This document shows positions 1-64,000 of a DNA stretch of 64,000 bases, one piece after another (the stretch's first letter is position 1; each line of letters opens with the position of its first letter). The notes below the pieces were generated by a model, which saw only the letters and a list, made by a program, of their open reading frames with translations, had not been told where the DNA came from and made no database searches. Both the position numbers and the translations under genes were made by a program. Source of the DNA: an uncultured Chloroflexia bacterium (GTDB lineage: Bacteria > Chloroflexota > Limnocylindria > Limnocylindrales > CSP1-4). The DNA lies in the NCBI GenBank assembly GCA_963768655.1, contig CAVYIM010000004.1:64001-128000 (forward strand). The letters are read 5' to 3'.

Positions 1-1
1 G

Positions 2-2417
2 CTACATTCGTGGGGCGCCGCCGACGAGGCCCATGCGAGCACGCGTCTGGAGTTCGTGGTCGAGGACGACAACGAGGAAACCGGCGAGCTGTCCGTCCGC
101 CATGGCGTGCTGGAGAAGGAGTTCCGGGGCCAGCGCGGCAAGGTGTCCCTCGAATACGACGGCCAGACCTACACCGACCCGGCTCGGGCCGATCAGATCA
201 TCGCCGAGCTGACGGGCATCCCCAACGAGGGTTTCTTCCGCTCCACCGCCTCGATCCGCCATGAGGAGCTCGACGACCTGGACCGCGACGAAGGCGCGCT
301 GCGGGACCGGTTGCAGGGCAGCGTCGGCGGCGGCGACAAGGGCAGCTCGCGGGCCAAGACCCGTCTCGAAGAGACGATCCGAGCTCTGAAATCCCGCGGT
401 GACAAGAACCCCGGCCGCCTCAAGATCGCGGAAGAGGCCGTGGCCAGAGCGGAAACGGCCCTCCGCAGCGGCGAGACCGCGCTCGAGAAGCTGGAACACG
501 ATCGCGACGCCCTGGCCCAGGCTCGCGCCGGCCGCGTCCGCTCCGAGCAGGCCCTGGTCGAGAGCAGGAACATGCTCGAGGGCGCCCGCCAGGCGGACCG
601 TCTTCGGTCCGATCGCGCCGTCGTCGCTGAGCGCTTCGAACGACTCCGCCAGGCCGCCGAGGCACAGCAGCGTCTCCAAACGCTGGAGTCGATGCCGGAG
701 CGCTCGATGTCGAGCCTCCGCGACACGCTGGATCGGTTGCGCACGCTTCAGAGCCGCGTGACGATCCTGCAGGAAGCGCTTCGAGAGGAGCAGGGGCCGG
801 ACGTCGAGCCCGATGAGCCGGTGCCGAGCTACCTGCTGTGGGGGCTGGCGACCGCGCTTCTTCCTCGTCATCGCTCTGGCCTCGGTCGCGTACGGCCTGC
901 TGGCCGGAACCATGGCCATGATGCTGACCGGCGTCCTGTTCGTGCTTCTGGCCGCCCTGCTGGTCTATTTCCTCATGGAACGTCGATCGGCGGCGCTCCT
1001 GGTCCGGCATGCAAACAACGCCCGCGAGCGCGAGCGAGCGGTCCGACGCCAGAGCCGGGTTGGCACCGAAGAGGGTCTCCGGGTCGCACAGTCGGCCGTG
1101 CAGAACATCCTGCGGGAACTCGGCGCCACGGACAGCACCTCGGCCGAGCGGCTCTTGACGGGCGAGCAGGGCCGGCGCCAGGAGATCGCCACGCTGCAGG
1201 TCCAGGTATCGGCGCTGCTGGCCGGCCAGAGCGACGCGGATGTCGCGGCGCTGCGCGACCAGGCCGCTCTCGAGGTCGAGCAGAAGGCCGCGGCCCTGGA
1301 GGCTCTGGGTCCCGTTGCGACCGACGCCCGGGCGCGCGAGCGTCTCGAGGCGGAGGTGCGCGACCGCCAGGAGGCGCTGGAGCGGGCTCGCGACGCAGAA
1401 GCCGCCGCGATCGCCCGGGTGGACGCCAATCCCGTCGATGCCGAGCAGGTCGCCGGCGAAGCGGAGCGGCTCGTCACCTGGCGAGAGCAGCTCGACGCGC
1501 TCAAGCGGCGCATCCGGATCTACGAGAAGACTCTGGCGGCGATCGAAAGCGCCGAGGGGATGACGATGCGTAAGGCGACCCGCTTCCTGGAGCAACAGGT
1601 GGGCCGTGACATCGCCCGGCTCACAGGCGGCCGGTACCGCAAGGTTGAGATCGACGACCGTTCTCTGGACGTCGACGTCTGGGCGCCCGAGCGCGGCGAC
1701 TGGGTGGCCGCCAGCCATCTCAGCAAGGGCACGATCGACCAGATCTACCTGGCCGCGCGCATCGGCCTCGTTCGTCTGGTCACGCAAGGGAGACGGCCGC
1801 CGCTGGTCCTGGACGACCCTTTCGTGACCTTCGACGACCAGCGGGCGGCGCGGGCGGCGCTGCTGCTGCGCGAACTCTCGTCGGACTTCCAGGTCATCTA
1901 CCTGGCCTGCTCGAACCGATACGACGGTCTGGCCGACGCCGTCCTGGAACTGCCGGGCCCGACGGACACGGACGCCACCGCTGCGGCGAGGGCCGGTGGG
2001 GCTGCGGGGAGCGCCAAGGCGGCCACTCCCGCGGCGAAGGGCAAAGCCGAGGCGGCCGGGGTCGAAACTGCCGCAAACGAGCCGGCACCCGGGCAGCCCG
2101 CCGTGGCCGAGCCGGCAATGCCCGAGGCCGCGACCGCCGATCTCGCGACCGCCGATCTGGCGCAGGCCGAGCCTGCGGCCGCCGGTCCCGCGAGGGCCGA
2201 CTCTTCGACCGCTGAGAAGGCTTCGCCGGAGCCCACCTCCGGAGCGGCGGTCGGGACCGAGCCGGGCGGCTCCGGTACGGGCCAGCCGGAAGCCGGTGCC
2301 CCTGCGCCCGGCGGAACGGAATCGCCATCTCCGGAGGGCGTTCACATCGAAGACGAAGAGGTCGACCCCGACGCGGTCATCCAGGTCTCGGTGCCGGGCG
2401 AGGAGCTGGCGGACTGA
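2..2417 (+). CDS. YhaN-like SMC/AAA coiled-coil ATPase with internal TM segment; 5' end outside window; frameshift near 860
   Basis: Frame open from nt 2 with long coiled coil; continues in the 813..2417 frame (FLVIALASVAYG TM, LSKGTIDQIYLAARI signature, PLVLDDPFVTFDDQR Walker B/D-loop); Ala/Pro/Glu-rich tail. Confidence 0.8.
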
Positions 2418-2428
2418 CGGAGGAAGCG

Positions 2429-2755
2429 ATGGCTGGGGAGATCCCCGACGGCCTGGCGATCGAGTCCATATGGGCGGTCGAGGCGACCTACGGGCCGGAC
2501 GCCGCGGAACGACGCCCGGCCGTCCGGCAGGAGCATCTCACGAGGATCGGCGAGCTCCGCGCGGCCGGGACAATCGTCGAGGCCGGCGGCTATGCCGACA
2601 TGAGCGGCTCCCTGTTGCTCGTCCGCGCCCCCGACGAGGCGGCTGCGCTCGCGATCCTGGAGTCCGACGTCTACACGCGGTCGGGCGTGTGGACGAGCTT
2701 CCGGGCCCGAGCCATCGGGCGCGTGGTCCGTCGCGACGAGATCGAGGCCGGCTGA
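2429..2755 (+). CDS. YciI family protein
   Basis: RQEHL, AGG...GSLLL and D-V-Y...GVW motifs; GGAGG RBS; 108 aa. Confidence 0.8.
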   Translation: MAGEIPDGLAIESIWAVEATYGPDAAERRPAVRQEHLTRIGELRAAGTIVEAGGYADMSGSLLLVRAPDEAAALAILESDVYTRSGVWTSFRARAIGRVVRRDEIEAG

Positions 2756-2774
2756 CCTCGGGCCCGGCTGGTCG

Positions 2775-2872
2775 GCGCGCCCGACCGGCCGGCCCGCGCC
2801 CGACCGGCCGGCCCGCGCCCGACCGGGAGGCCCGCGCCCGACCCGCGGCCCGCGCCCGACCGGGCGGCCGCG
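2775..2872. repeat. GC-rich degenerate tandem repeat (core CGCCCGACC) between convergent genes
   Basis: About five copies of cgcccgacc at roughly 13-19 bp spacing. Confidence 0.7.
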
Positions 2873-2881
2873 GACGCAGGG

Positions 2882-4123
2882 TCAGGGGAACGAGATCGTA
2901 GTCGTCAGATCCGGCCGACCGCTGTCCGAGCCCGCATTGAAAACCTGGATCTGGTAGGTCCGGCCTGCGGCGACGGCATGGGTGTAGGCCGGTGTGATCG
3001 ACCCGGTCGCCGGGTAGGTGGCCTGGCCCACCGCGGATCCCGGTGAGGACGTGACATCGGTCAGGGTCAGCGTCGCATCGGTGGACACCGGCGGCCACGA
3101 GGCGATGAGTCCGACCGATCCGGCCGCCCGCGTCTTGAACGTGGCTGTGAAGCCCCTCAGCGAGTCCGGGTTGGGCGCCCCCTGGAAACGGCCGCCGCTG
3201 AGAGTGATAGCCGGCGCCCTGGTCTGCCAGGTGAAGGCCACGTCCACGACCGGCGTCGCGCCCGCATCCGTCGCGATGAGCGTCACCACCCACTGGGCCT
3301 GATCCCCGGAGGACGGGGCCACCGTGAAGAAGCCGGGTGTAGCGCCCGTGGTGCAGCTCTGCGGGCCGCCGTTCACCTGGATGCACATCTTCAGATTGGC
3401 CAGTGGGGCGGCGGCCGCCACCTCCGCCGAGACCGACCCGGGCCCATCGGTCGTGAACGCGAAAGTGCGTGCCGTGCCGCTGGGGTCCGCCTCGGAGTCG
3501 AGCATCATCTGGTGAAAGGTGATCGTCGCGGGCGACGCGGGCCCACTCGCCTGCGGCGCGGGGGTGGTTGTGCCCATCGGCGTGGAGCTCGCGCCGGCGG
3601 TCGAGCTCGGACCGGGCGTTTCCGTCGCGCTGGCCGTGGAGCTCGGACCGGGCGTTTCCGTCGCGCCGCCTGTCGCGGTGGGGCTGAGTGTCGCACTGCC
3701 GGTCATGGCGGGCGTCGGGCTGGCCGGCAGGGGCGATGCGGTTGCCACGCTCGTCCCCGGACTGGCCGTGGAGGAAGAGCCGCGGTTCATGGCCGCGAAC
3801 AGCAGCTTTCCAGTGGCGCCGGCCAGGATGGCCGCGACCAGGCCCAGGACGAGGGCGATGTTGCGCCACCGCCTCGAAGACGCTTCCGTCCGCCTTGCTC
3901 TCGAGTCGGGAATCTGCTCGTCGGGGGGCTCACCTCCGGTTTCATCGAAGGCGAAGTACCCCGGGTCGCGACGTCCCCCGGCCGGCGTGCCGCGACCGGC
4001 CGCATCGTCGCCCAGCGTGTCACCCGCCAGCCCCCGGCCGGCGTCCCGACCCGTCGCGCTGGCAGGCGCCGAACCCTCGCCGGCCGGGTCGACCGACGAG
4101 CCCTCGATTGGGAAGTCGTCCAA
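2882..4123 (-). CDS. Membrane-anchored protein: single TM, Ser/Thr/Pro linker, unknown C-terminal beta-rich domain (paralog of 4234..5151)
   Basis: TTG start with GAGGAGG RBS; TM IALVLGLVAAILAG; duplicated ATETPGPSSTA; shared C-terminal domain. Confidence 0.75.
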   Translation of the reverse strand: MDDFPIEGSSVDPAGEGSAPASATGRDAGRGLAGDTLGDDAAGRGTPAGGRRDPGYFAFDETGGEPPDEQIPDSRARRTEASSRRWRNIALVLGLVAAILAGATGKLLFAAMNRGSSSTASPGTSVATASPLPASPTPAMTGSATLSPTATGGATETPGPSSTASATETPGPSSTAGASSTPMGTTTPAPQASGPASPATITFHQMMLDSEADPSGTARTFAFTTDGPGSVSAEVAAAAPLANLKMCIQVNGGPQSCTTGATPGFFTVAPSSGDQAQWVVTLIATDAGATPVVDVAFTWQTRAPAITLSGGRFQGAPNPDSLRGFTATFKTRAAGSVGLIASWPPVSTDATLTLTDVTSSPGSAVGQATYPATGSITPAYTHAVAAGRTYQIQVFNAGSDSGRPDLTTTISFP

Positions 4124-4233
4124 CCGCTCGCCTCCTCGTCAGCCGGATGACCCACGATGGGCAGGCACAACCTGCCCCGATCGATGCGTCGGTCAGGCTG
4201 GGTCCTGGCAACAGCCTCCCGCGCGTCGAGTGG

Positions 4234-5151
4234 TCAAGGGACCGAGATCACGGCCGTCAGGTCCGGCCGCTGGCTGTCGGCAGACAGGTTCCGCAACGAG
4301 ACCCGATACGACTTGCCCGCGTTCAAACCGTATGCGTAGCCAGGCGTGCCGAGGTTCGTGACGCTCGAGAACTGCTTCTGGTCGAGGATCGTCGCCGTGG
4401 GGGCGTTGAGATCCTCGGTCGTGACCTCGACGTTGGCAGTGACGGCGGTCCACGAGGCAGCCACGGTCAGATTGCCGGCGTTGACCGTCTTGACCGTGGC
4501 CGTGAAGCCGTTGAGGTTCGGGGACACGCCCGGGCTGGAGCTGCCCTGGAATCGGCCGTGGGTCAGGGTTATCTGGGCATGGTTGGTCGGCCACGACAGG
4601 GCCACGTCGACTGTCGGCCCGATACTGGCCGGCCCGATCAGCGTGACGACCCAGACCGAGTGCGCGGTGTCCGTATAGGCGCCCTTGTAGCTGACGGCGG
4701 TGCCGGTGCGGCAGTCGGGCTTCCCGCCGTCGATCTGGGCGCAGATCTTCGTGGTCGCCTTGGCGGGCGAGCTCTTGACGATCGCGATCCCGACCGGGCC
4801 GGAGCCGTCGGTGATGAAGGTGATCGTCCGCGGCTTTGCAAGGGCGTCCGTCGACGCGTCGAGCTGCAGGTTGTTGAACGTGACATGTGCGATCGGAGCG
4901 TTGGCCAGGGGCGTGGCCGTCGGCCCGGCCGTGGGACTGGCCGAAGCCGTCGGAGATGGAGAGGTCGCGGGCGAACTGGAAGACTGCGGAGATCCGGAAA
5001 CCGAAGGAGCGACGGTGGCGGTGGCGCCGGCCGGCTGGGATGGCGTGGGCGACTCACCCGAGGTGGCCAGCAATGCGCCGGCAGCGATTATCAGCACCAC
5101 GCACGCCACGCCCAGCACGGCTGAGAGATTGCGCCAACTAGAGTCATTCAC
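4234..5151 (-). CDS. Membrane-anchored/secreted protein, S/T/P linker, unknown C-terminal domain (paralog of 2882..4123)
   Basis: GTG start with GGAGGAG RBS; N-terminal hydrophobic helix; motifs FxTDGxG, WVVTLI, GRFQG, GFTAT, RPDLT shared with neighbour. Confidence 0.8.
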   Translation of the reverse strand: MNDSSWRNLSAVLGVACVVLIIAAGALLATSGESPTPSQPAGATATVAPSVSGSPQSSSSPATSPSPTASASPTAGPTATPLANAPIAHVTFNNLQLDASTDALAKPRTITFITDGSGPVGIAIVKSSPAKATTKICAQIDGGKPDCRTGTAVSYKGAYTDTAHSVWVVTLIGPASIGPTVDVALSWPTNHAQITLTHGRFQGSSSPGVSPNLNGFTATVKTVNAGNLTVAASWTAVTANVEVTTEDLNAPTATILDQKQFSSVTNLGTPGYAYGLNAGKSYRVSLRNLSADSQRPDLTAVISVP

Positions 5152-5268
5152 CTGGCTATCTCCTCCGGGTCCTCGATCTGCGGGTCACAAGATACCTCCT
5201 GCGGGCCCACCAGCGATAACCGCGGGGATTCGCCTATCCTCCCGCCCCGGCTCCGCTACGCTGCCACG

Positions 5269-6528
5269 ATGCGCCGACACGGCCAGCAGGACTGGCGTCT
5301 GCTGCTCAGCCTGTACTGGATCACCTCGTTCGTCGAAGGCTTCGGAGTGGCGCAGGTCTACGCCTTCCTGCCGAATCGACTGGCCGAAGTGGGCATGTCG
5401 ACGCCCGACATCGACCGCTTCGTCGGTGTGCTCGGCGCGCTCTTCTTCCTCACGGGGCTGCCGCTCGTCCCGCTGTGGGGCGTCTGGGCGGACAAGTACA
5501 GCCGCAAGGCGGTAATAATCCGCAGCGCGCTCGTCGAGGTCGTTGTCTTCGGCGTGGTCGGGGCCAGTCGCGAGCCCTGGCAGCTCGTCATCGGGGTCCT
5601 GCTCGTTGCCTTCCAGCTGGGCAACAGCGGCGTGATGATGGCGGCCATCCGCGACGTCACGCCTACGCACCGGCTGGGCCTGGCCATGGGCGTCTTCGCG
5701 GCCAGCAGCCCGCTCGGCTTCGGAGTGGGCCCGGCGGTCGGGTCGGTCATGATCGACCAGCTGCACCTGGCCAGCGGCAACGTCTTTGCCGTCGCGGCGA
5801 TCCTCTCGGCGGCGGTGGCGCTGATGCTGGCCGTCGGATCGGCCGAGGTCCGGCCCGAAGTCGTCCCTCAGGGAAGCGTTCTGAGGTTGGCCTTCGGAGC
5901 CGTGCGGGGCGTGCTGTCGGACCGGACCGTGCGGTGGCTGTTCACCATCTACGGGATCGCCTTTCTGGGCCGCCAGATGTCGACGCAGTACCTGGCCCTG
6001 CTCGTGCACGACGTTGAGCACACCCCACTGGACGTGGCCGGCTCGATAGGGCTGGTGCTCGGCCTGGCCACGATCGTGGGCGCCTCTCTGTCGCCTCTGG
6101 GCGGCTGGGTCGCCGATCGCGCCGGCTTCCGGACGGTGATGGTGGTTTCGATGGGCGGCCTGGCAGTCGCCTTCGCGGCCCTGCCGCTCGCCCCCTCGGC
6201 GGCCTGGATGGCAGTCGCGTACGGCCTGGCGGTCGCCTTCCAGGCCGTTGTCGGGGCGATGGTATCCGGGATCCTGGCAGTCGAAGTACCGGCCGAGCGC
6301 CGCTCGGCGACGCTCAACCTGGTCTTCCTGCCGCTCTATCTGGGTGGCATCGTGGGACCGGCCCTGGGCTCGGCGGTCGTCGGCTCGGGCCTGCGGTCCG
6401 TCTTCTACCTGGCGGCCGTTGTCCTCCTGGGAGGCCTGATCGTCGCGATCGTCTTTGCGCGTCGAACGAGCGGCGCCCACAGGGTGCCGCTCGCGGGAGT
6501 CGCCGAGGGCGCCGAACCGGCCGATTGA
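5269..6528 (+). CDS. MFS transporter (DHA1-like)
   Basis: About 12 hydrophobic segments; motif A WGVWADKYSRK and GWVADRAGFR. Confidence 0.9.
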   Translation: MRRHGQQDWRLLLSLYWITSFVEGFGVAQVYAFLPNRLAEVGMSTPDIDRFVGVLGALFFLTGLPLVPLWGVWADKYSRKAVIIRSALVEVVVFGVVGASREPWQLVIGVLLVAFQLGNSGVMMAAIRDVTPTHRLGLAMGVFAASSPLGFGVGPAVGSVMIDQLHLASGNVFAVAAILSAAVALMLAVGSAEVRPEVVPQGSVLRLAFGAVRGVLSDRTVRWLFTIYGIAFLGRQMSTQYLALLVHDVEHTPLDVAGSIGLVLGLATIVGASLSPLGGWVADRAGFRTVMVVSMGGLAVAFAALPLAPSAAWMAVAYGLAVAFQAVVGAMVSGILAVEVPAERRSATLNLVFLPLYLGGIVGPALGSAVVGSGLRSVFYLAAVVLLGGLIVAIVFARRTSGAHRVPLAGVAEGAEPAD

Positions 6529-6582
6529 CGGCGAACGCTCCCAGCCGGGAGGTCCGGCCGTGGACGCCGCGTCGTCGCGGCT

Positions 6583-7770
6583 CTAGCGACCCAGTGCCGG
6601 GACGTCCATCTCCGCCGGGCCGACGTACCGGGCGTCCGGCCGGATCAGCTTGTCGGCCGAGGCCTGCTCGATGGCGTGGGCGCCCCAGCCGGCCATGCGG
6701 GCCAGGGCGAACGTCGGCGGGAAGAGGTCGGGCGGGAGGCCGACGCCCTGAAGCACCGCGGCGGCGTAGTACTCGACGTTGGTCTTGATGACGCGGTCCG
6801 GCTTCAGCTCGCCGAAGACGCGCAGGACTACGTCTTCCACCTTGACTGCCACGTCGAGCCACTCGGCCATGTCGGCCATGCCCTCGGCCACTTTCCGTAG
6901 GGCTGCGGCGCGGGGGTCGTAGGCGCGGTAGACGCGATGGCCGAAGCCCATGATCCGGTCGCCGCGGGCGATTGCCTCGCGGACCCACTTCTCGGCGTGC
7001 TCGGGGGAGCCGATCTCGTGGAGCTGGCTCACGACCTCGGCCGGGGCGCCGCCGTGGAGCGGGCCCTTCAGGGCGCCGATGGCCCCGCAGATCGCACTCG
7101 CCAAGTCGGAGCGCGTCGAGATGATGACCCGGCAGGTGAATGTGGAGGCGTTCAGGCCGTGCTCCGCCCCGACGATGAAGTACGCGTCCAGGGCACGGGC
7201 GTCGGCAGGATCGGGATCCTTGCCGGTCAGCTGCTGCAGGAAGCCGCCCGCCAGAGAGAGCTTGGGGTTCGGCTTGACCGGCTCGAGGCCGTTGCGCAGG
7301 CGGTGGAAGGCCGCCAGCGCGGAGGGCGCGAACGCGGTGACCTCCCGGGCCTGGTCGACGGTGGGCGGCCAGTGCGGCCGGCGCCACGCGCCCCAGACGG
7401 ATACCGCGGTGCGCAGCGCGTCCATGGGATGGGTGTGGGAAGGCAGCTCGTACAGCGCGCACATGACGGGCTCCGGTACCGGGGCAGGCACCAGGCGCGC
7501 GGACTTGCGCCACTCACCGGTCCAGAGCAGCTCGGCGACGCGGCCGTAGGTGCCCTTCTCGACGAGCTGGCCGATGGGGTAGCCACGGTACAGCAGCCGG
7601 CCATTCGCGCCGTCCACGAGACCGACCGCCGTTTCGGCGGCGATCACGCCTTCGAGGCCCGGTGAGTACGGTCGCTCCGGCTTCGGCGCGGCCTCGGCCG
7701 GCGCCGGCGGCGCTGCCGCCGCGGGCTCGTCCACGATGGGGGCAGCGGGGTTCTGTGGAGTCGTCGTCAT
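6583..7770 (-). CDS. Citrate synthase / 2-methylcitrate synthase family
   Basis: GLEGV, LLYRGY, EHGLNASTF, GPLHGGA, MGFGHRVY, DPR motifs. Confidence 0.93.
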   Translation of the reverse strand: MTTTPQNPAAPIVDEPAAAAPPAPAEAAPKPERPYSPGLEGVIAAETAVGLVDGANGRLLYRGYPIGQLVEKGTYGRVAELLWTGEWRKSARLVPAPVPEPVMCALYELPSHTHPMDALRTAVSVWGAWRRPHWPPTVDQAREVTAFAPSALAAFHRLRNGLEPVKPNPKLSLAGGFLQQLTGKDPDPADARALDAYFIVGAEHGLNASTFTCRVIISTRSDLASAICGAIGALKGPLHGGAPAEVVSQLHEIGSPEHAEKWVREAIARGDRIMGFGHRVYRAYDPRAAALRKVAEGMADMAEWLDVAVKVEDVVLRVFGELKPDRVIKTNVEYYAAAVLQGVGLPPDLFPPTFALARMAGWGAHAIEQASADKLIRPDARYVGPAEMDVPALGR

Positions 7771-7945
7771 CGTGGCCCTCCTTGGGGCTCAGGACCGTCT
7801 CTCGATCTCGGGCCCCGGGGTGGCAGCTCTCCCCGCGGGCGGAATCGTGGCACGCATCCTACCTCTCCAGCGGATACAGGCGTGGGTCGCGTCGAAACTG
7901 TCCCGCCCGATGGGGTAGGCGGCCCGGGACGGCCCCGGAAAGGCG

Positions 7946-8227
7946 CTAGTAGCGCGACCCGCGATGTCCGCGCCGGTCATTACCCTCGAGCGCGTTCAGG
8001 ATGAGGCGGATGACTGTGGCGCCAAGGAAGGCCACCAGGAGAGCCCCGAGGAAGCCGCTGGTGCTGCCCATGTGCAGCTCCTCGGTGGCGAACCAGCCTC
8101 CGAGAAGTCCGCCGAGGATGCCGATCATCGTGTTGCCGAGGCAGCCCTCGGGACCGCCTCCCTTCACGACGGCACTGGAGAGAGCCCCGGCCAGGAAACC
8201 GACGACAATCCAACCGAGGATTTCCAT
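7946..8227 (-). CDS. GlsB/YeaQ/YmgE (transglycosylase-associated) small membrane protein
   Basis: WIVVGFLAGAL...GILGGLLGGW...AFLGA pattern, three TM helices. Confidence 0.85.
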   Translation of the reverse strand: MEILGWIVVGFLAGALSSAVVKGGGPEGCLGNTMIGILGGLLGGWFATEELHMGSTSGFLGALLVAFLGATVIRLILNALEGNDRRGHRGSRY

Positions 8228-8371
8228 GTGGGGCACGTCCGCTCCTCCTGCCTGCGCGAGATCGGGTGGCGCGAGAGCGCCCGACTGCTCGATTCGATGA
8301 TAACGGTGGCCACCGATGGCGCGGGGCCAGAAGCAGGCTCCGGCGGCCCGCGCCTTCGACGGCTGGCGAGC

Positions 8372-8620
8372 CTAGAGGGCGTCCTTCCAGGCCGGCATCG
8401 TCTTCATGTAGGCGATCGCCTTCTCGCGGGCGGCCTGGTAGTCGAGGCCATCCTGGCGCATCGTCCACTGGGTGAAGCGCTCCAGGCGTTCGTCCACGGG
8501 CGGCAAGTCGCCCTCTGGGGCGCAGTGCTTGCAATACGGGATCTCGAGGTTGGCAAGTGCATGGTCCTCTGCGCCGGCGAGCGGCATGCCGCAGGATTCG
8601 CAGCTGGCAACGATCGTCAT
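8372..8620 (-). CDS. Putative zinc-ribbon domain protein
   Basis: CESCGMPL and YCKHC motifs, C-terminal MPAWK; coupled to the MarR gene. Confidence 0.8.
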   Translation of the reverse strand: MTIVASCESCGMPLAGAEDHALANLEIPYCKHCAPEGDLPPVDERLERFTQWTMRQDGLDYQAAREKAIAYMKTMPAWKDAL

Positions 8621-9171
8621 CGGGGCGTCCTTTCGGTCTCGTTCGCGCGCCCGGGGGCGCTCGACTCGGTCGGGGATGAAGCGGCGGCGGCGAGCAGCTC
8701 GAAGCCGCGGACGACGATCGCCCGCTCCGCCGGTGACAGGGTGGCCATCGTTTCGGCGATCAGGTCCGGGGCCAGCACCTCGCCGACCCGGGAGACCACG
8801 TCACGGCCGGCGTCCGTCAGCCAGACCAGCACCCGGCGTTCGTCGCGCTCGTCGCGGATCCGGGCGACGAGCCCTTTCGACTCCAGGCGCGCCAGCAGCT
8901 CGGATGCCGAGTTGCGCCGCAGGCCCATGTGTTCGGCCTGTTCACCTACCGTCAGGGGGCCGCTCGCGGAGAGATGCGCCAGCACTTCCAGCGCGCGCCG
9001 CGTGACGGGTAGATCCGCGCCCCGAACCCGCTGAGCCCAGTGGTACCGCCGATACACCTCCGGAAAGAGGCGGGCTACTCGCCTTGCGGCCTGCTGAGCC
9101 GTGAGCTCGGGAGCGCCGTCCGGGGCGTTAGCCTGAGCTGGGTTCTGGCTGGATCTGTTCGTGGCGACCAT
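8617..9171 (-). CDS. MarR family transcriptional regulator
   Basis: wHTH: RLESKGLVAR...DERRVLVWLTDAGR. Confidence 0.9.
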   Translation of the reverse strand: MVATNRSSQNPAQANAPDGAPELTAQQAARRVARLFPEVYRRYHWAQRVRGADLPVTRRALEVLAHLSASGPLTVGEQAEHMGLRRNSASELLARLESKGLVARIRDERDERRVLVWLTDAGRDVVSRVGEVLAPDLIAETMATLSPAERAIVVRGFELLAAAASSPTESSAPGRANETERTPR

Positions 9172-9247
9172 GTCGCTGCGACTATCGGCCGGGCCGTTGC
9201 GGGCGTCAACGGATCTGATCGGTCGCTACGACATATTGCGTCGACGG

Positions 9248-9952
9248 CTAGCTCGAAGGCGTCGGGCCGGGCGTCTCGTCCGGGACCTCGATGCTGACGA
9301 GGAAGGACGTGTAGGCCAGGCTCGATGGACCCCGGATCACTTCGGCGAACACGTTTTGGAACGCTCCGCTCTGAGCAGTCAGCTCGACACGGCCCCCATG
9401 CTCGTCCGTGGCGCAATGGAACGTCGCGCCCTGAACGGCCTGAGCGAACGGCACGCTCGTTCCCGGATCGGTGCTGGCCAGCACGACGAGATCGTCGGGC
9501 CCGCTGCACACCACGTGAATGGCGATTTGGGGCGCCGGTGGCAGGAGGTTGCCCCCGACCGAGCCCCCGGCTGGGCCACCATCCCCAAAAGATTCCTGGA
9601 ATTTCCAGCCGGCCGGGGCGCTTGGAGCCGTCGGCATCGGAGTGGGCTCCGCACTCGGGCCGCTTCCGGTTCCGATGTTTCGCGGCAGAAACACGAGCGT
9701 GAACGCGCCCGCCGCGACCACGATGACCGCTGCCAGAGATACGCCGACCCTGCCTGCTCGCCCCAGCGATCGCCAGGCCGCGTTCGCCCGGCTGGTTCGA
9801 GATTCGGTCGGCGTCGTCATCGGAAGCTCCCTCACGTACGAATACAGAGTCTGCGGCGCCCCGGGCGTAAGGCGGTCGTCGAAGACGCCCGACAGACGCT
9901 CGTCCAGCTCGGCATCGGATATAGGGCGGTGGGTGCGCCCGAGGGACTTCAT
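9248..9952 (-). CDS. Putative anti-sigma factor (single TM, extracytoplasmic domain)
   Basis: Overlaps the ECF sigma stop (ATGA); cytosolic N-terminus, TM VSLAAVIVVAAGAFTLVFL, Pro linker. Confidence 0.6.
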   Translation of the reverse strand: MKSLGRTHRPISDAELDERLSGVFDDRLTPGAPQTLYSYVRELPMTTPTESRTSRANAAWRSLGRAGRVGVSLAAVIVVAAGAFTLVFLPRNIGTGSGPSAEPTPMPTAPSAPAGWKFQESFGDGGPAGGSVGGNLLPPAPQIAIHVVCSGPDDLVVLASTDPGTSVPFAQAVQGATFHCATDEHGGRVELTAQSGAFQNVFAEVIRGPSSLAYTSFLVSIEVPDETPGPTPSS

Positions 9953-10521
9953 CGCTCGATCTCCCGGCGCAGCAGACGCTGCGCGTAGTGCAGCCTCGAC
10001 TTCACCGTGCCCACGGGCAGGTCCAGGTGAGTCGCGATCTGCTCCAGAGGCATATCTCGCCAGTAACGGAAGACGATCACCACGCGCTGCTCCGGAGACA
10101 GACAGGCAAGTGCCCGGCCGACCGCATCCCGATTTAGGGTGGCTCGAAATGGGTCGGCCGTGGCGACGCCCAATTCGTCGTCGAGAACCAGCAATCGAAC
10201 CCGACGGCGCGCCTGGATGCTGTTACGACACACGTTGACCACGATGCGGTCCAGCCAGGCGCCGAAGCTGTCCGTGTCGCGCAGCTTCGGCCAGGCCTGC
10301 CATGCTCGAACGAGTGCCTCCTGGACGGCGTCCTCGGCCTCGCCTCGGTCGCCCAGCAGATAGCCCGCCAGCTTGTAGGCACCGTCGAGGTGGCGAGTCG
10401 CGAGCCGGGCCCACTCGACGCCGAGCTCTGTAGCATCGGGTGCGGACGCAGATGCAGACGCGTTCGCTCTCTGCGCCATCATCGCCTCCGCTGAGGTGTG
10501 TCCAACTGCGGCTTTCTCCAT
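9949..10521 (-). CDS. ECF sigma-70 family RNA polymerase sigma factor
   Basis: AEDAVQEAL, FGAWLDRIVVN (region 2); IATHLDLPVGTVKSRLHYA (region 4). Confidence 0.92.
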   Translation of the reverse strand: MEKAAVGHTSAEAMMAQRANASASASAPDATELGVEWARLATRHLDGAYKLAGYLLGDRGEAEDAVQEALVRAWQAWPKLRDTDSFGAWLDRIVVNVCRNSIQARRRVRLLVLDDELGVATADPFRATLNRDAVGRALACLSPEQRVVIVFRYWRDMPLEQIATHLDLPVGTVKSRLHYAQRLLRREIER

Positions 10522-10805
10522 GCCCCATCCAGACCGCCCGTCTAGGCCGAAGGTTCATTGTGGCGGCCCGAGACTTGATTCGTAGGCCGCCTTCAGGCTC
10601 GGAGGCAGACGGTGGCACTGCCAGACCGAAGTTCTCTCGCCGGCTGCGCCGGGCCGTGTAGGGCCGATCGGCTGTGCCGCCCGGCAGAACGACCGCCGCC
10701 GGACCTGGCACGCAACCCCGACCCGGAGCATATTGCTCCCCGAATGGGTGGTCCGGATGGCGCCAGCCGGCCTCCGGCATCACCCCCAACAGCCTGGAGG
10801 CGCGA

Positions 10806-12254
10806 ATGTATCCTCGCCGCCGCTGGGCCGTCGTCTTCGGGGCGATCCTGCTCGTCGGGGTCGTGGAGGCGCTCAGCGACTCGCTGCTCGACGCGGTCTT
10901 GCCCTTCCCGTTCGACACCCTCGTCGTCCTGACGGTCGTGGCGGCCGTGGCGATCGTCGCCGCCTGGTACGCGTTCCGGATCATCGACCGCCTGACGAGC
11001 GACCTAATCCACAGACATCAGGCGCTCAAGTTACGCAATGCCGCCTTGCGGGCCGTATACAACGTCAGTCTCGCGGTTGCCGGGCAGGCCGACCCGGACG
11101 AGACTCTGGCCGCCATCGTCGACCACGCCAGGCACCTGCTCCGGGTCGACGCCGCCCTGCTGGCCCTGGAGGGCCCGGAGGACGAGGTTCGCTTGCGCGC
11201 CTCCAGCGCCTCGCCGGGCGTGCTGATCGACGGGGCCGGCAGGCAGACCGTCGGGGCGCGGCGCGCAGCGAGGGTCGCTCCCAACGGCGGCTCGGGCAGC
11301 GACCTGTCTCGATACCTAGCGCCCGGGTACTCCATCAGGCTTGAGATGCCGGTGGGTCACGGCGAGGCGCGTGTCGGCTCCATAGGGCTGGCCACGGCAC
11401 TGCCGCGCCGTTTCTCCAGCGCGGATCTGGAGACGCTCTCGGCGCTGGCCACCCAGGTGGGACTGGCGCTCGAGGCGGCCCGCCTCCGCGACGAGCTGCG
11501 CGCGCTGGCCGTCCAGGGCGAGCGCGAGAGGATCGCCCGTGAGATGCACGACGGCATGGCCCAGGTGCTCGGGTACGTCAACACGAAGTCGCAGGCTGTG
11601 GAGGAGCTTCTCGCCGCCGGGCGAGTCGCCGAGGCCGGCAAACAGATGGCCGAGCTGGCGGCCGTGGCGAGATCCCTCTACGTCGACGTGCGTGAGGCGA
11701 TCCTGAGCCTGTCGCCGCCCGTCCTGCCCGAGCGTGGCCTTGCCGCTGCGCTCGAGGAGTACGCGGCGCGATTCGCGGAGTCCTCCAAGATGGCCGTGCG
11801 CTTCAAGGCGACTTCCGATGCCGGCAACCTAGCCCTGGCTCCCGAGGTAGGGGCGGAGATGTTCGGAGTCGCCCGCGAGGCGCTCACCAACATCCGAAAG
11901 CACGCCTACGCACGGCGGGTCACGATCGGCCTGACGGTCGAAGCCGCGGACGTGCTGCTGCGGATCGCCGACGACGGGATCGGCTTCGACGCGGAACGGG
12001 CCGGTTCGGAGCCTGAGAAGTGGCCCCACTTCGGGCTTGCCGGGATGCGAGAGCGAGCCGAGGCGGTCGGTGGTCGAATCGAATGGCGAAGCCGCCCGGG
12101 AGCGGGCTCGACGGTCGAGCTACGCGTCCCGGTTGCTCGAGGTCGCAACGGGGGCGGCTTCCCGCCATCCGGACCGGCTGATGCGGCAATCCGTCTCTCA
12201 GCGGGGCACCAGGCGGTCCAATCGCCCATACCTACCCATTCCGAGGCAGACTGA
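10806..12254 (+). CDS. GAF-domain sensor histidine kinase (HisKA_3, NarX-like)
   Basis: ATG at 10806 after GGAGG; two N-terminal TMs; ERERIAREMHDGMAQ H-box; EALTNIRKHA, DDGIGF, GLAGMRERAE. Confidence 0.92.
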   Translation: MYPRRRWAVVFGAILLVGVVEALSDSLLDAVLPFPFDTLVVLTVVAAVAIVAAWYAFRIIDRLTSDLIHRHQALKLRNAALRAVYNVSLAVAGQADPDETLAAIVDHARHLLRVDAALLALEGPEDEVRLRASSASPGVLIDGAGRQTVGARRAARVAPNGGSGSDLSRYLAPGYSIRLEMPVGHGEARVGSIGLATALPRRFSSADLETLSALATQVGLALEAARLRDELRALAVQGERERIAREMHDGMAQVLGYVNTKSQAVEELLAAGRVAEAGKQMAELAAVARSLYVDVREAILSLSPPVLPERGLAAALEEYAARFAESSKMAVRFKATSDAGNLALAPEVGAEMFGVAREALTNIRKHAYARRVTIGLTVEAADVLLRIADDGIGFDAERAGSEPEKWPHFGLAGMRERAEAVGGRIEWRSRPGAGSTVELRVPVARGRNGGGFPPSGPADAAIRLSAGHQAVQSPIPTHSEAD

Positions 12255-12258
12255 GTCC

Positions 12259-12954
12259 ATGCGAACACTGCTGGTGGACGATCACGCGCTATTCCGCGAT
12301 GGTGTGGCGTCGCTCCTGCTCGCCTGGGGCCACGAGGTGGTGGGGCAGGCCTCCGACGGCGAACAGGCGATCGAGCTCGTGGAATCGACCGCGCCTGACG
12401 TCGTCCTGATGGATGTCCGGATGCCCAAAGTCTCGGGCCTGGAGGCGACGGCGGAGATCAAGGCGCGCCATCCGGAAGTTGCCATCGTGATGCTCACGGT
12501 CAGTGAGGAAGAGGCCGATCTCTTCCGCGCCATCAAGGCCGGCGCCCAGGGCTACCTGCTCAAGAACCTCGAAGCGCCCCAGCTCCGCTCGATGCTGGAG
12601 GGCGTTGCCCGCGGCGAGCCGGCGATCACGCCGGGTACGGCCGCGCGCATCATCGACGAGTTCCTCCTCTCACCCGGCGGCGGCGCCGCTTCCCGATCCC
12701 AACGGCTCACCGAGCGTGAGCTTGGCGTGCTGCGCCTGGTTACCGAGGGCCTGCGTAACCGCGAGATCGCAGCCGAGCTCGGAATCAGCGAGAACACCGT
12801 GAAGTTCCATCTGAAGAACATCGTCGAGAAGCTGCACGCCCAGAACCGGGCCGAGCTCGCGGCCCGAGCCGTCCGCGAGGGCCTCGTGCCGGAGACGTAC
12901 CGGCACGACGGCGTTGGAGGCGCTCGCCGCGACGGGCCGTTCCGCCGCCGCTGA
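12259..12954 (+). CDS. NarL/LuxR family response regulator
   Basis: LVDDHALFR, LMDVRMP, GYLLK; LTERELGVL...NREIA...TVKFH HTH. Confidence 0.95.
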   Translation: MRTLLVDDHALFRDGVASLLLAWGHEVVGQASDGEQAIELVESTAPDVVLMDVRMPKVSGLEATAEIKARHPEVAIVMLTVSEEEADLFRAIKAGAQGYLLKNLEAPQLRSMLEGVARGEPAITPGTAARIIDEFLLSPGGGAASRSQRLTERELGVLRLVTEGLRNREIAAELGISENTVKFHLKNIVEKLHAQNRAELAARAVREGLVPETYRHDGVGGARRDGPFRRR

Positions 12955-13103
12955 GCCGCGCCATCTCGCGCTGAGCCGCGCCATCTCGCGCTGAGCCGCG
13001 CCACCTCGCCCTGCCGCGCCCCGCGCTGAGCCGCGCCTCGCCCTGCCGCGCCCCGCGCTGAGCCGCGCCTCGCCCTGCCGCGCCATCTCGCGCTGAGCCG
13101 CGC
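12950..13103. repeat. Tandem repeat array, six copies of core GCTGAGCCGCGCC
   Basis: Two exact 20-bp units gctgagccgcgccatctcgc, then 32-35-bp variant units; starts at the regulator's stop codon. Confidence 0.85.
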
Positions 13104-13223
13104 CGCCCACGTCGGGCGATGCGCCCACCCGCCCGGGTAGCACAACTCCGGCCCTCCGGCAGATGCGGACGCGCCTGGCGCCCGCGACCATTCGGTCGAG
13201 AAAGCATATGGCCGAGGCGTCCA

Positions 13224-15245
13224 ATGGGTTATCGGATCCAGATCGAAAACGGCAACTGCCTGAACTGCGGCGTCTGCATGGACGTCTGCCCGGTTCAGGC
13301 GCTGGACATGAGCCGCCCGCAGCGGCCCGGGGTCGAAGGCGCCGGCATCTTCGGGCGGCCCTTCGACTGGATGATGGAGTACCCGGTCCAGGTCGGAGAG
13401 TGCGTCGGCTGCGGCATCTGCGTGCGCGAATGCCCAACCCACGTCGTGATGCTCGACACTGTCGCCGGTCCGACGCCGCTCGCCGCTCGCCAGGGCCCGG
13501 TTTCGCGGCCCGTCGAGGCGGCGCCCGCATGGCAGCCGCTGGGTGACGTAACGCGCGAATCGCTCAAGCCGGCCCGCGTGTCGCCATGGGGCGATCTCTT
13601 CCAGTGGCGGACCAGCGAGCGACCGAACGACTGGCAGGTCTGGCGGTCGATGGTCACCGAGAGCCGCCGGGATCCCATTTCGCCGTGCCAGGAAGCCTGC
13701 CCGGCCGGGACGGACGCAGGTCGTTACGTCGGCCTGATCGCCCAGGGCCGCTACGACGAGGCCTATGCGGTCGCGGCCGAGGTGAACCCCTTCCCGTCGG
13801 TCTGCGGCTGGATCTGCACCGCTCCGTGCGAGGCTGTGTGCCGGCGCGGCACCCTGGACGAACCGATCGCGATCCGCCGTCTCAAGCGATTCGCGACCGA
13901 GCAGGGCAAGCTGCCGCCCGTGGCCCCGCCCGCGAACAAGCGCTCGAAGAAGGTCGCGATCGTGGGCGGCGGGCCGGCCGGAATGTCGGCCGCCTACTAC
14001 CTCGCCCGTCTCGGCTATGGAGTGACGGTCTTCGAAGCGATGCCGGTGCCGGGCGGCATGATGGCCATCGGCATCCCGGAGTACCGCCTGCCGCGCACCG
14101 TGCTGCGGGCGGAGATCGACCGCATCGTCGGCCTCGGCGTGGAGCTCAAGCTCGACAGCGCCATGGGCCGCGACTTCACGCTGGCCGATCTGGAGACGAA
14201 GTACGACGCCATCTTCCTGGCGACGGGCGCATCGCGCAGCCGCAAGCTCGGCGTGCCCGGTGACGGGCTGCCGGGCGTCGTGCCCGCCACGTTCTTCCTC
14301 AAGCAGGTCAACCTCGGTGAGAAGCCGGTCCTGCGCGGCTCGGTCGTGGTCGTCGGCGGCGGTAGCACGGCCATGGACGCGGCTCGCTCGGCGCTCCGTT
14401 CGGGCGCTTCCTCAGTAACGGTCCTCTACCGGCGCGGTCGGGCCGAGATGCCGGCTCAGGCTGAAGAGGTCGAAGCGGCCGAGCATGAGGGCGTGGTCAT
14501 CCAGTTCGAGGCGGCCGTGTCGGAGGTCGTCGGTTCGGCCAAGGGCGTGACGGCCGTCAAGTTCGTCAGCCAGCGCCCCACCGGGAAGTTCGACGGCGGC
14601 CGTGCCGTCTACGAGCCGATCCCCGGCAGCGATCGAGAGAAGTCCGCCACCACGGTGCTGGTGGCGGTGGGCGAGGAGCCCGACCCGTCGATCCTGCCCC
14701 AGGGCGCGGGCATCGAGACCAGCGGCTTCTCCGGCATCGTGGCCGACGCGGGTCAGGCGACGGGTCGCAGGGGCGTCTTCGCCGGCGGCGACGTCGTGTC
14801 GGGCGCCAAGACGATCATCCATGCCGTCGGCGCGGGCCGGCGCGCCGCCGGCTCGATCCACGAGTACCTGTCCGGCAGCCACGACGGCGAAGCCGAGATC
14901 ATGGCCACAGTCCGAGTGCCCAAGGGTCCGGAGCCGGTCCTGACGGTGGACCTGGACGTGCGGCCACGAGTCGGGATGGAGCTGCCCGCGTACGAGCCGG
15001 GATCCTTCACGCCGACTCAACCCAGCCTGGGGGTGGCGGCCGCCGGGAAGGAAGCGACCCGCTGCTTCCGCTGCGACGCCATCTATCGCTGCGAGACGGT
15101 CCACGTCCAGTCCGGCCGGGGCCCGCGGGACGGCCCGCGCGACGGCCCGGGCGATAGTTCGGGGCCAGGCAAGACTCCCCTCATTCAGCCCCCGCTCGCG
15201 GGCCCAGCGAGCAATCCTCCACAGACTCTCGGAGGTCGCGACTGA
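13224..15245 (+). CDS. 2x[4Fe-4S] ferredoxin fused to GltD/NfnB-like FAD/NAD(P)H oxidoreductase
   Basis: CLNCGVCMDVCP and CVGCGICVRECP; PCQEACP...CGWICTAPCEAVC; VGGGPAG; GIPEYRLP; GGGSTAMD; YRRGRAEMPA; EATRCFRC. Confidence 0.88.
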   Translation: MGYRIQIENGNCLNCGVCMDVCPVQALDMSRPQRPGVEGAGIFGRPFDWMMEYPVQVGECVGCGICVRECPTHVVMLDTVAGPTPLAARQGPVSRPVEAAPAWQPLGDVTRESLKPARVSPWGDLFQWRTSERPNDWQVWRSMVTESRRDPISPCQEACPAGTDAGRYVGLIAQGRYDEAYAVAAEVNPFPSVCGWICTAPCEAVCRRGTLDEPIAIRRLKRFATEQGKLPPVAPPANKRSKKVAIVGGGPAGMSAAYYLARLGYGVTVFEAMPVPGGMMAIGIPEYRLPRTVLRAEIDRIVGLGVELKLDSAMGRDFTLADLETKYDAIFLATGASRSRKLGVPGDGLPGVVPATFFLKQVNLGEKPVLRGSVVVVGGGSTAMDAARSALRSGASSVTVLYRRGRAEMPAQAEEVEAAEHEGVVIQFEAAVSEVVGSAKGVTAVKFVSQRPTGKFDGGRAVYEPIPGSDREKSATTVLVAVGEEPDPSILPQGAGIETSGFSGIVADAGQATGRRGVFAGGDVVSGAKTIIHAVGAGRRAAGSIHEYLSGSHDGEAEIMATVRVPKGPEPVLTVDLDVRPRVGMELPAYEPGSFTPTQPSLGVAAAGKEATRCFRCDAIYRCETVHVQSGRGPRDGPRDGPGDSSGPGKTPLIQPPLAGPASNPPQTLGGRD

Positions 15246-15886
15246 TGGACTCACCGGCGTTCGGTGCAGCCGAGCAATTCGTCGAAGGGACGATAGCCGC
15301 TGCGCTCGTGGCCCTGTGGCTGCTGGCTGTCGCCCTGCATCTGGCCAGGCCGTACATGCTCGCCCTGACGCGAAAGTTCACGCTCCGGCTCGGAGCCGAT
15401 CTGTGGTGGACCATCTACGTCGGGATGCGGGACATCTTCCTGCTGCAGGTCTTCCTGGGCAGCTTCATCTTCTTGTACCCCGACGTCGTCAAAGCCAACG
15501 ACCTGCCGATCACGGGCGGGCTGGCCGGCGCCTGTGCCTTCGCCGCCCTCCTGCTCAAGCTGATGACCAGGGCGGATGCCGACTCGCGAAGCTTCTACGC
15601 GCAGACCGTGTTGATCGCGCTTGGAGCCTCCCTCTACCTGGGTGCCTACTTGCTCGGCAGCCAGATGACGACCGTCGGCAGCAGCATCTCGAACCAGCTG
15701 GCCTCGATCCTGGTGAGCTCGCAGAACCAGACGATCGCGCTGGCGCTGTGCTATCTGTCGGCGCTCCTAATCGGGATCATGGGAATCGTGGCCGTCGTCT
15801 ACAACCTCCGCCTTGCCTCACCAGCCCCGCGCAAGGCCGATGCCGTCGCTGCCAGCCAGCCCGCGGCCAAGAACCAGGAGAGATAA
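15245..15886 (+). CDS. Unknown polytopic membrane protein (paralog A)
   Basis: TGATG coupling to the oxidoreductase; about five TM helices; LHLARPY...TLRLGADLWW...RD. Confidence 0.8.
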   Translation: MDSPAFGAAEQFVEGTIAAALVALWLLAVALHLARPYMLALTRKFTLRLGADLWWTIYVGMRDIFLLQVFLGSFIFLYPDVVKANDLPITGGLAGACAFAALLLKLMTRADADSRSFYAQTVLIALGASLYLGAYLLGSQMTTVGSSISNQLASILVSSQNQTIALALCYLSALLIGIMGIVAVVYNLRLASPAPRKADAVAASQPAAKNQER

Positions 15887-15888
15887 CG

Positions 15889-16523
15889 ATGTCGCCCGAC
15901 CAGCAGACTCAGGCACTCGTTCAGGGCACGCAGTACTGGCTGATCCTCTCTGTCGCGGCCATTCTGCCCATCCTGTGGGCCTTCACTCTTGCGCTCCACT
16001 TCGCCAGGCCGTACGTCATCCGCTACCTGCAGACGCTGACTCTGCGGTTCGGCGGCGACGTGTGGTGGCTCAGCTACGTCCTGATGCGAGATGGACTGCT
16101 CGTCGTGACGTTCGCTCTGAGCGCCATCTTCCTCTTCCCGAACGTCTACATGAGCTCCGACCTTCAGGTGCCGATCACGGCGCCGCTCGCCGCGCTGGTG
16201 CTCTTCTGGGCCCTGCTCGCCAAGCTCACCGGCGACTCCGACGACGACGCCCGGACCTTCCGCATCGTCTCGGTGCTGCTGGTCGTCGCCTCGATGCTCT
16301 ACATCATCCCGCAGATCTACGGTGTCGAGGCCGGCGACCAGGTGGACTCGCTGAACGCCATCGCCAACCTGGGGGGATCCCGGGCGCGCTCGTCAGCGGC
16401 GTCAACCCCAGCGTCTCCTACCCGATTCTCAATCTCAGCCTGCTTGGATTTGCCGCTACCGGCGCGGTCATCTTCGGCTGGTTCCTGCGCAAGACGAAGT
16501 TCGAGCCCGCGGATCTCGGGTAG
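15889..16523 (+). CDS. Unknown polytopic membrane protein (paralog B), frameshift in G6 tract at 16371-16376
   Basis: ATG 15889 after AGGAG; LHFARPY...TLRFGGDVWW...RD; C-terminal TM continues in another frame (IPGALVSG...GWFLRKTKFEPADLG*). Confidence 0.75.
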
Positions 16524-16554
16524 GCGGCGGGCATTAGCTAGCCGGCCGCTCGAG

Positions 16555-16590
16555 AAGGACCGCCGCTCTTCGGAGCGGCCGTCCTTACTT
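16555..16590 (+). terminator. Hairpin with cUUCGg tetraloop; probable operon terminator
   Basis: aaggac-cgccgctc-ttcg-gagcggc-cgtcctt followed by actt. Confidence 0.65.
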
Positions 16591-16685
16591 GCGCTCGGAG
16601 CCGCGCTCGGTGGCCCTCCTCGCCCCCGGCTTCCTATTCCGCGGCCGCTGCCGACACCCCTGGCACGTACCAGAGGCAATCGGCC

Positions 16686-16988
16686 ATGAACGTCGAAGCG
16701 ATCGACCCAACGTCCACCGCGACTCCCGCGGCGACGGCCGCGAGCCCGCCGGCGAGGAAGGCGCCACCTGCCCGGCCCGCCGCCCCGCCCGCGGCCCGGC
16801 AGGTCACCGTCGCGGCGCTGACGACTCCGGCGGCGACGGCCACCGTCACTTCAGTGCCTGCGAGCGTGGCGCCCGAAGATCGGGCGCTGTACCTGCAGAT
16901 CCTGAAGTCTCTGGACGGCAACGTGAACGCGGCTCTTGCCACGCTGCAGGCGTTGCAGGCCAAGGATGGTTCCGCGGGTCAGAGCTAG
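16686..16988 (+). CDS. Small hypothetical protein (Ala/Pro/Thr-rich N-terminus, helical C-terminus)
   Basis: ATG after GAGG; 100 aa; GC3-biased codons. Confidence 0.55.
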   Translation: MNVEAIDPTSTATPAATAASPPARKAPPARPAAPPAARQVTVAALTTPAATATVTSVPASVAPEDRALYLQILKSLDGNVNAALATLQALQAKDGSAGQS

Positions 16989-17415
16989 TGTCCCAATTCG
17001 CCGATCACTGAGGGCTTGCGCACCGCCTTGGCCAGGATCTGATCGGCGGTCTTGACCCAGGCGAAGGGCGTAGAGCCCTCGTTCCAGCTGGCCGTGAAGG
17101 CCACGATCATCGCGATGAGTTCCTTGACCGAACGGAAGCTGCCCCGGCGAATAGCCTGACGGGAGAGGATGCCGAACCAGGTCTCGATCTGGTTCATCCA
17201 GGACGCGCTGGTGGGGGTGAAGTGAAAGCTAACTCGCGGATTAGCTTCGAGCCACTCGCGGATGGCCGGCGTCTTGTGGGAGCTGACGTTGTCGAGCACG
17301 ACCGCAAGTTCTCCCTGCGGATAGGCCCGCTCGATCTCGCGCAGGAAGGCCAGGAAGTCGGCAGCCGTGTGGCGAGCCCGCGTCTGAGTGGTCACCTTGC
17401 CAGTGGCGACTTCCC
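16985..17415 (-). mobile_element. IS630-family transposase remnant (3' part only)
   Basis: EVATGKV...VVLDNVSSHK...HFTPTSASWMNQIETWF...RRGSFRSV...PFAW; ends at CTAG; no N-terminal HTH. Confidence 0.88.
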
Positions 17416-17821
17416 GCTGCCGAAACGCTGGGGGTGCTTACCCTCCGCGTCGGGCGGTGCGATCCGCCGCCCTCGCCATGCGGCGGAGCGCAACGGTCGA
17501 CTCGGGCCTTGCCTTCTGGCCCAACTTGCCTGGAGTGAGAGTTAGCCGTCCGGCCGCGACCCTTCAGCGGGCCGTGCGGCGGCGTGGAACCGTCAGAGTG
17601 CAGGAGCCACGCTCGGGCGCGGGCTGGCGAGGTGGTCATTGACCGGTCCGGGCCTGCTCGGAGCGGTCGCGCCGCGACCAGTCACGCTACTGGCTGCTGT
17701 AACTCCCATCCGGGGCAAGTTCGGACCAGATGCCGGGCGTCACGGCCCGGGCCGCCCCCCTCGAGGGGCCTTGACTGACGCCGCGTGCCGCCGCCAGGCG
17801 CCGCGAGACTCTCGCCCGGCG

Positions 17822-18694
17822 CTACCCCCGCAGCCCCGCCGGTATCCGTGCCGCGGCGGCCTCGTCGACGATCCAGGCAGCGCCAGGACGACGGGTTCGC
17901 TGGACCGGCCAGCGGCGATCGTCGCGCACCTCGCCGAAGACGTGGCCCAGGGCCTCGTCCTTGTTCTCGCCCCACGTCACGACCAGCACTGGCGCGGCCT
18001 CGAGAAGGCGCGGATTGAGCGTCACGCGAGGCAGGTGAGGGCCGATGTGCTCGGGAGCCGGCACGCCCATCGCCCAGTCCATCCGGTCCAGCGCGGGGCT
18101 GTCGGGGAAGACCGAGAGAACGTGGCCGTCGTCGCCGACGCCGACCAGGATGAGATCGAAGACGGGCCAGTTGCCGTCCGCGAGGGGGAGGTGGCGCCCC
18201 ATCTCCTCGGCGTAGCGGGCGGCGCACCAGGCGGTGTCGTGGTAGTCCGCGATGGCCCGATCCGTCGGGAAGACGTGGATGTTGGCCGTCGGGAGAGGCG
18301 CGCTGCCGTGCTCGCCCGCCCCGCCCCCCAGAAGCACGTCGTCCAGACTCGTCACGTTGGATTCGGGGTGACCTCGCGGCACGTAGCGGTCGTCGCCCCA
18401 CCAGAAATGGACTTGCTGCCAGGGAATGCGATCGCACAGCGGCAGCTGCGACAACAGCCGGTAGATCGGTATTGGCGTGCTGCCGCCGGTGGTGCAGAAG
18501 TCGGCCCGGCCGCGCCGCTCGACGGCGGCCACGAGCGCCGCGGCGATCCGATCGGCAGCCTCGCGCGCGGCCGCGCCGGCATCGGCCACGACCAGCAGGT
18601 CGGGCTCGCCCTGGTTGGGGGCCGGGAGGCCCGAGGCGCTGGTGCCGGCCAGGCGTTCGGGCGCTCGAAACAGGTCCGGGTCTTGCTCAGTCAT
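17822..18694 (-). CDS. pgl: 6-phosphogluconolactonase
   Basis: TGGSTP, WWGDDRYVP..HPESN, GVGDDGHVLSVFP, RVTL. Confidence 0.9.
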   Translation of the reverse strand: MTEQDPDLFRAPERLAGTSASGLPAPNQGEPDLLVVADAGAAAREAADRIAAALVAAVERRGRADFCTTGGSTPIPIYRLLSQLPLCDRIPWQQVHFWWGDDRYVPRGHPESNVTSLDDVLLGGGAGEHGSAPLPTANIHVFPTDRAIADYHDTAWCAARYAEEMGRHLPLADGNWPVFDLILVGVGDDGHVLSVFPDSPALDRMDWAMGVPAPEHIGPHLPRVTLNPRLLEAAPVLVVTWGENKDEALGHVFGEVRDDRRWPVQRTRRPGAAWIVDEAAAARIPAGLRG

Positions 18695-19881
18695 GGTCCT
18701 GACTCCTGCGCCTTTCCACACCTTTACGCGGCATCGGCTGTGCTGCGATCAGGCGGCCCGCCATCGACAGTGCGTCGGCCGCGACCGAATCGCCGGCGCT
18801 ATCTTCCAACGCCCGTCCGAGCAGGTCTACGTCCCCAAGTCGGGGAGCCAGATACGTTCGTCGGACGCGCTCCCGGCCCTTGTCGTGGATGCTGACCTCC
18901 ACGGTGCGATCTCCGGCCGCAACGTCGCCCACCAGTTCGGCGCCGCGCAGCCGCGAGACGATCTCGACCCGCACGGTCGACCCTTGGCCCAGGTCCGAGC
19001 AGACCGGCCGCCACTCGGCGGCCACCGTGTGATCGCCCTGGCGCAGGGTGGCAACCCTGCGGCCGTCGGGGAGCCTCCGCACCGGCTCGACGACGCTCAT
19101 GCCCAGGCGAGACGCCAGCCAGGCCACGTGATAGACGGGCCGCACGACGTTGGTCAGCGCCGCCGGGTCGCCCTCCTCGGGTGCAGCGAACTCGACCGTG
19201 ATCGACCGAACGGCTCGCAGGTGCGGCCGAAGGTCGGGCAGGTCGTAGACGGAGGCCAGGGCCTCGCGCCAGCGGGCCTGGCGAAGCATTGCGAAGTCGG
19301 CGACGACCAGGCGCCGGGCCTGTGTCACGAGCGCCATCGCGCCAAGACGGTCCAGGCCATCGCCGGACCACGAGGAGCCGTCGACGATGAGTCGATCGGC
19401 GATGGGCAGCAGCCGATCGGCCCGATGTGAGCTGAACTGCGGGTCGCGCGGCCACCACAGCGCCACGGGCAGATCGTGGACGAGCAGGGGAATGATGATC
19501 GAGGCCAGGTGATGGCCCGTCTGGCCGTGCAGGGTCACGTAGATCGTCTCCGCCCAGGCCTGGTCGCACCCCGGTCGCGCTCGCCTCGGCGATCGTCCCG
19601 ATCGTGGCGTCGAGACCGGGCCGGCCCTCCTCGTCGAGCGCGGACAGGATCAGCGACCGCGAGGGATGCCGTCCGGCCGTGGCCTCGACGAGGGCGGCGC
19701 AGCGCTCTGCCGTCTCTCGCCGCCCCGCGACGACGACCAGGTTGAGCACGCTGGAACGAGCGGCGACGTGGTGCTCGCCCTCGCCGCGGTGCGTGGCCTT
19801 GCCCGCCCACGCCTGAGCCAGCGCGCGCTCGATCTCGGGCACGGAGTGCAGGACCTCGGGCGCCTTCAGATTCGGCGCCAT
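18687..19881 (-). CDS. opcA: Glucose-6-phosphate dehydrogenase assembly protein OpcA; frameshift near 19570
   Basis: ARSSVLNLVV...HPSR in one frame, ETIYVTL...PLLVHDLPVALWW...LIVD...WREALA in the next; directly downstream of zwf. Confidence 0.82.
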
Positions 19882-21494
19882 CGGCGCTCGTCCCGGGCCA
19901 TCAGCTCGTCGGCCGCCTCCGGACCCCAGGTTCCGGCCGCGTAGTTGGGGAAGCGTGGCGCCGGCATGGCCGCCCAGCACTCGATGATCGGCGTTACTAC
20001 GGCCCAGGCCGCCTCGACTTCGTCGGCCCGCGTGAAGAGCGACGCGTCGCCGAGCAGGGCGTCGAGGATCAGGGTTTCGTACGCGTCGGGCGAGTCCACG
20101 GCGAAGGACGTCCCGTAGTCGAAGTCCATGTTGACCGTCCGGACGTCCAGACCCAGGCCCGGAACCTTGGCGGCGAAGCGGAGCATGATGCCCTCGTCTG
20201 GCTGGATCCTCATCGCCAGGACGTTGGGTGCCGGATCGCCGGTCGACTCGTGGAAAAGAGGCAGCGGCACTTCCTTGAACTGGATCGCGATCTCCGTCGC
20301 GCGCTCGGGCAGCCTCTTGCCGGCACGCAGGTAGAAGGGCACGCCGCTCCAGCGCCAGTCGTCGATCGTGAAGCGGCCGGCGACGTAGGTCTCCGTCTCC
20401 GATTCGGGGTCCACCTCCGGCTCTTCACGGTAGCCTAGTACGGCCGCGCCCCCGACCCAGCCGGAGCCGTACTGCCCGCGCACCACGTCGCGCCGGACGT
20501 GCTCGACGTTGGGCGTCGTGATCGCCCGCAAGACCGCCAGCTTCTGGTCGCGCAGGGCGTCGGCGTGGAACGAGGAGGGCGGCTCCATGGCCACGAGTGT
20601 CATCAGCTGCAGCAGATGGTTCTGGAGGATGTCACGGCTGGCGCCGGTCTCCTCGTAGAAGCTTCCTCGACCCTCAACGCCGAGCGACTCGGCCACGGTT
20701 ATCTGGACATGGTCCACGTAGCTGCGGTTCCAGACCGGCTCGAAGATGCCGTTGCCGAAGCGAAAGACCAGGAGGTTGCGGACGGTCTCCTTGCCCAGGT
20801 AGTGGTCGATGCGATAGACCTGCGACTCGCGCAGAACCTTGGCCACCTCGTGGTTGAGTCGGCGGGCCGATTCGTAGTCGCGGCCGAACGGCTTCTCCAC
20901 GACCACGCGACGCCAGCCCGAGCCGCGCAATTCGTGGTCGAGCCCGACGCGGCCCAGCTGGCGGATGATCTCCGTCACCTGAGACGGCTGCGTGGCCAGG
21001 TAGAACAGGCGGTTGCCGGCGGTGCCCCGTTCCGCGTCCAGGGCGTCGAGCCGGCCGCTCAGGCGGTCGAAGCCGGCGTCGTCGCCGAAATCGAGCTGCT
21101 GGTAGGTGATCCGCCGGGCCAGCTCGGTCCACGCCGCCTCGTCGAGAGGCTGCACGCGCGAATTCGCCTCCACCGAGGCACGAACCTCGGCCACGAACGC
21201 CTCGTCGGTGTACGGCCGGCGGGCCACTGCGACCAGGCTGAACTCGGCCGGCAGGAGGTTCGTCCGCCACAGCTGGTAGATCGCCGGCATCACCTTGCGA
21301 TGCGCGAGATCGCCTGTGGCGCCGAACAGGACGAAGCTGCACGGATCGGGGACCCGCTCCAGACGGAGCCCCTGCCGGAGCGGATTGAGATCCGCGTCCG
21401 AGCGGTGCCGGCGGCGCGCGGAGGAGGTTGCCTCTCGGAGCTGGCGGGCAGTTCTGGCCGGTGGCGGCGGAACGGGGCCGTGAGTCGTGCTCAT
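19866..21494 (-). CDS. zwf: Glucose-6-phosphate 1-dehydrogenase
   Basis: FGATGDLAHRK, VEKPFG, RIDHYLGKE, DILQNH, RWSGVPFYLRAGK. Confidence 0.97.
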   Translation of the reverse strand: MSTTHGPVPPPPARTARQLREATSSARRRHRSDADLNPLRQGLRLERVPDPCSFVLFGATGDLAHRKVMPAIYQLWRTNLLPAEFSLVAVARRPYTDEAFVAEVRASVEANSRVQPLDEAAWTELARRITYQQLDFGDDAGFDRLSGRLDALDAERGTAGNRLFYLATQPSQVTEIIRQLGRVGLDHELRGSGWRRVVVEKPFGRDYESARRLNHEVAKVLRESQVYRIDHYLGKETVRNLLVFRFGNGIFEPVWNRSYVDHVQITVAESLGVEGRGSFYEETGASRDILQNHLLQLMTLVAMEPPSSFHADALRDQKLAVLRAITTPNVEHVRRDVVRGQYGSGWVGGAAVLGYREEPEVDPESETETYVAGRFTIDDWRWSGVPFYLRAGKRLPERATEIAIQFKEVPLPLFHESTGDPAPNVLAMRIQPDEGIMLRFAAKVPGLGLDVRTVNMDFDYGTSFAVDSPDAYETLILDALLGDASLFTRADEVEAAWAVVTPIIECWAAMPAPRFPNYAAGTWGPEAADELMARDERRWRRI

Positions 21495-21549
21495 CTGTCG
21501 ACGCAATGGCGGCTGGCGGGGCAGCCCGGGCGCGGCCGCGGTCCGGCTG

Positions 21550-22446
21550 TCACTCCGTCTTCACCGCGTGGCCGCCGAACTCGTTCCGCAGGGCCGCGAG
21601 AACCTTGGCCTGGTAGCTGTCGTCCTGCCTCGAGCGGAAACGGTTGAGCAGCGAGAGCGTGATGACCGGCGCCGGAACGTCCTTGTCGATCGCCTCCTGC
21701 ACCGTCCAACGACCCTCGCCGGAGTCGGCGACCCAGCCCTTCAGATGTGTCAGGTCCTGGTCCTGCGAGAAGGCGGAGGCCGCCAGTTCGAGCAGCCACG
21801 AGCGAACGACCGATCCGTGATTCCACAGGTCAGCGATGGCTGCGAGATCGAGCTTGAAGTCCGACGCGTGGAGGATCTCGAAGCCTTCGGCATAGGACTG
21901 CATCATTCCGTACTCGATGCCGTTGTGGACCATCTTGACGTAGTGCCCGGCGCCGGGTCCGCCGGCGTGGAGGTACCCGTCCGTGGGTGCGAGCGAGCGG
22001 AAGATCGGCTCCAGTCGCTTCACCGGCTCGGGCTCGCCGCCGACCATCAGGCAATAGCCGATCTTGAGGCCCCAGATCCCGCCGGAGACGCCGGCATCGA
22101 CGAAGTTGACGCCGTGCGCGGCCACCTTGGCGTGGCGCCGCACCGAGTCGTGGAAGTTGGAGTTGCCGCCGTCCACGATCGTGTCGCCGGGCTCGAGCAG
22201 CGTGAGCAGCTCGTCGATCATTGCCTCCGTCGCGTCGCCGGCCGGGACCATGACCCACACTGCGCGGGGCTTTCCCAGCTTGCCGACCAGCTCGGCGAGC
22301 GAGAACGCGCCGTCGGAGCCCTCGGTCATGATCTCGCGGGTCTTCTCCGCGGTCCGGTTGTACGCGACCACGTGGTGCTTGTCGATGAGGAGGCGCCGGA
22401 CCATGTTGGCGCCCATGCGGCCGAGTCCGATGAAACCGAGGTCCAT
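21550..22446 (-). CDS. gnd: 6-phosphogluconate dehydrogenase, short (YqeC-type) form
   Basis: GLGRMG, VDAGVSGGIWG, KMVHNGIEYG, DSGEGRW, LRNEFGGH. Confidence 0.95.
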   Translation of the reverse strand: MDLGFIGLGRMGANMVRRLLIDKHHVVAYNRTAEKTREIMTEGSDGAFSLAELVGKLGKPRAVWVMVPAGDATEAMIDELLTLLEPGDTIVDGGNSNFHDSVRRHAKVAAHGVNFVDAGVSGGIWGLKIGYCLMVGGEPEPVKRLEPIFRSLAPTDGYLHAGGPGAGHYVKMVHNGIEYGMMQSYAEGFEILHASDFKLDLAAIADLWNHGSVVRSWLLELAASAFSQDQDLTHLKGWVADSGEGRWTVQEAIDKDVPAPVITLSLLNRFRSRQDDSYQAKVLAALRNEFGGHAVKTE

Positions 22447-22450
22447 GGCG

Positions 22451-24199
22451 TCATGCCTCCTTGAGCGCCGCGGCCAGGGCTCGCTCGAGGGCGGTCAGGC
22501 CGGCGTCGGGGTTCTGTCCGAGGTTGATTCGAAGAACCGGCAGCTTGTGGTCTTCCAGCGTTCGCGCGTCGCCGAGCGCCTGTGCGTCGATCAGCTGGCC
22601 GAAGGTGTGGGCCTTGCCCGGAATCTCGCGATCGTCGGGGTGCTCGGCCACGAGCTGCAGGAACCAGCCGATCGGGGCGCCGCCCTTGTGCAGCTGGCCC
22701 GTCGAGTGGAGGAAACGCGGCCCGTAGCCGACGGTCGTGGCCCTATGTGTGGCATCCCGGATCAGAACGCGGAGCCGCGCCAGGGCGGCGTCGCGTTCGG
22801 GTGTCTGGGCGATGTAGGCCTGGATCGAGGCGTAGCCGTCTGGCAGAAGGCTGGCCAGGGCGGCCTTGAGCGCGGCCGTCAGGTCGGCCTCGTCGCCCAC
22901 TCCTCGAGCATCGCCGCCCGCCGCGGGGCCGCCGCCGTTCTCGAAGGACGCGATGACGGCGCGGGTGTTTGCCTTGGCCTCCTCGACGTTGGGCTGGTCG
23001 AACGGGTCGATCCCGAGGACTATGCCGGACAGCGCGGTGGCGATCTCCCAGCGCACGAACTCGGCGCCGATGTCGATCTTCGAACCGACGGGAATCCGGA
23101 TGACCGGGTGGCCGGCGGCGGCCAGCTCCGCCAGGCGGGCGTCGACATTCGAACCGATCGACGGGTCCGGACCGGCCGAACCGGCCAGCGTGATCCGAAC
23201 GAAGACACGGTCGTTGCCGTAGGCCGCTGCCGGGCCGAGCGGCTCGCCGTCGACCGGAACGACGCCGACGCCGTGCTTACCGGTGCTCTCGGCGATCAGC
23301 TGCTCGACCCACGGCCCGAAGGCGGCGAGCTCCCGGTCGATGACGAAGGTCAACTTGTCGCGCCCGCTCTTCGCCAGAACGCCCATCGCCAGGCCCAGGG
23401 CCAGGCCGGGGTTGCCGGCGGGGTCCGAGTGGCCGCACGCCACGACCATCTCGCGCGCTCGGCGCAGCAGCTCGTCCAGATCGAGGCCGAGCAGCGCCCC
23501 GGGAACGAGACCGACGTAGGTCAGGGCCGAATAGCGCCCGCCGACGTCCGGCGGGTTGAGGAACAGCTCCCGCAGCTGATCGTGGTGGGGGATCGACTGG
23601 ACGCTCTTCTGCGGGTCGCTGATCGCGACCATGAAGTCGCCCGGCTGCGTCGGCCGGCCCACGCCGGCCGCTTCGAGCGCGGCGGCTATCCGCTCCCACT
23701 GGTATGCCTGAAATGAGAGCGACTCGGCCGTGGTGCCGGACTTGGTAGAGACGATGAACAGGGTGCGCGTCGGGTCCAGGTCGTCCAGCGCCGCGGCCAC
23801 GGCCGCGGGGTCGGTGGAATCCAGGACTCGAACTGGCGTGGCGCCTTCCGCGGGCCCGAACACGTGGGCCAGGAGCGCGGGCGCGAGGCTGCTCCCTCCC
23901 ATCCCGCCGAGGACGGCGGTGGTGACTGCCTGGTCGCGAATGGCCTGCGCGAATGCCATCAGCTCGCTCGTCTCGTCGGCGAAGTGGAACGGCGCCTCGA
24001 GCCAGCCCAGGCGCTGGGCGATCGCGCGCTGGACGATCTCGTCCGCCGACCAGACGGTGGGGTCGCGCCGGCCGACGGCTCGATCGGCCCAGTTCTCGCG
24101 TACCGCTCTGGCGCGAGCTTCGGCCAGGGCTGAGTCCAGCCTGGCATCGCCAGGCGTCAGATCCAGGGCGAGCGATCCCTGGGCCTTCGGTTCGGTCAT
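22451..24199 (-). CDS. pgi: Glucose-6-phosphate isomerase (type resembling the PGI half of Tal-Pgi fusions)
   Basis: GMGGSSL, STKSGTTAE, VGGRYSAL, WVEQLIAESTGK, PFDQPNVEEAK, GPRFLHSTGQLHKGG. Confidence 0.9.
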   Translation of the reverse strand: MTEPKAQGSLALDLTPGDARLDSALAEARARAVRENWADRAVGRRDPTVWSADEIVQRAIAQRLGWLEAPFHFADETSELMAFAQAIRDQAVTTAVLGGMGGSSLAPALLAHVFGPAEGATPVRVLDSTDPAAVAAALDDLDPTRTLFIVSTKSGTTAESLSFQAYQWERIAAALEAAGVGRPTQPGDFMVAISDPQKSVQSIPHHDQLRELFLNPPDVGGRYSALTYVGLVPGALLGLDLDELLRRAREMVVACGHSDPAGNPGLALGLAMGVLAKSGRDKLTFVIDRELAAFGPWVEQLIAESTGKHGVGVVPVDGEPLGPAAAYGNDRVFVRITLAGSAGPDPSIGSNVDARLAELAAAGHPVIRIPVGSKIDIGAEFVRWEIATALSGIVLGIDPFDQPNVEEAKANTRAVIASFENGGGPAAGGDARGVGDEADLTAALKAALASLLPDGYASIQAYIAQTPERDAALARLRVLIRDATHRATTVGYGPRFLHSTGQLHKGGAPIGWFLQLVAEHPDDREIPGKAHTFGQLIDAQALGDARTLEDHKLPVLRINLGQNPDAGLTALERALAAALKEA

Positions 24200-24277
24200 T
24201 GCGAAAGCCTCATGACTGGTCGTGGGTTGAACTCAACGGCGAGCGGCGACGGCGACGCCGGCTCGATCGCCGTGCCT

Positions 24278-24757
24278 TCATTTGGTTCGATCGGCCGCCT
24301 CCATGAGAGCGGCCTCCTGTTCGATGGCCCGGATCTTGCCGACCCTGCGCACGTGGCGCGGCGCGCCGCTGAACGTGGCCGCCAGGAAGGCCGTGGCACA
24401 GGAAACGGCCGTCTCCACGCCGATGACCCGGGCCCCGAGCGCGAGCACGTTCATGTCGTCGTGCTCGACGCCCTGACCGGCCGAGTAGTAGTCGTGGCAC
24501 AGCCCGGCCCGAATGCCCGGCATCTTGGATGCGGCGATCGAGGCTCCGACTCCGCTGCCGCAGACCAGGATGCCACGGTCGGCTCGGCCGGCCAGGATCG
24601 CCCCGGCGAGGGCCCGGCTGTAGTCCGGATAGTCGTCGTCGGGGTTGCTGCCGTCGCCGCCCAGGTCGATGAGCGTGTGGCCCAGCGGTGCCAGGCGCGT
24701 CAGGAGCTCGGCCTTGAGCTCGGCCCCGGCGTGGTCGGCTGCGAGTGCGATGCGCAT
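24278..24757 (-). CDS. rpiB: Ribose-5-phosphate isomerase B
   Basis: ADHAG, DDYPD, CGSGVG, HDDMNVL, RHVRRV. Confidence 0.95.
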   Translation of the reverse strand: MRIALAADHAGAELKAELLTRLAPLGHTLIDLGGDGSNPDDDYPDYSRALAGAILAGRADRGILVCGSGVGASIAASKMPGIRAGLCHDYYSAGQGVEHDDMNVLALGARVIGVETAVSCATAFLAATFSGAPRHVRRVGKIRAIEQEAALMEAADRTK

Positions 24758-24767
24758 CGGTCTCCTC

Positions 24768-26831
<2,064 letters not shown>

Positions 26832-27317
26832 TCGATCTCCGCTCCCGATCTCTGGTGCCTGATCTCTGGTGCCTGCCGACCCGGGCCGGCGAAGGTGTCG
26901 CGTGCCGCGCGATGCGGCTCGCCACGACCGGAGTGGCTCGCCGAAGCCATCGATTCCGGCAGCGGGAGCGACGCCGGCAGCGAATCCGGTCCGGTGCCTC
27001 GAGATGGACGCAACAGGGTCGATCCGCTGCGAATCGGCCGCTCCGGGCCCATTGACGATGCCATTCTACCGGCCCGGGCCTCGATGACCACGTGCGGGAG
27101 TTGCCCGTCACCGGAGGGTGAGCCTCCCGCCGCCGGCTTCGCGGGCGCCGCCGGCGTGGCAGGTGAGGCTGACTGCGAGCCGAACCTTGTTGCTCCTGCT
27201 GGCGAGGCTGGTACACTCGGCCCACCGGCAGTGCCGCGACGGGGAAGGTCGGGCATTGCCGCCCGTTGGACGCTCCAGGCGGTCTCGAATCGCGGTCCCG
27301 TAAGCGCGAGGAAGCAG

Positions 27318-27842
27318 ATGCGAATCTACGATGGCAGTCCTCGCCAGAACTACGAGGAAGTGCTGCGCTCGATCGGGGCATTCCTCGACCAGCGAGGGAT
27401 GAAAGAGGTCCTCCTCGTGGAGGCGCCGGACGGTTTCGTGGTCCAGGGCATGGTGGTGGAGACGTCCACAAGCGGCCAGTGGTCCGAGCATCTGGGCCAG
27501 CAGGCCAAGGAGACCTTCACCTTCCTCGATGACGACATCGCTCAATTCATGGAAGAGGGCCACGCCAGGCGGGACAACCAGCAGCGCGCGGTCACCTGGG
27601 GGCAAGCCGGCTACTATGAGCAGGCGTTCCGCGTGGTCGGCCGATATGTCGACGAGCAGAAGCCGCGCGACATCTTCTTCTTCGAGCAGGACGGCGCCTT
27701 CGTGCTTCGACTGCTGATGTGGACGCAGACCGGCAGCCGGCACGTGATCGCGGAGTTCACGCGCGAAGAGGTCGAGGCTCTGATCGCGACGGCCCCGGAA
27801 TTCAGAGGTGAGAAAGTGGCCAAGCCCCAGTCCGGGGCTTGA
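27318..27842 (+). CDS. Hypothetical protein with internal two-fold repeat
   Basis: ATG after GAGGA; YEEVLRSIGAFLD vs YEQAFRVVGRYVD repeats; strong coding bias. Confidence 0.75.
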   Translation: MRIYDGSPRQNYEEVLRSIGAFLDQRGMKEVLLVEAPDGFVVQGMVVETSTSGQWSEHLGQQAKETFTFLDDDIAQFMEEGHARRDNQQRAVTWGQAGYYEQAFRVVGRYVDEQKPRDIFFFEQDGAFVLRLLMWTQTGSRHVIAEFTREEVEALIATAPEFRGEKVAKPQSGA

Positions 27843-27886
27843 GCAAGCGGAGCGGTAGATACGAAGCGGCTATGTGAGGTAGGCCC

Positions 27887-28042
27887 ATGAAGATCCTGAA
27901 GATGCTGATGGTGCTCGTGCTTGTCACGCTCGCCGCGCTCGTGGTCATCCCGCTCATCGTCCTGGCAGGCCTGTTCGTCTGGCTCAAGCTCACTGAAGAA
28001 GGCGACGAGGAGTCGCTCGAGCTGGATCAGGAGAACGGCTGA
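27887..28042 (+). CDS. 51-aa membrane peptide with acidic tail (below ORF-track cutoff)
   Basis: GAGGTAGG then ATG; MKILKMLMVLVLVTLAALVVIPLIVLAGLFVWLKLTEEGDEESLELDQENG*. Confidence 0.65.
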   Translation: MKILKMLMVLVLVTLAALVVIPLIVLAGLFVWLKLTEEGDEESLELDQENG

Positions 28043-28147
28043 CATCCGCTACCTGCGATCAGCGCCGGTCGCCCGGGCCCCAAGCCCGGGCGATTGCGTA
28101 TTCACCCCTCGAGTGCGGCGGCTCGCCTCGGTTCGGCGCCGGACCCA

Positions 28148-29125
28148 ATGATCCGCCCGGGAGCGAGCACGTCCGCGATTGACGTCCCCGGTGTGAAAGG
28201 GGTCGGGCGGGCCGGCGGTGCCGTGCCCAGCGCGACGGTCCGCTTCGGCGCCGAGGCGGCGACGCTGCTGGTGATGCTGTCCTGGGCCGCCAACGTGGTA
28301 GCGGTCAAGGCTGCCATCGCCGACGTGCCGCCGCTCGTGTTCGCCTTCGTCCGCTTCACGGTCGCGTTCCTGGTGTTGCTGGCATTCCTGCGGTGGCGCG
28401 AGGGCAGCGTCTCGCTGCCGCGCCGCGACGTGCTCCCGATCGCTCTACTGGGTCTGGCCGGGTTCGGCCTGTATCAGGATCTGTGGGCCTCGGCGCTGGG
28501 TCAAACCACCGCCGCCAACTCGGCCCTGCTGACGGCCGCGACACCGGTCTCGACTATCCTGATCGCCGCTGCCGTCGGGTCGGACACACTCTCCCCGGCG
28601 AAGGCGATCGGCGCCGCCATCTCCTTTTGCGGGGCGGTGAGCGTCGTCGCGGCCACCCACGGCTTCGGGCTCACGGGAGCCTCCGCCGGGGACCTGATGA
28701 CGCTGGCGGCCACGGTCCTGTGGGCCTGCTACGTTGCCTTCGGAGCGTCGGTGCTGCGGCGCCACTCCCCGCTACGGACGGCGACATGGGCGATCGGCTT
28801 CGGCTGCCTCGGCATGCTGCCGCTGGCTCTGATCGAGCTCCCGCAACTCGTCCCGGCACACGTCGGCCCCGGTACCCTGGGCCTGCTCGCCTTCTGCGCA
28901 TTGCTCCCCGCGGCGGCTTCCAACGTGGTCGTCTTCGCCGCCATCAAGGTTTTCGGGCCGGCGCGAGTGATGCTCTTCCAATTCCTGGTCCCTGCCTTTG
29001 CCGTAGTCATGGCGGCTTTCTTCCTGGGCGAGGCGATCGTCGTGGGGCAGGTGCTGGGCGGCCTGGTAATCGTGCTCGGCATCCTGGTCGCCCGCTCGGG
29101 CCGCCTCGCCCGCGCGGTCGGCTAG
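28148..29125 (+). CDS. DMT/EamA family transporter (start uncertain)
   Basis: About ten TMs; WAANVVAVK, PPLVFAFVRF, GDLMTL, FFLGE. Confidence 0.88.
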   Translation: MIRPGASTSAIDVPGVKGVGRAGGAVPSATVRFGAEAATLLVMLSWAANVVAVKAAIADVPPLVFAFVRFTVAFLVLLAFLRWREGSVSLPRRDVLPIALLGLAGFGLYQDLWASALGQTTAANSALLTAATPVSTILIAAAVGSDTLSPAKAIGAAISFCGAVSVVAATHGFGLTGASAGDLMTLAATVLWACYVAFGASVLRRHSPLRTATWAIGFGCLGMLPLALIELPQLVPAHVGPGTLGLLAFCALLPAAASNVVVFAAIKVFGPARVMLFQFLVPAFAVVMAAFFLGEAIVVGQVLGGLVIVLGILVARSGRLARAVG

Positions 29126-29134
29126 CGTTCGGCC

Positions 29135-29998
29135 ATGCAACCCGATGAGCTCGGACCAGCGCATGGCAACGCGAGCCCAGTGCCGGGCCGCGTCGCGGGT
29201 CCGGCTCGAGTCCCGCCGCTTAGCGCAGGCCAACCGCCGCTGGCGATCCTGGTCGACTACGACGGCACGATCGCCCTGACCGATGTCGCCGACGCCATCC
29301 TCTACCGGTTCCTGGGCGAGCGGCTGGAGCATGACAACGCGGCGTATTCGAGCGGCGAGGTCGGCTCGCGAACGCTCTTCATCAGCCAGATGGAGTCGCT
29401 GCCCGGTGACCCGGGGCCGCTGATGGCGGTGGCCGACGCTCAGCCGCTTGATCCGACGTTCGGGCCCTTCGTGAGACGGGCACTGGAGCTCCAGATCCCG
29501 GTCGAGGTCGTGAGCGACGGCCTCGGCTTCTACATCGAACCGGCCCTGCGGCGGCTCGGCGTGCCTTCGATTCCGGTCATCAGCAACGAAACCACGTTCG
29601 ACGGCACGCGCGCGACGATGACGTTCCCCTACGGCCATCCTGATTGCCTGGTCTGCGGAACGTGCAAGCGCCAGCCCGTGCTGGCGCACCAGGCCGCCGG
29701 CCGCAGCGTGGTCTTCATCGGCGACGGCGACACCGACCGATACGCGGCCGCCTACGCCGACGTCGTCTTCGCCAAGGGCCGCCTTGGGCAGTTCTGCCGC
29801 GCGCAGGGTTGGCCGTTCACCGCGTGGTATGACTTCGGGGCGGTGGCGACGTGGCTCGATGCCGTCGTCGCCGCCTGGCGGTCGAACCCGGCGAGCCTGC
29901 CACGGGCCGCCGCCCGGCCCTTCTTCTGCGGGCCGGAGGTCTGGGGCCCCGGCCGGACCGACCCGCCCCGCGGCGGCGGCGCCGCCGAGCCCGCCTGA
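29135..29998 (+). CDS. HAD-IB phosphatase, MtnX-like
   Basis: DYDGT, VSDG, CLVCGTCK, IGDGDTD, VFAK. Confidence 0.82.
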   Translation: MQPDELGPAHGNASPVPGRVAGPARVPPLSAGQPPLAILVDYDGTIALTDVADAILYRFLGERLEHDNAAYSSGEVGSRTLFISQMESLPGDPGPLMAVADAQPLDPTFGPFVRRALELQIPVEVVSDGLGFYIEPALRRLGVPSIPVISNETTFDGTRATMTFPYGHPDCLVCGTCKRQPVLAHQAAGRSVVFIGDGDTDRYAAAYADVVFAKGRLGQFCRAQGWPFTAWYDFGAVATWLDAVVAAWRSNPASLPRAAARPFFCGPEVWGPGRTDPPRGGGAAEPA

Positions 29999-30171
29999 TC
30001 GGCCGTCGCGTTCGCGCCGAGGGCCGCGCCTGCGCCACGGCCCCAGCTGCGCCGGAATCGCGCCTCTCGACCGGGCCGGGTGCGCGCGACCCCCGTCCGT
30101 CCACCTCGGATGTGCCGCGCAACGGAGCAGCTCGCGACCGGGCGCGCGGCGCGGCACCTGCCGCACCTGTC

Positions 30172-30228
30172 TTGACAGGCGGAGGGGGTCGTCATAGCAT
30201 CAACAAGCCTTTATATAAAGGCGTGTTG
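30172..30228 (+). promoter_or_regulatory. Sigma70 promoter of ino1 plus palindromic operator
   Basis: TTGACA(30172)-17 bp-TAGCAT(30195); CAACAaGCCTTTATATAAAGGCgTGTTG at 30201-30228. Confidence 0.8.
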
Positions 30229-30303
30229 TTCTGAGACTGTCAAACCCGTCCAGCGCCTCGCGCGCGTCCGAACGCAGCTTCGCACAGAGGAGCACATAGC
30301 ACA

Positions 30304-31527
30304 GTGAGCGACAAGACCAGCAGCGACGCCGCGAACGCCCCGGCGCCGGCCCACACCCCCGAGAAGAGCAAGAAGATCCGCGTCGCCATCGTCGGCGTCG
30401 GCAACTGCGCGAGCAGCCTCATCCAGGGCCGCTACTACTACGAGAACGCCGCTGAGACCGACTTCGTGCCAGGTCTCATGCACGTCAACCTGGGCGGTTA
30501 CCACATCCGCGACATCGAGTTCGTGGCCGCCTTCGACATCGACAAGAACAAGGTCGGCAAGGATCTGTCCGAAGCGATCTACCAGAAGCCGAACAACACC
30601 TTCGTCTTCCAGAAGGTCCCCCACCTCGGCGTCAAGGTCGAGCGCGGCATGACCCACGACGGTCTGGGCAAGTACCTGTCCCAGATCATCGAGAAGGCAC
30701 CCGGACCCACGGCCGACGTAGCCGGGATCATGCGCGAGCGCAAGGTCGACGTCATGATCAACTACCTGCCGGTCGGCTCCGAGGAAGCGACCAAGTGGTA
30801 TGTCGAGCAGGCGCTCGCCGCCGGCGTCGGCGTCGTCAACTGCATCCCGGTCTTCATCGCCCGCGAGCCGTACTGGCAGCGCCGCTTCGCCGAGAAGGGC
30901 CTGCCGATCATCGGCGACGACATCAAGAGCCAGGTCGGCGCGACGATCAGCCACCGCGTCCTCACCCGCCTCTTCATGGACCGCGGCGTTCGCGTCGACC
31001 GTACGTACCAGCTGAACTTCGGCGGCAACACCGACTTTCTCAACATGCTCGAGCGGGAGCGGCTCGAGTCGAAGAAGATCAGCAAGACGAACGCGGTCAC
31101 CTCGATGCTCGACTACGACATCGACCCCGACAACATCCACGTCGGCCCGTCGGACCACGTGCCGTGGCTGCTCGACCGCAAGTACTGCTACATAGTCATG
31201 GAGGGCACGACATTCGGCGACGTGCCCCTCAAGTGCGAGATGAAGCTCGAGGTCTGGGACAGCCCGAACAGCGCCGGCGTCGTCATCGATGCCCTCCGCT
31301 GCCTCAAGCTCGGCCTGGATCGCGGCCTCAAGGGCGCGCTCGTCGCCCCCTCGGCGTACTTCAAGAAAAGCCCGCCCATCCAGCTGCATGACGACATCGC
31401 CTTCAACCGGGTCGAGGCCTTCATCCGCGGCGAGGACAACCAGGCCCTCGTCGGCACGGAGACCCTGCCCAAGAAGTTCACCCGGCCGGCTCCTCTCCGC
31501 GGCGGCGCCCCGGCGGCCACCAAGTAG
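30304..31527 (+). CDS. ino1: myo-inositol-1-phosphate synthase
   Basis: [52 protein letters not shown]. Confidence 0.96.
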
Positions 31528-31597
31528 CAACGACGCCACCCTCCGCTTCCCGGGCGCCTCGCGCGACCCGGGAAGACGGCAGGGGCGCGGCAGAATC

Positions 31598-31627
31598 AAA
31601 GACCGTCGCCATCCGGCGACGGTCTTT
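31598..31627. terminator. Probable bidirectional intrinsic terminator between ino1 and tal
   Basis: Perfect 13-bp stem aaagaccgtcgcc-atcc-ggcgacggtcttt. Confidence 0.75.
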
Positions 31628-31692
31628 CCGTTGGGACCTGCGCCGGCCTCGAGGCCGGGGCGACGGGCTGCGCTGCCGACGGTGAGCGATCC

Positions 31693-32779
31693 TCAGCGCG
31701 CCACGGCGGCAGCGGCGGTCTGCTCGATCCGCGCCAGCAGCGACTTCCACGCGGTCGCGAACGACTCGACGCCTGCCTCCTGGAGACGACCGGCAAGATC
31801 CGCCAGGTCCACTCCCGCGGCCGCGAACCTGGCCATGAGCGCGGGATCGGGAGAGTCGGAGCGGGCCTGGAGGGTTTGCGAAACGGTGCCGTGGCCGGCG
31901 AAGGCGAGCAGCGTCTCCTCTGGCATGGTGTTCACGGTCAGCGGCGCTGCGAGCGCCTCGATGTACAGCACATCGGACGCGGTCTTGTCCTTGGTTCCGG
32001 TGCTGGCCCAGAGGAGCCGTTGCGGTCGGGCGCCCTCGTTCATGAGCCGCGCCCACCGATCGCCGTGGATCAGGGCCGCGTAGGCGTCGTAGGTCAGCTG
32101 AGCCGTTGCGATGCCTAGCTTGAGATGGAGATCGGCCGGCAGGTCGCCGGCCAGCGGGCCGTCCCAGCGGCTGACGAAGACGGAGGCCACCGACGGCACG
32201 TACGGATTCAGTCCGGCCTCGACGCGCCGTTCGATCGCCCGCGTGTAGGCCTCGGCGGCTGCCAGATACTGCTCGGTGGAAAAGAGCAGGGTCACGTTTA
32301 CCGGCACGCCCGCGAAGATCGTCTCCTCGATTGCCTTCAGGCCCGCCGTGGTGCCGGGGATCTTGATGAAGAAGTTGGGGCGGGCGGCGAGAGCGTGGAG
32401 CCTGGCGGCGTCGGCCGCCGTCGTCGCCGCGTCATCGGCCAGGAGGGGCGAGACCTCGAGCGACACGAAGCCGTCGACGCCGCCGGTCCGGTCGATACGT
32501 CGGCCTGAAGAGGTCGGCCGCGCGCCGCAGGTCGTCCAGCGCCAGGTCGAAGAAGATCTCCTCGGTCCTGGTGCCGCCGGCAGATAGCCGCCGGATCTGC
32601 TCGTCGTAGTCCGAGGAGCCGCCGATCGCCTTGTCGTAGATCGATGGGTTGGAGGTCAGGCCCGTCACCGAGAACTCGCGGATGTACTGCTCGAGCTTCC
32701 CGCTGTCGAGCAGCGCTCGGGTGATGTTGTCGAGCCAGACGCTCTGCCCCATCCGTCCGAGCTTTGCGGTCCGGTGCAT
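31693..32779 (-). CDS. tal: Transaldolase; +1 frameshift near 32495
   Basis: GQSVWLDNITR, GLTSNPSI; then DGFVSLEVSP, IKIPGT, NVTLLFS, SVFVSRWD, RLLWASTGTK, VNTMP in the next frame. Confidence 0.9.
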
Positions 32780-32805
32780 GGTGCCTCCAGTCTTGCGGCT
32801 GGCTG

Positions 32806-34080
32806 TCAGCCGTTCAGTACGTCGCCGCGGAACGCGTCGGGATCCTGGAGCCTGCGGCGCAGCGCGTTCAGGAACCGGGCGGCGAGCTCGCCGTCGACGA
32901 GCCGATGGTCGGCCGTCAGCGTCAGCTTCATTATCTGCCGGATGCCGATTCCATCCCCGACCGCGATGGGCGTGGGAACGACGCTTGAGACGGCCAGGAT
33001 CGCCGACTCGCCCGGATTGATGATCGCGCAGAACTCGTCGACGCCGAACATCCCCAGGTTCGAGATGGTGAACGTGCTGCCCGTCATGTCGTCGGGCGTG
33101 AGCGCCCCGTTGCGGGCCGCCTCGGCGAGCTCCGCAGCCCGCGCGTGCAGCTCGACGAGTGAGCGTCGATCGGCGTCGCGTACCACCGGCACGACGAGGC
33201 CATCGGGCAGCGCCACGGCCAGCCCGACGTGGACGCGGCGGCGAGGCCAGACCGAAACTCCGTCGGTACGCGAGTTTACGTCCGGGAACTCCACCAGCGT
33301 CTGCGCGGTGGCCGAAACGATGAAGTCGGTGACAGTGAGCAAGGTGCCGGCGGCCTTGAACTCGGTCCGAAGGGCCAGGACGCGCGTCATGTCGACGGCG
33401 ACCGTGACCGTGAACTGCGGGACCGTGGTCGCGCTGAGCGTGAGCCGCTGAGCGATTACGCGGCGCATCCGGCTCATCTGGCGCGGCGCCTCGTCTTCGG
33501 CGTCCGAGCCGTAGGTGGCCGGGGCCGCGGGGGCCACGGCGGGCGCTGCCGGGGCTGCCGACACCGGAGCCGCAGAGGCGGCCTCCAGCGCGGCGCGGAC
33601 GTCACGCTCGGTGATGCGGCCCTCCGGCCCGGTGCCGGTGATGGTCCGCGGATCGATTCCCGAGTCGGCGGCCAGCCGGCTGGCTCGCGGGCTGATACGC
33701 AGTCGGGAGCCGTCGGCCGGGGGCGTAGCTGACGGAGCCGGGGCAGCCGGAGCGGCCGGAACGGCAGCTTCAGCTTGCGCCACGACGGGCGGTACCGCCG
33801 CTCCAGCGGCCGCGGCCGTGGGAACGTCCGGGATCGGCTCGCCGGGCTCGCCGACGTAGCCGCACACCGTGTTGACCGGGACCGTCTGGCCCTCCTCGAC
33901 GACGCGCTTCAGCAGCACGCCCTTCTCGAAGGCCTCCACGTCCATGTTCGACTTGTCGGTCTCGATCTCGAAGAGCACCTCGCCCTTCTCGATCTTGTCG
34001 CCCTCGCGCTTGTGCCAGGCGACGAGAACGCACTCCTCGGTCATCTGGCCGGGCTTCGGCATTAGGATCGGATGAGCCAT
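32806..34080 (-). CDS. Dihydrolipoamide acyltransferase (E2)
   Basis: Lipoyl motif IETDKS; E3-binding GTGPEGRITERDV; TISNLG; DHRLVDG. Confidence 0.92.
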   Translation of the reverse strand: MAHPILMPKPGQMTEECVLVAWHKREGDKIEKGEVLFEIETDKSNMDVEAFEKGVLLKRVVEEGQTVPVNTVCGYVGEPGEPIPDVPTAAAAGAAVPPVVAQAEAAVPAAPAAPAPSATPPADGSRLRISPRASRLAADSGIDPRTITGTGPEGRITERDVRAALEAASAAPVSAAPAAPAVAPAAPATYGSDAEDEAPRQMSRMRRVIAQRLTLSATTVPQFTVTVAVDMTRVLALRTEFKAAGTLLTVTDFIVSATAQTLVEFPDVNSRTDGVSVWPRRRVHVGLAVALPDGLVVPVVRDADRRSLVELHARAAELAEAARNGALTPDDMTGSTFTISNLGMFGVDEFCAIINPGESAILAVSSVVPTPIAVGDGIGIRQIMKLTLTADHRLVDGELAARFLNALRRRLQDPDAFRGDVLNG

Positions 34081-34114
34081 GGTGTCCCTCGCGGAGTCGG
34101 CGCGTGGCCTGGGT

Positions 34115-36415
34115 CTACAGTAGCGCGGCCACCGCCGCGTAGATGTCGTTGGCGTTCGGCAGGAAGGCCTTCTCGAGACCCTCGGCCTGGGGCGAGATGC
34201 CATTGGCGGCGCCGATCCGGCCGACCGGGGCGTCGAGGTAGTCGAAGGCTTCGAGCTGGATTCGGGCGACGATCTCGTTGACGAAGCTGCCGATGAGGAC
34301 AGCCTGGCTCGCCACGACGCAGCGCCCGGTCTTGCGAACGGAAGTCAGGACGGTTTCCATGTCGAGCGGGACGAGGCTGCGCAGGTCGACGACCTCCGTT
34401 TCGACGCCCTGTTCAGTCTTCAGTCGCTCCGCCGCCGCGAGCGCGTCGATGACCGCCGGACCCCAGGCGACGATGGTCGCGTCGGCGCCTTCGCGGATGA
34501 CCCGCGCGACGCCGAGCGGCTCGAGATAGTCGCCCTCGGGCACGATGCCCTTGGTGCCATACAGGCCCTGGCTCTCGACGAACAGGACCGGGTTGTTCGT
34601 CCGGATCGCCGACTTCAAGAGCCCTTTCGCGTCGGCAGGCGTGGCCGGGTAGACGACGTACAGGCCGGGGATGTGGGTGAAGACGCTCTCCAGCGACTGC
34701 GAGTGCTGGCCGCCGTAGCCCTTGCCGGCGCCCACGGAGGCTCGGATGACCAGAGGCACCTCGGTCTGGGCGCCCGACATGTAATGCCACTTGCCGGCCT
34801 GGTTGGCGATCTGGTCCGAAGCCATGAGCGCGAAGTCCATGTACATCAGCTCGACGACCGGGCGCAGCCCGACCATCGACGCGCCGACTGCCGTGCCGCA
34901 AATGCAGGCCTCGGAGATCGGCGTGTTGAAGACGCGTTCGCGACCGAATGCCTCGAGCAGGTCCTTGGTGAGCTTGAAGGCTCCGCCGTAGTCGGCCACG
35001 TCCTCGCCGTAGACCACGACGCGGCGGTCGCGCAGCATCTCCTCGACGAGCGCCTCGCGGAGCGCGTCCTTGTATGTGGTCACGCCGTTGGCGCGCTTGG
35101 CGACGGGTGGCGCGGCATACGTCACGACGGCGCCCTCCGGGTCCGGGACGATTTCCGCGGACGTGTCCGTGTAGAGGTACTTGAGCACGTCGGCCGGGGC
35201 CGGGTCCGTCGCCTTGGAGGCTCGCACGGCGGCGCGGGCGTTACGCTCGTGGGCCCGAGCCTCGATCGCGGCGAGCGTGGCCGCGTCGGCGACGCCGGCC
35301 GCGATCAGTTGGCCCTTGAGCCGCTCGATCGGGTCGACGGCCCGCCAGGCCGCTTCCTCCTCTCGGGTCCGGTACTCGTTGCGGGGGTCGGATAGGGAGT
35401 GGCCGTAGTAGCGGTATGTGCTCGCCTCGATGAGGACCGGACCGTGCCCCTCGCGGCAGATCGCCGCGGCCCGCTCGATAGCGTCGCGGACGGCCAGCAC
35501 GTCCATGCCGTTGACGGTCTCGGCGTACATGTTGTTCTGGGCGAAGCCGGCCGCACGGCGGGCCAGGTGGTTGACGCCCATTACTTCCTCGTCGGTCCGA
35601 TGGGTCATCCCGTAATGGTTGTTGACGATCAGGTAGATGACCGGCAGGCCGGCTGCGCGTGCACCGGCCAGGTGGTTGGTCCACTGCTCCTGGGCCGCCC
35701 AGTTGAGCGATTCGAGGACGACACCGTTGGCGTAGGCGCCGTCTCCGGCGAAGCAGCACACCACCTTGTCGGAGCCGCGGTAGCGGACAGCCATCGCCGC
35801 GCCCGTGGCGATCGGCACGCTGCCGCCGACGATCGCGTTCGCGCCCAGATGGCCGGTCGAGAAGTCGCCGATGTGCATGCCGCCGCCCCGTCCGCGGCAG
35901 TAGCCCTCTTCCTTGCCGAACAGCTCGGCGATGGTCTTGTAGACGTGCTCCTCGAGGGCGTCGGCGAGGAGGCCGTCATGGTCCCTGGCCTTCGACCAGG
36001 GCGCGCGGGCCCGCAGGGCGTCGTCGGACATCGCCCGGACCGCGGCGAAACCCTTGGCGATGGCGTCGCCGTGGCCGCGATGAGAGCTCGTGATATGGTC
36101 GTCGGGCCGCAGGGCGCCGCAGGCGCCGACGGACGTTGCCTCCTGGCCGATCGAGACGTGGGTCGGGCCGCGGTAGTCGTAGCCCGGCAGTGGGTCGTAG
36201 CCGCCCGAGCGGAGGCGGACGATCATCTCCTCCAGCTCGCGGATGGCCAGCATGTCGTCCAGCAGGTCGAGCGCCGACGCGGCGGTGACCCGCCCCGCGG
36301 CAATCTCGGAGCCGGCGTCGCCGGCGAAGTCGAAGCCGCGGATCGCGCCCAGGGACTCCTCGAACGGCGCAAGATCGGGTCGAGTGTCGCTCCTGTAGGC
36401 CGGCTCCGTGACCAT
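34115..36415 (-). CDS. Fused E1 alpha-beta ThDP-dependent dehydrogenase (2-oxoacid/acetoin family); start may be up to 36481
   Basis: GQEA, HRGHG, GRGGGMH, GDGA...NN ThDP motif, YRYYGHS; beta part GEDV, NTPISE, HSQ, DLRSL. Confidence 0.9.
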   Translation of the reverse strand: MVTEPAYRSDTRPDLAPFEESLGAIRGFDFAGDAGSEIAAGRVTAASALDLLDDMLAIRELEEMIVRLRSGGYDPLPGYDYRGPTHVSIGQEATSVGACGALRPDDHITSSHRGHGDAIAKGFAAVRAMSDDALRARAPWSKARDHDGLLADALEEHVYKTIAELFGKEEGYCRGRGGGMHIGDFSTGHLGANAIVGGSVPIATGAAMAVRYRGSDKVVCCFAGDGAYANGVVLESLNWAAQEQWTNHLAGARAAGLPVIYLIVNNHYGMTHRTDEEVMGVNHLARRAAGFAQNNMYAETVNGMDVLAVRDAIERAAAICREGHGPVLIEASTYRYYGHSLSDPRNEYRTREEEAAWRAVDPIERLKGQLIAAGVADAATLAAIEARAHERNARAAVRASKATDPAPADVLKYLYTDTSAEIVPDPEGAVVTYAAPPVAKRANGVTTYKDALREALVEEMLRDRRVVVYGEDVADYGGAFKLTKDLLEAFGRERVFNTPISEACICGTAVGASMVGLRPVVELMYMDFALMASDQIANQAGKWHYMSGAQTEVPLVIRASVGAGKGYGGQHSQSLESVFTHIPGLYVVYPATPADAKGLLKSAIRTNNPVLFVESQGLYGTKGIVPEGDYLEPLGVARVIREGADATIVAWGPAVIDALAAAERLKTEQGVETEVVDLRSLVPLDMETVLTSVRKTGRCVVASQAVLIGSFVNEIVARIQLEAFDYLDAPVGRIGAANGISPQAEGLEKAFLPNANDIYAAVAALL

Positions 36416-36477
36416 GCTCTGAACCTCTTGCTCTGCTTTGGCTGTCGTCGTATTCATCGGTCTGGCCGTTGTCCTCT

Positions 36478-37464
36478 TCATGCGGCGAGGAGCAGCCTGG
36501 CCGCTTCCTCATCTGTGATCAATCGATGGATGAGCCCGCTGCGGAGGGCCGCCAGGATCGCGGGCGCCTTGGCAGCGCCGCCGGCAATCGCCGTGACATC
36601 CGGGACGGCTCTCAGTTGCTCCGGGCTGATGGCAATGAAGCGGCCGGGCAACCCGGCGGCTCTCACCTCCGCGCCGTTCGCGTCGAGGACGGTCGAGCAG
36701 ATGTCCGCCACCGCACCGGCCGCGTCGAGCGCCGCAGCGATCTCCTCGGGCAGCGCCGCCCGAACGGTCGACCCACTGGCCGTCCACGCGCCGATGCCGA
36801 CCACGGCCTTCGTGAGGCGATCGAACATGGCGATGGTCCTGTGGACGTGCGGGTCGGCCCGGAGAGCCGAGGCCATCTCCGGGCTGTCGACCAGCAACGG
36901 CACGTAGAGCGGATACACGGGGCCGCCGGCGCAGTCGGCCACACGCCGAACGAGCTCCATAGAGTTGACGTCGAGCTCGAGCGTCGGAACGCTGCCCACG
37001 ATCTGGACGACCGTGCAGCCGGGCAGCCTGGCAAGGTGCCCGACCATCGAGTGGAGCGTCCGGCCCCACGAGATCCCGAGGACGTCGTCCGCCTCGAGGG
37101 TTTGCGTCAGCAGCTCCGCGCAGGTCCGGCCGAGCTGCTCCCTCTTGAACTCCTCGGGTCCGTCGATCGGCCGGACGACGATCGCATCCACGAGGCCGTG
37201 CCGCGCGGCGAGTTCGCCGGAGAGCTCCAGATCGATCTCGGGGGGTGCTCCGACCTCGATTCGCACGATCCCATCGCGGCGCGCGGCGTCGAGCAGGCGG
37301 GCGACCTTGAAGCGCGAGATCCCAAGTTCCTGGGCGATCTCGCTCTTGCTCGCGCCGTCCAGGAAGTAGCGTCGCGCAACGAGCACGGTCGTCACCACCT
37401 GGAGGCGCGTGGCGCGTCCTTCAGATCGGGCCAGCGGGTTCATCTGCTCCTCGTTCTCTGCCAC
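36478..37464 (-). CDS. SorC/DeoR family sugar-binding transcriptional regulator
   Basis: ARRYFLDGASKSEIAQELGISRFKVARLL HTH; GISWGRTL; AGGAAK; LITDE. Confidence 0.93.
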   Translation of the reverse strand: MAENEEQMNPLARSEGRATRLQVVTTVLVARRYFLDGASKSEIAQELGISRFKVARLLDAARRDGIVRIEVGAPPEIDLELSGELAARHGLVDAIVVRPIDGPEEFKREQLGRTCAELLTQTLEADDVLGISWGRTLHSMVGHLARLPGCTVVQIVGSVPTLELDVNSMELVRRVADCAGGPVYPLYVPLLVDSPEMASALRADPHVHRTIAMFDRLTKAVVGIGAWTASGSTVRAALPEEIAAALDAAGAVADICSTVLDANGAEVRAAGLPGRFIAISPEQLRAVPDVTAIAGGAAKAPAILAALRSGLIHRLITDEEAARLLLAA

Positions 37465-37515
37465 CCGGCGGCACCGAGAGGTTCTTTCGGCCGCCTCGAC
37501 GAGCGCGGCGAAGCC

Positions 37516-37560
37516 ATCCTAGCATTCTCACATCTGAGCGGCAAGCGCTCAAACGAGCGC
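37516..37560 (-). promoter_or_regulatory. Promoter of the regulator operon with inverted repeats flanking the -35
   Basis: Minus strand TTGCCG-17 bp-TAGGAT with TG extension; IRs CTCA-catc-TGAG (37527) and GCGCTC-aaac-GAGCGC (37545). Confidence 0.65.
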
Positions 37561-37673
37561 CGACGTCACGACACTCAGAACTGGGCCGGCGGCGAGGGCC
37601 GCCGCCCGGACCGTGCGACCGAGGCGGTGGGCGCCTCCGTCTGACGTGGCACCTGGCTACCGAAGTTTGTGGC

Positions 37674-37702
37674 TTGATAGCCGACTCGCGGGCACGTAAC
37701 AT
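37674..37702 (+). promoter_or_regulatory. Sigma70-like promoter for the PHP-aldolase-dehydrogenase operon
   Basis: TTGATA-17 bp-TAACAT. Confidence 0.6.
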
Positions 37703-37848
37703 GGGACCCGCCGGCAACTAATCGTAAAGAGCCGAAACTAAATGGAAGTAGCCGAAAGAAAGCGCCCAGAAAGAGCCACGCAGGCTCGCCTCCGTCGTCG
37801 GCCTTGAAGACGGGGAGCACGCGCCGGCGGCGCCGGTCGAAGGGAAAG

Positions 37849-39090
37849 GTGTACGACAGTCCTCGCGTGAGCGGCGACTGGAAGGCCCGATCGGAACGAC
37901 CGATCGTCAATACACACGTCCACTTGCCGCCCAACTTCTCGGCGTTCGATACTGCCGAACAGGCGGTTCGGATCGCCGCTGCCGAAGGAGTCGCGGTCCT
38001 CGGAAGCTCCAACTACTACGACTTCGGCGTCTATCGGTCCTTCGCGGCCGCAGCGGCCGCAGCGGGAATGGTGCCCCTCTTCGGCGTGGAGATCATCACG
38101 CTCATCGGCGACCTGCCGGCCGGCGGCTCGCTCATCAACGATCCGACCAATCTCAACCGGATGTACCTGTGCGGCAAGGCGCTGAACCGTCTCGACCCGC
38201 CGGTCGTTTCGGCCGCGCGTCGCATGGCCGCGATCCGTGCAGTCAGCGAAGACCGCATGCGCCAGATGACCGCACTCGTCGCGGCTCGCTTCGAGCAGGC
38301 CGGTCTGGACGGGGGCGTGACCGACAAGCAGATTGCGGCATCGGTGGCGCAGCGATGCGGCGTCCCGATCGAGTGGGTGTCGCTGCAGGAACGACACCTG
38401 GCGCAGGCATTCCAGGAACTGCTCTTCCGGGACGTCGAGCCGGGCGGCCGGGCTGCCGCGCTGGGCCGGTTGTTCGAGGCGCCGACGAGTGTCGACACGG
38501 CCGATGCGATCGCCGTCCAGGAGGCGGTCCGCTCGAACTTGATGAAGGCCGGCAGGCCGGCGTTCGTGCCCGAGGCGGCCATCTCGTTCGAGGACGCCTA
38601 CCGGCTGATTCTCGAGCTGGGCGGCATCCCCTGCTACCCGATCCTCGCCGACGGCGCAGCGCCGATCTGCACCTTCGAGCAACCGGCCGAGGCACTGGCA
38701 GAGCGGCTGCTCGGTCGCGGCGTCTACTGCGCCGAGCTGATCCCCGGGCGAAACCGGCCCGAAGTCGTCGATCGCTACGTGACCGTGCTCCGCAGCGCCG
38801 GAATCGTCATCATGGCGGGCACGGAACACAACACGAAACGAATGCTCCCGGTCGCGCCGACGGCGTTGGGCGGCGAACAGCTGTCCGACCTGGCGCGCGA
38901 GGCCTTCTGGGAGGGCACCTGCGTCGTGGCGGCACATCAACATCTCCGCGCATCCGGCCGTCCCGGCTACGTTGATGACGATGGGCGGCCGATTGCCGGG
39001 TTCGCCGACGGTGAAGCGCGCATCCGATGGTTCCGCGAGGCCGGCGCCGACCTCATCACTACTCGATTCGCTGCGAGGGCCCAAGCTTGA
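37849..39090 (+). CDS. PHP-domain (metal-dependent phosphoesterase-like) protein
   Basis: NTHVHLP, FGVEI, ELIPGRN, AGTEHNT motifs. Confidence 0.7.
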   Translation: MYDSPRVSGDWKARSERPIVNTHVHLPPNFSAFDTAEQAVRIAAAEGVAVLGSSNYYDFGVYRSFAAAAAAAGMVPLFGVEIITLIGDLPAGGSLINDPTNLNRMYLCGKALNRLDPPVVSAARRMAAIRAVSEDRMRQMTALVAARFEQAGLDGGVTDKQIAASVAQRCGVPIEWVSLQERHLAQAFQELLFRDVEPGGRAAALGRLFEAPTSVDTADAIAVQEAVRSNLMKAGRPAFVPEAAISFEDAYRLILELGGIPCYPILADGAAPICTFEQPAEALAERLLGRGVYCAELIPGRNRPEVVDRYVTVLRSAGIVIMAGTEHNTKRMLPVAPTALGGEQLSDLAREAFWEGTCVVAAHQHLRASGRPGYVDDDGRPIAGFADGEARIRWFREAGADLITTRFAARAQA

Positions 39091-41135
39091 ACACCCAATC
39101 CACGCCGGAGGGGCGGTCCGTCGTCGAAGCCCTTCTGAACGACACGATCGCGCTCTCGCACCGGTTCGGCGCGGACCCGGAGTACACGCGCGGCGGCGGC
39201 GGCAACATCTCGGTCAAGGCCGACGGGGTCCTGTACATCAAGCCGAGCGGCACGTCTCTCGCGACGCTGACGGCGGAGTCGGTCATCGCCCTCGATGTCC
39301 GGCCGCTGCTGGAGCTCCTCAACGCATCGCCGGATCTCCCGGTCGAGCCCGGCACGGATCTGGTCATGCAAGTAGCCATGGGTGCCCGCCTCGGCGCGCG
39401 TGACGATCGACGCCCGTCCGTCGAATCCCTGTTTCACGCGCTTCTACCGGAGCGATTCGTGCTCCATACGCATCCGACGATCGTCAATGCCGTGACGTGT
39501 GCGACCCACGGGGCCGAGATCGTCGAGCGGCTGTTCGGCGCGGACGCCTTGTGGGTTCCCTACACCGATCCCGGGCTGCCCCTCGCCCGCGCCATCCGCG
39601 ACGCGAGGAAGAGTCACGAAGAAGGGATGGGGAAGTCCGCGCCCCGGGCGATCTTCCTCCAGAATCACGGCCTGATCGTCGCCGCCGACTCGACTGCGGA
39701 GATCGACGAGGCGTCCGCCCGGCTGATCGCGGTGATTCGGGCTCATCTGGCGGAGCTGCCGGCCATCTCGTGGGGCAAGGCCGAGCGACTGGAGGCCAGC
39801 CGGGCCCGGGCGGCGTTGCGTGCCGTCGGTCCTGCGTTGCGGGCGCTCCTGGCCACGGGCGATCGGCTCAAGGTCGTCACTTTCGACGACTCGCCGCTCT
39901 CCGTATCGATGGCCGGTTCGGCGCTGGGGCGGGAATTCGCGCTCGGCGGTCCGCTTACGCCCGACCAGATCGTGTACACCGGCTCGTTCCCTCTCCTCCT
40001 GGAAACTCCTGCCGGCGCGACGCCGGACCTCCTCGTCGATGCGCTGGCCGGCGCGATCGCCGCGCGGGCGGCGACCGATGCCGGGGCGCCGGCCGTCATC
40101 CTGGTGCCGGGGCTCGGGCTGTTCGCGGCAGGCGATTCGGCCGCCCAGGCCGAGATGGTCCAGCAGGTCTTCCTAGACGCCGTCGCCGTGTCGGTTGATG
40201 CCCACCGCCTCGGCGGGGTCAAACCGCTCGCCGACTCGGAGCGCCGGTTCATCGAGCGCTGGGAGGCCGAGGACTATCGCCGCCGCGTTGCCGTCGGCCG
40301 GTCAGTCGCCGGCCGGGCGAGAGGCCTGGTCGTCGTGGTAACCGGCGCAGCCCAGGGCTTCGGGCATGCGATCGCGGCCGACCTCGTATCCCAGGGCGGC
40401 CACGTCGTGCTGGCCGACATCAACGTCGAGCTGGCGCGGCACCAGGCGGAGGCTCTCGCGTCCGAGTTCGGTTCCGGGCGAGCCGTCGGCGTCGCGCTGG
40501 ACGTCACCGACGACGCGTCGGTTGCGGCCTGCTTCGACGAGGTCGTGCGCCGTTTCGGTGGGCTCGATCTTCTCGTCTCGAACGCCGGAATCCTCCGAGC
40601 CGGCAGCGTCACGACCCAGCCCGTCGCGGAGTTCGACGCCGTCACGCGCGTCAACTACCGGGGCTATTTCCTGTGCGTCCGGCACGCGGCGCCCATCCTG
40701 GCCCGCCAGCATAGGGCGCGGCCGACCTACTGGGGCGACATCATCGAGATCAACTCGAAGTCCGGCCTGGCCGGCTCGAGCCGAAACAGCGCCTACTCCG
40801 GCAGCAAGTTCGGCGGCGTTGGCCTGACGCAGTCGTTCGCCCTGGAGCTTGTCGGAGATGGCATCAAGGTCAACGCCATCTGCCCGGGCAACTTCCTCGA
40901 AGGGCCGCTCTGGGCCGATCCGGAGAACGGCCTCTTCGTGCAGTACTTGCGCGAGGGCAAGGTGCCCGGTGCGAAGAGCATCGACGACGTGCGCCGGTTC
41001 TACGAAGCGAAGGTGCCGATGGGTCGTGGCTGCACTCCGGCCGATGTCCTCGAGGCCCTCTACTATGTCGTTGCCCAGCGGTACGAAACAGGGCAGGCCA
41101 TTCCGGTCACCGGCGGCCAGGTGATGCTGAAGTAG
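39087..41135 (+). CDS. Class II aldolase domain fused to SrlD/SorD-like sorbitol-6-phosphate dehydrogenase SDR
   Basis: TTG overlapping upstream stop; GGGNISVK, PSVE, HTHP, NHGL; TGAAQGFG, INSKSG, YSGSKFGGVGLTQS, KVPMGRGC, VTGGQVM. Confidence 0.85.
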   Translation: MNTQSTPEGRSVVEALLNDTIALSHRFGADPEYTRGGGGNISVKADGVLYIKPSGTSLATLTAESVIALDVRPLLELLNASPDLPVEPGTDLVMQVAMGARLGARDDRRPSVESLFHALLPERFVLHTHPTIVNAVTCATHGAEIVERLFGADALWVPYTDPGLPLARAIRDARKSHEEGMGKSAPRAIFLQNHGLIVAADSTAEIDEASARLIAVIRAHLAELPAISWGKAERLEASRARAALRAVGPALRALLATGDRLKVVTFDDSPLSVSMAGSALGREFALGGPLTPDQIVYTGSFPLLLETPAGATPDLLVDALAGAIAARAATDAGAPAVILVPGLGLFAAGDSAAQAEMVQQVFLDAVAVSVDAHRLGGVKPLADSERRFIERWEAEDYRRRVAVGRSVAGRARGLVVVVTGAAQGFGHAIAADLVSQGGHVVLADINVELARHQAEALASEFGSGRAVGVALDVTDDASVAACFDEVVRRFGGLDLLVSNAGILRAGSVTTQPVAEFDAVTRVNYRGYFLCVRHAAPILARQHRARPTYWGDIIEINSKSGLAGSSRNSAYSGSKFGGVGLTQSFALELVGDGIKVNAICPGNFLEGPLWADPENGLFVQYLREGKVPGAKSIDDVRRFYEAKVPMGRGCTPADVLEALYYVVAQRYETGQAIPVTGGQVMLK

Positions 41136-42862
41136 TGAGGAGCGCAAGAGTGACCGGAGGGGAGCCGAAAGAGCGGCCCATTCCCGCCACCCAGCACGCG
41201 ATCCAGATCGTCGACGCCGGCCGGACCGTCCACAACCGCGGGAAGGTTGTGCCGCGGCCCGGGCCGTACCAGGTCCTCGTTCGGATGGAGGCGTGCGGGA
41301 TCTGCTTCTCCGACACGAAGCTCCTCCACGCCTTCACGAGCCATCCCCGCAAGAGCGAGGTTCTCTCGGGACTCGACGCAACCGTGCTGGCCGAGATCCC
41401 GTCGTACGTGCCCGGCCGGCTGCCGACGGTCCCCGGCCACGAGCCCGTCGGACGCATCGTCGCCGTCGGCGATCGGGTGCGCCGCCATCGCGTCGGCGAA
41501 CGGTGCCTGATCCAGACCGACTACCGGCACCTTCCGACGGCGGCCGCGAACGCGGCCTTCGGCTACAACTTCGAAGGCGGGCTCCAGGAGTACGTCCTGC
41601 TCGACGAGCGGATGATCGTCGAGCCCGGGACCGATGAGCGGTTCCTCATCTCCGTCGGCGAGGAGCCGAGCGCATCGGCGGTTGCCCTGGTCGAGCCGTG
41701 GGCGTGCGTCGAAGCCTCGTACGTGTTCCGAGAGCGGCGCGGCCCGCTGCCGGGCGGCCGCCTGCTCGTCGTCGCGGACGCGGGCCACGAGATGGATGGA
41801 ATTGCGGCGCTGCTCGATCAGGCCCGGCCGGCGGTTCTGGCTGTGATGGCCGACGCTGCCGGAAGTCGAGCGCTGAACGCGGCCGGCCTCACTGTGACGA
41901 GCGTCCGCGATCTGGCGGCCGCTCCCCGCCAGGCGTTCGACGACGTTGTGTACTTCGGCGCCGATGCCGCCACGATCGAGGCGCTCCAGGACTGCCTCGC
42001 GTTCCGGGGCCTCATGAATGTCGTGACCGGTGGAGTCGCGATCGGCCGGCCGGTCGCGCTCGACGTCGGCCGCGTCCATTACGACCTCACCCGCTGGACG
42101 GGGACGACGGGCGCCTCGTCGACCGAGGGGTACGCGACCATCCCGGTCGACGGCGAGGTCCGCGCCGGGGATCGCATGGCCGTGATCGGGGCCGCCGGTC
42201 CGATGGGTCTCATGCACGTCGTCCGAGCCGCCTCGGCTGGCCTGCCCGGCCTTTCGATCGCCGCCATCGACATCGACGACGCCCGTCTGGCCAACCTCGA
42301 GCGGGCGGCCGGGCCGATCGCCCGATCGCGCGGGGTCGAGCTGACGGCGGTCAACTCCCAGACCGCCGAGGTCAATCCGGGATTCAGCTACGTCGCGCTG
42401 ATGGTGCCGGCGCCGGCGCTCGTGGGCCAGGCGCTCTCGCTCGCGGGCTCGGGCTGCCGGATCAACATCTTCGCCGGCTTCGCGACCGGGACCAGGGCGG
42501 CCATCGACTTCGACCGCTATCTCGAGCGGCGCTGCCACTTCCTCGGCACGAGCGGCTCGGGGATCCGTGACATGAAGGCAGTCCTCCGCAGGGTCGAGGC
42601 CGGCGAGCTCGACACGAACATCTCGCTCGACGCGGTGACCGGCTTCGAAGGAGTCGCCGATGCGCTGGCGGCTGTCGAGGGCCGAACCGCCGCGGGCAAG
42701 ATCATGGTCTATCCGTCTCTGCCGGACCTCGGGCTGGTGCGTCTCTCCGAGCTGGGCGAGCAATTCCCGAGCGTCGCCGCCGCGCTAGACGATGGCCGCT
42801 GGACGAAGGCGGCCGAGCAGGAGCTGCTGGCTCTGGCCGGCCGGTCCGGGGTGTCGTCGTGA
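41135..42862 (+). CDS. Extended MDR/Zn-type dehydrogenase, SorE (L-sorbose-1-phosphate reductase)-like
   Basis: CGICFSDTK, PGHE, GYNFEGGLQEY, LVEPWACV, GAAGPMG; 575 aa. Confidence 0.75.
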   Translation: MRSARVTGGEPKERPIPATQHAIQIVDAGRTVHNRGKVVPRPGPYQVLVRMEACGICFSDTKLLHAFTSHPRKSEVLSGLDATVLAEIPSYVPGRLPTVPGHEPVGRIVAVGDRVRRHRVGERCLIQTDYRHLPTAAANAAFGYNFEGGLQEYVLLDERMIVEPGTDERFLISVGEEPSASAVALVEPWACVEASYVFRERRGPLPGGRLLVVADAGHEMDGIAALLDQARPAVLAVMADAAGSRALNAAGLTVTSVRDLAAAPRQAFDDVVYFGADAATIEALQDCLAFRGLMNVVTGGVAIGRPVALDVGRVHYDLTRWTGTTGASSTEGYATIPVDGEVRAGDRMAVIGAAGPMGLMHVVRAASAGLPGLSIAAIDIDDARLANLERAAGPIARSRGVELTAVNSQTAEVNPGFSYVALMVPAPALVGQALSLAGSGCRINIFAGFATGTRAAIDFDRYLERRCHFLGTSGSGIRDMKAVLRRVEAGELDTNISLDAVTGFEGVADALAAVEGRTAAGKIMVYPSLPDLGLVRLSELGEQFPSVAAALDDGRWTKAAEQELLALAGRSGVSS

Positions 42863-43866
42863 AGTCGCTCCGGTTGTTCGGGCCCGGCGATCTGCGTCTC
42901 GTGGACGAGGCCGCGCCGCTACCCGGCCCGGGCGACGAGCTCGTTCGTGTGACCGCGGTCGGCATATGCGGCTCCGATCTCCACTGGTACGCGGAGTCTG
43001 GGATCGGCGACACGAAGCTCTCCCGGCCCACCGTCCTGGGTCACGAGGCCGCCGGCGTGATCGAGTCGGGTCCGCGCGCCGGTCAACGGGTCGCGATCGA
43101 TCCAGCCATTCCGTGCGAGACGTGCGAGCAATGTCGTGCCGGCCACACCCATCTCTGTCTCCGCCTGCGTTTCGCCGGCGACGGCACCACCGACGGCTTC
43201 CTGCGTGAGCTGGTGGCCTGGCCGGAGGCGAGCCTGGTTCCCGTGCCCGACAACCTGAGCGAGGCCGACGCCGCGATGCTCGAGCCGCTCGGCGTGGCGC
43301 TCCATGCGGTCAGGCTGGCCCAGATCCGGCCCGGGGAGCGGGTCGGCGTGTTCGGCTGCGGCCCGATCGGGCAATTCCTGATCCAGCTCGCCCGCGCATC
43401 CGGAGCCACGACGATCGTCGCCACGGACGTGCTGCCGCATCGCCTGGCGGCCGCCCGCGCGTCCGGCGCGACCGCCGCGGCTCTCGTGGCCGGCGGCTCG
43501 GAGCGTGTGGAGCTCCGCGCGGCGACCGGCGGGCACGGGGTGGACGTCGCCTTCGAGGCTGCCGGCGTAGACGATTCGGTCGAGACCTCCGTCGCCCTCG
43601 CGGCGCCGGGCGGCACGGTCGTCGTCGTCGGCATTCCCTCCGGAGATCACACCACCTTCACGGCCTCCACGGCTCGCCGCAAGGGTCTCACCATCAAGCT
43701 GTCGCGCCGCATGAACCGGGTCTACCCGGAGGCCATCCGTCTCGTCGAGGCAGGGCTGGTCGACGTTCGATCGGTCGTGACCGCGAGTCACCCTTTAGGC
43801 GAGTACAGGACCGCGTTCGCGGGCGCCGCCGGGCGGGACGGCTTGAAGGTCGTCATCCGGCCGTAG
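42859..43866 (+). CDS. Zn-dependent polyol (sorbitol/iditol-type) dehydrogenase
   Basis: GICGSDLH, GHE, CETCEQC...C, EPLGVA, GCGPIG. Confidence 0.88.
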   Translation: MKSLRLFGPGDLRLVDEAAPLPGPGDELVRVTAVGICGSDLHWYAESGIGDTKLSRPTVLGHEAAGVIESGPRAGQRVAIDPAIPCETCEQCRAGHTHLCLRLRFAGDGTTDGFLRELVAWPEASLVPVPDNLSEADAAMLEPLGVALHAVRLAQIRPGERVGVFGCGPIGQFLIQLARASGATTIVATDVLPHRLAAARASGATAAALVAGGSERVELRAATGGHGVDVAFEAAGVDDSVETSVALAAPGGTVVVVGIPSGDHTTFTASTARRKGLTIKLSRRMNRVYPEAIRLVEAGLVDVRSVVTASHPLGEYRTAFAGAAGRDGLKVVIRP

Positions 43867-43911
43867 AGCGCCTCTTCGCGCCGCCTTCGGGCACCAAGTT
43901 CCGGATCGGGT

Positions 43912-45659
<1,748 letters not shown>

Positions 45660-46025
45660 CCGCCGCGACCGTCGTCTGCGCGAACGTTTCGGCCTCGACG
45701 TGCGTCCTTATGAGTGGAGAACGACCGTATCGCACGCGGAGCGCATGAGGTCGACCGGCTCGGGGGCGCGAGAGCCGGTTGAGGCGGCGACCTCACCGCT
45801 GCTCGCCCCAACCTCGATCGAGCCACGGCGTCTCCGCCCGGCGGCTGGCCCCGCGCCCATCGGCGGCGCGCCTCGCGCCCATCGGCGGCGCGCTTCGCGC
45901 ATCCTCCCGCACCGCCTGGACCTCCCCGCCGCGGTGATACGATCCCTGCTGCGTCGACCTTGCGCGAGGGCTCCGCGTCGGCCGGGATCCCGCAGGTCAG
46001 CCGACTTGACACTGGGAGCTGCTCG

Positions 46026-46949
46026 ATGACCTCGGCCGGTGCCTCCGGGACAGGAGCCGTCGGCGCTCATGGCCGCCTGGACTCCATTCCCCCGGAACTC
46101 TTGATCCTGACGGGGACCCTGTCCGTTCAGTGCGGTGGCGGACTCGCTTCGAACCTGATCCGTGAATACGGGCCCCTGCCCGTGGTCACGATGCGGATCC
46201 TGTTCGGCGCCGTAATGCTCGTCGCCTTCCAGCGGGCCCATGTGCGCGGCACGCCACGCTCTGCGCTGCTGAGTTGCCTGGCGCTCGGGCTCATCCTCGC
46301 GGCGATGAACTCACTCTTCTACGTCGGCCTGTCGAGGATCCCGCTCGGAGTTGCCGTCACCATCGAGTTCTGGGGCCCGCTGACCGTCGCCGTCATCGGC
46401 TCGCGCCGATGGCTCGACCTCGTCTGGGTCGCGATGGCGGCGGCGGGCATATACATCCTCGCCGGCGGTCGTCTGGAGGCGGACGATCTGGTTGGCGTGG
46501 TCGCCGTATTCGGAGCCGGCTTCTGCTGGGCGATGTACATCGGAATCGGCGGCCGTGTGGCCCGGGAATGGCCCGACGGCCGCGGCCTGACCCTAGCGAT
46601 GCTCGTGGCCTCGGCGTTGATCCTGCCGGTGGCTGTGGGTCTCTCTGATCTCCGGCCGGTGCTGGTGGCGCCCCTGGCTCTCGCCGGCGGCGTGGTCATC
46701 GCTCTGTTCAGCAGCGTGATCCCGTACACGGCCGAGATTGCCGCGCTGCGGCGCCTTCCCGCGGCGACTTTCGGCGTGCTCATGAGCCTGGAGCCCGCGA
46801 TCGCGGCTGCGGTCGGCTTCATCCTGCTCGGGCAGGTTCTGGCTCCGCCGGACCTGCTGGCGATCGCGCTGGTGGCGCTGGCGAGCGCCGGCGCCAGCGT
46901 CTCGGCCCGGCGCCTGGCCACCGCGCCGGGCGAGCTCGAGTCGGCGTAG
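46026..46949 (+). CDS. EamA family exporter, RhtA-like
   Basis: SVQCGG, MNSLFY...RIPLGVAVTIEFWGPL, SSVIPY, FGVLMSLEPA. Confidence 0.88.
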   Translation: MTSAGASGTGAVGAHGRLDSIPPELLILTGTLSVQCGGGLASNLIREYGPLPVVTMRILFGAVMLVAFQRAHVRGTPRSALLSCLALGLILAAMNSLFYVGLSRIPLGVAVTIEFWGPLTVAVIGSRRWLDLVWVAMAAAGIYILAGGRLEADDLVGVVAVFGAGFCWAMYIGIGGRVAREWPDGRGLTLAMLVASALILPVAVGLSDLRPVLVAPLALAGGVVIALFSSVIPYTAEIAALRRLPAATFGVLMSLEPAIAAAVGFILLGQVLAPPDLLAIALVALASAGASVSARRLATAPGELESA

Positions 46950-47207
46950 AGCTCAGACGAGGGCGAGGAAGCCCTCGCCGGGGCCCTGGCTCCATGCCGG
47001 GGCACCAATGCCGCGTCCAACACTCTCACCAGGCGTAGGTGACGGATCTGGACGGGTTCGGGACTCGGCTGATTGGGAGCGACGGTTGCGGCGGCAGAGG
47101 CAGCCGACGGACTCAGCGGCCGCCGCGCGGCCGGGTATCCCGGGACGAGCGAGCGCACAGAGGCGAGCTCTCGGCCGCTGACAGATCCCCCTGCGCCGCG
47201 GCCCGTT

Positions 47208-48953
47208 CTACCGCCGGTAGGTCGCGCGAGGCCGGTAGCTGGTGTGGAGCAGTTCCTCGGACTTCTCGCCGAGCGGCTCGCCCAGGAAGTCCTCGTACAG
47301 TTTCTGGATGTACGGGTTCTCGTGGGCGCAGCGCCACAGGCCGGACTGGTCGTCCTGGTAGAGCCCCGCGGCCCGCTTGGCCCGCAGGTTGTCCGTGACG
47401 CCGTACGGCTGGCCGCCGCCGCCGACGCAGCCGCCGGGGCAGGCCATGACTTCGATGAAGTGATAGGGCGGCTCGGTGCCAGCGTCGCGCGCCTGGCGCA
47501 CCTTCGTCAGCACAGTCTCGACGTTGCCCAGGCCGTGGGCTACGGCGAACCGCACCTCTTGCCCCGCAATGTCGACCTTGCCCTCCTTGACACCGTCCAG
47601 GCCGCGCGTCTTGAGGAACTCGAGGCGGGCCGGGTTCTCGCCGGTCATCAGGTAGTAGGAGGTCCGCAGTGCGGCTTCCATCACGCCGCCCGTCGCGCCG
47701 AAGATCGTCCCGGCGCCCGTGTAGGCACCCAGCAGATGATCGGGCTGCTCCTCGGCGAGGGCGCGGAAGTTGATGCCCGACTGTTTGATCATGCGAGCCA
47801 GCTCGCGGGTGGTCAGCGAGACGTCGACGTCCCAGAACCCCGACGAATGCATCTCCTTGGATCGAATGATCTCGAACTTCTTGGCCGTGCAGGGCATGAC
47901 CGAGACGACGTACACCCTGGCGGGGTCGAGCCCCATCTTCTCCGCGTAGTAGGTCTTCGCCAGGGCGCCGACCATCGCCTGCGGGGACTTGCAGGACGAG
48001 AAGTGGGGGATCATGTCGTCGTGGAACTTCTCCATGAAGTCCACCCACGACGGGCAGCACGTCGTGATCAGCGGCAGGACGGCTTTCGCGGTGGTGAAGC
48101 GCCCGACGAACTCGTGGGCCTCTTCCATGACCGTCAGGTCGGCCCCGAAGTTCGTGTCGAAGACGGCCTTGAAGCCCATCCGCCGGAGGGCGGCGTAGGT
48201 CTTGCCGGTGAGGTTCGTCCCGACCGGGAAGCCGAAGGCCTCGCCGATGGCGACTCGGACGGCCGGCGCCAGCTGTGCGACGCAGAAGGCGTCCGGGTCC
48301 AGGAGCTTGTCCCACACGTCCTGGGTCTCGTCGTACTCGACGATGGCGCCGGTCGGGCAGTGGGCCGAGCACTGGCCGCAGCGGACGCACGGTGAGTCGG
48401 CCAGGCTGATGTCGCCGGCGGCGGCGATGCGGGTGTCGATGCCGCGCTGGAGGAAGCTGAGCGCCCACACGTCCTGGATCTGCTGGCAGACCTGGATGCA
48501 GCGGCCGCAGGTTATGCACTTGCGCGGGTCCAGAGTGATGGCGCGGGTCGAGTTGTCGATCGGCAGGTCGGGAACGATGCTGTCCAGGCAGATCTCGCGC
48601 AGGCCGAAGTCGGCGGCGATCGTCTGCAGCTCGCAGTTCTGGTTCCGGCCGCAGGTCAGGCACTCGTTGGGGTGGCGCGACAGGATCATCTCCACTACGG
48701 TGCGGCGGACCTGGATGATCTCCGGGTCTTCCGTGGTGATCTCCATGTCCGGCTCGACCGGCGTGCAGCAGGCGCGCAGCATCTTGTTCGAGCCGGCGAC
48801 GCGGACGATGCAGATGCCGCAGGCGGCCGTGGCCTCGAGGTCGGGGTGCTTGCACAGGGTCGGGATGTGGACGGAAACCTGGCGCGCCGCGTCGAGGATG
48901 GTGGCGCCCGGTGCGACCTCGACCGGCAGGTTGTTGATCGTGGCTTGGATCAT
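47208..48953 (-). CDS. hydA: [FeFe]-hydrogenase catalytic subunit (group A)
   Basis: H-cluster motifs TTCCPSW, MPCTAKKFE, EVMACPGGCVGGGGQP; N-terminal [2Fe-2S], HxxxCxxC [4Fe-4S] and 2x[4Fe-4S]. Confidence 0.95.
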   Translation of the reverse strand: MIQATINNLPVEVAPGATILDAARQVSVHIPTLCKHPDLEATAACGICIVRVAGSNKMLRACCTPVEPDMEITTEDPEIIQVRRTVVEMILSRHPNECLTCGRNQNCELQTIAADFGLREICLDSIVPDLPIDNSTRAITLDPRKCITCGRCIQVCQQIQDVWALSFLQRGIDTRIAAAGDISLADSPCVRCGQCSAHCPTGAIVEYDETQDVWDKLLDPDAFCVAQLAPAVRVAIGEAFGFPVGTNLTGKTYAALRRMGFKAVFDTNFGADLTVMEEAHEFVGRFTTAKAVLPLITTCCPSWVDFMEKFHDDMIPHFSSCKSPQAMVGALAKTYYAEKMGLDPARVYVVSVMPCTAKKFEIIRSKEMHSSGFWDVDVSLTTRELARMIKQSGINFRALAEEQPDHLLGAYTGAGTIFGATGGVMEAALRTSYYLMTGENPARLEFLKTRGLDGVKEGKVDIAGQEVRFAVAHGLGNVETVLTKVRQARDAGTEPPYHFIEVMACPGGCVGGGGQPYGVTDNLRAKRAAGLYQDDQSGLWRCAHENPYIQKLYEDFLGEPLGEKSEELLHTSYRPRATYRR

Positions 48954-48976
48954 CTCGGTCACGGCTGGCACCCGGC

Positions 48977-50629
48977 TCAGTTGCTGCCCGAGGTCAGCCG
49001 ACCCCGGAATTCGGGTTCGAAGTAGCGCAAGGCTGAAAGGACCGGGTTGGGAGCACCCTGCCCGAGCCCGCACAGCGAGGCCTTCTGCATGGCGTGGGCC
49101 AGCCGCCGGATCGTGGCGATGTCCCCCTCGCTGCCCTTGCCGGCCGCGATCCTGTCGAGCAACCGCAGCATCTGCGTGCCGCCGATGCGGCATGGGGCGC
49201 ACTTGCCGCACGACTCATCGACGCAGAAGCCCAGGTAGAACCGGGACAGCTCGACGAGATCGTCCGTCTCGTCCATCACGATCATGCCGCCGGAGCCCAT
49301 GTACGAGCCGAGCTTCTGGAGGTGCTCGTAGGTGATCGGCGTGTCCAGCTCTCTGGCGGGGATGAGCCCGCCCGATGGTCCGCCCGTCTGCACCGCCTTG
49401 ATGGGGCTGCCCGTAGCCGAGCCGCCGCAGATACCCTCCACGACTTCTCGAAGGGTCATGCCCATCGGAATCTCGACCAGGCCGGCGTGCTTGACCTTGC
49501 CCGTCACCGCGAACACCTTCGTCCCGGTGGACTTGCCCATGCCAATTCCGGAGAACCACTCACCACCGCGAAGGATGATCTGGGTCAGGTTGGCCAGGGA
49601 CTCGACGTTGTTGATCATCGTCGGCTGGCCCCACAGGCCCTTGACCGACGGGTAGGGCGGGCGAGGCGACGGAGTGCCGCGCTTGCCCTCCACGGATGCG
49701 ATCAAGGCCGTCTCCTCGCCGCACACGAAGGCTCCGGCGCCGAGTCTGATCTCGACGTTGAAGCTGAAGTCTGTGCCGAGGATGTTGTTGCCCAGCAGGC
49801 CGGCGGCGCGAGCCTGACGAAGCGCCCTCTCGATGCGCTGGATGGCCAGCGGGTACTCGGCCCGGATGTAGAAGAAGCCACTCTTGGCTCCGATCACGTA
49901 GCCGCCGATGATCATCCCCTCGAGGACTGCGTGAGGGTCGCCCTCGAGAACGCTGCGGTCCATGTACGCGCCCGGGTCGCCCTCATCGCCGTTGCAGACG
50001 ATGAGGTGCTCCTCGCCCTCCGACTCGCGGGTCAGGCTCCACTTCAGCCAGGCTGGGAAGCCGGCCCCGCCGCGTCCGCGCAGGCCGGCGACCTTCAGCT
50101 CCTCGATGACCTGCTCGGGCGTCATCGTCGAGAGGACCTTGGCCAGGGCCTGGTAGCCGCCTCGATCGAGGTACTCGTCGATCTCCTCCGGATCGATCAC
50201 GCCGCAGTTGCGCATGACGATGCGGTACTGTCGCGGCCCGCCTTCGGTGGCCACCGGCTCGCCGGCGATGCGAGCCAGGTCGGCGATGCCGGGGACCCGA
50301 TTCTCCGCCGGCAGTGGCTTGCCTTCGGCGCAGGCCGCCGCGAGCCGGCCGGCGAATTCGGGCGACACGTCGCCGAACATCACGGGGGCCTGGCCCGGCA
50401 GCGTGACCTCGACGAGCGGCTCCATGCTGCACATCCCGGCGCAGCCGGTGCGGGCGACTTGCCACTCGACCGATCTACGTTTGAGCTCGGCCTCGAGGGC
50501 GGCGAAGATAGGTTCGGCGCCGGCGGCAATACCGCACGTGCTCATCCCGACCTTGATCTTCGGATGGCTCAGAGTTCGGGCGTCGGCGGGCGCGCGGGCT
50601 TCCAGATCGGCGACGGTCAGGCGTGGCAT
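48977..50629 (-). CDS. hydB: [FeFe]-hydrogenase NADH/FMN-binding subunit (NuoF-like)
   Basis: GLRGRGGAGFP, NGDEGDPGAYMDR, GAFVCGEETAL, GGPSGG, ESCGKCAPCRIG...SLCGLG. Confidence 0.92.
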   Translation of the reverse strand: MPRLTVADLEARAPADARTLSHPKIKVGMSTCGIAAGAEPIFAALEAELKRRSVEWQVARTGCAGMCSMEPLVEVTLPGQAPVMFGDVSPEFAGRLAAACAEGKPLPAENRVPGIADLARIAGEPVATEGGPRQYRIVMRNCGVIDPEEIDEYLDRGGYQALAKVLSTMTPEQVIEELKVAGLRGRGGAGFPAWLKWSLTRESEGEEHLIVCNGDEGDPGAYMDRSVLEGDPHAVLEGMIIGGYVIGAKSGFFYIRAEYPLAIQRIERALRQARAAGLLGNNILGTDFSFNVEIRLGAGAFVCGEETALIASVEGKRGTPSPRPPYPSVKGLWGQPTMINNVESLANLTQIILRGGEWFSGIGMGKSTGTKVFAVTGKVKHAGLVEIPMGMTLREVVEGICGGSATGSPIKAVQTGGPSGGLIPARELDTPITYEHLQKLGSYMGSGGMIVMDETDDLVELSRFYLGFCVDESCGKCAPCRIGGTQMLRLLDRIAAGKGSEGDIATIRRLAHAMQKASLCGLGQGAPNPVLSALRYFEPEFRGRLTSGSN

Positions 50630-50630
50630 G

Positions 50631-51185
50631 TCACGCTTTCCCGTCTTCGGCCGTGGTGGGCGTCAGCAGGTGAGCCTCGAGGGACTCGCCCGTCACCTTG
50701 GCAAGCAGCTTCTCGTTCACCGTCACGACCGGCGCCAGGCCGCAGCACCCCACGCACCGGACGATCTGCAGGTGGAACTCGCCGTCGGCGGTGGTCTCTC
50801 CGGGTTTGATGCCCAGCTCCTCCGAGGCCCTGGCGAGAAGCTGGGGCGCGCCCTTGAGGTAGCAGGCCGTGCCCATGCACACCGAGACGACGTGCTTGCC
50901 GGGCGACTTCAGCCGGAAGTAGTTGTAGAAGGTCAGGACCTCGTAGATGCGCGCCAGCGGCACGTCCATCTGTTCGCCGAGGCTCATCGCGGCTTCGCGC
51001 GGCACGTAACCGTACCTGTCCTGGAGCCCGTGAAGGGCCATGATCAGGCTGCCGCGCTTGTTCTTCCAGCGTTTGGCGATTGCCGCAACGTCGTCTTCGG
51101 TCTTGGTTGGGCTCAAGTCGGTCTCCGCCTTGGTGCTCGTGGAGCAGTCTCGTTCGGTGCGCGCGGCAGCGGGGGTGTTGTCCAC
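50631..51185 (-). CDS. hydC: [FeFe]-hydrogenase [2Fe-2S] subunit (NuoE-like); start approximate
   Basis: LHGLQDRYGYVP, TFYNYF, VCMGTACYLKG, CVGCCGLAP. Confidence 0.9.
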   Translation of the reverse strand: MDNTPAAARTERDCSTSTKAETDLSPTKTEDDVAAIAKRWKNKRGSLIMALHGLQDRYGYVPREAAMSLGEQMDVPLARIYEVLTFYNYFRLKSPGKHVVSVCMGTACYLKGAPQLLARASEELGIKPGETTADGEFHLQIVRCVGCCGLAPVVTVNEKLLAKVTGESLEAHLLTPTTAEDGKA

Positions 51186-51394
51186 GACGCTACGCCCTGG
51201 GCGCAAGCGCCGCTCAGGGCCGTTGTTCGTGTTGTCGCCGGGCCGGGTCGGTCGCAACGGCACCCCCAGACCTTGCGAGAGGGTGCCGGATGACGGTCCG
51301 AAGGCTCGGGCCCAGTCCGAAGCCGCCACGAGGCCCACACGAATCCACAACGCGCTCGCAACGCGCACGGAGCGACAGCCCGGAACGAAGCCGA

Positions 51395-51423
51395 TTGACG
51401 CCATTCGCCGGGCCGGGTATTCT
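51395..51423 (+). promoter_or_regulatory. Sigma70-like promoter of rho
   Basis: TTGACG-17 bp-TATTCT. Confidence 0.65.
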
Positions 51424-51509
51424 GCGCGTCGCCCCGACCGTGCACCCGCTGCGGAATGATTCCGCGCGAACAGCTTGCACGGCACCTTCCCCAAATGAGC
51501 TTTGCACTC

Positions 51510-52874
51510 ATGCCTGTCAACGGTCCCGACCAACGCTCCCGCAATCGCCGACCCAGGCGCCGTCCTGCCGGCCGGACGCCTATGGGTGACTACGACGACT
51601 ACCAGGAAAGCGATACTCGCGAGCTCGATATAACCGAACTCAGCGAGATGAACGTCAACGAGCTCCAGAACATCGGCCACGATCTCGAGATGGATGCCGG
51701 GGCCGGCGGCAAGGAAGAGCTCGTCGACCGCATCCTGGTCCGGCAGAGCGAGCTGGCCGGCCACGCCTATGCGACCGGGATTCTCGACGTCGTCGACGAG
51801 GGCTTCGGCTTCATGCGCCGCCACGGCTTGATGCCGAGCCAGGACGACGTCTACGTCTCGTCCAGCCAGATCCGCCGCTTCGGGCTGCGAGTCGGAGACC
51901 GCATCAGCGGCTCCGTCCGCGCCCCTCGCGAGGGTGAGAAGTACTGGGGCATGATCCGAGTCGACCGCGTAAATGGCATCGATCCCGAGACGGCCAAGCG
52001 CCGACCCCAATTCGCGGATCTGACGCCGGTTCACCCCGACGTCCTGATCAACCTCGAAACCGATCCCAAGAACCTGAGCCAGCGCCTGATCAACCTGGTC
52101 AACCCCATCGGCAAGGGCCAGCGCGCGCTCATCGTCAGCCCGCCCAAGGCCGGCAAGACGATGCTGCTTAAGCACATCGCCAACGGCATCAGCACGAACT
52201 ACCCGGACATCCTCCTGATGGTCGCGCTCATCGGCGAGCGGCCGGAGGAAGTCACCGACATGCGCCGCTCGGTCAAGGGCGAGGTCATCAGCTCGACGTT
52301 CGACGAGCCGACCGAGAACCACACCCACGTCGCCGAGATGGCCCTGGAGATCGCCAAGCGGCAGGTGGAAACCGGCCGCGACGTCGTCATCCTGCTCGAC
52401 TCGATCACCCGCCTCGCGCGCGCATACAACCTGGCCCTGCCGCCGTCCGGTCGAACGCTTTCGGGCGGCCTCGATCCGATCGCCCTCTATCCGCCCAAGC
52501 GTTTCTTCGGCGCCGCCCGGAACATCGAGGAGGGCGGCTCGCTGACGATCATCGGCACGTGCCTGGTCGACACCGGCTCGCGCATGGACGACGTCATCTA
52601 CGAGGAGTTCAAGGGCACCGGCAACAGCGAGCTGATCCTCGATCGCAAGCTGGCCGAGAAGCGCATCTTCCCGGCGATCGACGTCCAGCGCTCCGGCACC
52701 CGCCGCGAGGAGCTGCTCCTCGAGGAGCCGGTTCTCAAGATGGTCTGGACGATGCGCCGAATGCTCTCCGCCGTCGGTACCAACGAGGGCATCGAGCTCC
52801 TGCTCAATCGTTTGTCCAAGACGGACAGCAACGTCTCGTTCCTGGCGACCCTGACCAAGAGTCTCGACGCCTGA
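51510..52874 (+). CDS. rho: Transcription termination factor Rho (start uncertain)
   Basis: [56 protein letters not shown]. Confidence 0.97.
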
Positions 52875-52966
52875 CCTGACGGGACCGTCGCTCGGGTGAA
52901 GGCCACGCGGCGAAAGGCCCTTCGATTGCGGGCTTCTGCCCTCTCTGATACGGTTGCGCCCGGCCG

Positions 52967-54274
52967 GTGCCCGTCCCGCGCCGCAGGAGTTCTGTATTGC
53001 CTTCGCCCGCGAGTCCCACGCTTCGAGCTCTGCGCAGACTGGTCGCGCGCGATCCTGAGGCGCCGATCCGCCTGAAGCTTGGCGTTACGCGAGCCTCGCT
53101 GACCGCTTCGCTGCGCGACGCCGCCCGCCCGGCAGGCGATTCGATCCGCGAGCTTCTGGGCGGCGCTCTCAGGGCGGGAGCCTCCGGGTCGGAAGGAGCC
53201 ACGAGCCCGGCCGGAGCGCTCGGTGGACCGCTGGCTGGAGTCAGGCGCCACCGCCACGTCCTTCCACTGGGCGCCTGCCTGCTTCTCGTCGCCGTCGCCG
53301 CGGTCAGCGCCATGACCCCGGTCTCGGCCGTCGGCGCTCCGGCCGCGACTCCGGGCGACAGCCCGGCCGTCGCCAGCGCCGACAGCGGCACGGACCAGAC
53401 CACGGACCAGACAACGACGGATACGAGTGCCGAGTCGGACCAGGGCGACAGCAACGTCTACAACGTCATCCAGACAGTTGCCATCCCGCCCGGCTCCAGC
53501 GACTACCAGCTCTACGTGGTCCAGGGCGGCGACAGCCTCGGCAAGATCGCCGCGAAGTTCGGGCTCAGCGTCAACACCGTCTATTGGGCCAACACCAGCC
53601 GCCTTCCGAACCCCTCATCGATCCGCGTCGGCTTGAAGCTGCTGATCCCGCCGGCCAACGGGGTCACCGTGACCGTCAAGGTCAACAACACCGTCAGCGG
53701 GTTCGCGGCCAGGTACAAGGTGTCGACCCAGAAGATCATGGTGGCCAACGGCATGTCCGATGCCACGCTCACCGTGGGACAACTGCTGGTCATTCCGGTC
53801 GCCCAGATCCCGGCCATCCCGACGCCCAAGCCGGCCAGCGGGTCCGGCGGCGGTACCAGCACGGCGTGGCACGGCGGAAAGCTCCGCTGGCCCGTGCCCG
53901 GCCACACCACGCTCAGCCAGGGCTACTGGTCCGGCCACCGCGCCATAGACATCCCGGCACCCATGGGCAGTCCCGTCGTGGCCGCGTATGCCGGCACCGT
54001 CATCTTCGCCGGCTGGAAGTACGCGGGCTCGGCCGGCTACGGCGGCGGTCTCGTCGTCTGGATCTCGCACGGCGGGAAGCTGTGGACGACCTATAACCAT
54101 CTTTCCGCCGAGTTCGTCCACGTGGGACAGGTGGTATCGGCCGGGCAGCGCATCGGCAGCATCGGCATGACCGGCAATGCCACCGGGCCGCACCTTCACT
54201 TCGAGGTCTGGGCCTGCTACCCCTGGACGGGCCTCACCACGGCCTGTGCCAGGAACCCTCTCAACTACTTCTGA
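52967..54274 (+). CDS. LysM + M23 metallopeptidase (start uncertain)
   Basis: TM segment; LysM YVVQGGDSLGKIA plus a second degenerate LysM; HRAID, YNHL, TGPHLHFE. Confidence 0.88.
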   Translation: MPVPRRRSSVLPSPASPTLRALRRLVARDPEAPIRLKLGVTRASLTASLRDAARPAGDSIRELLGGALRAGASGSEGATSPAGALGGPLAGVRRHRHVLPLGACLLLVAVAAVSAMTPVSAVGAPAATPGDSPAVASADSGTDQTTDQTTTDTSAESDQGDSNVYNVIQTVAIPPGSSDYQLYVVQGGDSLGKIAAKFGLSVNTVYWANTSRLPNPSSIRVGLKLLIPPANGVTVTVKVNNTVSGFAARYKVSTQKIMVANGMSDATLTVGQLLVIPVAQIPAIPTPKPASGSGGGTSTAWHGGKLRWPVPGHTTLSQGYWSGHRAIDIPAPMGSPVVAAYAGTVIFAGWKYAGSAGYGGGLVVWISHGGKLWTTYNHLSAEFVHVGQVVSAGQRIGSIGMTGNATGPHLHFEVWACYPWTGLTTACARNPLNYF

Positions 54275-54401
54275 GCTGGCGCGTCTGAGCTGGCGCGATC
54301 GCCCGATCGCCCGCCGGATCAGAGTGCGCTCTAAGGCCCCGGTCGCCGATTCATGACACGGCTGCCCGGGTCTCGTCCGAGCCGCATGCGAGAATTGACC
54401 G

Positions 54402-55694
54402 GTGTTCTTCGATTCTGTCCGCGTCTGGATACGTGCCGGTGACGGCGGCGACGGCGCCGCGACCTTCCGGCACGAAGCCCACGTGCCCCGCGGCGGCCCC
54501 GACGGCGGCGACGGCGGACGGGGCGGGTCGATCTACCTGACCGTCGATCCGGGCGAGACGAGCCTGCGCGACTACCGCCACCGGTATCATTTCAAGGCGG
54601 CGGCCGGGGGTCGTGGCAGCGGTCAGAAGAAGCACGGCAAGGCCGGCGACGACCTGATCCTGAAGGTTCCGCCCGGTACGGGCGTGTTCGACGAATTGTC
54701 AGGCGACCTGCTGGGCGACCTGGTCGCGTCGGGGCAGACCCTGATGGTCGGGCGCGGCGGACGGGGCGGCCTCGGCAACGTGCATTTCGCGACCTCCACC
54801 AACCAGGCCCCCAAACATGCCCAGAACGGCGAGCCGGGCGAAGAGCGCCAGGTCCGGCTGGAGCTGCGGCTCCTCGCCGACGTGGGCCTGGTGGGGCTGC
54901 CCAACGCCGGCAAGTCCACGCTCCTCGCGGCGCTGACGGCGGCCCGGCCAAAGATTGCCGACTACCCGTTCACGACCCTCGAGCCGAACCTGGGCGTTCT
55001 GGATCTCGGCGACGAGGACAGCCGTCGACCGACGATCGCGGACGTGCCGGGCCTGATCGAGGGAGCCAGCTCCGGAGCCGGGCTGGGCCATGCCTTCCTG
55101 CGTCACGTCGAACGGACGCGTGTCCTGGTCCATGTCGTCGACGGCTCGGATCGCGACCCGGAATGGAGCTACAACGTCATCCGCGACGAGCTCGGCGCGC
55201 ACGATCCGGCGCTGCTGACGAAACCGCTGCTCGTGGCGTTCAACAAGATGGATCGGCTCGCCGCCGCCGAGACATGGCCGGCGTTCCGGGATGCCCGTGC
55301 CGCGCAGAGCGTCGCCGCGGTCGCGATCTCCGCCCAGACGGGCGCCAATCTGGCGGAGCTGCGAGAGCGACTGTCGAAGCTGTTGCCCTCTGCCGAGGAG
55401 CTGGCCGAGCCGCCGGAGCCGGCGGGCATCGTCGTCCACCGACTCGAGTCGGCCGGCAACGCATTCACCGTGGCCCGCGAGGACGGCGTGCTCGTGGTCC
55501 ACGGCCGAAGGATCGAACGCCTGGCCGCCCAGACCAACTTCGACGTCGAAGAGTCGGCCGAGCGCTTCCAGGAAGACCTGATCCGCCTCGGTATCGACCA
55601 CGAGCTGCGACGCCAGGGCGTGGCGCCGGGCGATACGGTGCGCATCGGCGGCAGCGAGCTCGAGTGGGAGCCGGACGCGTGGGACGAGCGGTGA
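54402..55694 (+). CDS. obgE: GTPase ObgE
   Basis: GGPDGGDGGRGG, GLPNAGKST, DYPFTTL, DVPGLI, NKMD, C-terminal OCT domain. Confidence 0.97.
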   Translation: MFFDSVRVWIRAGDGGDGAATFRHEAHVPRGGPDGGDGGRGGSIYLTVDPGETSLRDYRHRYHFKAAAGGRGSGQKKHGKAGDDLILKVPPGTGVFDELSGDLLGDLVASGQTLMVGRGGRGGLGNVHFATSTNQAPKHAQNGEPGEERQVRLELRLLADVGLVGLPNAGKSTLLAALTAARPKIADYPFTTLEPNLGVLDLGDEDSRRPTIADVPGLIEGASSGAGLGHAFLRHVERTRVLVHVVDGSDRDPEWSYNVIRDELGAHDPALLTKPLLVAFNKMDRLAAAETWPAFRDARAAQSVAAVAISAQTGANLAELRERLSKLLPSAEELAEPPEPAGIVVHRLESAGNAFTVAREDGVLVVHGRRIERLAAQTNFDVEESAERFQEDLIRLGIDHELRRQGVAPGDTVRIGGSELEWEPDAWDER

Positions 55695-56407
55695 ACGGGC
55701 GGAGCGGCGGCCCGGCCCCCGGACCGTCCACTGGCCCCGGTGCCGGTGCGGCGCTCGCGCCCACGGATCGGCGCGTCGGGATCCTGGGCGGCACCTTCGA
55801 CCCTGTTCACTACGGCCACCTGGTCATCGCCGAACAGGTCCGCGAGGCCCTGTCGCTGGATCGCGTGCTGTTCGTCCCGGCGGCCGTTCCGCCACACCGG
55901 ATCGGTCTCTCGATCACGTCGGCGGAGCATCGGGCGGCGCTGGTGGAGCTGGCCATCGCCGGTAACCGGAGGTTCGCCGTCAGCCGGATGGAGCTCGAGC
56001 GCGGTGGCCCCTCGTATACCGCGGATACCCTGCAGATCCTGGCCGAGGAGGCGGCTCGGCAGGGAGTGGCCCGGGACCTCTTCTTCATTCTCTCGACCGA
56101 AGCCCTTGCCGCTCTGCCGGACTGGCACGATCCGGAACGGGTTCTGTCGCTGTGTCGTCTGGCGGTCGTCCCGCGCCCGGGCGCTCCGCTGCCTTCGGCG
56201 GCGGAGCTGGCGGCCCGTTTCGGCGATCAAGCCGGCCGGATCGTCGCGGTCGAGACCGTGCCGCTGGCCCATTCCGCCTCGGCCGTGCGTGCCCGCGCCG
56301 CCGCCGGTCAATCGATTCGCTATCTCGTGCCGCCGGCCGTGGAGGCCTACATCTGCGACCATCGGCTGTATCGTTCCGACAACCCCTCGGAGGATTGCCC
56401 GAAGTGA
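55691..56407 (+). CDS. nadD: Nicotinate-nucleotide adenylyltransferase
   Basis: GILGGTFDPVHYGH, PPH, SYTADTL, W, SASAVR; obgE-nadD-rsfS order. Confidence 0.93.
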   Translation: MNGRSGGPAPGPSTGPGAGAALAPTDRRVGILGGTFDPVHYGHLVIAEQVREALSLDRVLFVPAAVPPHRIGLSITSAEHRAALVELAIAGNRRFAVSRMELERGGPSYTADTLQILAEEAARQGVARDLFFILSTEALAALPDWHDPERVLSLCRLAVVPRPGAPLPSAAELAARFGDQAGRIVAVETVPLAHSASAVRARAAAGQSIRYLVPPAVEAYICDHRLYRSDNPSEDCPK

Positions 56408-56964
56408 CCGACCCCACGCCCTCGACGAACGCGATGCCCAGCCCGGACGGCCTGCCGAGGCGGCGCAAGCCGCTCGTCCGCGCCGCCGCGGCCGCTCCGT
56501 CAGAGGAAGCACTGGCCGAGCGGGAGGCCGCCGCCTTTGAGGCCGACGAGGCCGCCGCCGAAGCCGCGGCGCCTGCCGAGCCGCCGATCGAGGAAACCCT
56601 CCTGCAGCGTGGCCTGCGCCTGAGCTCGCTCGAGATTGCCCGCAAGATCGTCGACGCGGCCGAGGACAAGAAGGCCGCCGACATCGTCCTGCTCGACGTG
56701 TCCGAGCTGACCTCCATGGCGGACTACTTCGTCATCTGCTCGGGCGGTTCGGAGCGCCAGCTGGGCGCCATCGGCGACGGCATCGCCGAGAAGCTGCGCG
56801 CGGAGGGCGTCCGGCCGATCGGCCGCGAGGGCGGATCCAACTCGCACTGGACGTTGCTGGACTTCGGCGCCGTCATCGTCCACGTCTTCGCCCCGCCGGA
56901 ACGCGACTACTACCAGCTCGAGCGCCACTGGGCCAAGGCGAAGACGGTGCTACGCGTCCAGTAG
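56404..56964 (+). CDS. rsfS: Ribosome silencing factor RsfS with N-terminal extension
   Basis: DKKAADI, DYFVICSG, WTLLDFG, VHVF, RDYYQLE..W. Confidence 0.92.
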   Translation: MTDPTPSTNAMPSPDGLPRRRKPLVRAAAAAPSEEALAEREAAAFEADEAAAEAAAPAEPPIEETLLQRGLRLSSLEIARKIVDAAEDKKAADIVLLDVSELTSMADYFVICSGGSERQLGAIGDGIAEKLRAEGVRPIGREGGSNSHWTLLDFGAVIVHVFAPPERDYYQLERHWAKAKTVLRVQ

Positions 56965-57098
56965 GATCGCCGTTCCGGCCGGACGGGCGCGCGATGTGAA
57001 CCGAATCGATCAGCTGTCTGCGCCCGGCCGCTCGATTCCGTAAACTGCATTAGCCGGCGATCACCTGCCGGACACCGCAAGTCTGTGGAGACTCCGCC

Positions 57099-57515
57099 AC
57101 GACCACGCCCTACGCACCCGAACGACGCCCGCACCGCGCCCCCACGATCGTCGACTACGTCAACATCCGGTGGGTCGACGAGTGGTGCAAGCGCTGCAAC
57201 ATCTGCGTCGAGATCTGCCCCAAAGCCAGCCTGCTGCTGACTCACGACGCGATCATCGAAGCCACGGACTGCATCCGCTGCGGCCTGTGCGAGCGCTACT
57301 GCCCGGACCTCGCGATCGAGATCCTGCCCAAGCGCGACGAGAACGGCAGGCTTCCGGCCGCCGCCCAGGCGGAAGAGGCTGCCTCCGCGCACAACGTCGC
57401 TCCGCAACACATTCCCGACGTCGCCCGGGGTCCGGCGGTCGCCGGTACCGATCCACATCGCGGCATCACCGACACGGAGAGCGCTCCGAACGTCGACCGC
57501 GACAATCCGACCTGA
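57099..57515 (+). CDS. 2x[4Fe-4S] ferredoxin, delta subunit of 2-oxoacid:ferredoxin oxidoreductase (not in ORF track; no canonical start)
   Basis: In-frame WCKRCNICVEICP and CIRCGLCERYCPDLAI; upstream stop at 57051; GGAG + 8 nt + ACG at 57099. Confidence 0.85.
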   Translation, partial: TTTPYAPERRPHRAPTIVDYVNIRWVDEWCKRCNICVEICPKASLLLTHDAIIEATDCIRCGLCERYCPDLAIEILPKRDENGRLPAAAQAEEAASAHNVAPQHIPDVARGPAVAGTDPHRGITDTESAPNVDRDNPT

Positions 57516-57531
57516 TCGGACAGGACACACG

Positions 57532-58623
57532 ATGACCAAGCGACTCGTCCAGGGCAACGAGGCCGTGCTGCTCGGCGCCATCAAGGCTGGAGCGTCTCAC
57601 TTCGCCGGCTATCCGATCAGCCCGTCGTCGGAGATCCTGGCCCAGGCCTCCGTGTATGCCGCGAGCCATCCAGAGTTCCGCTTCCTGCAGGAGGAGGACG
57701 AGATCGCCAGCGCCAACGCGATCCTGGGCGCCAGCCTGGCGGGTGCGAAGTCGTTCACAGCCACCTCCGGGCCGGGCTTCAGCCTGATGCAGGAGGCGAT
57801 CGGCTACGGCCATAAGGTCGGCATTCCCTGCGTCCTCGTGGACGTCATGCGCGTCGGACCCGCGACCGGCATGCCCACGATGCCCGGCCAGGGCGATCTC
57901 AACCAAGCCCGCTACGGTTCCACGGGCGACTACACGAGCTTCGTCTTCTACCCGTCGACCGTGGCCGAGTGCTACGAGTACACGATCCAGGCCTTCAACG
58001 CCGCGGAGGAGAGCCGAAGCCCGGTCATTCTCCTCTCCGACGCGTTCCTCGGCCATCTCAACGAAGTGGCGGACCTGGACGCGATCGACGTGCCGGTGGT
58101 CCCACGGACGCTCGAGCCTCTCGCCTCCGGCGGCACCCGGCTTTTCTCCGGCGTGGCCACATACCCCGACGGCGAGCCGGCCACCGCGGACGCCGACGAG
58201 TTCATCCGCCAGTACAACGAGTCCCGCGACCATCGCATCAAGGTTGCGGAGAAATACGCGTTCTATGAGTACGACTGGAACAAGGACTCCGAGACGCTGG
58301 TGATCGCGTTCGGCATCACCCGCCGCATTGCCCAGCCGCTCGCCGCTCATTTCGCACTCTTCCGGCCGATCCGGATCTGGCCCACCCTGGACCGCGAGCT
58401 GACCGAGATTGCCCCGCGCTACAAGAACATCATCGTCATCGAAGGCAGCGATGGGCAGTACGCCAACGTCGTGGAGCGGATGCTCTTCCGCCGCGTCGAG
58501 CGCGTGCCGCTGCTGGGCGGCCGGATGAGCCTCGAGGCCATCCGCGAAGGCCTCGCCCGCATCGGCATGCTTCCGGCAGAGCTCATGCCGCCCGCCTCCC
58601 AGTCGCCGGCCCACGACGGCTGA
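57532..58623 (+). CDS. 2-oxoacid:ferredoxin oxidoreductase alpha subunit
   Basis: GNEA, GYPISPSSE, EDEIAS, TATSGPGFSLMQE, RVGPATGMPT. Confidence 0.93.
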   Translation: MTKRLVQGNEAVLLGAIKAGASHFAGYPISPSSEILAQASVYAASHPEFRFLQEEDEIASANAILGASLAGAKSFTATSGPGFSLMQEAIGYGHKVGIPCVLVDVMRVGPATGMPTMPGQGDLNQARYGSTGDYTSFVFYPSTVAECYEYTIQAFNAAEESRSPVILLSDAFLGHLNEVADLDAIDVPVVPRTLEPLASGGTRLFSGVATYPDGEPATADADEFIRQYNESRDHRIKVAEKYAFYEYDWNKDSETLVIAFGITRRIAQPLAAHFALFRPIRIWPTLDRELTEIAPRYKNIIVIEGSDGQYANVVERMLFRRVERVPLLGGRMSLEAIREGLARIGMLPAELMPPASQSPAHDG

Positions 58624-58649
58624 CCGCGTCCCCGCAGAGGTTCACCGCA

Positions 58650-59435
58650 ATGGCTGTCAAGGACAAGCTCAAGACCGATCTCTTCCCGACGATCTGGTGC
58701 CCCGGCTGCGGCATCGGCCTGATCATGCAGCAGCTGGCCACCGTCATGGACGAGCTCGGCCTCGACAAGAACAACACCGTCCTGGTGACCGGGATCGGCT
58801 GCACCGGCCGAATGGGCGCCTACATGAACTTCGAGTCCGTGTACACGCTCCACGGTCGAACGTTGCCGGTGGCAGAAGCCATCAAGATGGTGCGACCCGA
58901 GCTGCACGTCCTGGTCGTCTCCGGCGACGGCGACATTGCCTCTATCGGTGGCAACCATTTGCTCCACTCGATCCGCCGGAACCCGAACATCACAGTTCTA
59001 TGCAACAACAACGAGATCTACGGCCTGACGGGCGGTCAGACCGGACCGACCACGCCGACGGGCACGAACACGATCTCGTCGCCGGCAGGCGCAACCTACA
59101 CGCCGATCAACCTGCAGGGCGTCGTCAACACCAACCCGAACGCTTACTACGCCAAGACCACGGTCTACCACCAGGGGCCGATGCGCAAGGCGATCAGGGA
59201 AGCGATCGAGTGGCCGGGCTTCGCGTTCGTCGACATCGCCAGTCAGTGCATCGAGAACAACGGCCGGCGGATCGGGTTCGCGAGCGCGAACGACATGCTG
59301 CAGCACTACCGTACCGAGTACAAGGCGGCGCCTCCCGGCTCGACGCACCTGGAGCCGCATCAGACCGGCATCATCAAGGGTCAGCCGCTGCCCGTGGCGG
59401 GTTCGGCCCGGTCCGGCAACGGGTCGGGCGAGTAG
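58650..59435 (+). CDS. 2-oxoacid:ferredoxin oxidoreductase beta subunit
   Basis: WCPGCG, GIGC, HGR, GDGD...IGGNH, NNEIYGLTGGQ. Confidence 0.94.
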   Translation: MAVKDKLKTDLFPTIWCPGCGIGLIMQQLATVMDELGLDKNNTVLVTGIGCTGRMGAYMNFESVYTLHGRTLPVAEAIKMVRPELHVLVVSGDGDIASIGGNHLLHSIRRNPNITVLCNNNEIYGLTGGQTGPTTPTGTNTISSPAGATYTPINLQGVVNTNPNAYYAKTTVYHQGPMRKAIREAIEWPGFAFVDIASQCIENNGRRIGFASANDMLQHYRTEYKAAPPGSTHLEPHQTGIIKGQPLPVAGSARSGNGSGE

Positions 59436-59460
59436 GCCCGGGCAGGGCGAGGAGGATCGG

Positions 59461-60075
59461 ATGGCGGCCAAGTCCATCGTCATCGACGGCGTCGGGGGTC
59501 AGGGCGTCCGGGTTATCGGCAGTACCATGGCCAGCCTGCTGGCGGTCATGGGCTATGAGGTCACGCTCCTGTTCGACTACGACTCGTCGGTCCGCGGCGG
59601 CATGAGCGAAGCTTTCCTCGAGTACGACCGCGAGCCGATCTCCAACTTCGTCGTCGAGTGCGCCGACGTCGTCTTGCGCCTCGCCGACCGCGGCCCGAAT
59701 CACCTGACTGCGGACTACGTCATCGCCGACATCGGCCTGACCAGGGCCGGCGAGCGCGGCGAGGAGATCCCGTTCCTGCAGCTGGGCGTCGAGAAGTTCG
59801 GGCGGGATCTCTTCGGCAACATGATCGCCCTGGGCCGTTTGCTGTGCATCTGCGACGTCGACTTCACCGACCAGCACCTGACCGAGGCGCTGCCCAAGAA
59901 GTACATCGACGAGAACATCGCGGCCATCAAGTACGGCTACGGGCTGGACCGCGACTCGATCAAGGCCATCGTGCCCGAGCAGGCCGCCAGCAGCTTCGCC
60001 GAGCGCTACGCCCAGCGCGTCCTGGCCGGCACCGCGCCGACCGAGGCCGTCGAGCAGGCCGCGGCTCGCAGCTGA
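59461..60075 (+). CDS. 2-oxoacid:ferredoxin oxidoreductase gamma subunit
   Basis: GVGGQGV, YDSSVRGG, NMIALG, ENIAAI..GY. Confidence 0.88.
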   Translation: MAAKSIVIDGVGGQGVRVIGSTMASLLAVMGYEVTLLFDYDSSVRGGMSEAFLEYDREPISNFVVECADVVLRLADRGPNHLTADYVIADIGLTRAGERGEEIPFLQLGVEKFGRDLFGNMIALGRLLCICDVDFTDQHLTEALPKKYIDENIAAIKYGYGLDRDSIKAIVPEQAASSFAERYAQRVLAGTAPTEAVEQAAARS

Positions 60076-60785
60076 TGAGCCCGCGCCACAGGGGCCGCGG
60101 TCGGCGGGGCGGCGGCCCAGGGGGACCCGGAGGCGCCGCCGGCGTCGTGACACCGAACGGGCAGGGGAGCGGCGCAGGCCTCGAAACAGCCGGCGAGGGA
60201 ACGGAGCCGGTCGAAGCGCCAGCGGACGAGGGCGCCACCGGTTCGGGGAATGGGCTCGCCCCCCTGCAGGGGAGTCGACCGAATGACGCGGCCGGCGGCT
60301 CTGCCGGAGGTCCGTCCGGCGGGGGTGGCGGATTCGGCGGCGGCCAGCCCGGTGGGCAGAGACGCCAGCCTCGGGGTCGCCCGACGGGCCGCGCATCCGG
60401 TCCCCGTCCGGCGCCCGTCTCGGCGCTTGCCTCGGCGCCGGCTCCGGCGACTCCAGCCCCTGCGATCGAGGTCGACGAGGACGGCAACCCGGTTCCCGGC
60501 AGGCGTCCCAACTGCACGCTCGCGCAGATGCGCCGCTTCATCAAGAGCCGCCCCTACGTGCCGGTGCACGAGCTTCGCCGCCGTTTCGAGATCGAGGGGA
60601 TCGAGGACGAGGTCAGCCCGGTCGCCACCGAGCACGGCACGATCTATGTGGGCCTTCCGCCCGAGCAGGCCCAGTTCCTGGGAGACCTGATCAGGTCCGG
60701 CGACGTGGGCTGCGAGATGCTCCTCGACCCCGACAGCCCCGGCGTCATCGGCGTCTTCCCGATGAGGCCCATCGCGCGGCAATAG
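60075..60785 (+). CDS. Hypothetical protein: Gly/Pro-rich disordered N-terminus, compact C-terminal domain
   Basis: TGATG coupling; C-terminal CTLAQMRRFIKSRPYVPVHELRRRFEI... Confidence 0.7.
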   Translation: MSPRHRGRGRRGGGPGGPGGAAGVVTPNGQGSGAGLETAGEGTEPVEAPADEGATGSGNGLAPLQGSRPNDAAGGSAGGPSGGGGGFGGGQPGGQRRQPRGRPTGRASGPRPAPVSALASAPAPATPAPAIEVDEDGNPVPGRRPNCTLAQMRRFIKSRPYVPVHELRRRFEIEGIEDEVSPVATEHGTIYVGLPPEQAQFLGDLIRSGDVGCEMLLDPDSPGVIGVFPMRPIARQ

Positions 60786-60886
60786 CGGCGGTCTCGGTCC
60801 CACTCCAAGCGCGACGCCGACCGCAACCAGCCGACTGCCCCACGACCGTCGAACGCGGTCGCTGCTCGCGGCGGAGAGCTTGCGGA

Positions 60887-61810
60887 TCAGTGGCCGGCTG
60901 TCACGGAGATCGGCTGGGCCTGCAGGTCGATCAAGGTCCGGCTGCCGAGCGGCTTAGCGAGGGTGACCTGGGCTGTCCGGAGCGCGCCAACGGCTGAACA
61001 CATGGCGGGCACGGTGTTCCGGTGCTGCCACACGATCACCACGACCGCGGTGTCCGACTCCACGGCCTCGGCGGTGTAGTCGGCTCCACACGGCTTGTCG
61101 CCGGGATCCGGAGCGCCCTCGACTGTGACCGTGAGGGTCATGCCGCTTGCATCGACGCTGGCCGATTGCACTTGAGCGACCCACGGCTGAGCCACTTGCT
61201 GGCCGGAGGCCTGGTCGTTTGGGGTGGGCACGGGCGGCGCCGTGAACTGGTCTCCCACGGCGACCTGGTCCAGCTTGACGTCGGTGTCCTTCAGGCTGAA
61301 CTCCCACGCAGGGGCCTGGGCCGGTCCTCGGCTGGTCTGGAAGGTGGCGGTCGTGAGTCTCGCGCCGGTGATCTGCAGCGGAGTGCAATCCGGGCAGGGC
61401 CATTGGTTGGTAGCCTTCATGTCGGAGAGGGCCTGCTGGGCCGAGATCACCGGAACGGTGTGGGTCGTTCCGTCCTGCCACTCGATCGTGCCGTCCGGGG
61501 GCGCCCCGGATGGAAGTGGATCCGCAACTACAAAGAGGCCGGCGCCCCACGCTATCTTGGCGTTGTTGCCGTCGATGTTCGGGCCCCAATCGTCGCCGAC
61601 CATGAGGGTGGACTCGCCGACGAGGACGAAGCCCGATCCTCCGGAACCTGCCGCGACGGCGGCGTCCCAGCGGGCGAGCGCCTCCTGCGCCTGCAGATGG
61701 ATCGCAGCCACCTGCGCGCTCGACGCGGGTGCTGCGGTGCATCCCGAGACACCGACGACCAGGCCAACGACGGCGACTATGCGGAATCCTCGCAAGCGTG
61801 CCATCTCCAT
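60887..61810 (-). CDS. Putative lipoprotein of unknown function
   Basis: Signal peptide with lipobox VSGC; CPDC, PCGADY and MCSAVG cysteines. Confidence 0.72.
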   Translation of the reverse strand: MEMARLRGFRIVAVVGLVVGVSGCTAAPASSAQVAAIHLQAQEALARWDAAVAAGSGGSGFVLVGESTLMVGDDWGPNIDGNNAKIAWGAGLFVVADPLPSGAPPDGTIEWQDGTTHTVPVISAQQALSDMKATNQWPCPDCTPLQITGARLTTATFQTSRGPAQAPAWEFSLKDTDVKLDQVAVGDQFTAPPVPTPNDQASGQQVAQPWVAQVQSASVDASGMTLTVTVEGAPDPGDKPCGADYTAEAVESDTAVVVIVWQHRNTVPAMCSAVGALRTAQVTLAKPLGSRTLIDLQAQPISVTAGH

Positions 61811-61991
61811 CCTCCCTCATGGGCCCTTCATCCTTGAGTACGGAATCGAGCTTTGAGCGGATCAAACGGAGGCCAGCTGATCCCTGGTTCAGCTTCCGGC
61901 AACGTTCGCTCGACTTCGAGAGAGCCCGTCGACACGTCTTCCTGCCCAACTGAAGATTGAACCGAAGTGCTCGATCGACGCTCTTCCCCTT

Positions 61992-62564
61992 GTGGAGGGC
62001 TTCACAATTCGCGTCGAGGTGGGAGACGAAAGGGCGGTCGTTTCGGGAGCCAGCGCGCAGTTGGTCGGTGCGGCCTGCGCCGGTGGCAGGGATGCCTTCG
62101 GGCGGCTCGTTCGACCGTATCTCGCGTCCGCGGTGGGCGCCGCGACGCTCATTACGGGCAACGATTCAGACGGTGCCGACGCCGTCCAGGACGCGCTCCT
62201 GATCGCCTGGCAGCGGCTTCCACAGCTTCGCAACCCGGGGCTGTTTCAGGCCTGGTTCCGAAGCATCGTCCTCCGATCCGCGCTGCGCACGGCACGACGG
62301 ACCCGACGCATCGTAGAACTGGACCTCGAAGTGGCGGCGCCGGTCGATCAGCTCGACCGAGCCCTCGATCTCCGAACGTTGCGTCGGGCGCTCGCCCGAC
62401 TGGACAGCAAGGATCGTGTGTTGCTGACGTTGCACCACTACTGGGACCTCCCCGTCGCAGAGACGGCCCGTTTGCTCGGAGTGCCCGAAGGGACGGTCAA
62501 GTCGCGAGTCCACCATGCGCTGCACCGGCTTCGCGCCGCCCACGAGGCGGAGGAGCGACGATGA
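61992..62564 (+). CDS. ECF sigma-70 family sigma factor
   Basis: DAVQDALL, FQAWFRSIV, ETARLLGVPEGTVKSRVH. Confidence 0.9.
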   Translation: MEGFTIRVEVGDERAVVSGASAQLVGAACAGGRDAFGRLVRPYLASAVGAATLITGNDSDGADAVQDALLIAWQRLPQLRNPGLFQAWFRSIVLRSALRTARRTRRIVELDLEVAAPVDQLDRALDLRTLRRALARLDSKDRVLLTLHHYWDLPVAETARLLGVPEGTVKSRVHHALHRLRAAHEAEERR

Positions 62565-64000
62565 ACGACGAACCGAGCGACATCTTCGAGGCCGACGCGG
62601 CCGCTGGCCTCAAGGAACTGGGCGCGGCCGATCCTGTCCTTGTCGAGCGCGTGGAAGGGACGGTGGCGGGCCTGCCCGATCGCAGGCGGCGGCCGGCGTT
62701 CCGGAGCGTGGTCAGCGCTGGGCGGATGCTCGGCCTGGGGGCCGCCATAGCTGTGGTCGCGATCGTCGCCGCCACCGTTCAGCTGGTTGTCTTGCGGCCC
62801 GCCGGCCCCGGCAGCCCGAGCCCGACAACGGATCTGAGCCCCATCCAGTTCGCGAGCGATCCCCGCATGCTCGCGTGCGAGAAGGCAGGCAACCGGACGC
62901 TCGACGACGTGCTGTACGCGTTCGAGCTGGCGCACGGAAAGGACTACCGGGCGAACCTCCAGATACCGGTCGAACCGGACCTGGCCAGTGCGGAGCAGCC
63001 GGCACTGGTGGTCGTCTTCACGACCGGCGACTCAATTGGCTTCCCGCAGCCGCCGCCTGGTGGCCTGGTGATCCCCCCGCCGCCCGGCTCGCACACCGTC
63101 TGCGTTGGACTCACCGGGGTGAAGGATCCCGTCATCATCACGAACTTGGACGAGTCCAAGATCGTCCTGCCGCCGGCTTCGGCACCACCGGGCCCGATCG
63201 CGAGCGTCTTCGCCGACACCAACAGCGTGCTCGCGGCGATGACCTGGGACCCAAGCCGGCAGTCGCTCTGGATCGTGACCTGGAATACCGGGCCCACGGC
63301 CGAACTCACGCGGGTCGGACTCGACGGCAAGAGCGAGAGCTGGCCGCTGCCGAACGGGCCGAACGTCCAGCCTCAACCGGAGATCCAGGGCGGACTCATC
63401 GTGCAGCCCATGCCGGCCGCCTGGTATGGCTGGGAGGCGACGGACGTGGTCGTCGACGGCGAGGGCAAGGTCTGGATCGCCGCCGGGTACGGGCTGATCC
63501 GTTTCGACCCGGACACGGGCAAGAGCCAGCTCCGGACATTCACGGAGTCGGATGCGACCAAGGTGTATCTGGATGGCGGTCACTGGCTCTCGGCGATCGC
63601 GGCGGATGGCGACGGTGTGCTGGTCGCGCGCGACGGCGAGTCAGCTCTGACCAGGATCGACGAGTCCCTCGCAGATGCGGGCACCGTCGCCCTGCCATCG
63701 AATTGGGCGGGCGTGCGCGGCATCGCGGTTCTCGGTGATCGAATTCTCGCGGGCTGTGTCTCCGGACTCGGCGTATTCGATCAAACCGGCGTCCAACTCG
63801 TCCAGGCCAGCGTCGCGGTCCAGTTCGCGTCGCTGCGGCCCATGGGCTCCGATCGGGCTGCCATCCTGCCAACGACGATAGGGGACAGCGATGCGACCGT
63901 GGTCGACGCGAGCGCCTCAACCATCGGCACGATCACGATCCCGATGGAGCCGATCAGGAGCAACCTCGCCTACGACCGCCTGGTCATCGCCACCGACTGG
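62561..64000 (+). CDS. Putative anti-sigma factor with large extracytoplasmic beta-rich region; runs off window
   Basis: ATGA overlap with sigma; MNDEPSDIFE...TM LGLGAAIAVVAIVAA...; propeller-like strands (VVVDGEGKVWIA, GLIRFDP); no stop seen before the end. Confidence 0.7.
   Translation, partial: MNDEPSDIFEADAAAGLKELGAADPVLVERVEGTVAGLPDRRRRPAFRSVVSAGRMLGLGAAIAVVAIVAATVQLVVLRPAGPGSPSPTTDLSPIQFASDPRMLACEKAGNRTLDDVLYAFELAHGKDYRANLQIPVEPDLASAEQPALVVVFTTGDSIGFPQPPPGGLVIPPPPGSHTVCVGLTGVKDPVIITNLDESKIVLPPASAPPGPIASVFADTNSVLAAMTWDPSRQSLWIVTWNTGPTAELTRVGLDGKSESWPLPNGPNVQPQPEIQGGLIVQPMPAAWYGWEATDVVVDGEGKVWIAAGYGLIRFDPDTGKSQLRTFTESDATKVYLDGGHWLSAIAADGDGVLVARDGESALTRIDESLADAGTVALPSNWAGVRGIAVLGDRILAGCVSGLGVFDQTGVQLVQASVAVQFASLRPMGSDRAAILPTTIGDSDATVVDASASTIGTITIPMEPIRSNLAYDRLVIATDW

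Follow-up and report, generated by a model that had tools for sequence, protein, structure and literature searches.

The fumarate reductase FrdABCD of E. coli is a complex II whose two small anchors, FrdC and FrdD, carry no heme, NrfD/PsrC-type proteins are quinone-interacting anchors that operate with a multi-cluster ferredoxin subunit, and NuoI (TYKY) sits at the membrane interface. The locus described here, from a soil Chloroflexota genome, is set beside these systems as well as the GltD/NfnB-type flavoproteins. In a stretch of 64,000 nucleotides (the window), it encodes on the + strand a sensor histidine kinase, a response regulator, an iron-sulfur flavoprotein, and two paralogous membrane proteins, M1 and M2, followed by a UUCG hairpin. 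No description of the flavoprotein-M-M arrangement was found in a literature search, in line with an earlier note on this DNA that did not recognise it. From the gene content, domain content, conservation, and co-occurrence presented below, we propose that the flavoprotein, M1, and M2 would form one membrane-attached electron-transfer module, probably a new route for electrons into the membrane.

The flavoprotein (13224..15245, 673 aa) consists of a 2x[4Fe-4S] ferredoxin domain, a Fer4_20 domain, an FAD- and NAD(P)H-binding Rossmann portion, a short Cys-bearing C-terminal region, and a variable Pro/Gly tail, with Pfam matches to Fer4_7 (E = 2e-10), Fer4_20 (3.1e-16; 59.6 bits, cut-off 25.8), and Pyr_redox_2 (6.5e-37; 128 bits, cut-off 26.1). 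Fer4_20 followed by a two-dinucleotide-binding Pyr_redox_2 fold is the hallmark of the GltD/NfnB-type superfamily, and residues ~150-560 clearly fall in the same superfamily as NfnB, GltD, and SudA. The nearest solved chains are 9n5u_A 'NfnA' (6e-106), 9bov_A, and 8oh5_C, and the best solved relatives within the NfnB/GltD/SudA group are 9n5u_A, 4ylf_B, and 5vj7_A/5jca_L of NfnI. Among 32 flavoprotein orthologues, the dinucleotide-binding motifs GGGPAG and GGGSTAMDAARS are invariant, as are Cys 12, 15, 18, 22, 60, 63, 66, 70, 155, 159, 194, 198, 202, 206, 614, and 617. Scores stay under every curated NCBIfam cut-off (best PRK12771, 465.5 bits vs 516; TIGR01316, 314.9 vs 471.75), and by these profile matches the protein is a member of the GltD/NfnB-type superfamily outside every named subfamily. 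It differs from NfnB, GltD, and SudA in the additional 2x[4Fe-4S] domain at its N-terminus, which bears a signature tail, and in its partner genes, which here encode membrane proteins. As the earlier note had stated for GltB, NfnA, and PreA, no gene for an NfnA, GltB, SudB, or PreA partner occurs among those annotated between 6583 and 21506 in the window, and none lies beside the flavoprotein in 13 annotated Chloroflexota loci. A two-subunit enzyme of the NfnAB, glutamate synthase, or SudAB kind was rejected because the partner subunit gene is absent from these annotated neighbours. The same note had the flavoprotein translationally coupled to a membrane protein, and the TGA of the flavoprotein (15243-15245) indeed shares a base with the ATG of M1 (15245-15247), giving TGATG at 15243-15247.

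The N-terminal ferredoxin domain (residues 1-150, 13224..13673), which is the portion of the flavoprotein that co-occurs with the M family, has the two CxxCxxCxxxCP motifs of a 2x[4Fe-4S] ferredoxin in addition to the Fer4_7 match. In alignment A4, whose 33 sequences are bacterial or come from archaeal-type contigs, all 8 Cys of these motifs are invariant (C12, C15, C18, C22-P23, C60, C63, C66, and C70-P71) and a tail motif is conserved at residues ~99-150 (13518-13673). When the domain was modelled by itself with AF2, the core reached a pLDDT of 91-96 and the tail only 48-61; a tail that is conserved and modelled with low confidence is as expected for a segment that would become ordered upon a partner. 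The tail cannot be the sole docking element, since one flavoprotein orthologue (L174) lacks both the tail and the inter-cluster insert, yet precedes an M-M pair. The NuoI model TIGR01971 is the top named NCBIfam model for the domain, with E-values of 1.7e-10 in the window and down to 5.3e-12 for archaeal-type ferredoxins, and both NuoI and the domain here have an insert between the cluster motifs. However, the ferredoxins score between 32.6 and 45.4 bits (40.5 bits for the domain here) against a cut-off of 113, the conserved tail has no NuoI counterpart, and other complex I genes are not adjacent. The other named ferredoxin families were likewise all below their cut-offs.

M1 (15245..15886) is a 213-aa integral membrane protein of an unannotated family with 5 TM helices predicted by hydropathy. 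The ATG of M2, at 15889, lies 2 nt past the TAA of M1, and the two proteins are 43% identical over residues 16-142 (E = 2.5e-23). Profile searches placed M1 and M2 in no curated Pfam or NCBIfam family, the one match at E<=0.01, to DUF4077, staying below its threshold (19.2 bits vs 25), which bears out the description of both as unknown membrane proteins, and a search against PDB sequences gave no match. The AF2 model of M1 had a pLDDT of 93.9 and a pTM of 0.87; Foldseek found nothing at E<=0.001 (best E 0.28, TM 0.26), and in a wide fold search with VIA the best hits were designed helical bundles at Z 9.6, the tool's level for helical proteins being ~13. Residues R35, Y37, R48, D52, W55, R62, D63, and an acidic loop are conserved in the family. 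No His or Cys is invariant in 35 M sequences; homologues have Q, Y, or N in place of H32, the only His of M1. A di-heme cytochrome b anchor (NarI, HdrE, or SdhC-type with heme) was rejected given the lack of conserved His pairs. From the hydropathy profile and the positive-inside rule, the N-terminus of M appears to lie on the outer side and most of the conserved charges appear to sit at the cytoplasmic boundary rather than in mid-membrane.

The pairing of these genes was followed across genomes and metagenomes. In 80/80 loci on genome contigs, the gene immediately 5' of M1 encodes the flavoprotein, and two M genes follow in 79 of them, the last locus stopping at the contig end. This order is kept in loci without the other neighbours found in the window, pgl/opcA/zwf. 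In other Chloroflexota lineages, a full-length flavoprotein adjoins the M-M pair in 14 of 16 loci, the remaining two comprising one with a ferredoxin-only gene and one with neither; at L098, a second copy in genome G355, the M-M pair has neither a ferredoxin nor a flavoprotein close by. M genes nearly always form a tandem pair in Chloroflexota. A divergent M subfamily is organized in another way, with a single M gene and a ferredoxin gene directly downstream in 30 of 32 metagenome loci, the other two ending within about 235 nt. The stand-alone ferredoxins of these loci (147-169 aa) match flavoprotein residues 1 to ~145 only, and at least some of the contigs are archaeal, carrying PolD DP2 (L117) or HTH_10, V4R, and GvpD-like genes. 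Gene order varies by group, being Fd-M-M, M-Fd, or, in L188 and L190, M-Fd-M. When one draw of 401 Chloroflexota genomes was screened, an M profile matched 38, and a ferredoxin-tail profile matched 37 of these 38 and 0 of the 363 M-negative genomes, so that the two agree in 400/401, with matches spanning 8 family labels, although related genomes are not independent and these counts overstate the number of independent events. The sole exception (G337) has a deletion that fuses the regulator at residue ~84 to the flavoprotein at residue ~246. The neighbourhoods around the module are otherwise variable. Thus, the earlier note's proposal of a conserved flavoprotein-membrane unit was right as to linkage and too broad as to content, since the conserved core, as judged from these comparisons, is the M protein with the N-terminal ~145-aa 2x[4Fe-4S] domain of the flavoprotein and not the NAD(P)H/FAD part. 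A joint function of the M proteins and the ferredoxin domain is highly probable.

As to what they do, our preferred reading, which we hold tentatively and at somewhat less than even probability, is a membrane-anchored oxidoreductase that would pass electrons from NAD(P)H to a lipid-soluble acceptor (menaquinone) by way of heme-less anchors. NAD(P)H would reduce the FAD of the flavoprotein, and electrons would then cross the Fer4_20 domain by its two clusters and reach the pair of [4Fe-4S] clusters in the N-terminal ferredoxin domain. This domain may dock on an M1/M2 heterodimer, at its cytoplasmic face. Because M1 and M2 lack a conserved His or Cys that could bind a cofactor, electrons would most likely leave at the protein-membrane interface, where menaquinone is the likeliest acceptor. 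In the archaeal-type relatives, where the same membrane protein is paired with a stand-alone ferredoxin from the same subfamily, the electron donor would be encoded elsewhere. A quinone pool in the host is plausible; the host menA scores above its cut-off, and the host also has NuoH and cytochrome bd subunit I.

The scheme resembles FrdABCD in having a flavin site, an iron-sulfur chain, and two small, related, heme-less membrane subunits, a pair that would form a quinone site together with the last cluster. In contrast to FrdABCD, M1 and M2 showed no sequence or fold relation to any solved chain in the searches made, each subunit has 5 TM helices and not 3, the flavin and iron-sulfur parts are fused in one polypeptide, and the GltD/NfnB-type flavoprotein is predicted to oxidise NAD(P)H and not to act on succinate/fumarate. 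The NrfD/PsrC systems offer a similar parallel, a cofactor-free integral membrane subunit partnered by a [4Fe-4S] ferredoxin-like subunit, but M gives no Pfam NrfD match and has 5 TM helices vs 8 or more, and the ferredoxin here is a two-cluster protein without a Tat signal and with a predicted cytoplasmic location.

Alternatively, M1 and M2 could be a transporter, a channel, or an outer-face enzyme, for example one handling metal or another periplasmic substrate, that is gated by the ferredoxin domain or draws electrons from it; redox-coupled transport had also been allowed for in the earlier note. Some M homologues carry signal peptides and extracellular domains fused to the N-terminus, which is predicted to face outward; these domains are Ig-like in P0131, P0133, and P0135 and consist of acidic His-rich repeats in P0146 and P0153. 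Such domains suggest a function at the outer face that a cytoplasmic quinone reductase would not need, and the conserved P79, P-I-T-G, and S-x-x-N-P motifs map to predicted outer loops. Yet the lack of conserved His or Cys leaves no evident cofactor for transmembrane electrons, a Pfam search relaxed to E<=1 gave no likeness to any transporter family, with no single family hit by over 4 of the 35 M members, and the 13 Chloroflexota and 7 divergent loci annotated show no conserved gene for a substrate-binding protein or ATPase around the module, so we consider this reading unlikely.

A similarly low probability attaches to M1 and M2 being a mere membrane tether that holds the ferredoxin/flavoprotein near another membrane enzyme encoded elsewhere. 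The co-occurrence of M with the ferredoxin domain applies equally to a tether, as do the missing cofactor ligands and the variability of the neighbourhoods. Arguing the other way, many polar residues are conserved across diverged paralogues, from bacteria to archaeal-type contigs, which would exceed what a tether usually needs, and no third conserved membrane partner was found in the same 13 and 7 annotated loci.

Energy conversion, in which M1 and M2 would move ions in a manner coupled to electron transfer between NAD(P)H and ferredoxin or quinone, strikes us as quite improbable. The module would then be Rnf- or Nqr-like in function and unrelated in sequence, either conserving energy or driving NAD(P)H-dependent ferredoxin reduction. 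Such coupling could be paid for by the potential difference between NAD(P)H or ferredoxin and menaquinone, which is of sufficient size, the invariant or near-invariant charges R48, D52, R62, D63, and K105 lie in or beside TM helices in both paralogues, and the pair implies a pseudo-symmetric membrane part with 10 TM helices in total. However, the predicted placement of most of the conserved charges at the cytoplasmic boundary speaks against this reading, the archaeal-type loci encode just one M and one ferredoxin, and M shows no fold likeness to ion-translocating subunits, a missing match being weak evidence. Finally, the adjacency being functionless, with unrelated genes co-inherited, is very improbable, because, even though the counts are inflated by shared ancestry, a single phylum supplying most of the loci and a single class many of them, the pairing survives reordering, a fused or separate ferredoxin, loss of all other neighbours, and the passage to archaeal-type contigs, the M and tail profiles agree in all genomes but one, and M1 overlaps the flavoprotein stop codon.

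A wider interpretation, possible but doubtful, is that M and a tail-bearing dicluster ferredoxin constitute an unrecognised bacterial and archaeal module that delivers low-potential electrons directly to the membrane quinone pool without heme, possibly with ion translocation, that was fused to an NADPH dehydrogenase in Chloroflexota and came under a redox- or oxygen-sensing two-component system in Limnocylindria. Such a module would found a class of its own among respiratory ferredoxin/NAD(P)H:quinone oxidoreductases, and a new one.

The kinase and regulator that the earlier note placed directly upstream were confirmed by domains and coordinates. The kinase (10806..12254) has two N-terminal TM helices (residues 9-27 and 39-57), one GAF domain (E = 2.5e-8), HisKA_3 (2.4e-13), and HATPase_c (2.3e-12), and, with NarQ as its best NCBIfam model (98.6 bits, cut-off 553), it corresponds to no named equivalog. 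The regulator (12259..12954), which starts 4 nt past the kinase stop, combines Response_reg (9.5e-30) with a GerE HTH (5.3e-21) and scores 162 bits with NarL against a cut-off of 250. A HisKA_3 and HATPase_c kinase beside a REC and GerE regulator is the composition of a NarL/FixJ-family two-component system. NarX has a P-box/HAMP sensor and DosS has tandem heme-binding GAF domains; the pair here resembles NarX/NarL and DosS/DosR in its HisKA_3 kinase with a GAF sensor and its REC plus GerE regulator, and differs in its one GAF domain, its two TM helices, and scores below all equivalog cut-offs. NarX-NarL or DosS-DosR proper were rejected on those scores and the single GAF.

In the window's lineage, this pair would control expression of the module. 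The two genes precede the module, in its orientation, in 67 of the 69 Limnocylindria loci with >2.3 kb of upstream flank, compared with 3 of 16 loci in other Chloroflexota lineages, all 3 belonging to the window's own class; among the lineages examined, the linkage is confined to class Limnocylindria. The idea that the module has its own regulator therefore holds within that class, where an inverted repeat is also conserved, and fails to extend to the other Chloroflexota lineages. The repeat (13125..13140) is a pair of inverted heptamers with a 2-nt spacer (CCACCCG-CC-CGGGTAG), 84-99 nt 5' of the flavoprotein ATG, which we take to be reminiscent of the '7-2-7' sites of NarL. It occurs once in the window, 0/100 shuffles match it, and its columns are kept at >=80% in 20 aligned upstream regions from several genera, making it a candidate site for the regulator. 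In other Chloroflexota, the module adjoins Usp genes and PFOR, an association reminiscent of hypoxia regulons.

M2 starts where the earlier note had placed a second, paralogous membrane gene, 2 nt past M1, and is not a single open frame in the window. Its 5' part (15889..16376) runs in frame 1 up to a G6 run (16371..16376) that is one base short compared with relatives, beyond which the frame continues to 16689 with non-membrane sequence, while the last TM helix and C-terminus (16377..16523, stop 16521-16523) are in frame 0. DNA alignment A7 has one gap column, in the window only, vs 5/5 close relatives. The 5' part shares 99% identity with its counterpart in L023 and L026, where M2 is intact, the 3' translation is 80-98% identical to the C-termini of relatives' intact M2, and M2 is one intact frame of ~209 aa in 8/8 same-genus loci. 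Since M2 is intact in the relatives checked and the nearby opcA is also split in the window, the frameshift is likely an assembly error; if the sequence is correct, the module would be defective in the source organism. Past M2 lies the UUCG hairpin that had been noted before, a predicted GC-rich stem-loop (16551..16591) that is terminator-like without a T-tract. Folded over a 77-nt stretch, the region gives -45.4 kcal/mol (z -3.92), and 0/200 shuffles are as stable. With no T-run 3' of it and no entry at 16551-16591 in a consensus terminator scan, the hairpin does not qualify as an intrinsic terminator, but in an organism of 70% G+C it may nonetheless act in transcript termination or stabilisation.

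The five genes of the module lie on the plus strand of the window (C4:64001-128000; G+C ~70%), which comes from a source genome of 3.37 Mb in 9 contigs, estimated as 88.6% complete, and near-identical public proteins carry the label Candidatus Limnocylindrales, phylum Chloroflexota. A sensor kinase with two TM helices and GAF, HisKA_3 and HATPase_c domains (10806-12254) is followed by a REC and GerE regulator (12259-12954), by a 673-aa flavoprotein consisting of an N-terminal 2x[4Fe-4S] domain, Fer4_20 and Pyr_redox_2 (13224-15245), and by the first membrane protein gene, M1 (15245-15886), whose ATG is shared with the flavoprotein TGA (TGATG). The paralogous M2 starts at 15889, 2 nt past the M1 TAA, and a UUCG-loop stem-loop with a strong fold (z -3.92) occupies 16551-16591, with no T-tract on its 3' side. 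The TGATG coupling, the 2-nt gap between M1 and M2, the UUCG hairpin and the upstream kinase and regulator described in the earlier note were all found in place. A scan of 10400-17000 for consensus sigma-70 promoters gave no match.

The second membrane gene is not a single open frame in the window, where the M2 reading frame is broken. The G-run at 16371-16376 is one base short compared to five of five close relatives, and M2 is intact, at ~209 aa, in all eight same-genus loci fetched. Another frameshift, no more than 3.2 kb from that of M2, interrupts opcA (G6PD assembly protein; 18687-19980, minus strand, 3 kb downstream) at ~19570-19580; frame -2 encodes residues 1-121 and frame -3 residues 118-406, and the same gene is a single 413-aa frame in the relative L035. 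At G000:C9:111019-112161 NuoH is matched in two pieces that overlap (profile positions 3-263 and 214-298), perhaps through a further indel of this assembly, and many public "long" M homologues from the same lineage are frameshifted read-throughs. Taken together, these sequence comparisons make an assembly indel in the homopolymer the likelier explanation for the M2 break. Among public sequencing runs, none was found to contain this stretch (the highest share of its words in any run was 0.08), nor was an RNA run found.

The two membrane proteins are paralogous to each other, at 43% identity (E 2.5e-23), and five TM helices are predicted in each. The profile search proposed for them in the earlier note returned no Pfam or NCBIfam family, and the M profile gave only chance-level matches to PDB sequences (E 0.46 and 1.6). 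The AF2 model of M1 was confident (pLDDT 93.9), and a Foldseek search with it found nothing at E ≤ 0.001, the best VIA matches being generic helical bundles (Z ≤ 9.6). The closest ESM Atlas clusters consist of unnamed hypothetical proteins from Chloroflexota, and the closest with a name score 0.77-0.78, which is chance level. The family is small, with 250 clusters (50% identity, E ≤ 0.001) among 1.84 billion representatives. R35, Y37, R48, A51, D52, W55, R62, D63, P79 and an acidic loop are conserved, and no His or Cys is conserved across the family, so that M proteins are unlikely to carry heme or Fe-S clusters.

Seven homologues (P0131, P0133, P0135, P0136, P0146, P0152 and P0153), all from contigs of only 2.4-4.5 kb, carry a signal peptide and an N-terminal extension, either an Ig-like domain of ~110 residues or acidic His-rich HADE-type repeats. 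These homologues, together with the basic first loop, suggest a topology with the N-terminus outside and the C-terminus inside. Natural fusions of M to the ferredoxin or flavoprotein were also considered among the best 150 of 250 M matches. The long homologues inspected (P0129, P0190, P0248, P0221, P0219, P0250, P0267, P0228, P0121 and P0264) all show alternating wrong-frame Arg/Pro-rich stretches and are therefore frameshifted read-throughs from noisy assemblies. A 364-aa open frame at locus L100 was likewise rejected as a ferredoxin-M fusion, as its coordinates place the two matches in different frames.

The linkage of flavoprotein and M homologues in other genomes, on which the proposal of a module depended, was borne out by the neighbourhood survey. 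In the best 80 loci of the Chloroflexota genome scan, M1 is immediately preceded by the flavoprotein gene in 80/80 and followed by M2 in 79/80, the exception ending at a contig end. Loci at 58-70% identity keep the order kinase-regulator-flavoprotein-M1-M2 and have lost the pgl/opcA/zwf neighbours, indicating that the five genes behave as a unit. A functional tie to pgl-opcA-zwf as a source of NADPH was discarded, since the adjacency is gone in these loci. In 16 Chloroflexota loci from a phylum-wide draw, a full-length flavoprotein adjoins the M-M pair in 14, the others being L100, with a ferredoxin-only gene, and L098, with neither ferredoxin nor flavoprotein. L098 belongs to a genome (G355) with two M-M pairs 14 kb apart (C2:318164-319450 and 332561-333850; L098 and L099) that have identical downstream genes; one copy has a flavoprotein, split in two frames, and the other has none, and both lie among group II intron reverse transcriptase, transposase and PIN/MazE genes.

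When the most divergent M subfamily was used to scan metagenome contigs, the ferredoxin domain (residues 1-150) was seen apart from the rest of the flavoprotein. The best 80 loci included 32 with a single divergent M, and in 30 of these the gene directly downstream matches only flavoprotein residues 1 to ~145, the contig end lying too near the M gene in the remaining two. These downstream genes encode stand-alone dicluster ferredoxins of 147-169 aa, and several of the contigs carry archaeal genes (PolD DP2, HTH_10 regulators, V4R, GvpD-like). Three bacterial-type loci (L156, L188 and L190) combine a ferredoxin-only gene with two M genes, as Fd-M-M or M-Fd-M. An alignment of 33 ferredoxin domains showed eight invariant cluster Cys, an insert separating the motifs, and a tail of ~50 residues (~99-150) that is conserved and rich in Trp, Pro and basic residues and is of low confidence when modelled alone. 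The flavoprotein of metagenome locus L174 (5133-6953) has neither the insert nor the tail and is still 5' of an M-M pair, with a kinase/regulator pair divergent upstream.

Among 401 Chloroflexota genomes, a profile of the tail only (A9) was positive in 37 and the M profile (A2) in 38. Every one of the 37 with the tail also has M, and the tail occurs in 0 of 363 M-negative genomes; these counts are descriptive, as related genomes are not independent. The co-occurrence covers eight family labels, and in the places listed the tail match is ~2 kb from the M genes. The single M-positive genome without the tail, G337 (L194 on C24, the same record as L070), carries a deletion that fuses the regulator at residue ~84 with the flavoprotein at residue ~246; the ferredoxin and Fer4_20 regions are lost, and M1 and M2 are kept. 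M and the ferredoxin domain very probably work together.

Residues ~150-560 of the flavoprotein are those of a typical GltD/NfnB-type NAD(P)H flavoprotein, although the protein scores under every curated NCBIfam cut-off. Both dinucleotide motifs, six Cys of the Fer4_20 region and two Cys of a C-terminal RCxRCD motif are invariant among orthologues; the C-terminal ~45 residues vary and are missing in other families. A YRR motif past the second Rossmann strand, of the kind associated with NADPH, suggests NADPH as the cofactor. Electrons would pass from NAD(P)H to FAD and through two clusters and then two more, ending in the ferredoxin domain that co-occurs with M. Because this chain would end at the partner domain of M, and M is without cofactor ligands, the simplest outlet would be a lipid-soluble acceptor that binds where the ferredoxin and M meet. 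The genome encodes menA, NuoH and cytochrome bd subunit I, making it plausible that this host has a menaquinone pool and a quinol oxidase of high affinity; neither MqnA nor COX1 was found in the 88.6%-complete assembly. Such a module would be like the heme-less anchors of complex II in logic and unlike them in sequence. We tentatively favor this full reading, a membrane NAD(P)H oxidoreductase with a quinone-type acceptor.

Complex prediction from M1 and M2 alignments with the ferredoxin domain (1-150), run without controls, scored 0.32, 0.24 and 0.01, the mark being 0.32, and is used neither for nor against a complex. M1 and M2 might instead form a redox-linked transporter or have an outer-face function, or they might be a passive membrane tether, and we consider each of these two alternatives improbable. 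Electron transfer coupled to ions is slightly less probable still. A role in low-oxygen redox balance is only hinted at by the neighbors in 13 annotated loci of other Chloroflexota lineages, where the module adjoins tandem Usp genes in three (L107, L109, L110), PFOR and a DHODH-like gene in two (L103, L109) and F420H2-dependent quinone reductases in two (L104, L108).

The general design of flavin, Fe-S chain and membrane anchor is already known. For the M family, the tail-bearing ferredoxin and their pairing, neither a curated family nor a solved relative was found, and no description of the module came up among the paper listings and abstracts on Limnocylindria ferredoxins, genomes and respiration and on NfnB-type membrane-quinone systems in Chloroflexi. 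It is possible, if rather doubtful, that the module is a ferredoxin/NAD(P)H:quinone oxidoreductase of a new class, common to bacteria and archaea. A module built on a family with no annotation, fold match or cofactor ligands would escape every pathway-based metabolic reconstruction. Soils and peat harbor Limnocylindria and related Chloroflexota in abundance; to our knowledge these bacteria have no cultured models, and their NAD(P)H balancing and respiratory-chain feeding have been deduced from known families only. If the module is a quinone reductase, it would be a new electron entry point for respiratory chains, and the archaeal M and ferredoxin pairs would gain a function. With only three genes, or two in the archaeal-type loci, the system is compact enough for a direct test by heterologous expression. 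A term search within PMC13212565 gave no occurrence of ferredoxin, flavoprotein, glutamate synthase, two-component, quinone or hypoxi.

The claim that the module has its own regulator stood in part: of the 69 loci with enough flank among the best 80, 67 have the kinase and regulator upstream, but the pair is present in only 3 of the 16 phylum-wide loci, all of the window's own class, and the link is therefore lineage-specific. A candidate regulator site is an inverted heptamer pair with a 2-nt spacer at 13125-13140, which occurs nowhere else in the window, is kept in 20 upstream regions and has the layout of NarL-type sites. A ~19-nt unit (GCGCTGAGCCGCGCC core) is present in five direct copies, 20-35 nt apart, at 12947-13108, where the regulator gene ends and the spacer 5' of the flavoprotein begins, and similar units in varying copy number occur in the relatives L026, L029 and L035. 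Between the module and pgl sits a partial DDE_3 (IS630-type) transposase of 136 aa (16985-17395, minus strand; profile positions 55-146 only) with no match in the eight same-genus loci compared. On the 3' side of the hairpin, a 100-aa Ala/Pro-rich open frame (16686-16988, plus strand) matched no Pfam or NCBIfam family, and a piece of 36-41 residues of it is kept in two of eight same-genus loci (L011 and L016).

What the first reader, a model, noticed from the sequence alone, without database searches (positions are those of the whole stretch)
31693..43866. Divergent SorC-controlled sugar/polyol locus joining sorbose-type enzymes to a ThDP E1/E2 complex and transaldolase
Seen: left arm sorC-like, E1 alpha-beta fusion, E2, tal; right arm PHP protein, class II aldolase-SrlD fusion, SorE-like reductase, Zn polyol dehydrogenase. 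No PTS, ABC transporter, sugar kinase or E3 is in the locus. Known: the enteric sor operon uses SorC, SorD, SorE and a PTS to convert L-sorbose-1-P via glucitol-6-P to fructose-6-P, and acetoin dehydrogenase E1/E2 oxidatively cleaves ketols. Inference: an uncharacterised ketose/polyol-phosphate pathway in which E1/E2 cleaves a ketol intermediate to an acyl-CoA and transaldolase recycles the remainder. Substrate unknown.
Basis: partly seen in the sequence, partly recalled or inferred. Interest (0 to 1): 0.72.

Follow-up and report, generated by a model that had tools for sequence, protein, structure and literature searches.

The report
Deoxy-sugar operon beside dedicated dehydrogenase complex
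This is the uncharacterised lower half of a rhamnose/fucose breakdown system, sitting next to a pyruvate-dehydrogenase-like complex that always accompanies it, and it may encode an undescribed route from deoxy-sugars to acetyl-CoA.

Summary
All eight genes exist where stated, in a Limnocylindria (Chloroflexota) MAG. Corrections: tal is split by one extra base and runs to 32779; the 'SorE-like' label has no support; the aldolase-SDR fusion has RhaEW architecture but is a separate clade.

The sorbose reading is wrong. In relatives the right arm (PHP-fold protein, aldolase-SDR, 575-aa MDR, 335-aa MDR) sits inside L-rhamnose gene clusters, some with L-fucose genes. This genome keeps its rha cluster on another contig, and its only detected E3 on a third.

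The genome has a separate AceE-type PDH. Every genome with the right arm also had the fused E1: 13 of 13 in the genus sample, 9 of 9 in a 151-genome class sample. In Acidimicrobiia, Planctomycetota and Acidobacteriota a different E1/E2/E3 lineage lies in the same locus, in Acidimicrobiia in one operon.

The dependence is one-way: 8 of 17 class genomes carry regulator-E1-E2(-tal) without the right arm.

Most likely the locus carries the methyl end of deoxyhexoses to acetyl-CoA. Whether E1 takes pyruvate or a sugar-derived methyl ketol is open. The PHP step is unexplained.

The scan found this module before on other DNA (e1-1375268, e1-1507660).

The parts
31693..32779 (-). Transaldolase (actinobacterial/mycobacterial type), broken by a +1 frameshift near 32493-32500. 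It is either a pseudogene or an assembly error.
   Evidence: Pfam TAL_FSA positions 1-73 and 80-284 fall on two ORFs in different frames. The sequence was read. One extra base is present relative to 10 of 11 relatives.
32806..34080 (-). E2 dihydrolipoyl acyltransferase, 424 aa: one lipoyl domain, an E3-binding domain and a catalytic domain.
   Evidence: PF00364, PF02817 and PF00198. All NCBIfam E2 equivalogs score below their cut-offs. The start at M42 of the ORF matches relatives.
34115..36481 (-). Fused E1 alpha-beta ThDP dehydrogenase, 788 aa.
   Evidence: PF00676, PF02779 and PF02780. PDB matches are PDH and BCKDH E1 subunits. It is the only E1_dh gene in the genome. Orthologues of 74-94% identity occur in the class.
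36478..37464 (-). SorC/DeoR(Bacillus)/CggR-family sugar-phosphate-type regulator. Its stop overlaps the E1 start by 4 nt.
   Evidence: PF04198, 201.9 bits. NCBIfam DeoR (161 against 420) and LsrR (111 against 486) are below cut-off.
37535..37551 (.). Conserved palindrome TGAGCG-N5-CGCTCA, just upstream of sorC. Candidate operator.
   Evidence: Conserved in 12 of 13 aligned relatives. It is unique in the genome by PWM scan.
37674..37702 (+). Sigma-70-like promoter of the right arm: TTGATA, 17 nt, TAACAT.
   Evidence: It is the only promoter-like site in 31400-44100. It coincides with an invariant block in the 13-sequence alignment.
37714..37758 (+). Two tandem direct repeats of about 20 bp (AACyAAkCGtAAAgAGCCGA), directly downstream of the -10 element. 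Candidate repressor operator.
   Evidence: The PWM scores 49.7 and 20.7 bits here, with no comparable site elsewhere in the 3.37-Mb genome.
37849..39090 (+). PHP-fold protein of unknown function, 413 aa, with no Pfam family.
   Evidence: No Pfam or NCBIfam hit. More than 2000 homologues, all unnamed. Relatives found at 476 places in species genomes. AF2 model plus Foldseek match to PHP phosphoesterases. The Atlas shows PF02811 on 12% of members in neighbouring clusters.
39087..41135 (+). Class II aldolase + SDR fusion, 682 aa. It has RhaEW-like architecture but is a separate subfamily.
   Evidence: PF00596 + PF00106. TIGR02632 scores 323.9 against a cut-off of 567.75. It is 26-31% identical to authentic RhaEW and forms its own clade with SH-aLRT 100.
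41135..42862 (+). Long Zn-MDR dehydrogenase, 575 aa, with an alpha/beta insertion of about 140 aa between the catalytic and Rossmann domains.
   Evidence: PF08240 at 43-162 and PF13602 at 412-524. Cys57, His102, Glu103 and GAAGPMG are conserved. AF2 and Foldseek match butanediol DH 6ie0, RspB 4ilk, threonine DH 5kia and sorbitol DH.
42859..43866 (+). Zn-MDR of the polyol/threonine-dehydrogenase type, 335 aa. It was found with the module only in the Chloroflexota loci.
   Evidence: PF08240 + PF00107. Best NCBIfam hits are Tdh (179.8) and L-idonate 5-DH (175.5), both below cut-off. Present in 40 of 47 Chloroflexota loci with enough downstream DNA, and in 0 of 5 such loci of Planctomycetota, Acidimicrobiia and Acidobacteriota.

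Best explanation
The window holds the lower, uncharacterised half of a 6-deoxyhexose (L-rhamnose, probably also L-fucose) catabolic system.

The upper half lies on another contig of this genome. It takes the sugar up by ABC transport and converts it with a mutarotase, RhaI, rhamnulokinase and a RhaD-like aldolase.

The right arm is one translationally coupled operon: PHP-fold protein, aldolase-SDR fusion, 575-aa MDR and 335-aa MDR. It has a promoter with a tandem-repeat operator, probably bound by the divergent SorC-family repressor.

My most likely mechanism, about 45% within this frame, is as follows (all steps inferred):
1. The aldolase half cleaves L-rhamnulose-1-P or L-fuculose-1-P to DHAP and L-lactaldehyde.
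2. The SDR half and the MDRs oxidise the C3 piece to pyruvate, through lactate or methylglyoxal.
3. The fused E1 and the E2, with the E3 encoded on contig C5, turn it into acetyl-CoA.

What is shown: gene content, domain and fold assignments, the rhamnose/fucose context, co-occurrence with E1/E2, and the separateness from the housekeeping PDH.

What is inferred: every substrate, the order of steps, and the regulator-operator pairing. The role of the PHP-fold protein is not explained by this scheme.
For: Deoxyhexose context:
- Among 80 fetched loci, 54 are Chloroflexota. Of the 47 with at least 4.5 kb downstream, 45 have aldolase-SDR and 46 have the long MDR after PHP.
- Of the 32 with both flanks of at least 9 kb, 23 have rha genes, 8 have fucI or fucU, and 28 have E1 or rha genes. 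fucI and fucU were named by Pfam.
- The own-genome rha cluster on C3 was named by NCBIfam: RhaI 646 bits against a 531 cut-off. Rhamnulokinase, RhaS, mutarotase and RhaD are the best hits but just under their cut-offs.

Coupling to E1/E2:
- Genus sample: PHP and the long MDR occur in the same 13 of 24 genomes. The fused E1 orthologue occurs in those 13 plus one more.
- Class sample of 151: E1 in 17 genomes, PHP in 9, and all 9 lie within the 17.
- Of 5 genomes whose locus lacked E1 within 10 kb, 3 have it 11-13 kb away, just beyond the rha genes: E2<E1<SorC<rhaD<rhaI.
- Acidimicrobiia have rhaI-rhaB-PHP-AldSDR-MDR-E2-E3-E1 on one strand. Phycisphaerae, Anaerohalosphaeraceae and Acidobacteriota have E1<DeoR>E2>E3>PHP>AldSDR>MDR. 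One of these loci also has RhaA, RhaT and rhaB.
- Those E1s are a separate lineage from the Limnocylindria E1 (branch length 1.78, SH-aLRT 100). Two E1 lineages therefore serve the same module.

Not the housekeeping PDH: AceE scores 1270 bits. A second E2, an E3 and lipA lie on C5, and four PFOR-type genes are present.

Precedent: RhaEW is an aldolase + lactaldehyde dehydrogenase, and some RhaEW regulons include lactate dehydrogenases that extend the pathway to pyruvate (PMC3870299, passages read).

E1 sequence: the E1 beta half passes the PDH beta subfamily model (358.4 bits against 321).

Operator and promoter.
Against: - The fusion is not RhaEW. It scores 324 bits against a cut-off of 568, is 26-31% identical and forms a separate clade.
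- A RhaD-like aldolase sits in the same operon in many Limnocylindria loci, which would make the aldolase half redundant. The same RhaD-like gene also sits beside authentic RhaEW in L109, so this argument is weak either way.
- No Zn-MDR lactate dehydrogenase is known to me (recalled).
- If the product were pyruvate, the AceE PDH and the PFORs already present should suffice. Clusters with authentic RhaEW that I looked at carry no E1/E2 in the 5-14 kb seen.
- The PHP-fold protein, the most conserved partner, has no role in this scheme.
- 8 of 17 class genomes have E1-E2 without the right arm. Co-occurrence within Limnocylindria could therefore partly reflect inherited synteny, and related genomes are not independent.
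- Neither candidate operator has a second copy in the genome, so a regulon tie to the C3 rha cluster is not shown.
Confidence: 0.55

Rival explanations
1. Non-aldolytic, or only partly aldolytic, deoxyhexose route. An MDR oxidises the CH3-CHOH end (C5) of the 6-deoxyketohexose-1-phosphate, or of a dephosphorylated or reduced derivative, to a methyl ketol. The E1/E2/E3 cleaves it as acetoin dehydrogenase cleaves acetoin, giving acetyl-CoA and a C4 fragment. The SDR and class II halves then process that fragment, for example by aldehyde oxidation followed by an OtnC-like decarboxylation to DHAP. The PHP-fold enzyme removes or rearranges a phosphate.
For: - E1/E2/E3 is tied to this module and not to the authentic RhaEW clusters examined.
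- The genome already has a PDH and PFORs.
- The fusion is a separate clade from RhaEW and shares operons with a RhaD-like aldolase.
- Both MDRs resemble enzymes that oxidise methyl carbinols or vicinal diols: threonine 3-DH and butanediol DH.
- A phosphoesterase recurs next to E1-E2. It is PHP-fold here, and a calcineurin-type one in two genomes of another family.
- The closest plasmid-borne E1s (43-47% identity) lie with SorC-type regulators inside sugar ABC or PTS loci.
- Chemical precedents are recalled, not tested: acetoin dehydrogenase, the QncN/QncL ketose-cleaving E1/E2, LsrF, and OtnC of the class II aldolase family.
Against: - No intermediate is known, and the chemistry is my inference.
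- The E1 alpha loop reads YRYYGHSLSDP. By my recollection this resembles PDH E1 alpha more than AcoA.
- The E1 beta half passes a PDH beta subfamily model.
- Two different E1 lineages serve the module, which is easier to explain if the substrate is a common one such as pyruvate.
- E1-E2 exists without the module in 8 of 17 class genomes.
Confidence: 0.25
2. Two independent units that merely sit side by side. The left arm (SorC, E1, E2, tal) is a class-wide central-carbon unit: a CggR-like regulator, a second PDH and the PPP transaldolase. The right arm is a deoxyhexose accessory operon. No metabolite passes directly between them.
For: - Regulator-E1-E2(-tal) occurs without the right arm in 8 of 17 class genomes and in G022.
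- tkt, a pgi-like gene and ino1 flank the left arm here.
- Split tkt and tal lie near E1-E2 in family f3.
- The two candidate operators differ, and neither recurs elsewhere in the genome.
Against: - The right arm was not found without the E1: 0 of 13 in the genus and 0 of 9 in the class sample.
- In three other phyla an E1/E2/E3 of another lineage is built into the same locus, in Acidimicrobiia in one operon.
- In G044 and G045, SorC-E1-E2 directly continues the rha operon after rhaD.
Confidence: 0.15
3. One reading: a sorbose-type ketose/polyol-phosphate pathway, in which E1/E2 cleaves a ketol and transaldolase recycles the rest.
For: - A SorC-family regulator.
- The SDR half resembles SrlD (242.9 bits against 307).
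- tal is adjacent, and E1-E2-tal adjacency recurs in the class.
Against: - No PTS and no SorE equivalogue.
- The conserved neighbours are rhamnose and fucose genes, not sorbose or glucitol genes.
- tal is missing from the module in other phyla and is frameshifted here.
Confidence: 0.03

Closest known systems
RhaEW / RhaR L-rhamnose pathway of Chloroflexus aurantiacus and Bacillus subtilis (Rodionova et al. 2013, PMC3870299; passages read)
   Same: Both have a class II aldolase fused to an SDR, sitting with rhaI/rhaA, rhaB, rhaM, an ABC transporter and a DeoR-type regulator. In some regulons the pathway is extended past lactate towards pyruvate.
   Different: - The fusion here fails the RhaEW equivalog (324 bits against 568), is 26-31% identical, and forms its own clade.
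- It always comes with a PHP-fold protein, a 575-aa MDR and an E1/E2(/E3) complex. None of these were reported in the passages of that paper that I read.
Pyruvate dehydrogenase complex, heterotetrameric E1 alpha/beta type
   Same: - Domain content of E1 and E2.
- Best PDB and NCBIfam matches are PDH and BCKDH E1.
- The E2 has an E3-binding domain, and E3 is supplied in trans.
   Different: - Alpha and beta are fused in one 788-aa chain.
- The alpha and E2 equivalogs are failed.
- The genome has a separate AceE PDH.
- The complex is placed under a SorC or DeoR sugar regulator and linked to deoxy-sugar genes.
Acetoin dehydrogenase AcoABCL (recalled) and the ketose-cleaving E1/E2 pair QncN/QncL of quinocarcin biosynthesis (recalled; no paper read)
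   Same: These are PDH-like E1/E2 systems that cleave a ketol C-C bond instead of decarboxylating a 2-oxo acid. This is the chemistry needed by the novel reading.
   Different: The acetoin E2 model NF011457 matches only the lipoyl domain (83.7 bits against 307). No acetoin or NRPS context is present.
COG0613 PHP phosphoesterases (BAD_1165 3e0f/3o0f, Cv1693 2yb1, RNase AM 9etk/7ug9)
   Same: The fold matches (Foldseek E 3e-9 to 3e-4, target TM 0.63-0.70). The first-strand HxH motif is present.
   Different: - 10-18% identity.
- No Pfam PHP hit and no HMM match to any PDB chain.
- A helical insertion of about 110 residues.
- Several positions where I recall metal ligands appear to hold other invariant residues (no residue-level structural alignment was made).
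Enteric sor operon (SorC, SorD, SorE, PTS)
   Same: A SorC-family regulator and a Zn-MDR/SDR mix.
   Different: No PTS, no SorE or SorD equivalogue, and a deoxyhexose context instead.

Membership tests
RhaEW (TIGR02632, bifunctional rhamnulose-1-P aldolase / lactaldehyde dehydrogenase) | N-terminal class II aldolase domain fused to a C-terminal SDR | tested here: met
   PF00596 at 42-225 and PF00106 at 435-623. HxH, NHG and PSxE motifs were read in the sequence; their roles are recalled.
RhaEW (TIGR02632) | Scores above the curated equivalog cut-off | tested here: not met
   323.9 bits against 567.75, and 320.3 in the genome search. Authentic hits in the phylum score 570-1179.
RhaEW (TIGR02632) | Groups with authentic RhaEW in a tree | tested here: not met
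   Quick ML tree of 27 rows. The 15 module fusions form one clade, SH-aLRT 100, on a branch of length 1.58, apart from 9 RhaEW and 3 intermediate rows.
RhaEW (TIGR02632) | Encoded within rha loci next to rhaB and rhaI | tested here: met
   Met in relatives. Not met in this window, where the rha genes lie on contig C3.
RhaEW (TIGR02632) | Cleaves L-rhamnulose-1-P and oxidises L-lactaldehyde | not testable with these tools
   Needs enzyme assays.
Pyruvate dehydrogenase E1 (alpha/beta type) | E1_dh + Transket_pyr + Transketolase_C domains | tested here: met
.
Pyruvate dehydrogenase E1 (alpha/beta type) | Passes the curated PDH E1 alpha and beta models | tested here: inconclusive
   The beta subfamily model NF006667 scores 358.4 against 321 (passes). 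The alpha equivalog TIGR03182 scores 269 against 393.85 (fails). The E2 model TIGR01349 scores 319.6 against 445 (fails).
Pyruvate dehydrogenase E1 (alpha/beta type) | Is the organism's pyruvate-oxidising complex | tested here: not met
   A separate AceE scores 1270 bits against 859.9. A second E2, an E3 and lipA are present, as are four POR_N genes. The genome is 88.6% complete.
Acetoin dehydrogenase (AcoABCL) | Acetoin-type E2 (NF011457) and an aco context | tested here: not met
   Only the lipoyl domain matches, at 83.7 bits against 307. No aco-type neighbours were seen.
SorC/DeoR(Bacillus)/CggR regulator family | Sugar-bind domain PF04198 after an N-terminal HTH | tested here: met
   201.9 bits over residues 77-327. 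The named equivalogs DeoR and LsrR are failed.
PHP phosphoesterases (PF02811 / COG0613) | Recognised by the Pfam PHP model | tested here: not met
   No hit at E up to 1. The profile against PDB finds nothing below E 0.6.
PHP phosphoesterases (PF02811 / COG0613) | PHP (beta/alpha)7 fold with an HxH motif on the first strand | tested here: met
   Foldseek probability 1.00 for 3e0f, 3o0f, 2yb1 and 9etk. H23 and H25 are invariant.
PHP phosphoesterases (PF02811 / COG0613) | Full set of trinuclear metal ligands | tested here: inconclusive
   Invariant residues are listed. No residue-level structural alignment was available, so the mapping of ligands rests on recall.
Enteric sor operon | Sorbose PTS plus SorE and SorD | tested here: not met
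   No PTS in the window flanks and no SorE or SorD equivalogue among the NCBIfam hits.
Transaldolase (NF002881 type) | Intact reading frame covering the whole profile | tested here: not met
   The frame is broken between profile positions 73 and 80. No sequencing run holds the stretch, so whether this is a real mutation or an assembly error could not be tested.

The most novel reading that the evidence does not exclude
The module encodes a new way of breaking 6-deoxyhexoses. After phosphorylation the sugar is not simply split by aldolase. Instead it is oxidised at its methyl-carbinol end, and a PDH-like E1/E2/E3 acts as a C-C lyase on the resulting methyl ketol, releasing acetyl-CoA directly from C5-C6. 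The rest is returned to DHAP or a tetrose phosphate by the aldolase-SDR fusion and the remodelled PHP-fold enzyme. It would also define a wider, unrecognised class of sugar-regulated, ketol-cleaving 'PDH' complexes, including the SorC-linked ones on rhizobial and Brevibacillus plasmids.
Probability: 0.22. Interest if true: 0.85.

Novelty: new variant of a known kind. Interest (0 to 1): 0.6.

Why it matters
[quoted passage not shown] The textbook pathways end at lactaldehyde.

A conserved module links their catabolism to a private PDH-like complex. It also contains three enzyme families without an assigned function:
- a PHP-fold protein with no Pfam family;
- a non-RhaEW aldolase-SDR;
- a long MDR.

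Relatives of the PHP-fold protein were found at 476 places in species genomes, and the full module in four phyla of soil, peat and sediment bacteria. Such a module means that a step of deoxy-sugar carbon flow is still undescribed.

If the E1 proves to cleave a sugar-derived ketol, it would extend the known chemistry of 2-oxoacid dehydrogenase complexes in primary metabolism.

Tried and rejected
1. Regulon link between the window and the C3 rha cluster. PWMs were built from the tandem repeat and from the palindrome, in 12 and 11 relatives. Neither finds another site in the 3.37-Mb genome. Two short words (11 and 9 nt) each occur exactly twice in the genome, once in each of the two intergenic regions. 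I picked them by eye. By my estimate an 11-mer shared by two GC-rich regions of about 350 bp is expected about 0.3 times by chance, so I do not count it.

2. Checking the tal frameshift in reads. No public run holds more than 0.09 of the sampled words.

3. Sequence-level link of the PHP-fold protein to solved structures: none below E 0.6.

4. Naming the E1 substrate class from annotated records. Plasmid hits carry only generic names. No characterised AcoA, PDH or BCKDH sequences were available to root a tree.

5. Using other class II aldolases to decide whether the fusion is the only aldolase. All 5 genomes of other phyla tested have further PF00596 genes, so this is uninformative.

6. Lactate and lactaldehyde enzymes elsewhere in the genome. 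One LUD_dom gene, a weak FMN_dh hit and four or five ALDH genes were found. This does not decide between the readings.

7. Context of the PHP homologues of Armatimonadota. All 18 loci lack the partner genes. The neighbours are DsbD, VanW, GT2, SpoIIE and SnoaL-type genes, which are uninformative.

8. Literature. Seven answered searches found no paper that links rhamnose or fucose catabolism to an E1/E2 complex, a PHP protein or Limnocylindria. One search timed out. Supplements of PMC3870299, including its Figure S6 on RhaEW loci, could not be seen and might show related clusters.

Full report
**What is there**

The window is G000:C4:64001-128000 of a 3.37-Mb MAG in 9 contigs, 88.6% complete. 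It has about 70% G+C. Source names of the closest proteins and loci place it in Candidatus Limnocylindrales, Chloroflexota.

ORF calling with codon-position GC and Pfam/NCBIfam scans give a divergent pair of units.

Minus strand:
- SorC-family regulator, 36478-37464.
- Fused E1 alpha-beta, 34115-36481, 788 aa. Its start overlaps the sorC stop by 4 nt.
- E2, 32806-34080.
- Transaldolase.

Plus strand, each start overlapping or abutting the previous stop:
- A 413-aa protein without any family hit, 37849-39090.
- A class II aldolase + SDR fusion, 39087-41135.
- A 575-aa Zn-MDR, 41135-42862.
- A 335-aa Zn-MDR, 42859-43866.

The flanks hold a pgi-like gene, tkt, an EamA transporter, a HAD hydrolase and ino1 on the left. 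On the right are pyrG, another EamA and an [FeFe]-hydrogenase-like gene.

**Three corrections**

1. tal is in two frames. Pfam positions 1-73 lie on 32432-32779 and positions 80-284 on 31693-32466. The cause is one extra base near 32493-32500, which 10 of 11 relatives lack. No public run holds the stretch, so a real pseudogene and an assembly error cannot be told apart.
2. The unknown protein is PHP-like only by fold. Its AF2 model has pLDDT 80.8. Foldseek matches 3e0f, 3o0f, 2yb1 and 9etk at E 3e-9 to 1e-7. Pfam and PDB sequence searches see nothing.
3. 'SorE-like' has no support. The 575-aa protein is a generic Zn-MDR with Cys-His-Glu and GAAGPMG motifs, plus an inserted alpha/beta domain.

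**What the right arm goes with**

A pattern scan with an alignment of the PHP-fold protein matched 527 stretches in one-genome-per-species contigs. Of these, 476 encode a relative, and the best 80 were fetched with 10-kb flanks. I called and clustered their genes and counted with tblastn.

Chloroflexota, 54 loci:
- Of the 47 with at least 4.5 kb downstream, 45 have the fusion, 46 the long MDR and 40 the short MDR.
- Of the 32 with both flanks of at least 9 kb, 23 have rhamnose genes, 8 have fucI or fucU, 10 have the fused E1, and 28 have E1 or rha genes.
- Three loci (L042, L043, L047) have none of these.

The recurrent neighbours are L-rhamnose mutarotase, RhaI, an FGGY rhamnulokinase, a 274-aa RhaD-like aldolase, a RhaS-type ABC system, and DeoR and LacI regulators. 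Some loci have L-fucose isomerase and RbsD/FucU.

All 18 Armatimonadota loci have the PHP homologue alone, in unrelated contexts.

In this genome the same rha set lies on contig C3. RhaI scores 646 bits against a cut-off of 531. The others are best hits just under their cut-offs. The substrate class is therefore 6-deoxyhexose, not sorbose or polyol.

**Is the E1/E2 an ordinary PDH, and is it co-conserved?**

The genome has an AceE-type E1 (1270 bits against 859.9). It also has a second E2, the only E3 found, and lipA on C5, plus four POR_N genes. E1_dh occurs only in the window.

Genus sample of 24 species genomes:
- PHP and the long MDR occur in the same 13.
- The fused E1 orthologue, at least 82% identical or in high-identity fragments, occurs in those 13 plus G022.

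Evenly drawn class sample of 151:
- E1 is in 17 genomes and PHP in 9, and all 9 lie within the 17.
- Related genomes are not independent, so I give no P value.

Of 5 genomes whose locus lacked E1 within 10 kb, 3 carry the orthologue (75-81% identity) just beyond the rha genes. G044 and G045 read E2<E1<SorC<rhaD<rhaI. G042 reads DeoR-E1-E2-DeoR-ABC.

Outside the phylum:
- Two Acidimicrobiia loci read rhaI-rhaB-PHP-fusion-MDR-E2-E3-E1 on one strand.
- Phycisphaerae, Anaerohalosphaeraceae and Acidobacteriota loci read E1<DeoR>E2>E3>PHP>fusion>MDR. L092 also has RhaA, RhaT and rhaB.
- A Chloroflexota locus, L091, has an E2-E3 fusion of 912 aa.

**Results that cut the other way**

- Eight of the 17 class genomes, all at least 92% complete, have the E1 orthologue but no PHP. 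So does G022.
- There the unit is DeoR or SorC, then E1, then E2. tal follows in L126 and L133. In two genomes of family f3, a calcineurin-type phosphoesterase comes first, with split tkt and tal a few kb away.
- The dependence is therefore one-way.
- A tree of the beta part has 27 rows: 8 module-adjacent and 6 PHP-less Limnocylindria E1s, 5 from other phyla, 4 split paralogues and 4 plasmid E1s. The Limnocylindria E1s form one tight group. The E1s of the other phyla form a separate clade (branch 1.78, SH-aLRT 100).
- Two E1 lineages, both fused, therefore serve the same module. This strengthens the case for functional coupling. It also fits a common substrate such as pyruvate better than an exotic one.

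**The fusion is not RhaEW**

- TIGR02632 passes in 56 of 201 Chloroflexota genomes (one of them, G083, is unpublished), with scores of 570-1179. The window's protein scores 320.
- Authentic RhaEW genes lie between rhaI/rhaA and rhaB and are 26-31% identical to the window's fusion.
- In a quick ML tree I used 15 of the 56 clustered module fusions, chosen for full length and spread, 9 of 12 RhaEW loci, and 3 intermediates. The module fusions form one clade with SH-aLRT 100. The careful search did not finish in the time allowed.

**Regulation**

An alignment of 13 upstream regions shows three elements:
- An invariant promoter, TTGATA-17-TAACAT, at 37674-37702. It is the only sigma-70-like site in 12.7 kb.
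- Two tandem repeats of about 20 bp at 37714-37758.
- A palindrome, TGAGCG-N5-CGCTCA, at 37535-37551 next to sorC.

Neither candidate operator recurs in the genome.

**Mechanism**

Known: RhaEW cleaves rhamnulose-1-P and oxidises lactaldehyde to lactate, and some regulons add lactate dehydrogenases (PMC3870299, passages read).

Inferred, and my best reading:
1. The fusion and the MDRs take the C3 piece to pyruvate.
2. E1/E2, with E3 in trans, makes acetyl-CoA.

Its weak points are these:
- The genome already has other pyruvate oxidisers.
- The fusion is not RhaEW.
- The operons also contain a RhaD-like aldolase.
- No Zn-MDR lactate dehydrogenase is known to me.
- The PHP-fold protein has no role.

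The main rival is an acetoin-dehydrogenase-like cleavage of a methyl ketol made by oxidising the CH3-CHOH end of the sugar phosphate. It would explain why E1/E2/E3 is specific to this module and why a phosphoesterase recurs. It has no direct support.

Seven answered literature searches found no description of either route.

Two earlier agents of this scan reached the same module-level reading on other genomes.

**Verdict**

- The substrate interpretation is wrong.
- The E1/E2 linkage is right.
- The system is a new variant of deoxyhexose catabolism with several unassigned enzymes.

Noticed in passing
window 22451-26831 (-): A full-length transketolase (24768-26831) and a 582-aa PGI-like gene (22451-24199) lie 5-9 kb left of tal. 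With ino1 and tal, this makes the left flank a pentose-phosphate and sugar-phosphate neighbourhood.
   Followed up: partly
window 47211-49211 (-): A 667-aa [FeFe]-hydrogenase-like gene with a NuoG-type N-terminus (Fer2_4, NADH-G_4Fe-4S_3, Fe_hyd_lg_C, Fe_hyd_SSU) in this Limnocylindria MAG.
   Followed up: no
window about 57574-58113 (+): One of four POR_N (2-oxoacid:ferredoxin oxidoreductase) genes of the genome lies in the window, at C4:121574-122113.
   Followed up: no
L128 7808-16531 and L129 7733-16492: In two genomes of another Limnocylindria family, E1-E2 is preceded on the same strand by a calcineurin-type metallophosphoesterase. It lies a few kb from split transketolase genes and a tal-like gene. 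This is a second, unrelated phosphoesterase next to the same E1.
   Followed up: partly
L122, L124, L125 (plasmids of Nitratireductor, Sinorhizobium meliloti Rm41, Brevibacillus laterosporus): The closest plasmid-borne E1s (43-47% identity) sit as E1a-E1b-E2(-lpdA-lipA) with a 'sugar-binding transcriptional regulator', inside sugar ABC or PTS loci. In the two alphaproteobacteria they follow a 441-aa NAD(P)H oxidoreductase. This may be a wider class of sugar-linked PDH-like complexes.
   Followed up: partly
L109 1426-5115: The 274-aa RhaD-like aldolase (66% identical to the one in the Limnocylindria rha clusters) sits directly after an authentic RhaEW gene. It may therefore not simply duplicate the aldolase half of such fusions.
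   Followed up: no
G015:C10:127452-142366; G221:C1:114425-118261: In G015 the PHP gene is in three pieces and the E1 is in pieces with stop codons. In G221 the E1 has one TAG and PHP one TGA inside. Either the locus is decaying in some lineages or these few-contig assemblies carry indel errors, as may be the case for tal here.
   Followed up: no
L091 15067-17802: E2 and E3 are fused in one 912-aa protein (lipoyl, E3-binding, catalytic, then Pyr_redox_2 and the dimerisation domain), directly after the module's E1.
   Followed up: no
window 37545 and 37716; G000:C3:529366 and 529449: An 11-mer and a 9-mer each occur exactly twice in the genome: once in the sorC|PHP intergenic region and once in the rhaI|deoR intergenic region of the rha cluster. 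I picked them by eye, and by my estimate they are not significant.
   Followed up: partly
G030, G034, G036 (sister family with genomes of about 1.1 Mb): Distant homologues (35-36% identity) of the long MDR occur in 3 of 16 small-genome relatives that lack PHP and, in these three, the fused E1.
   Followed up: no
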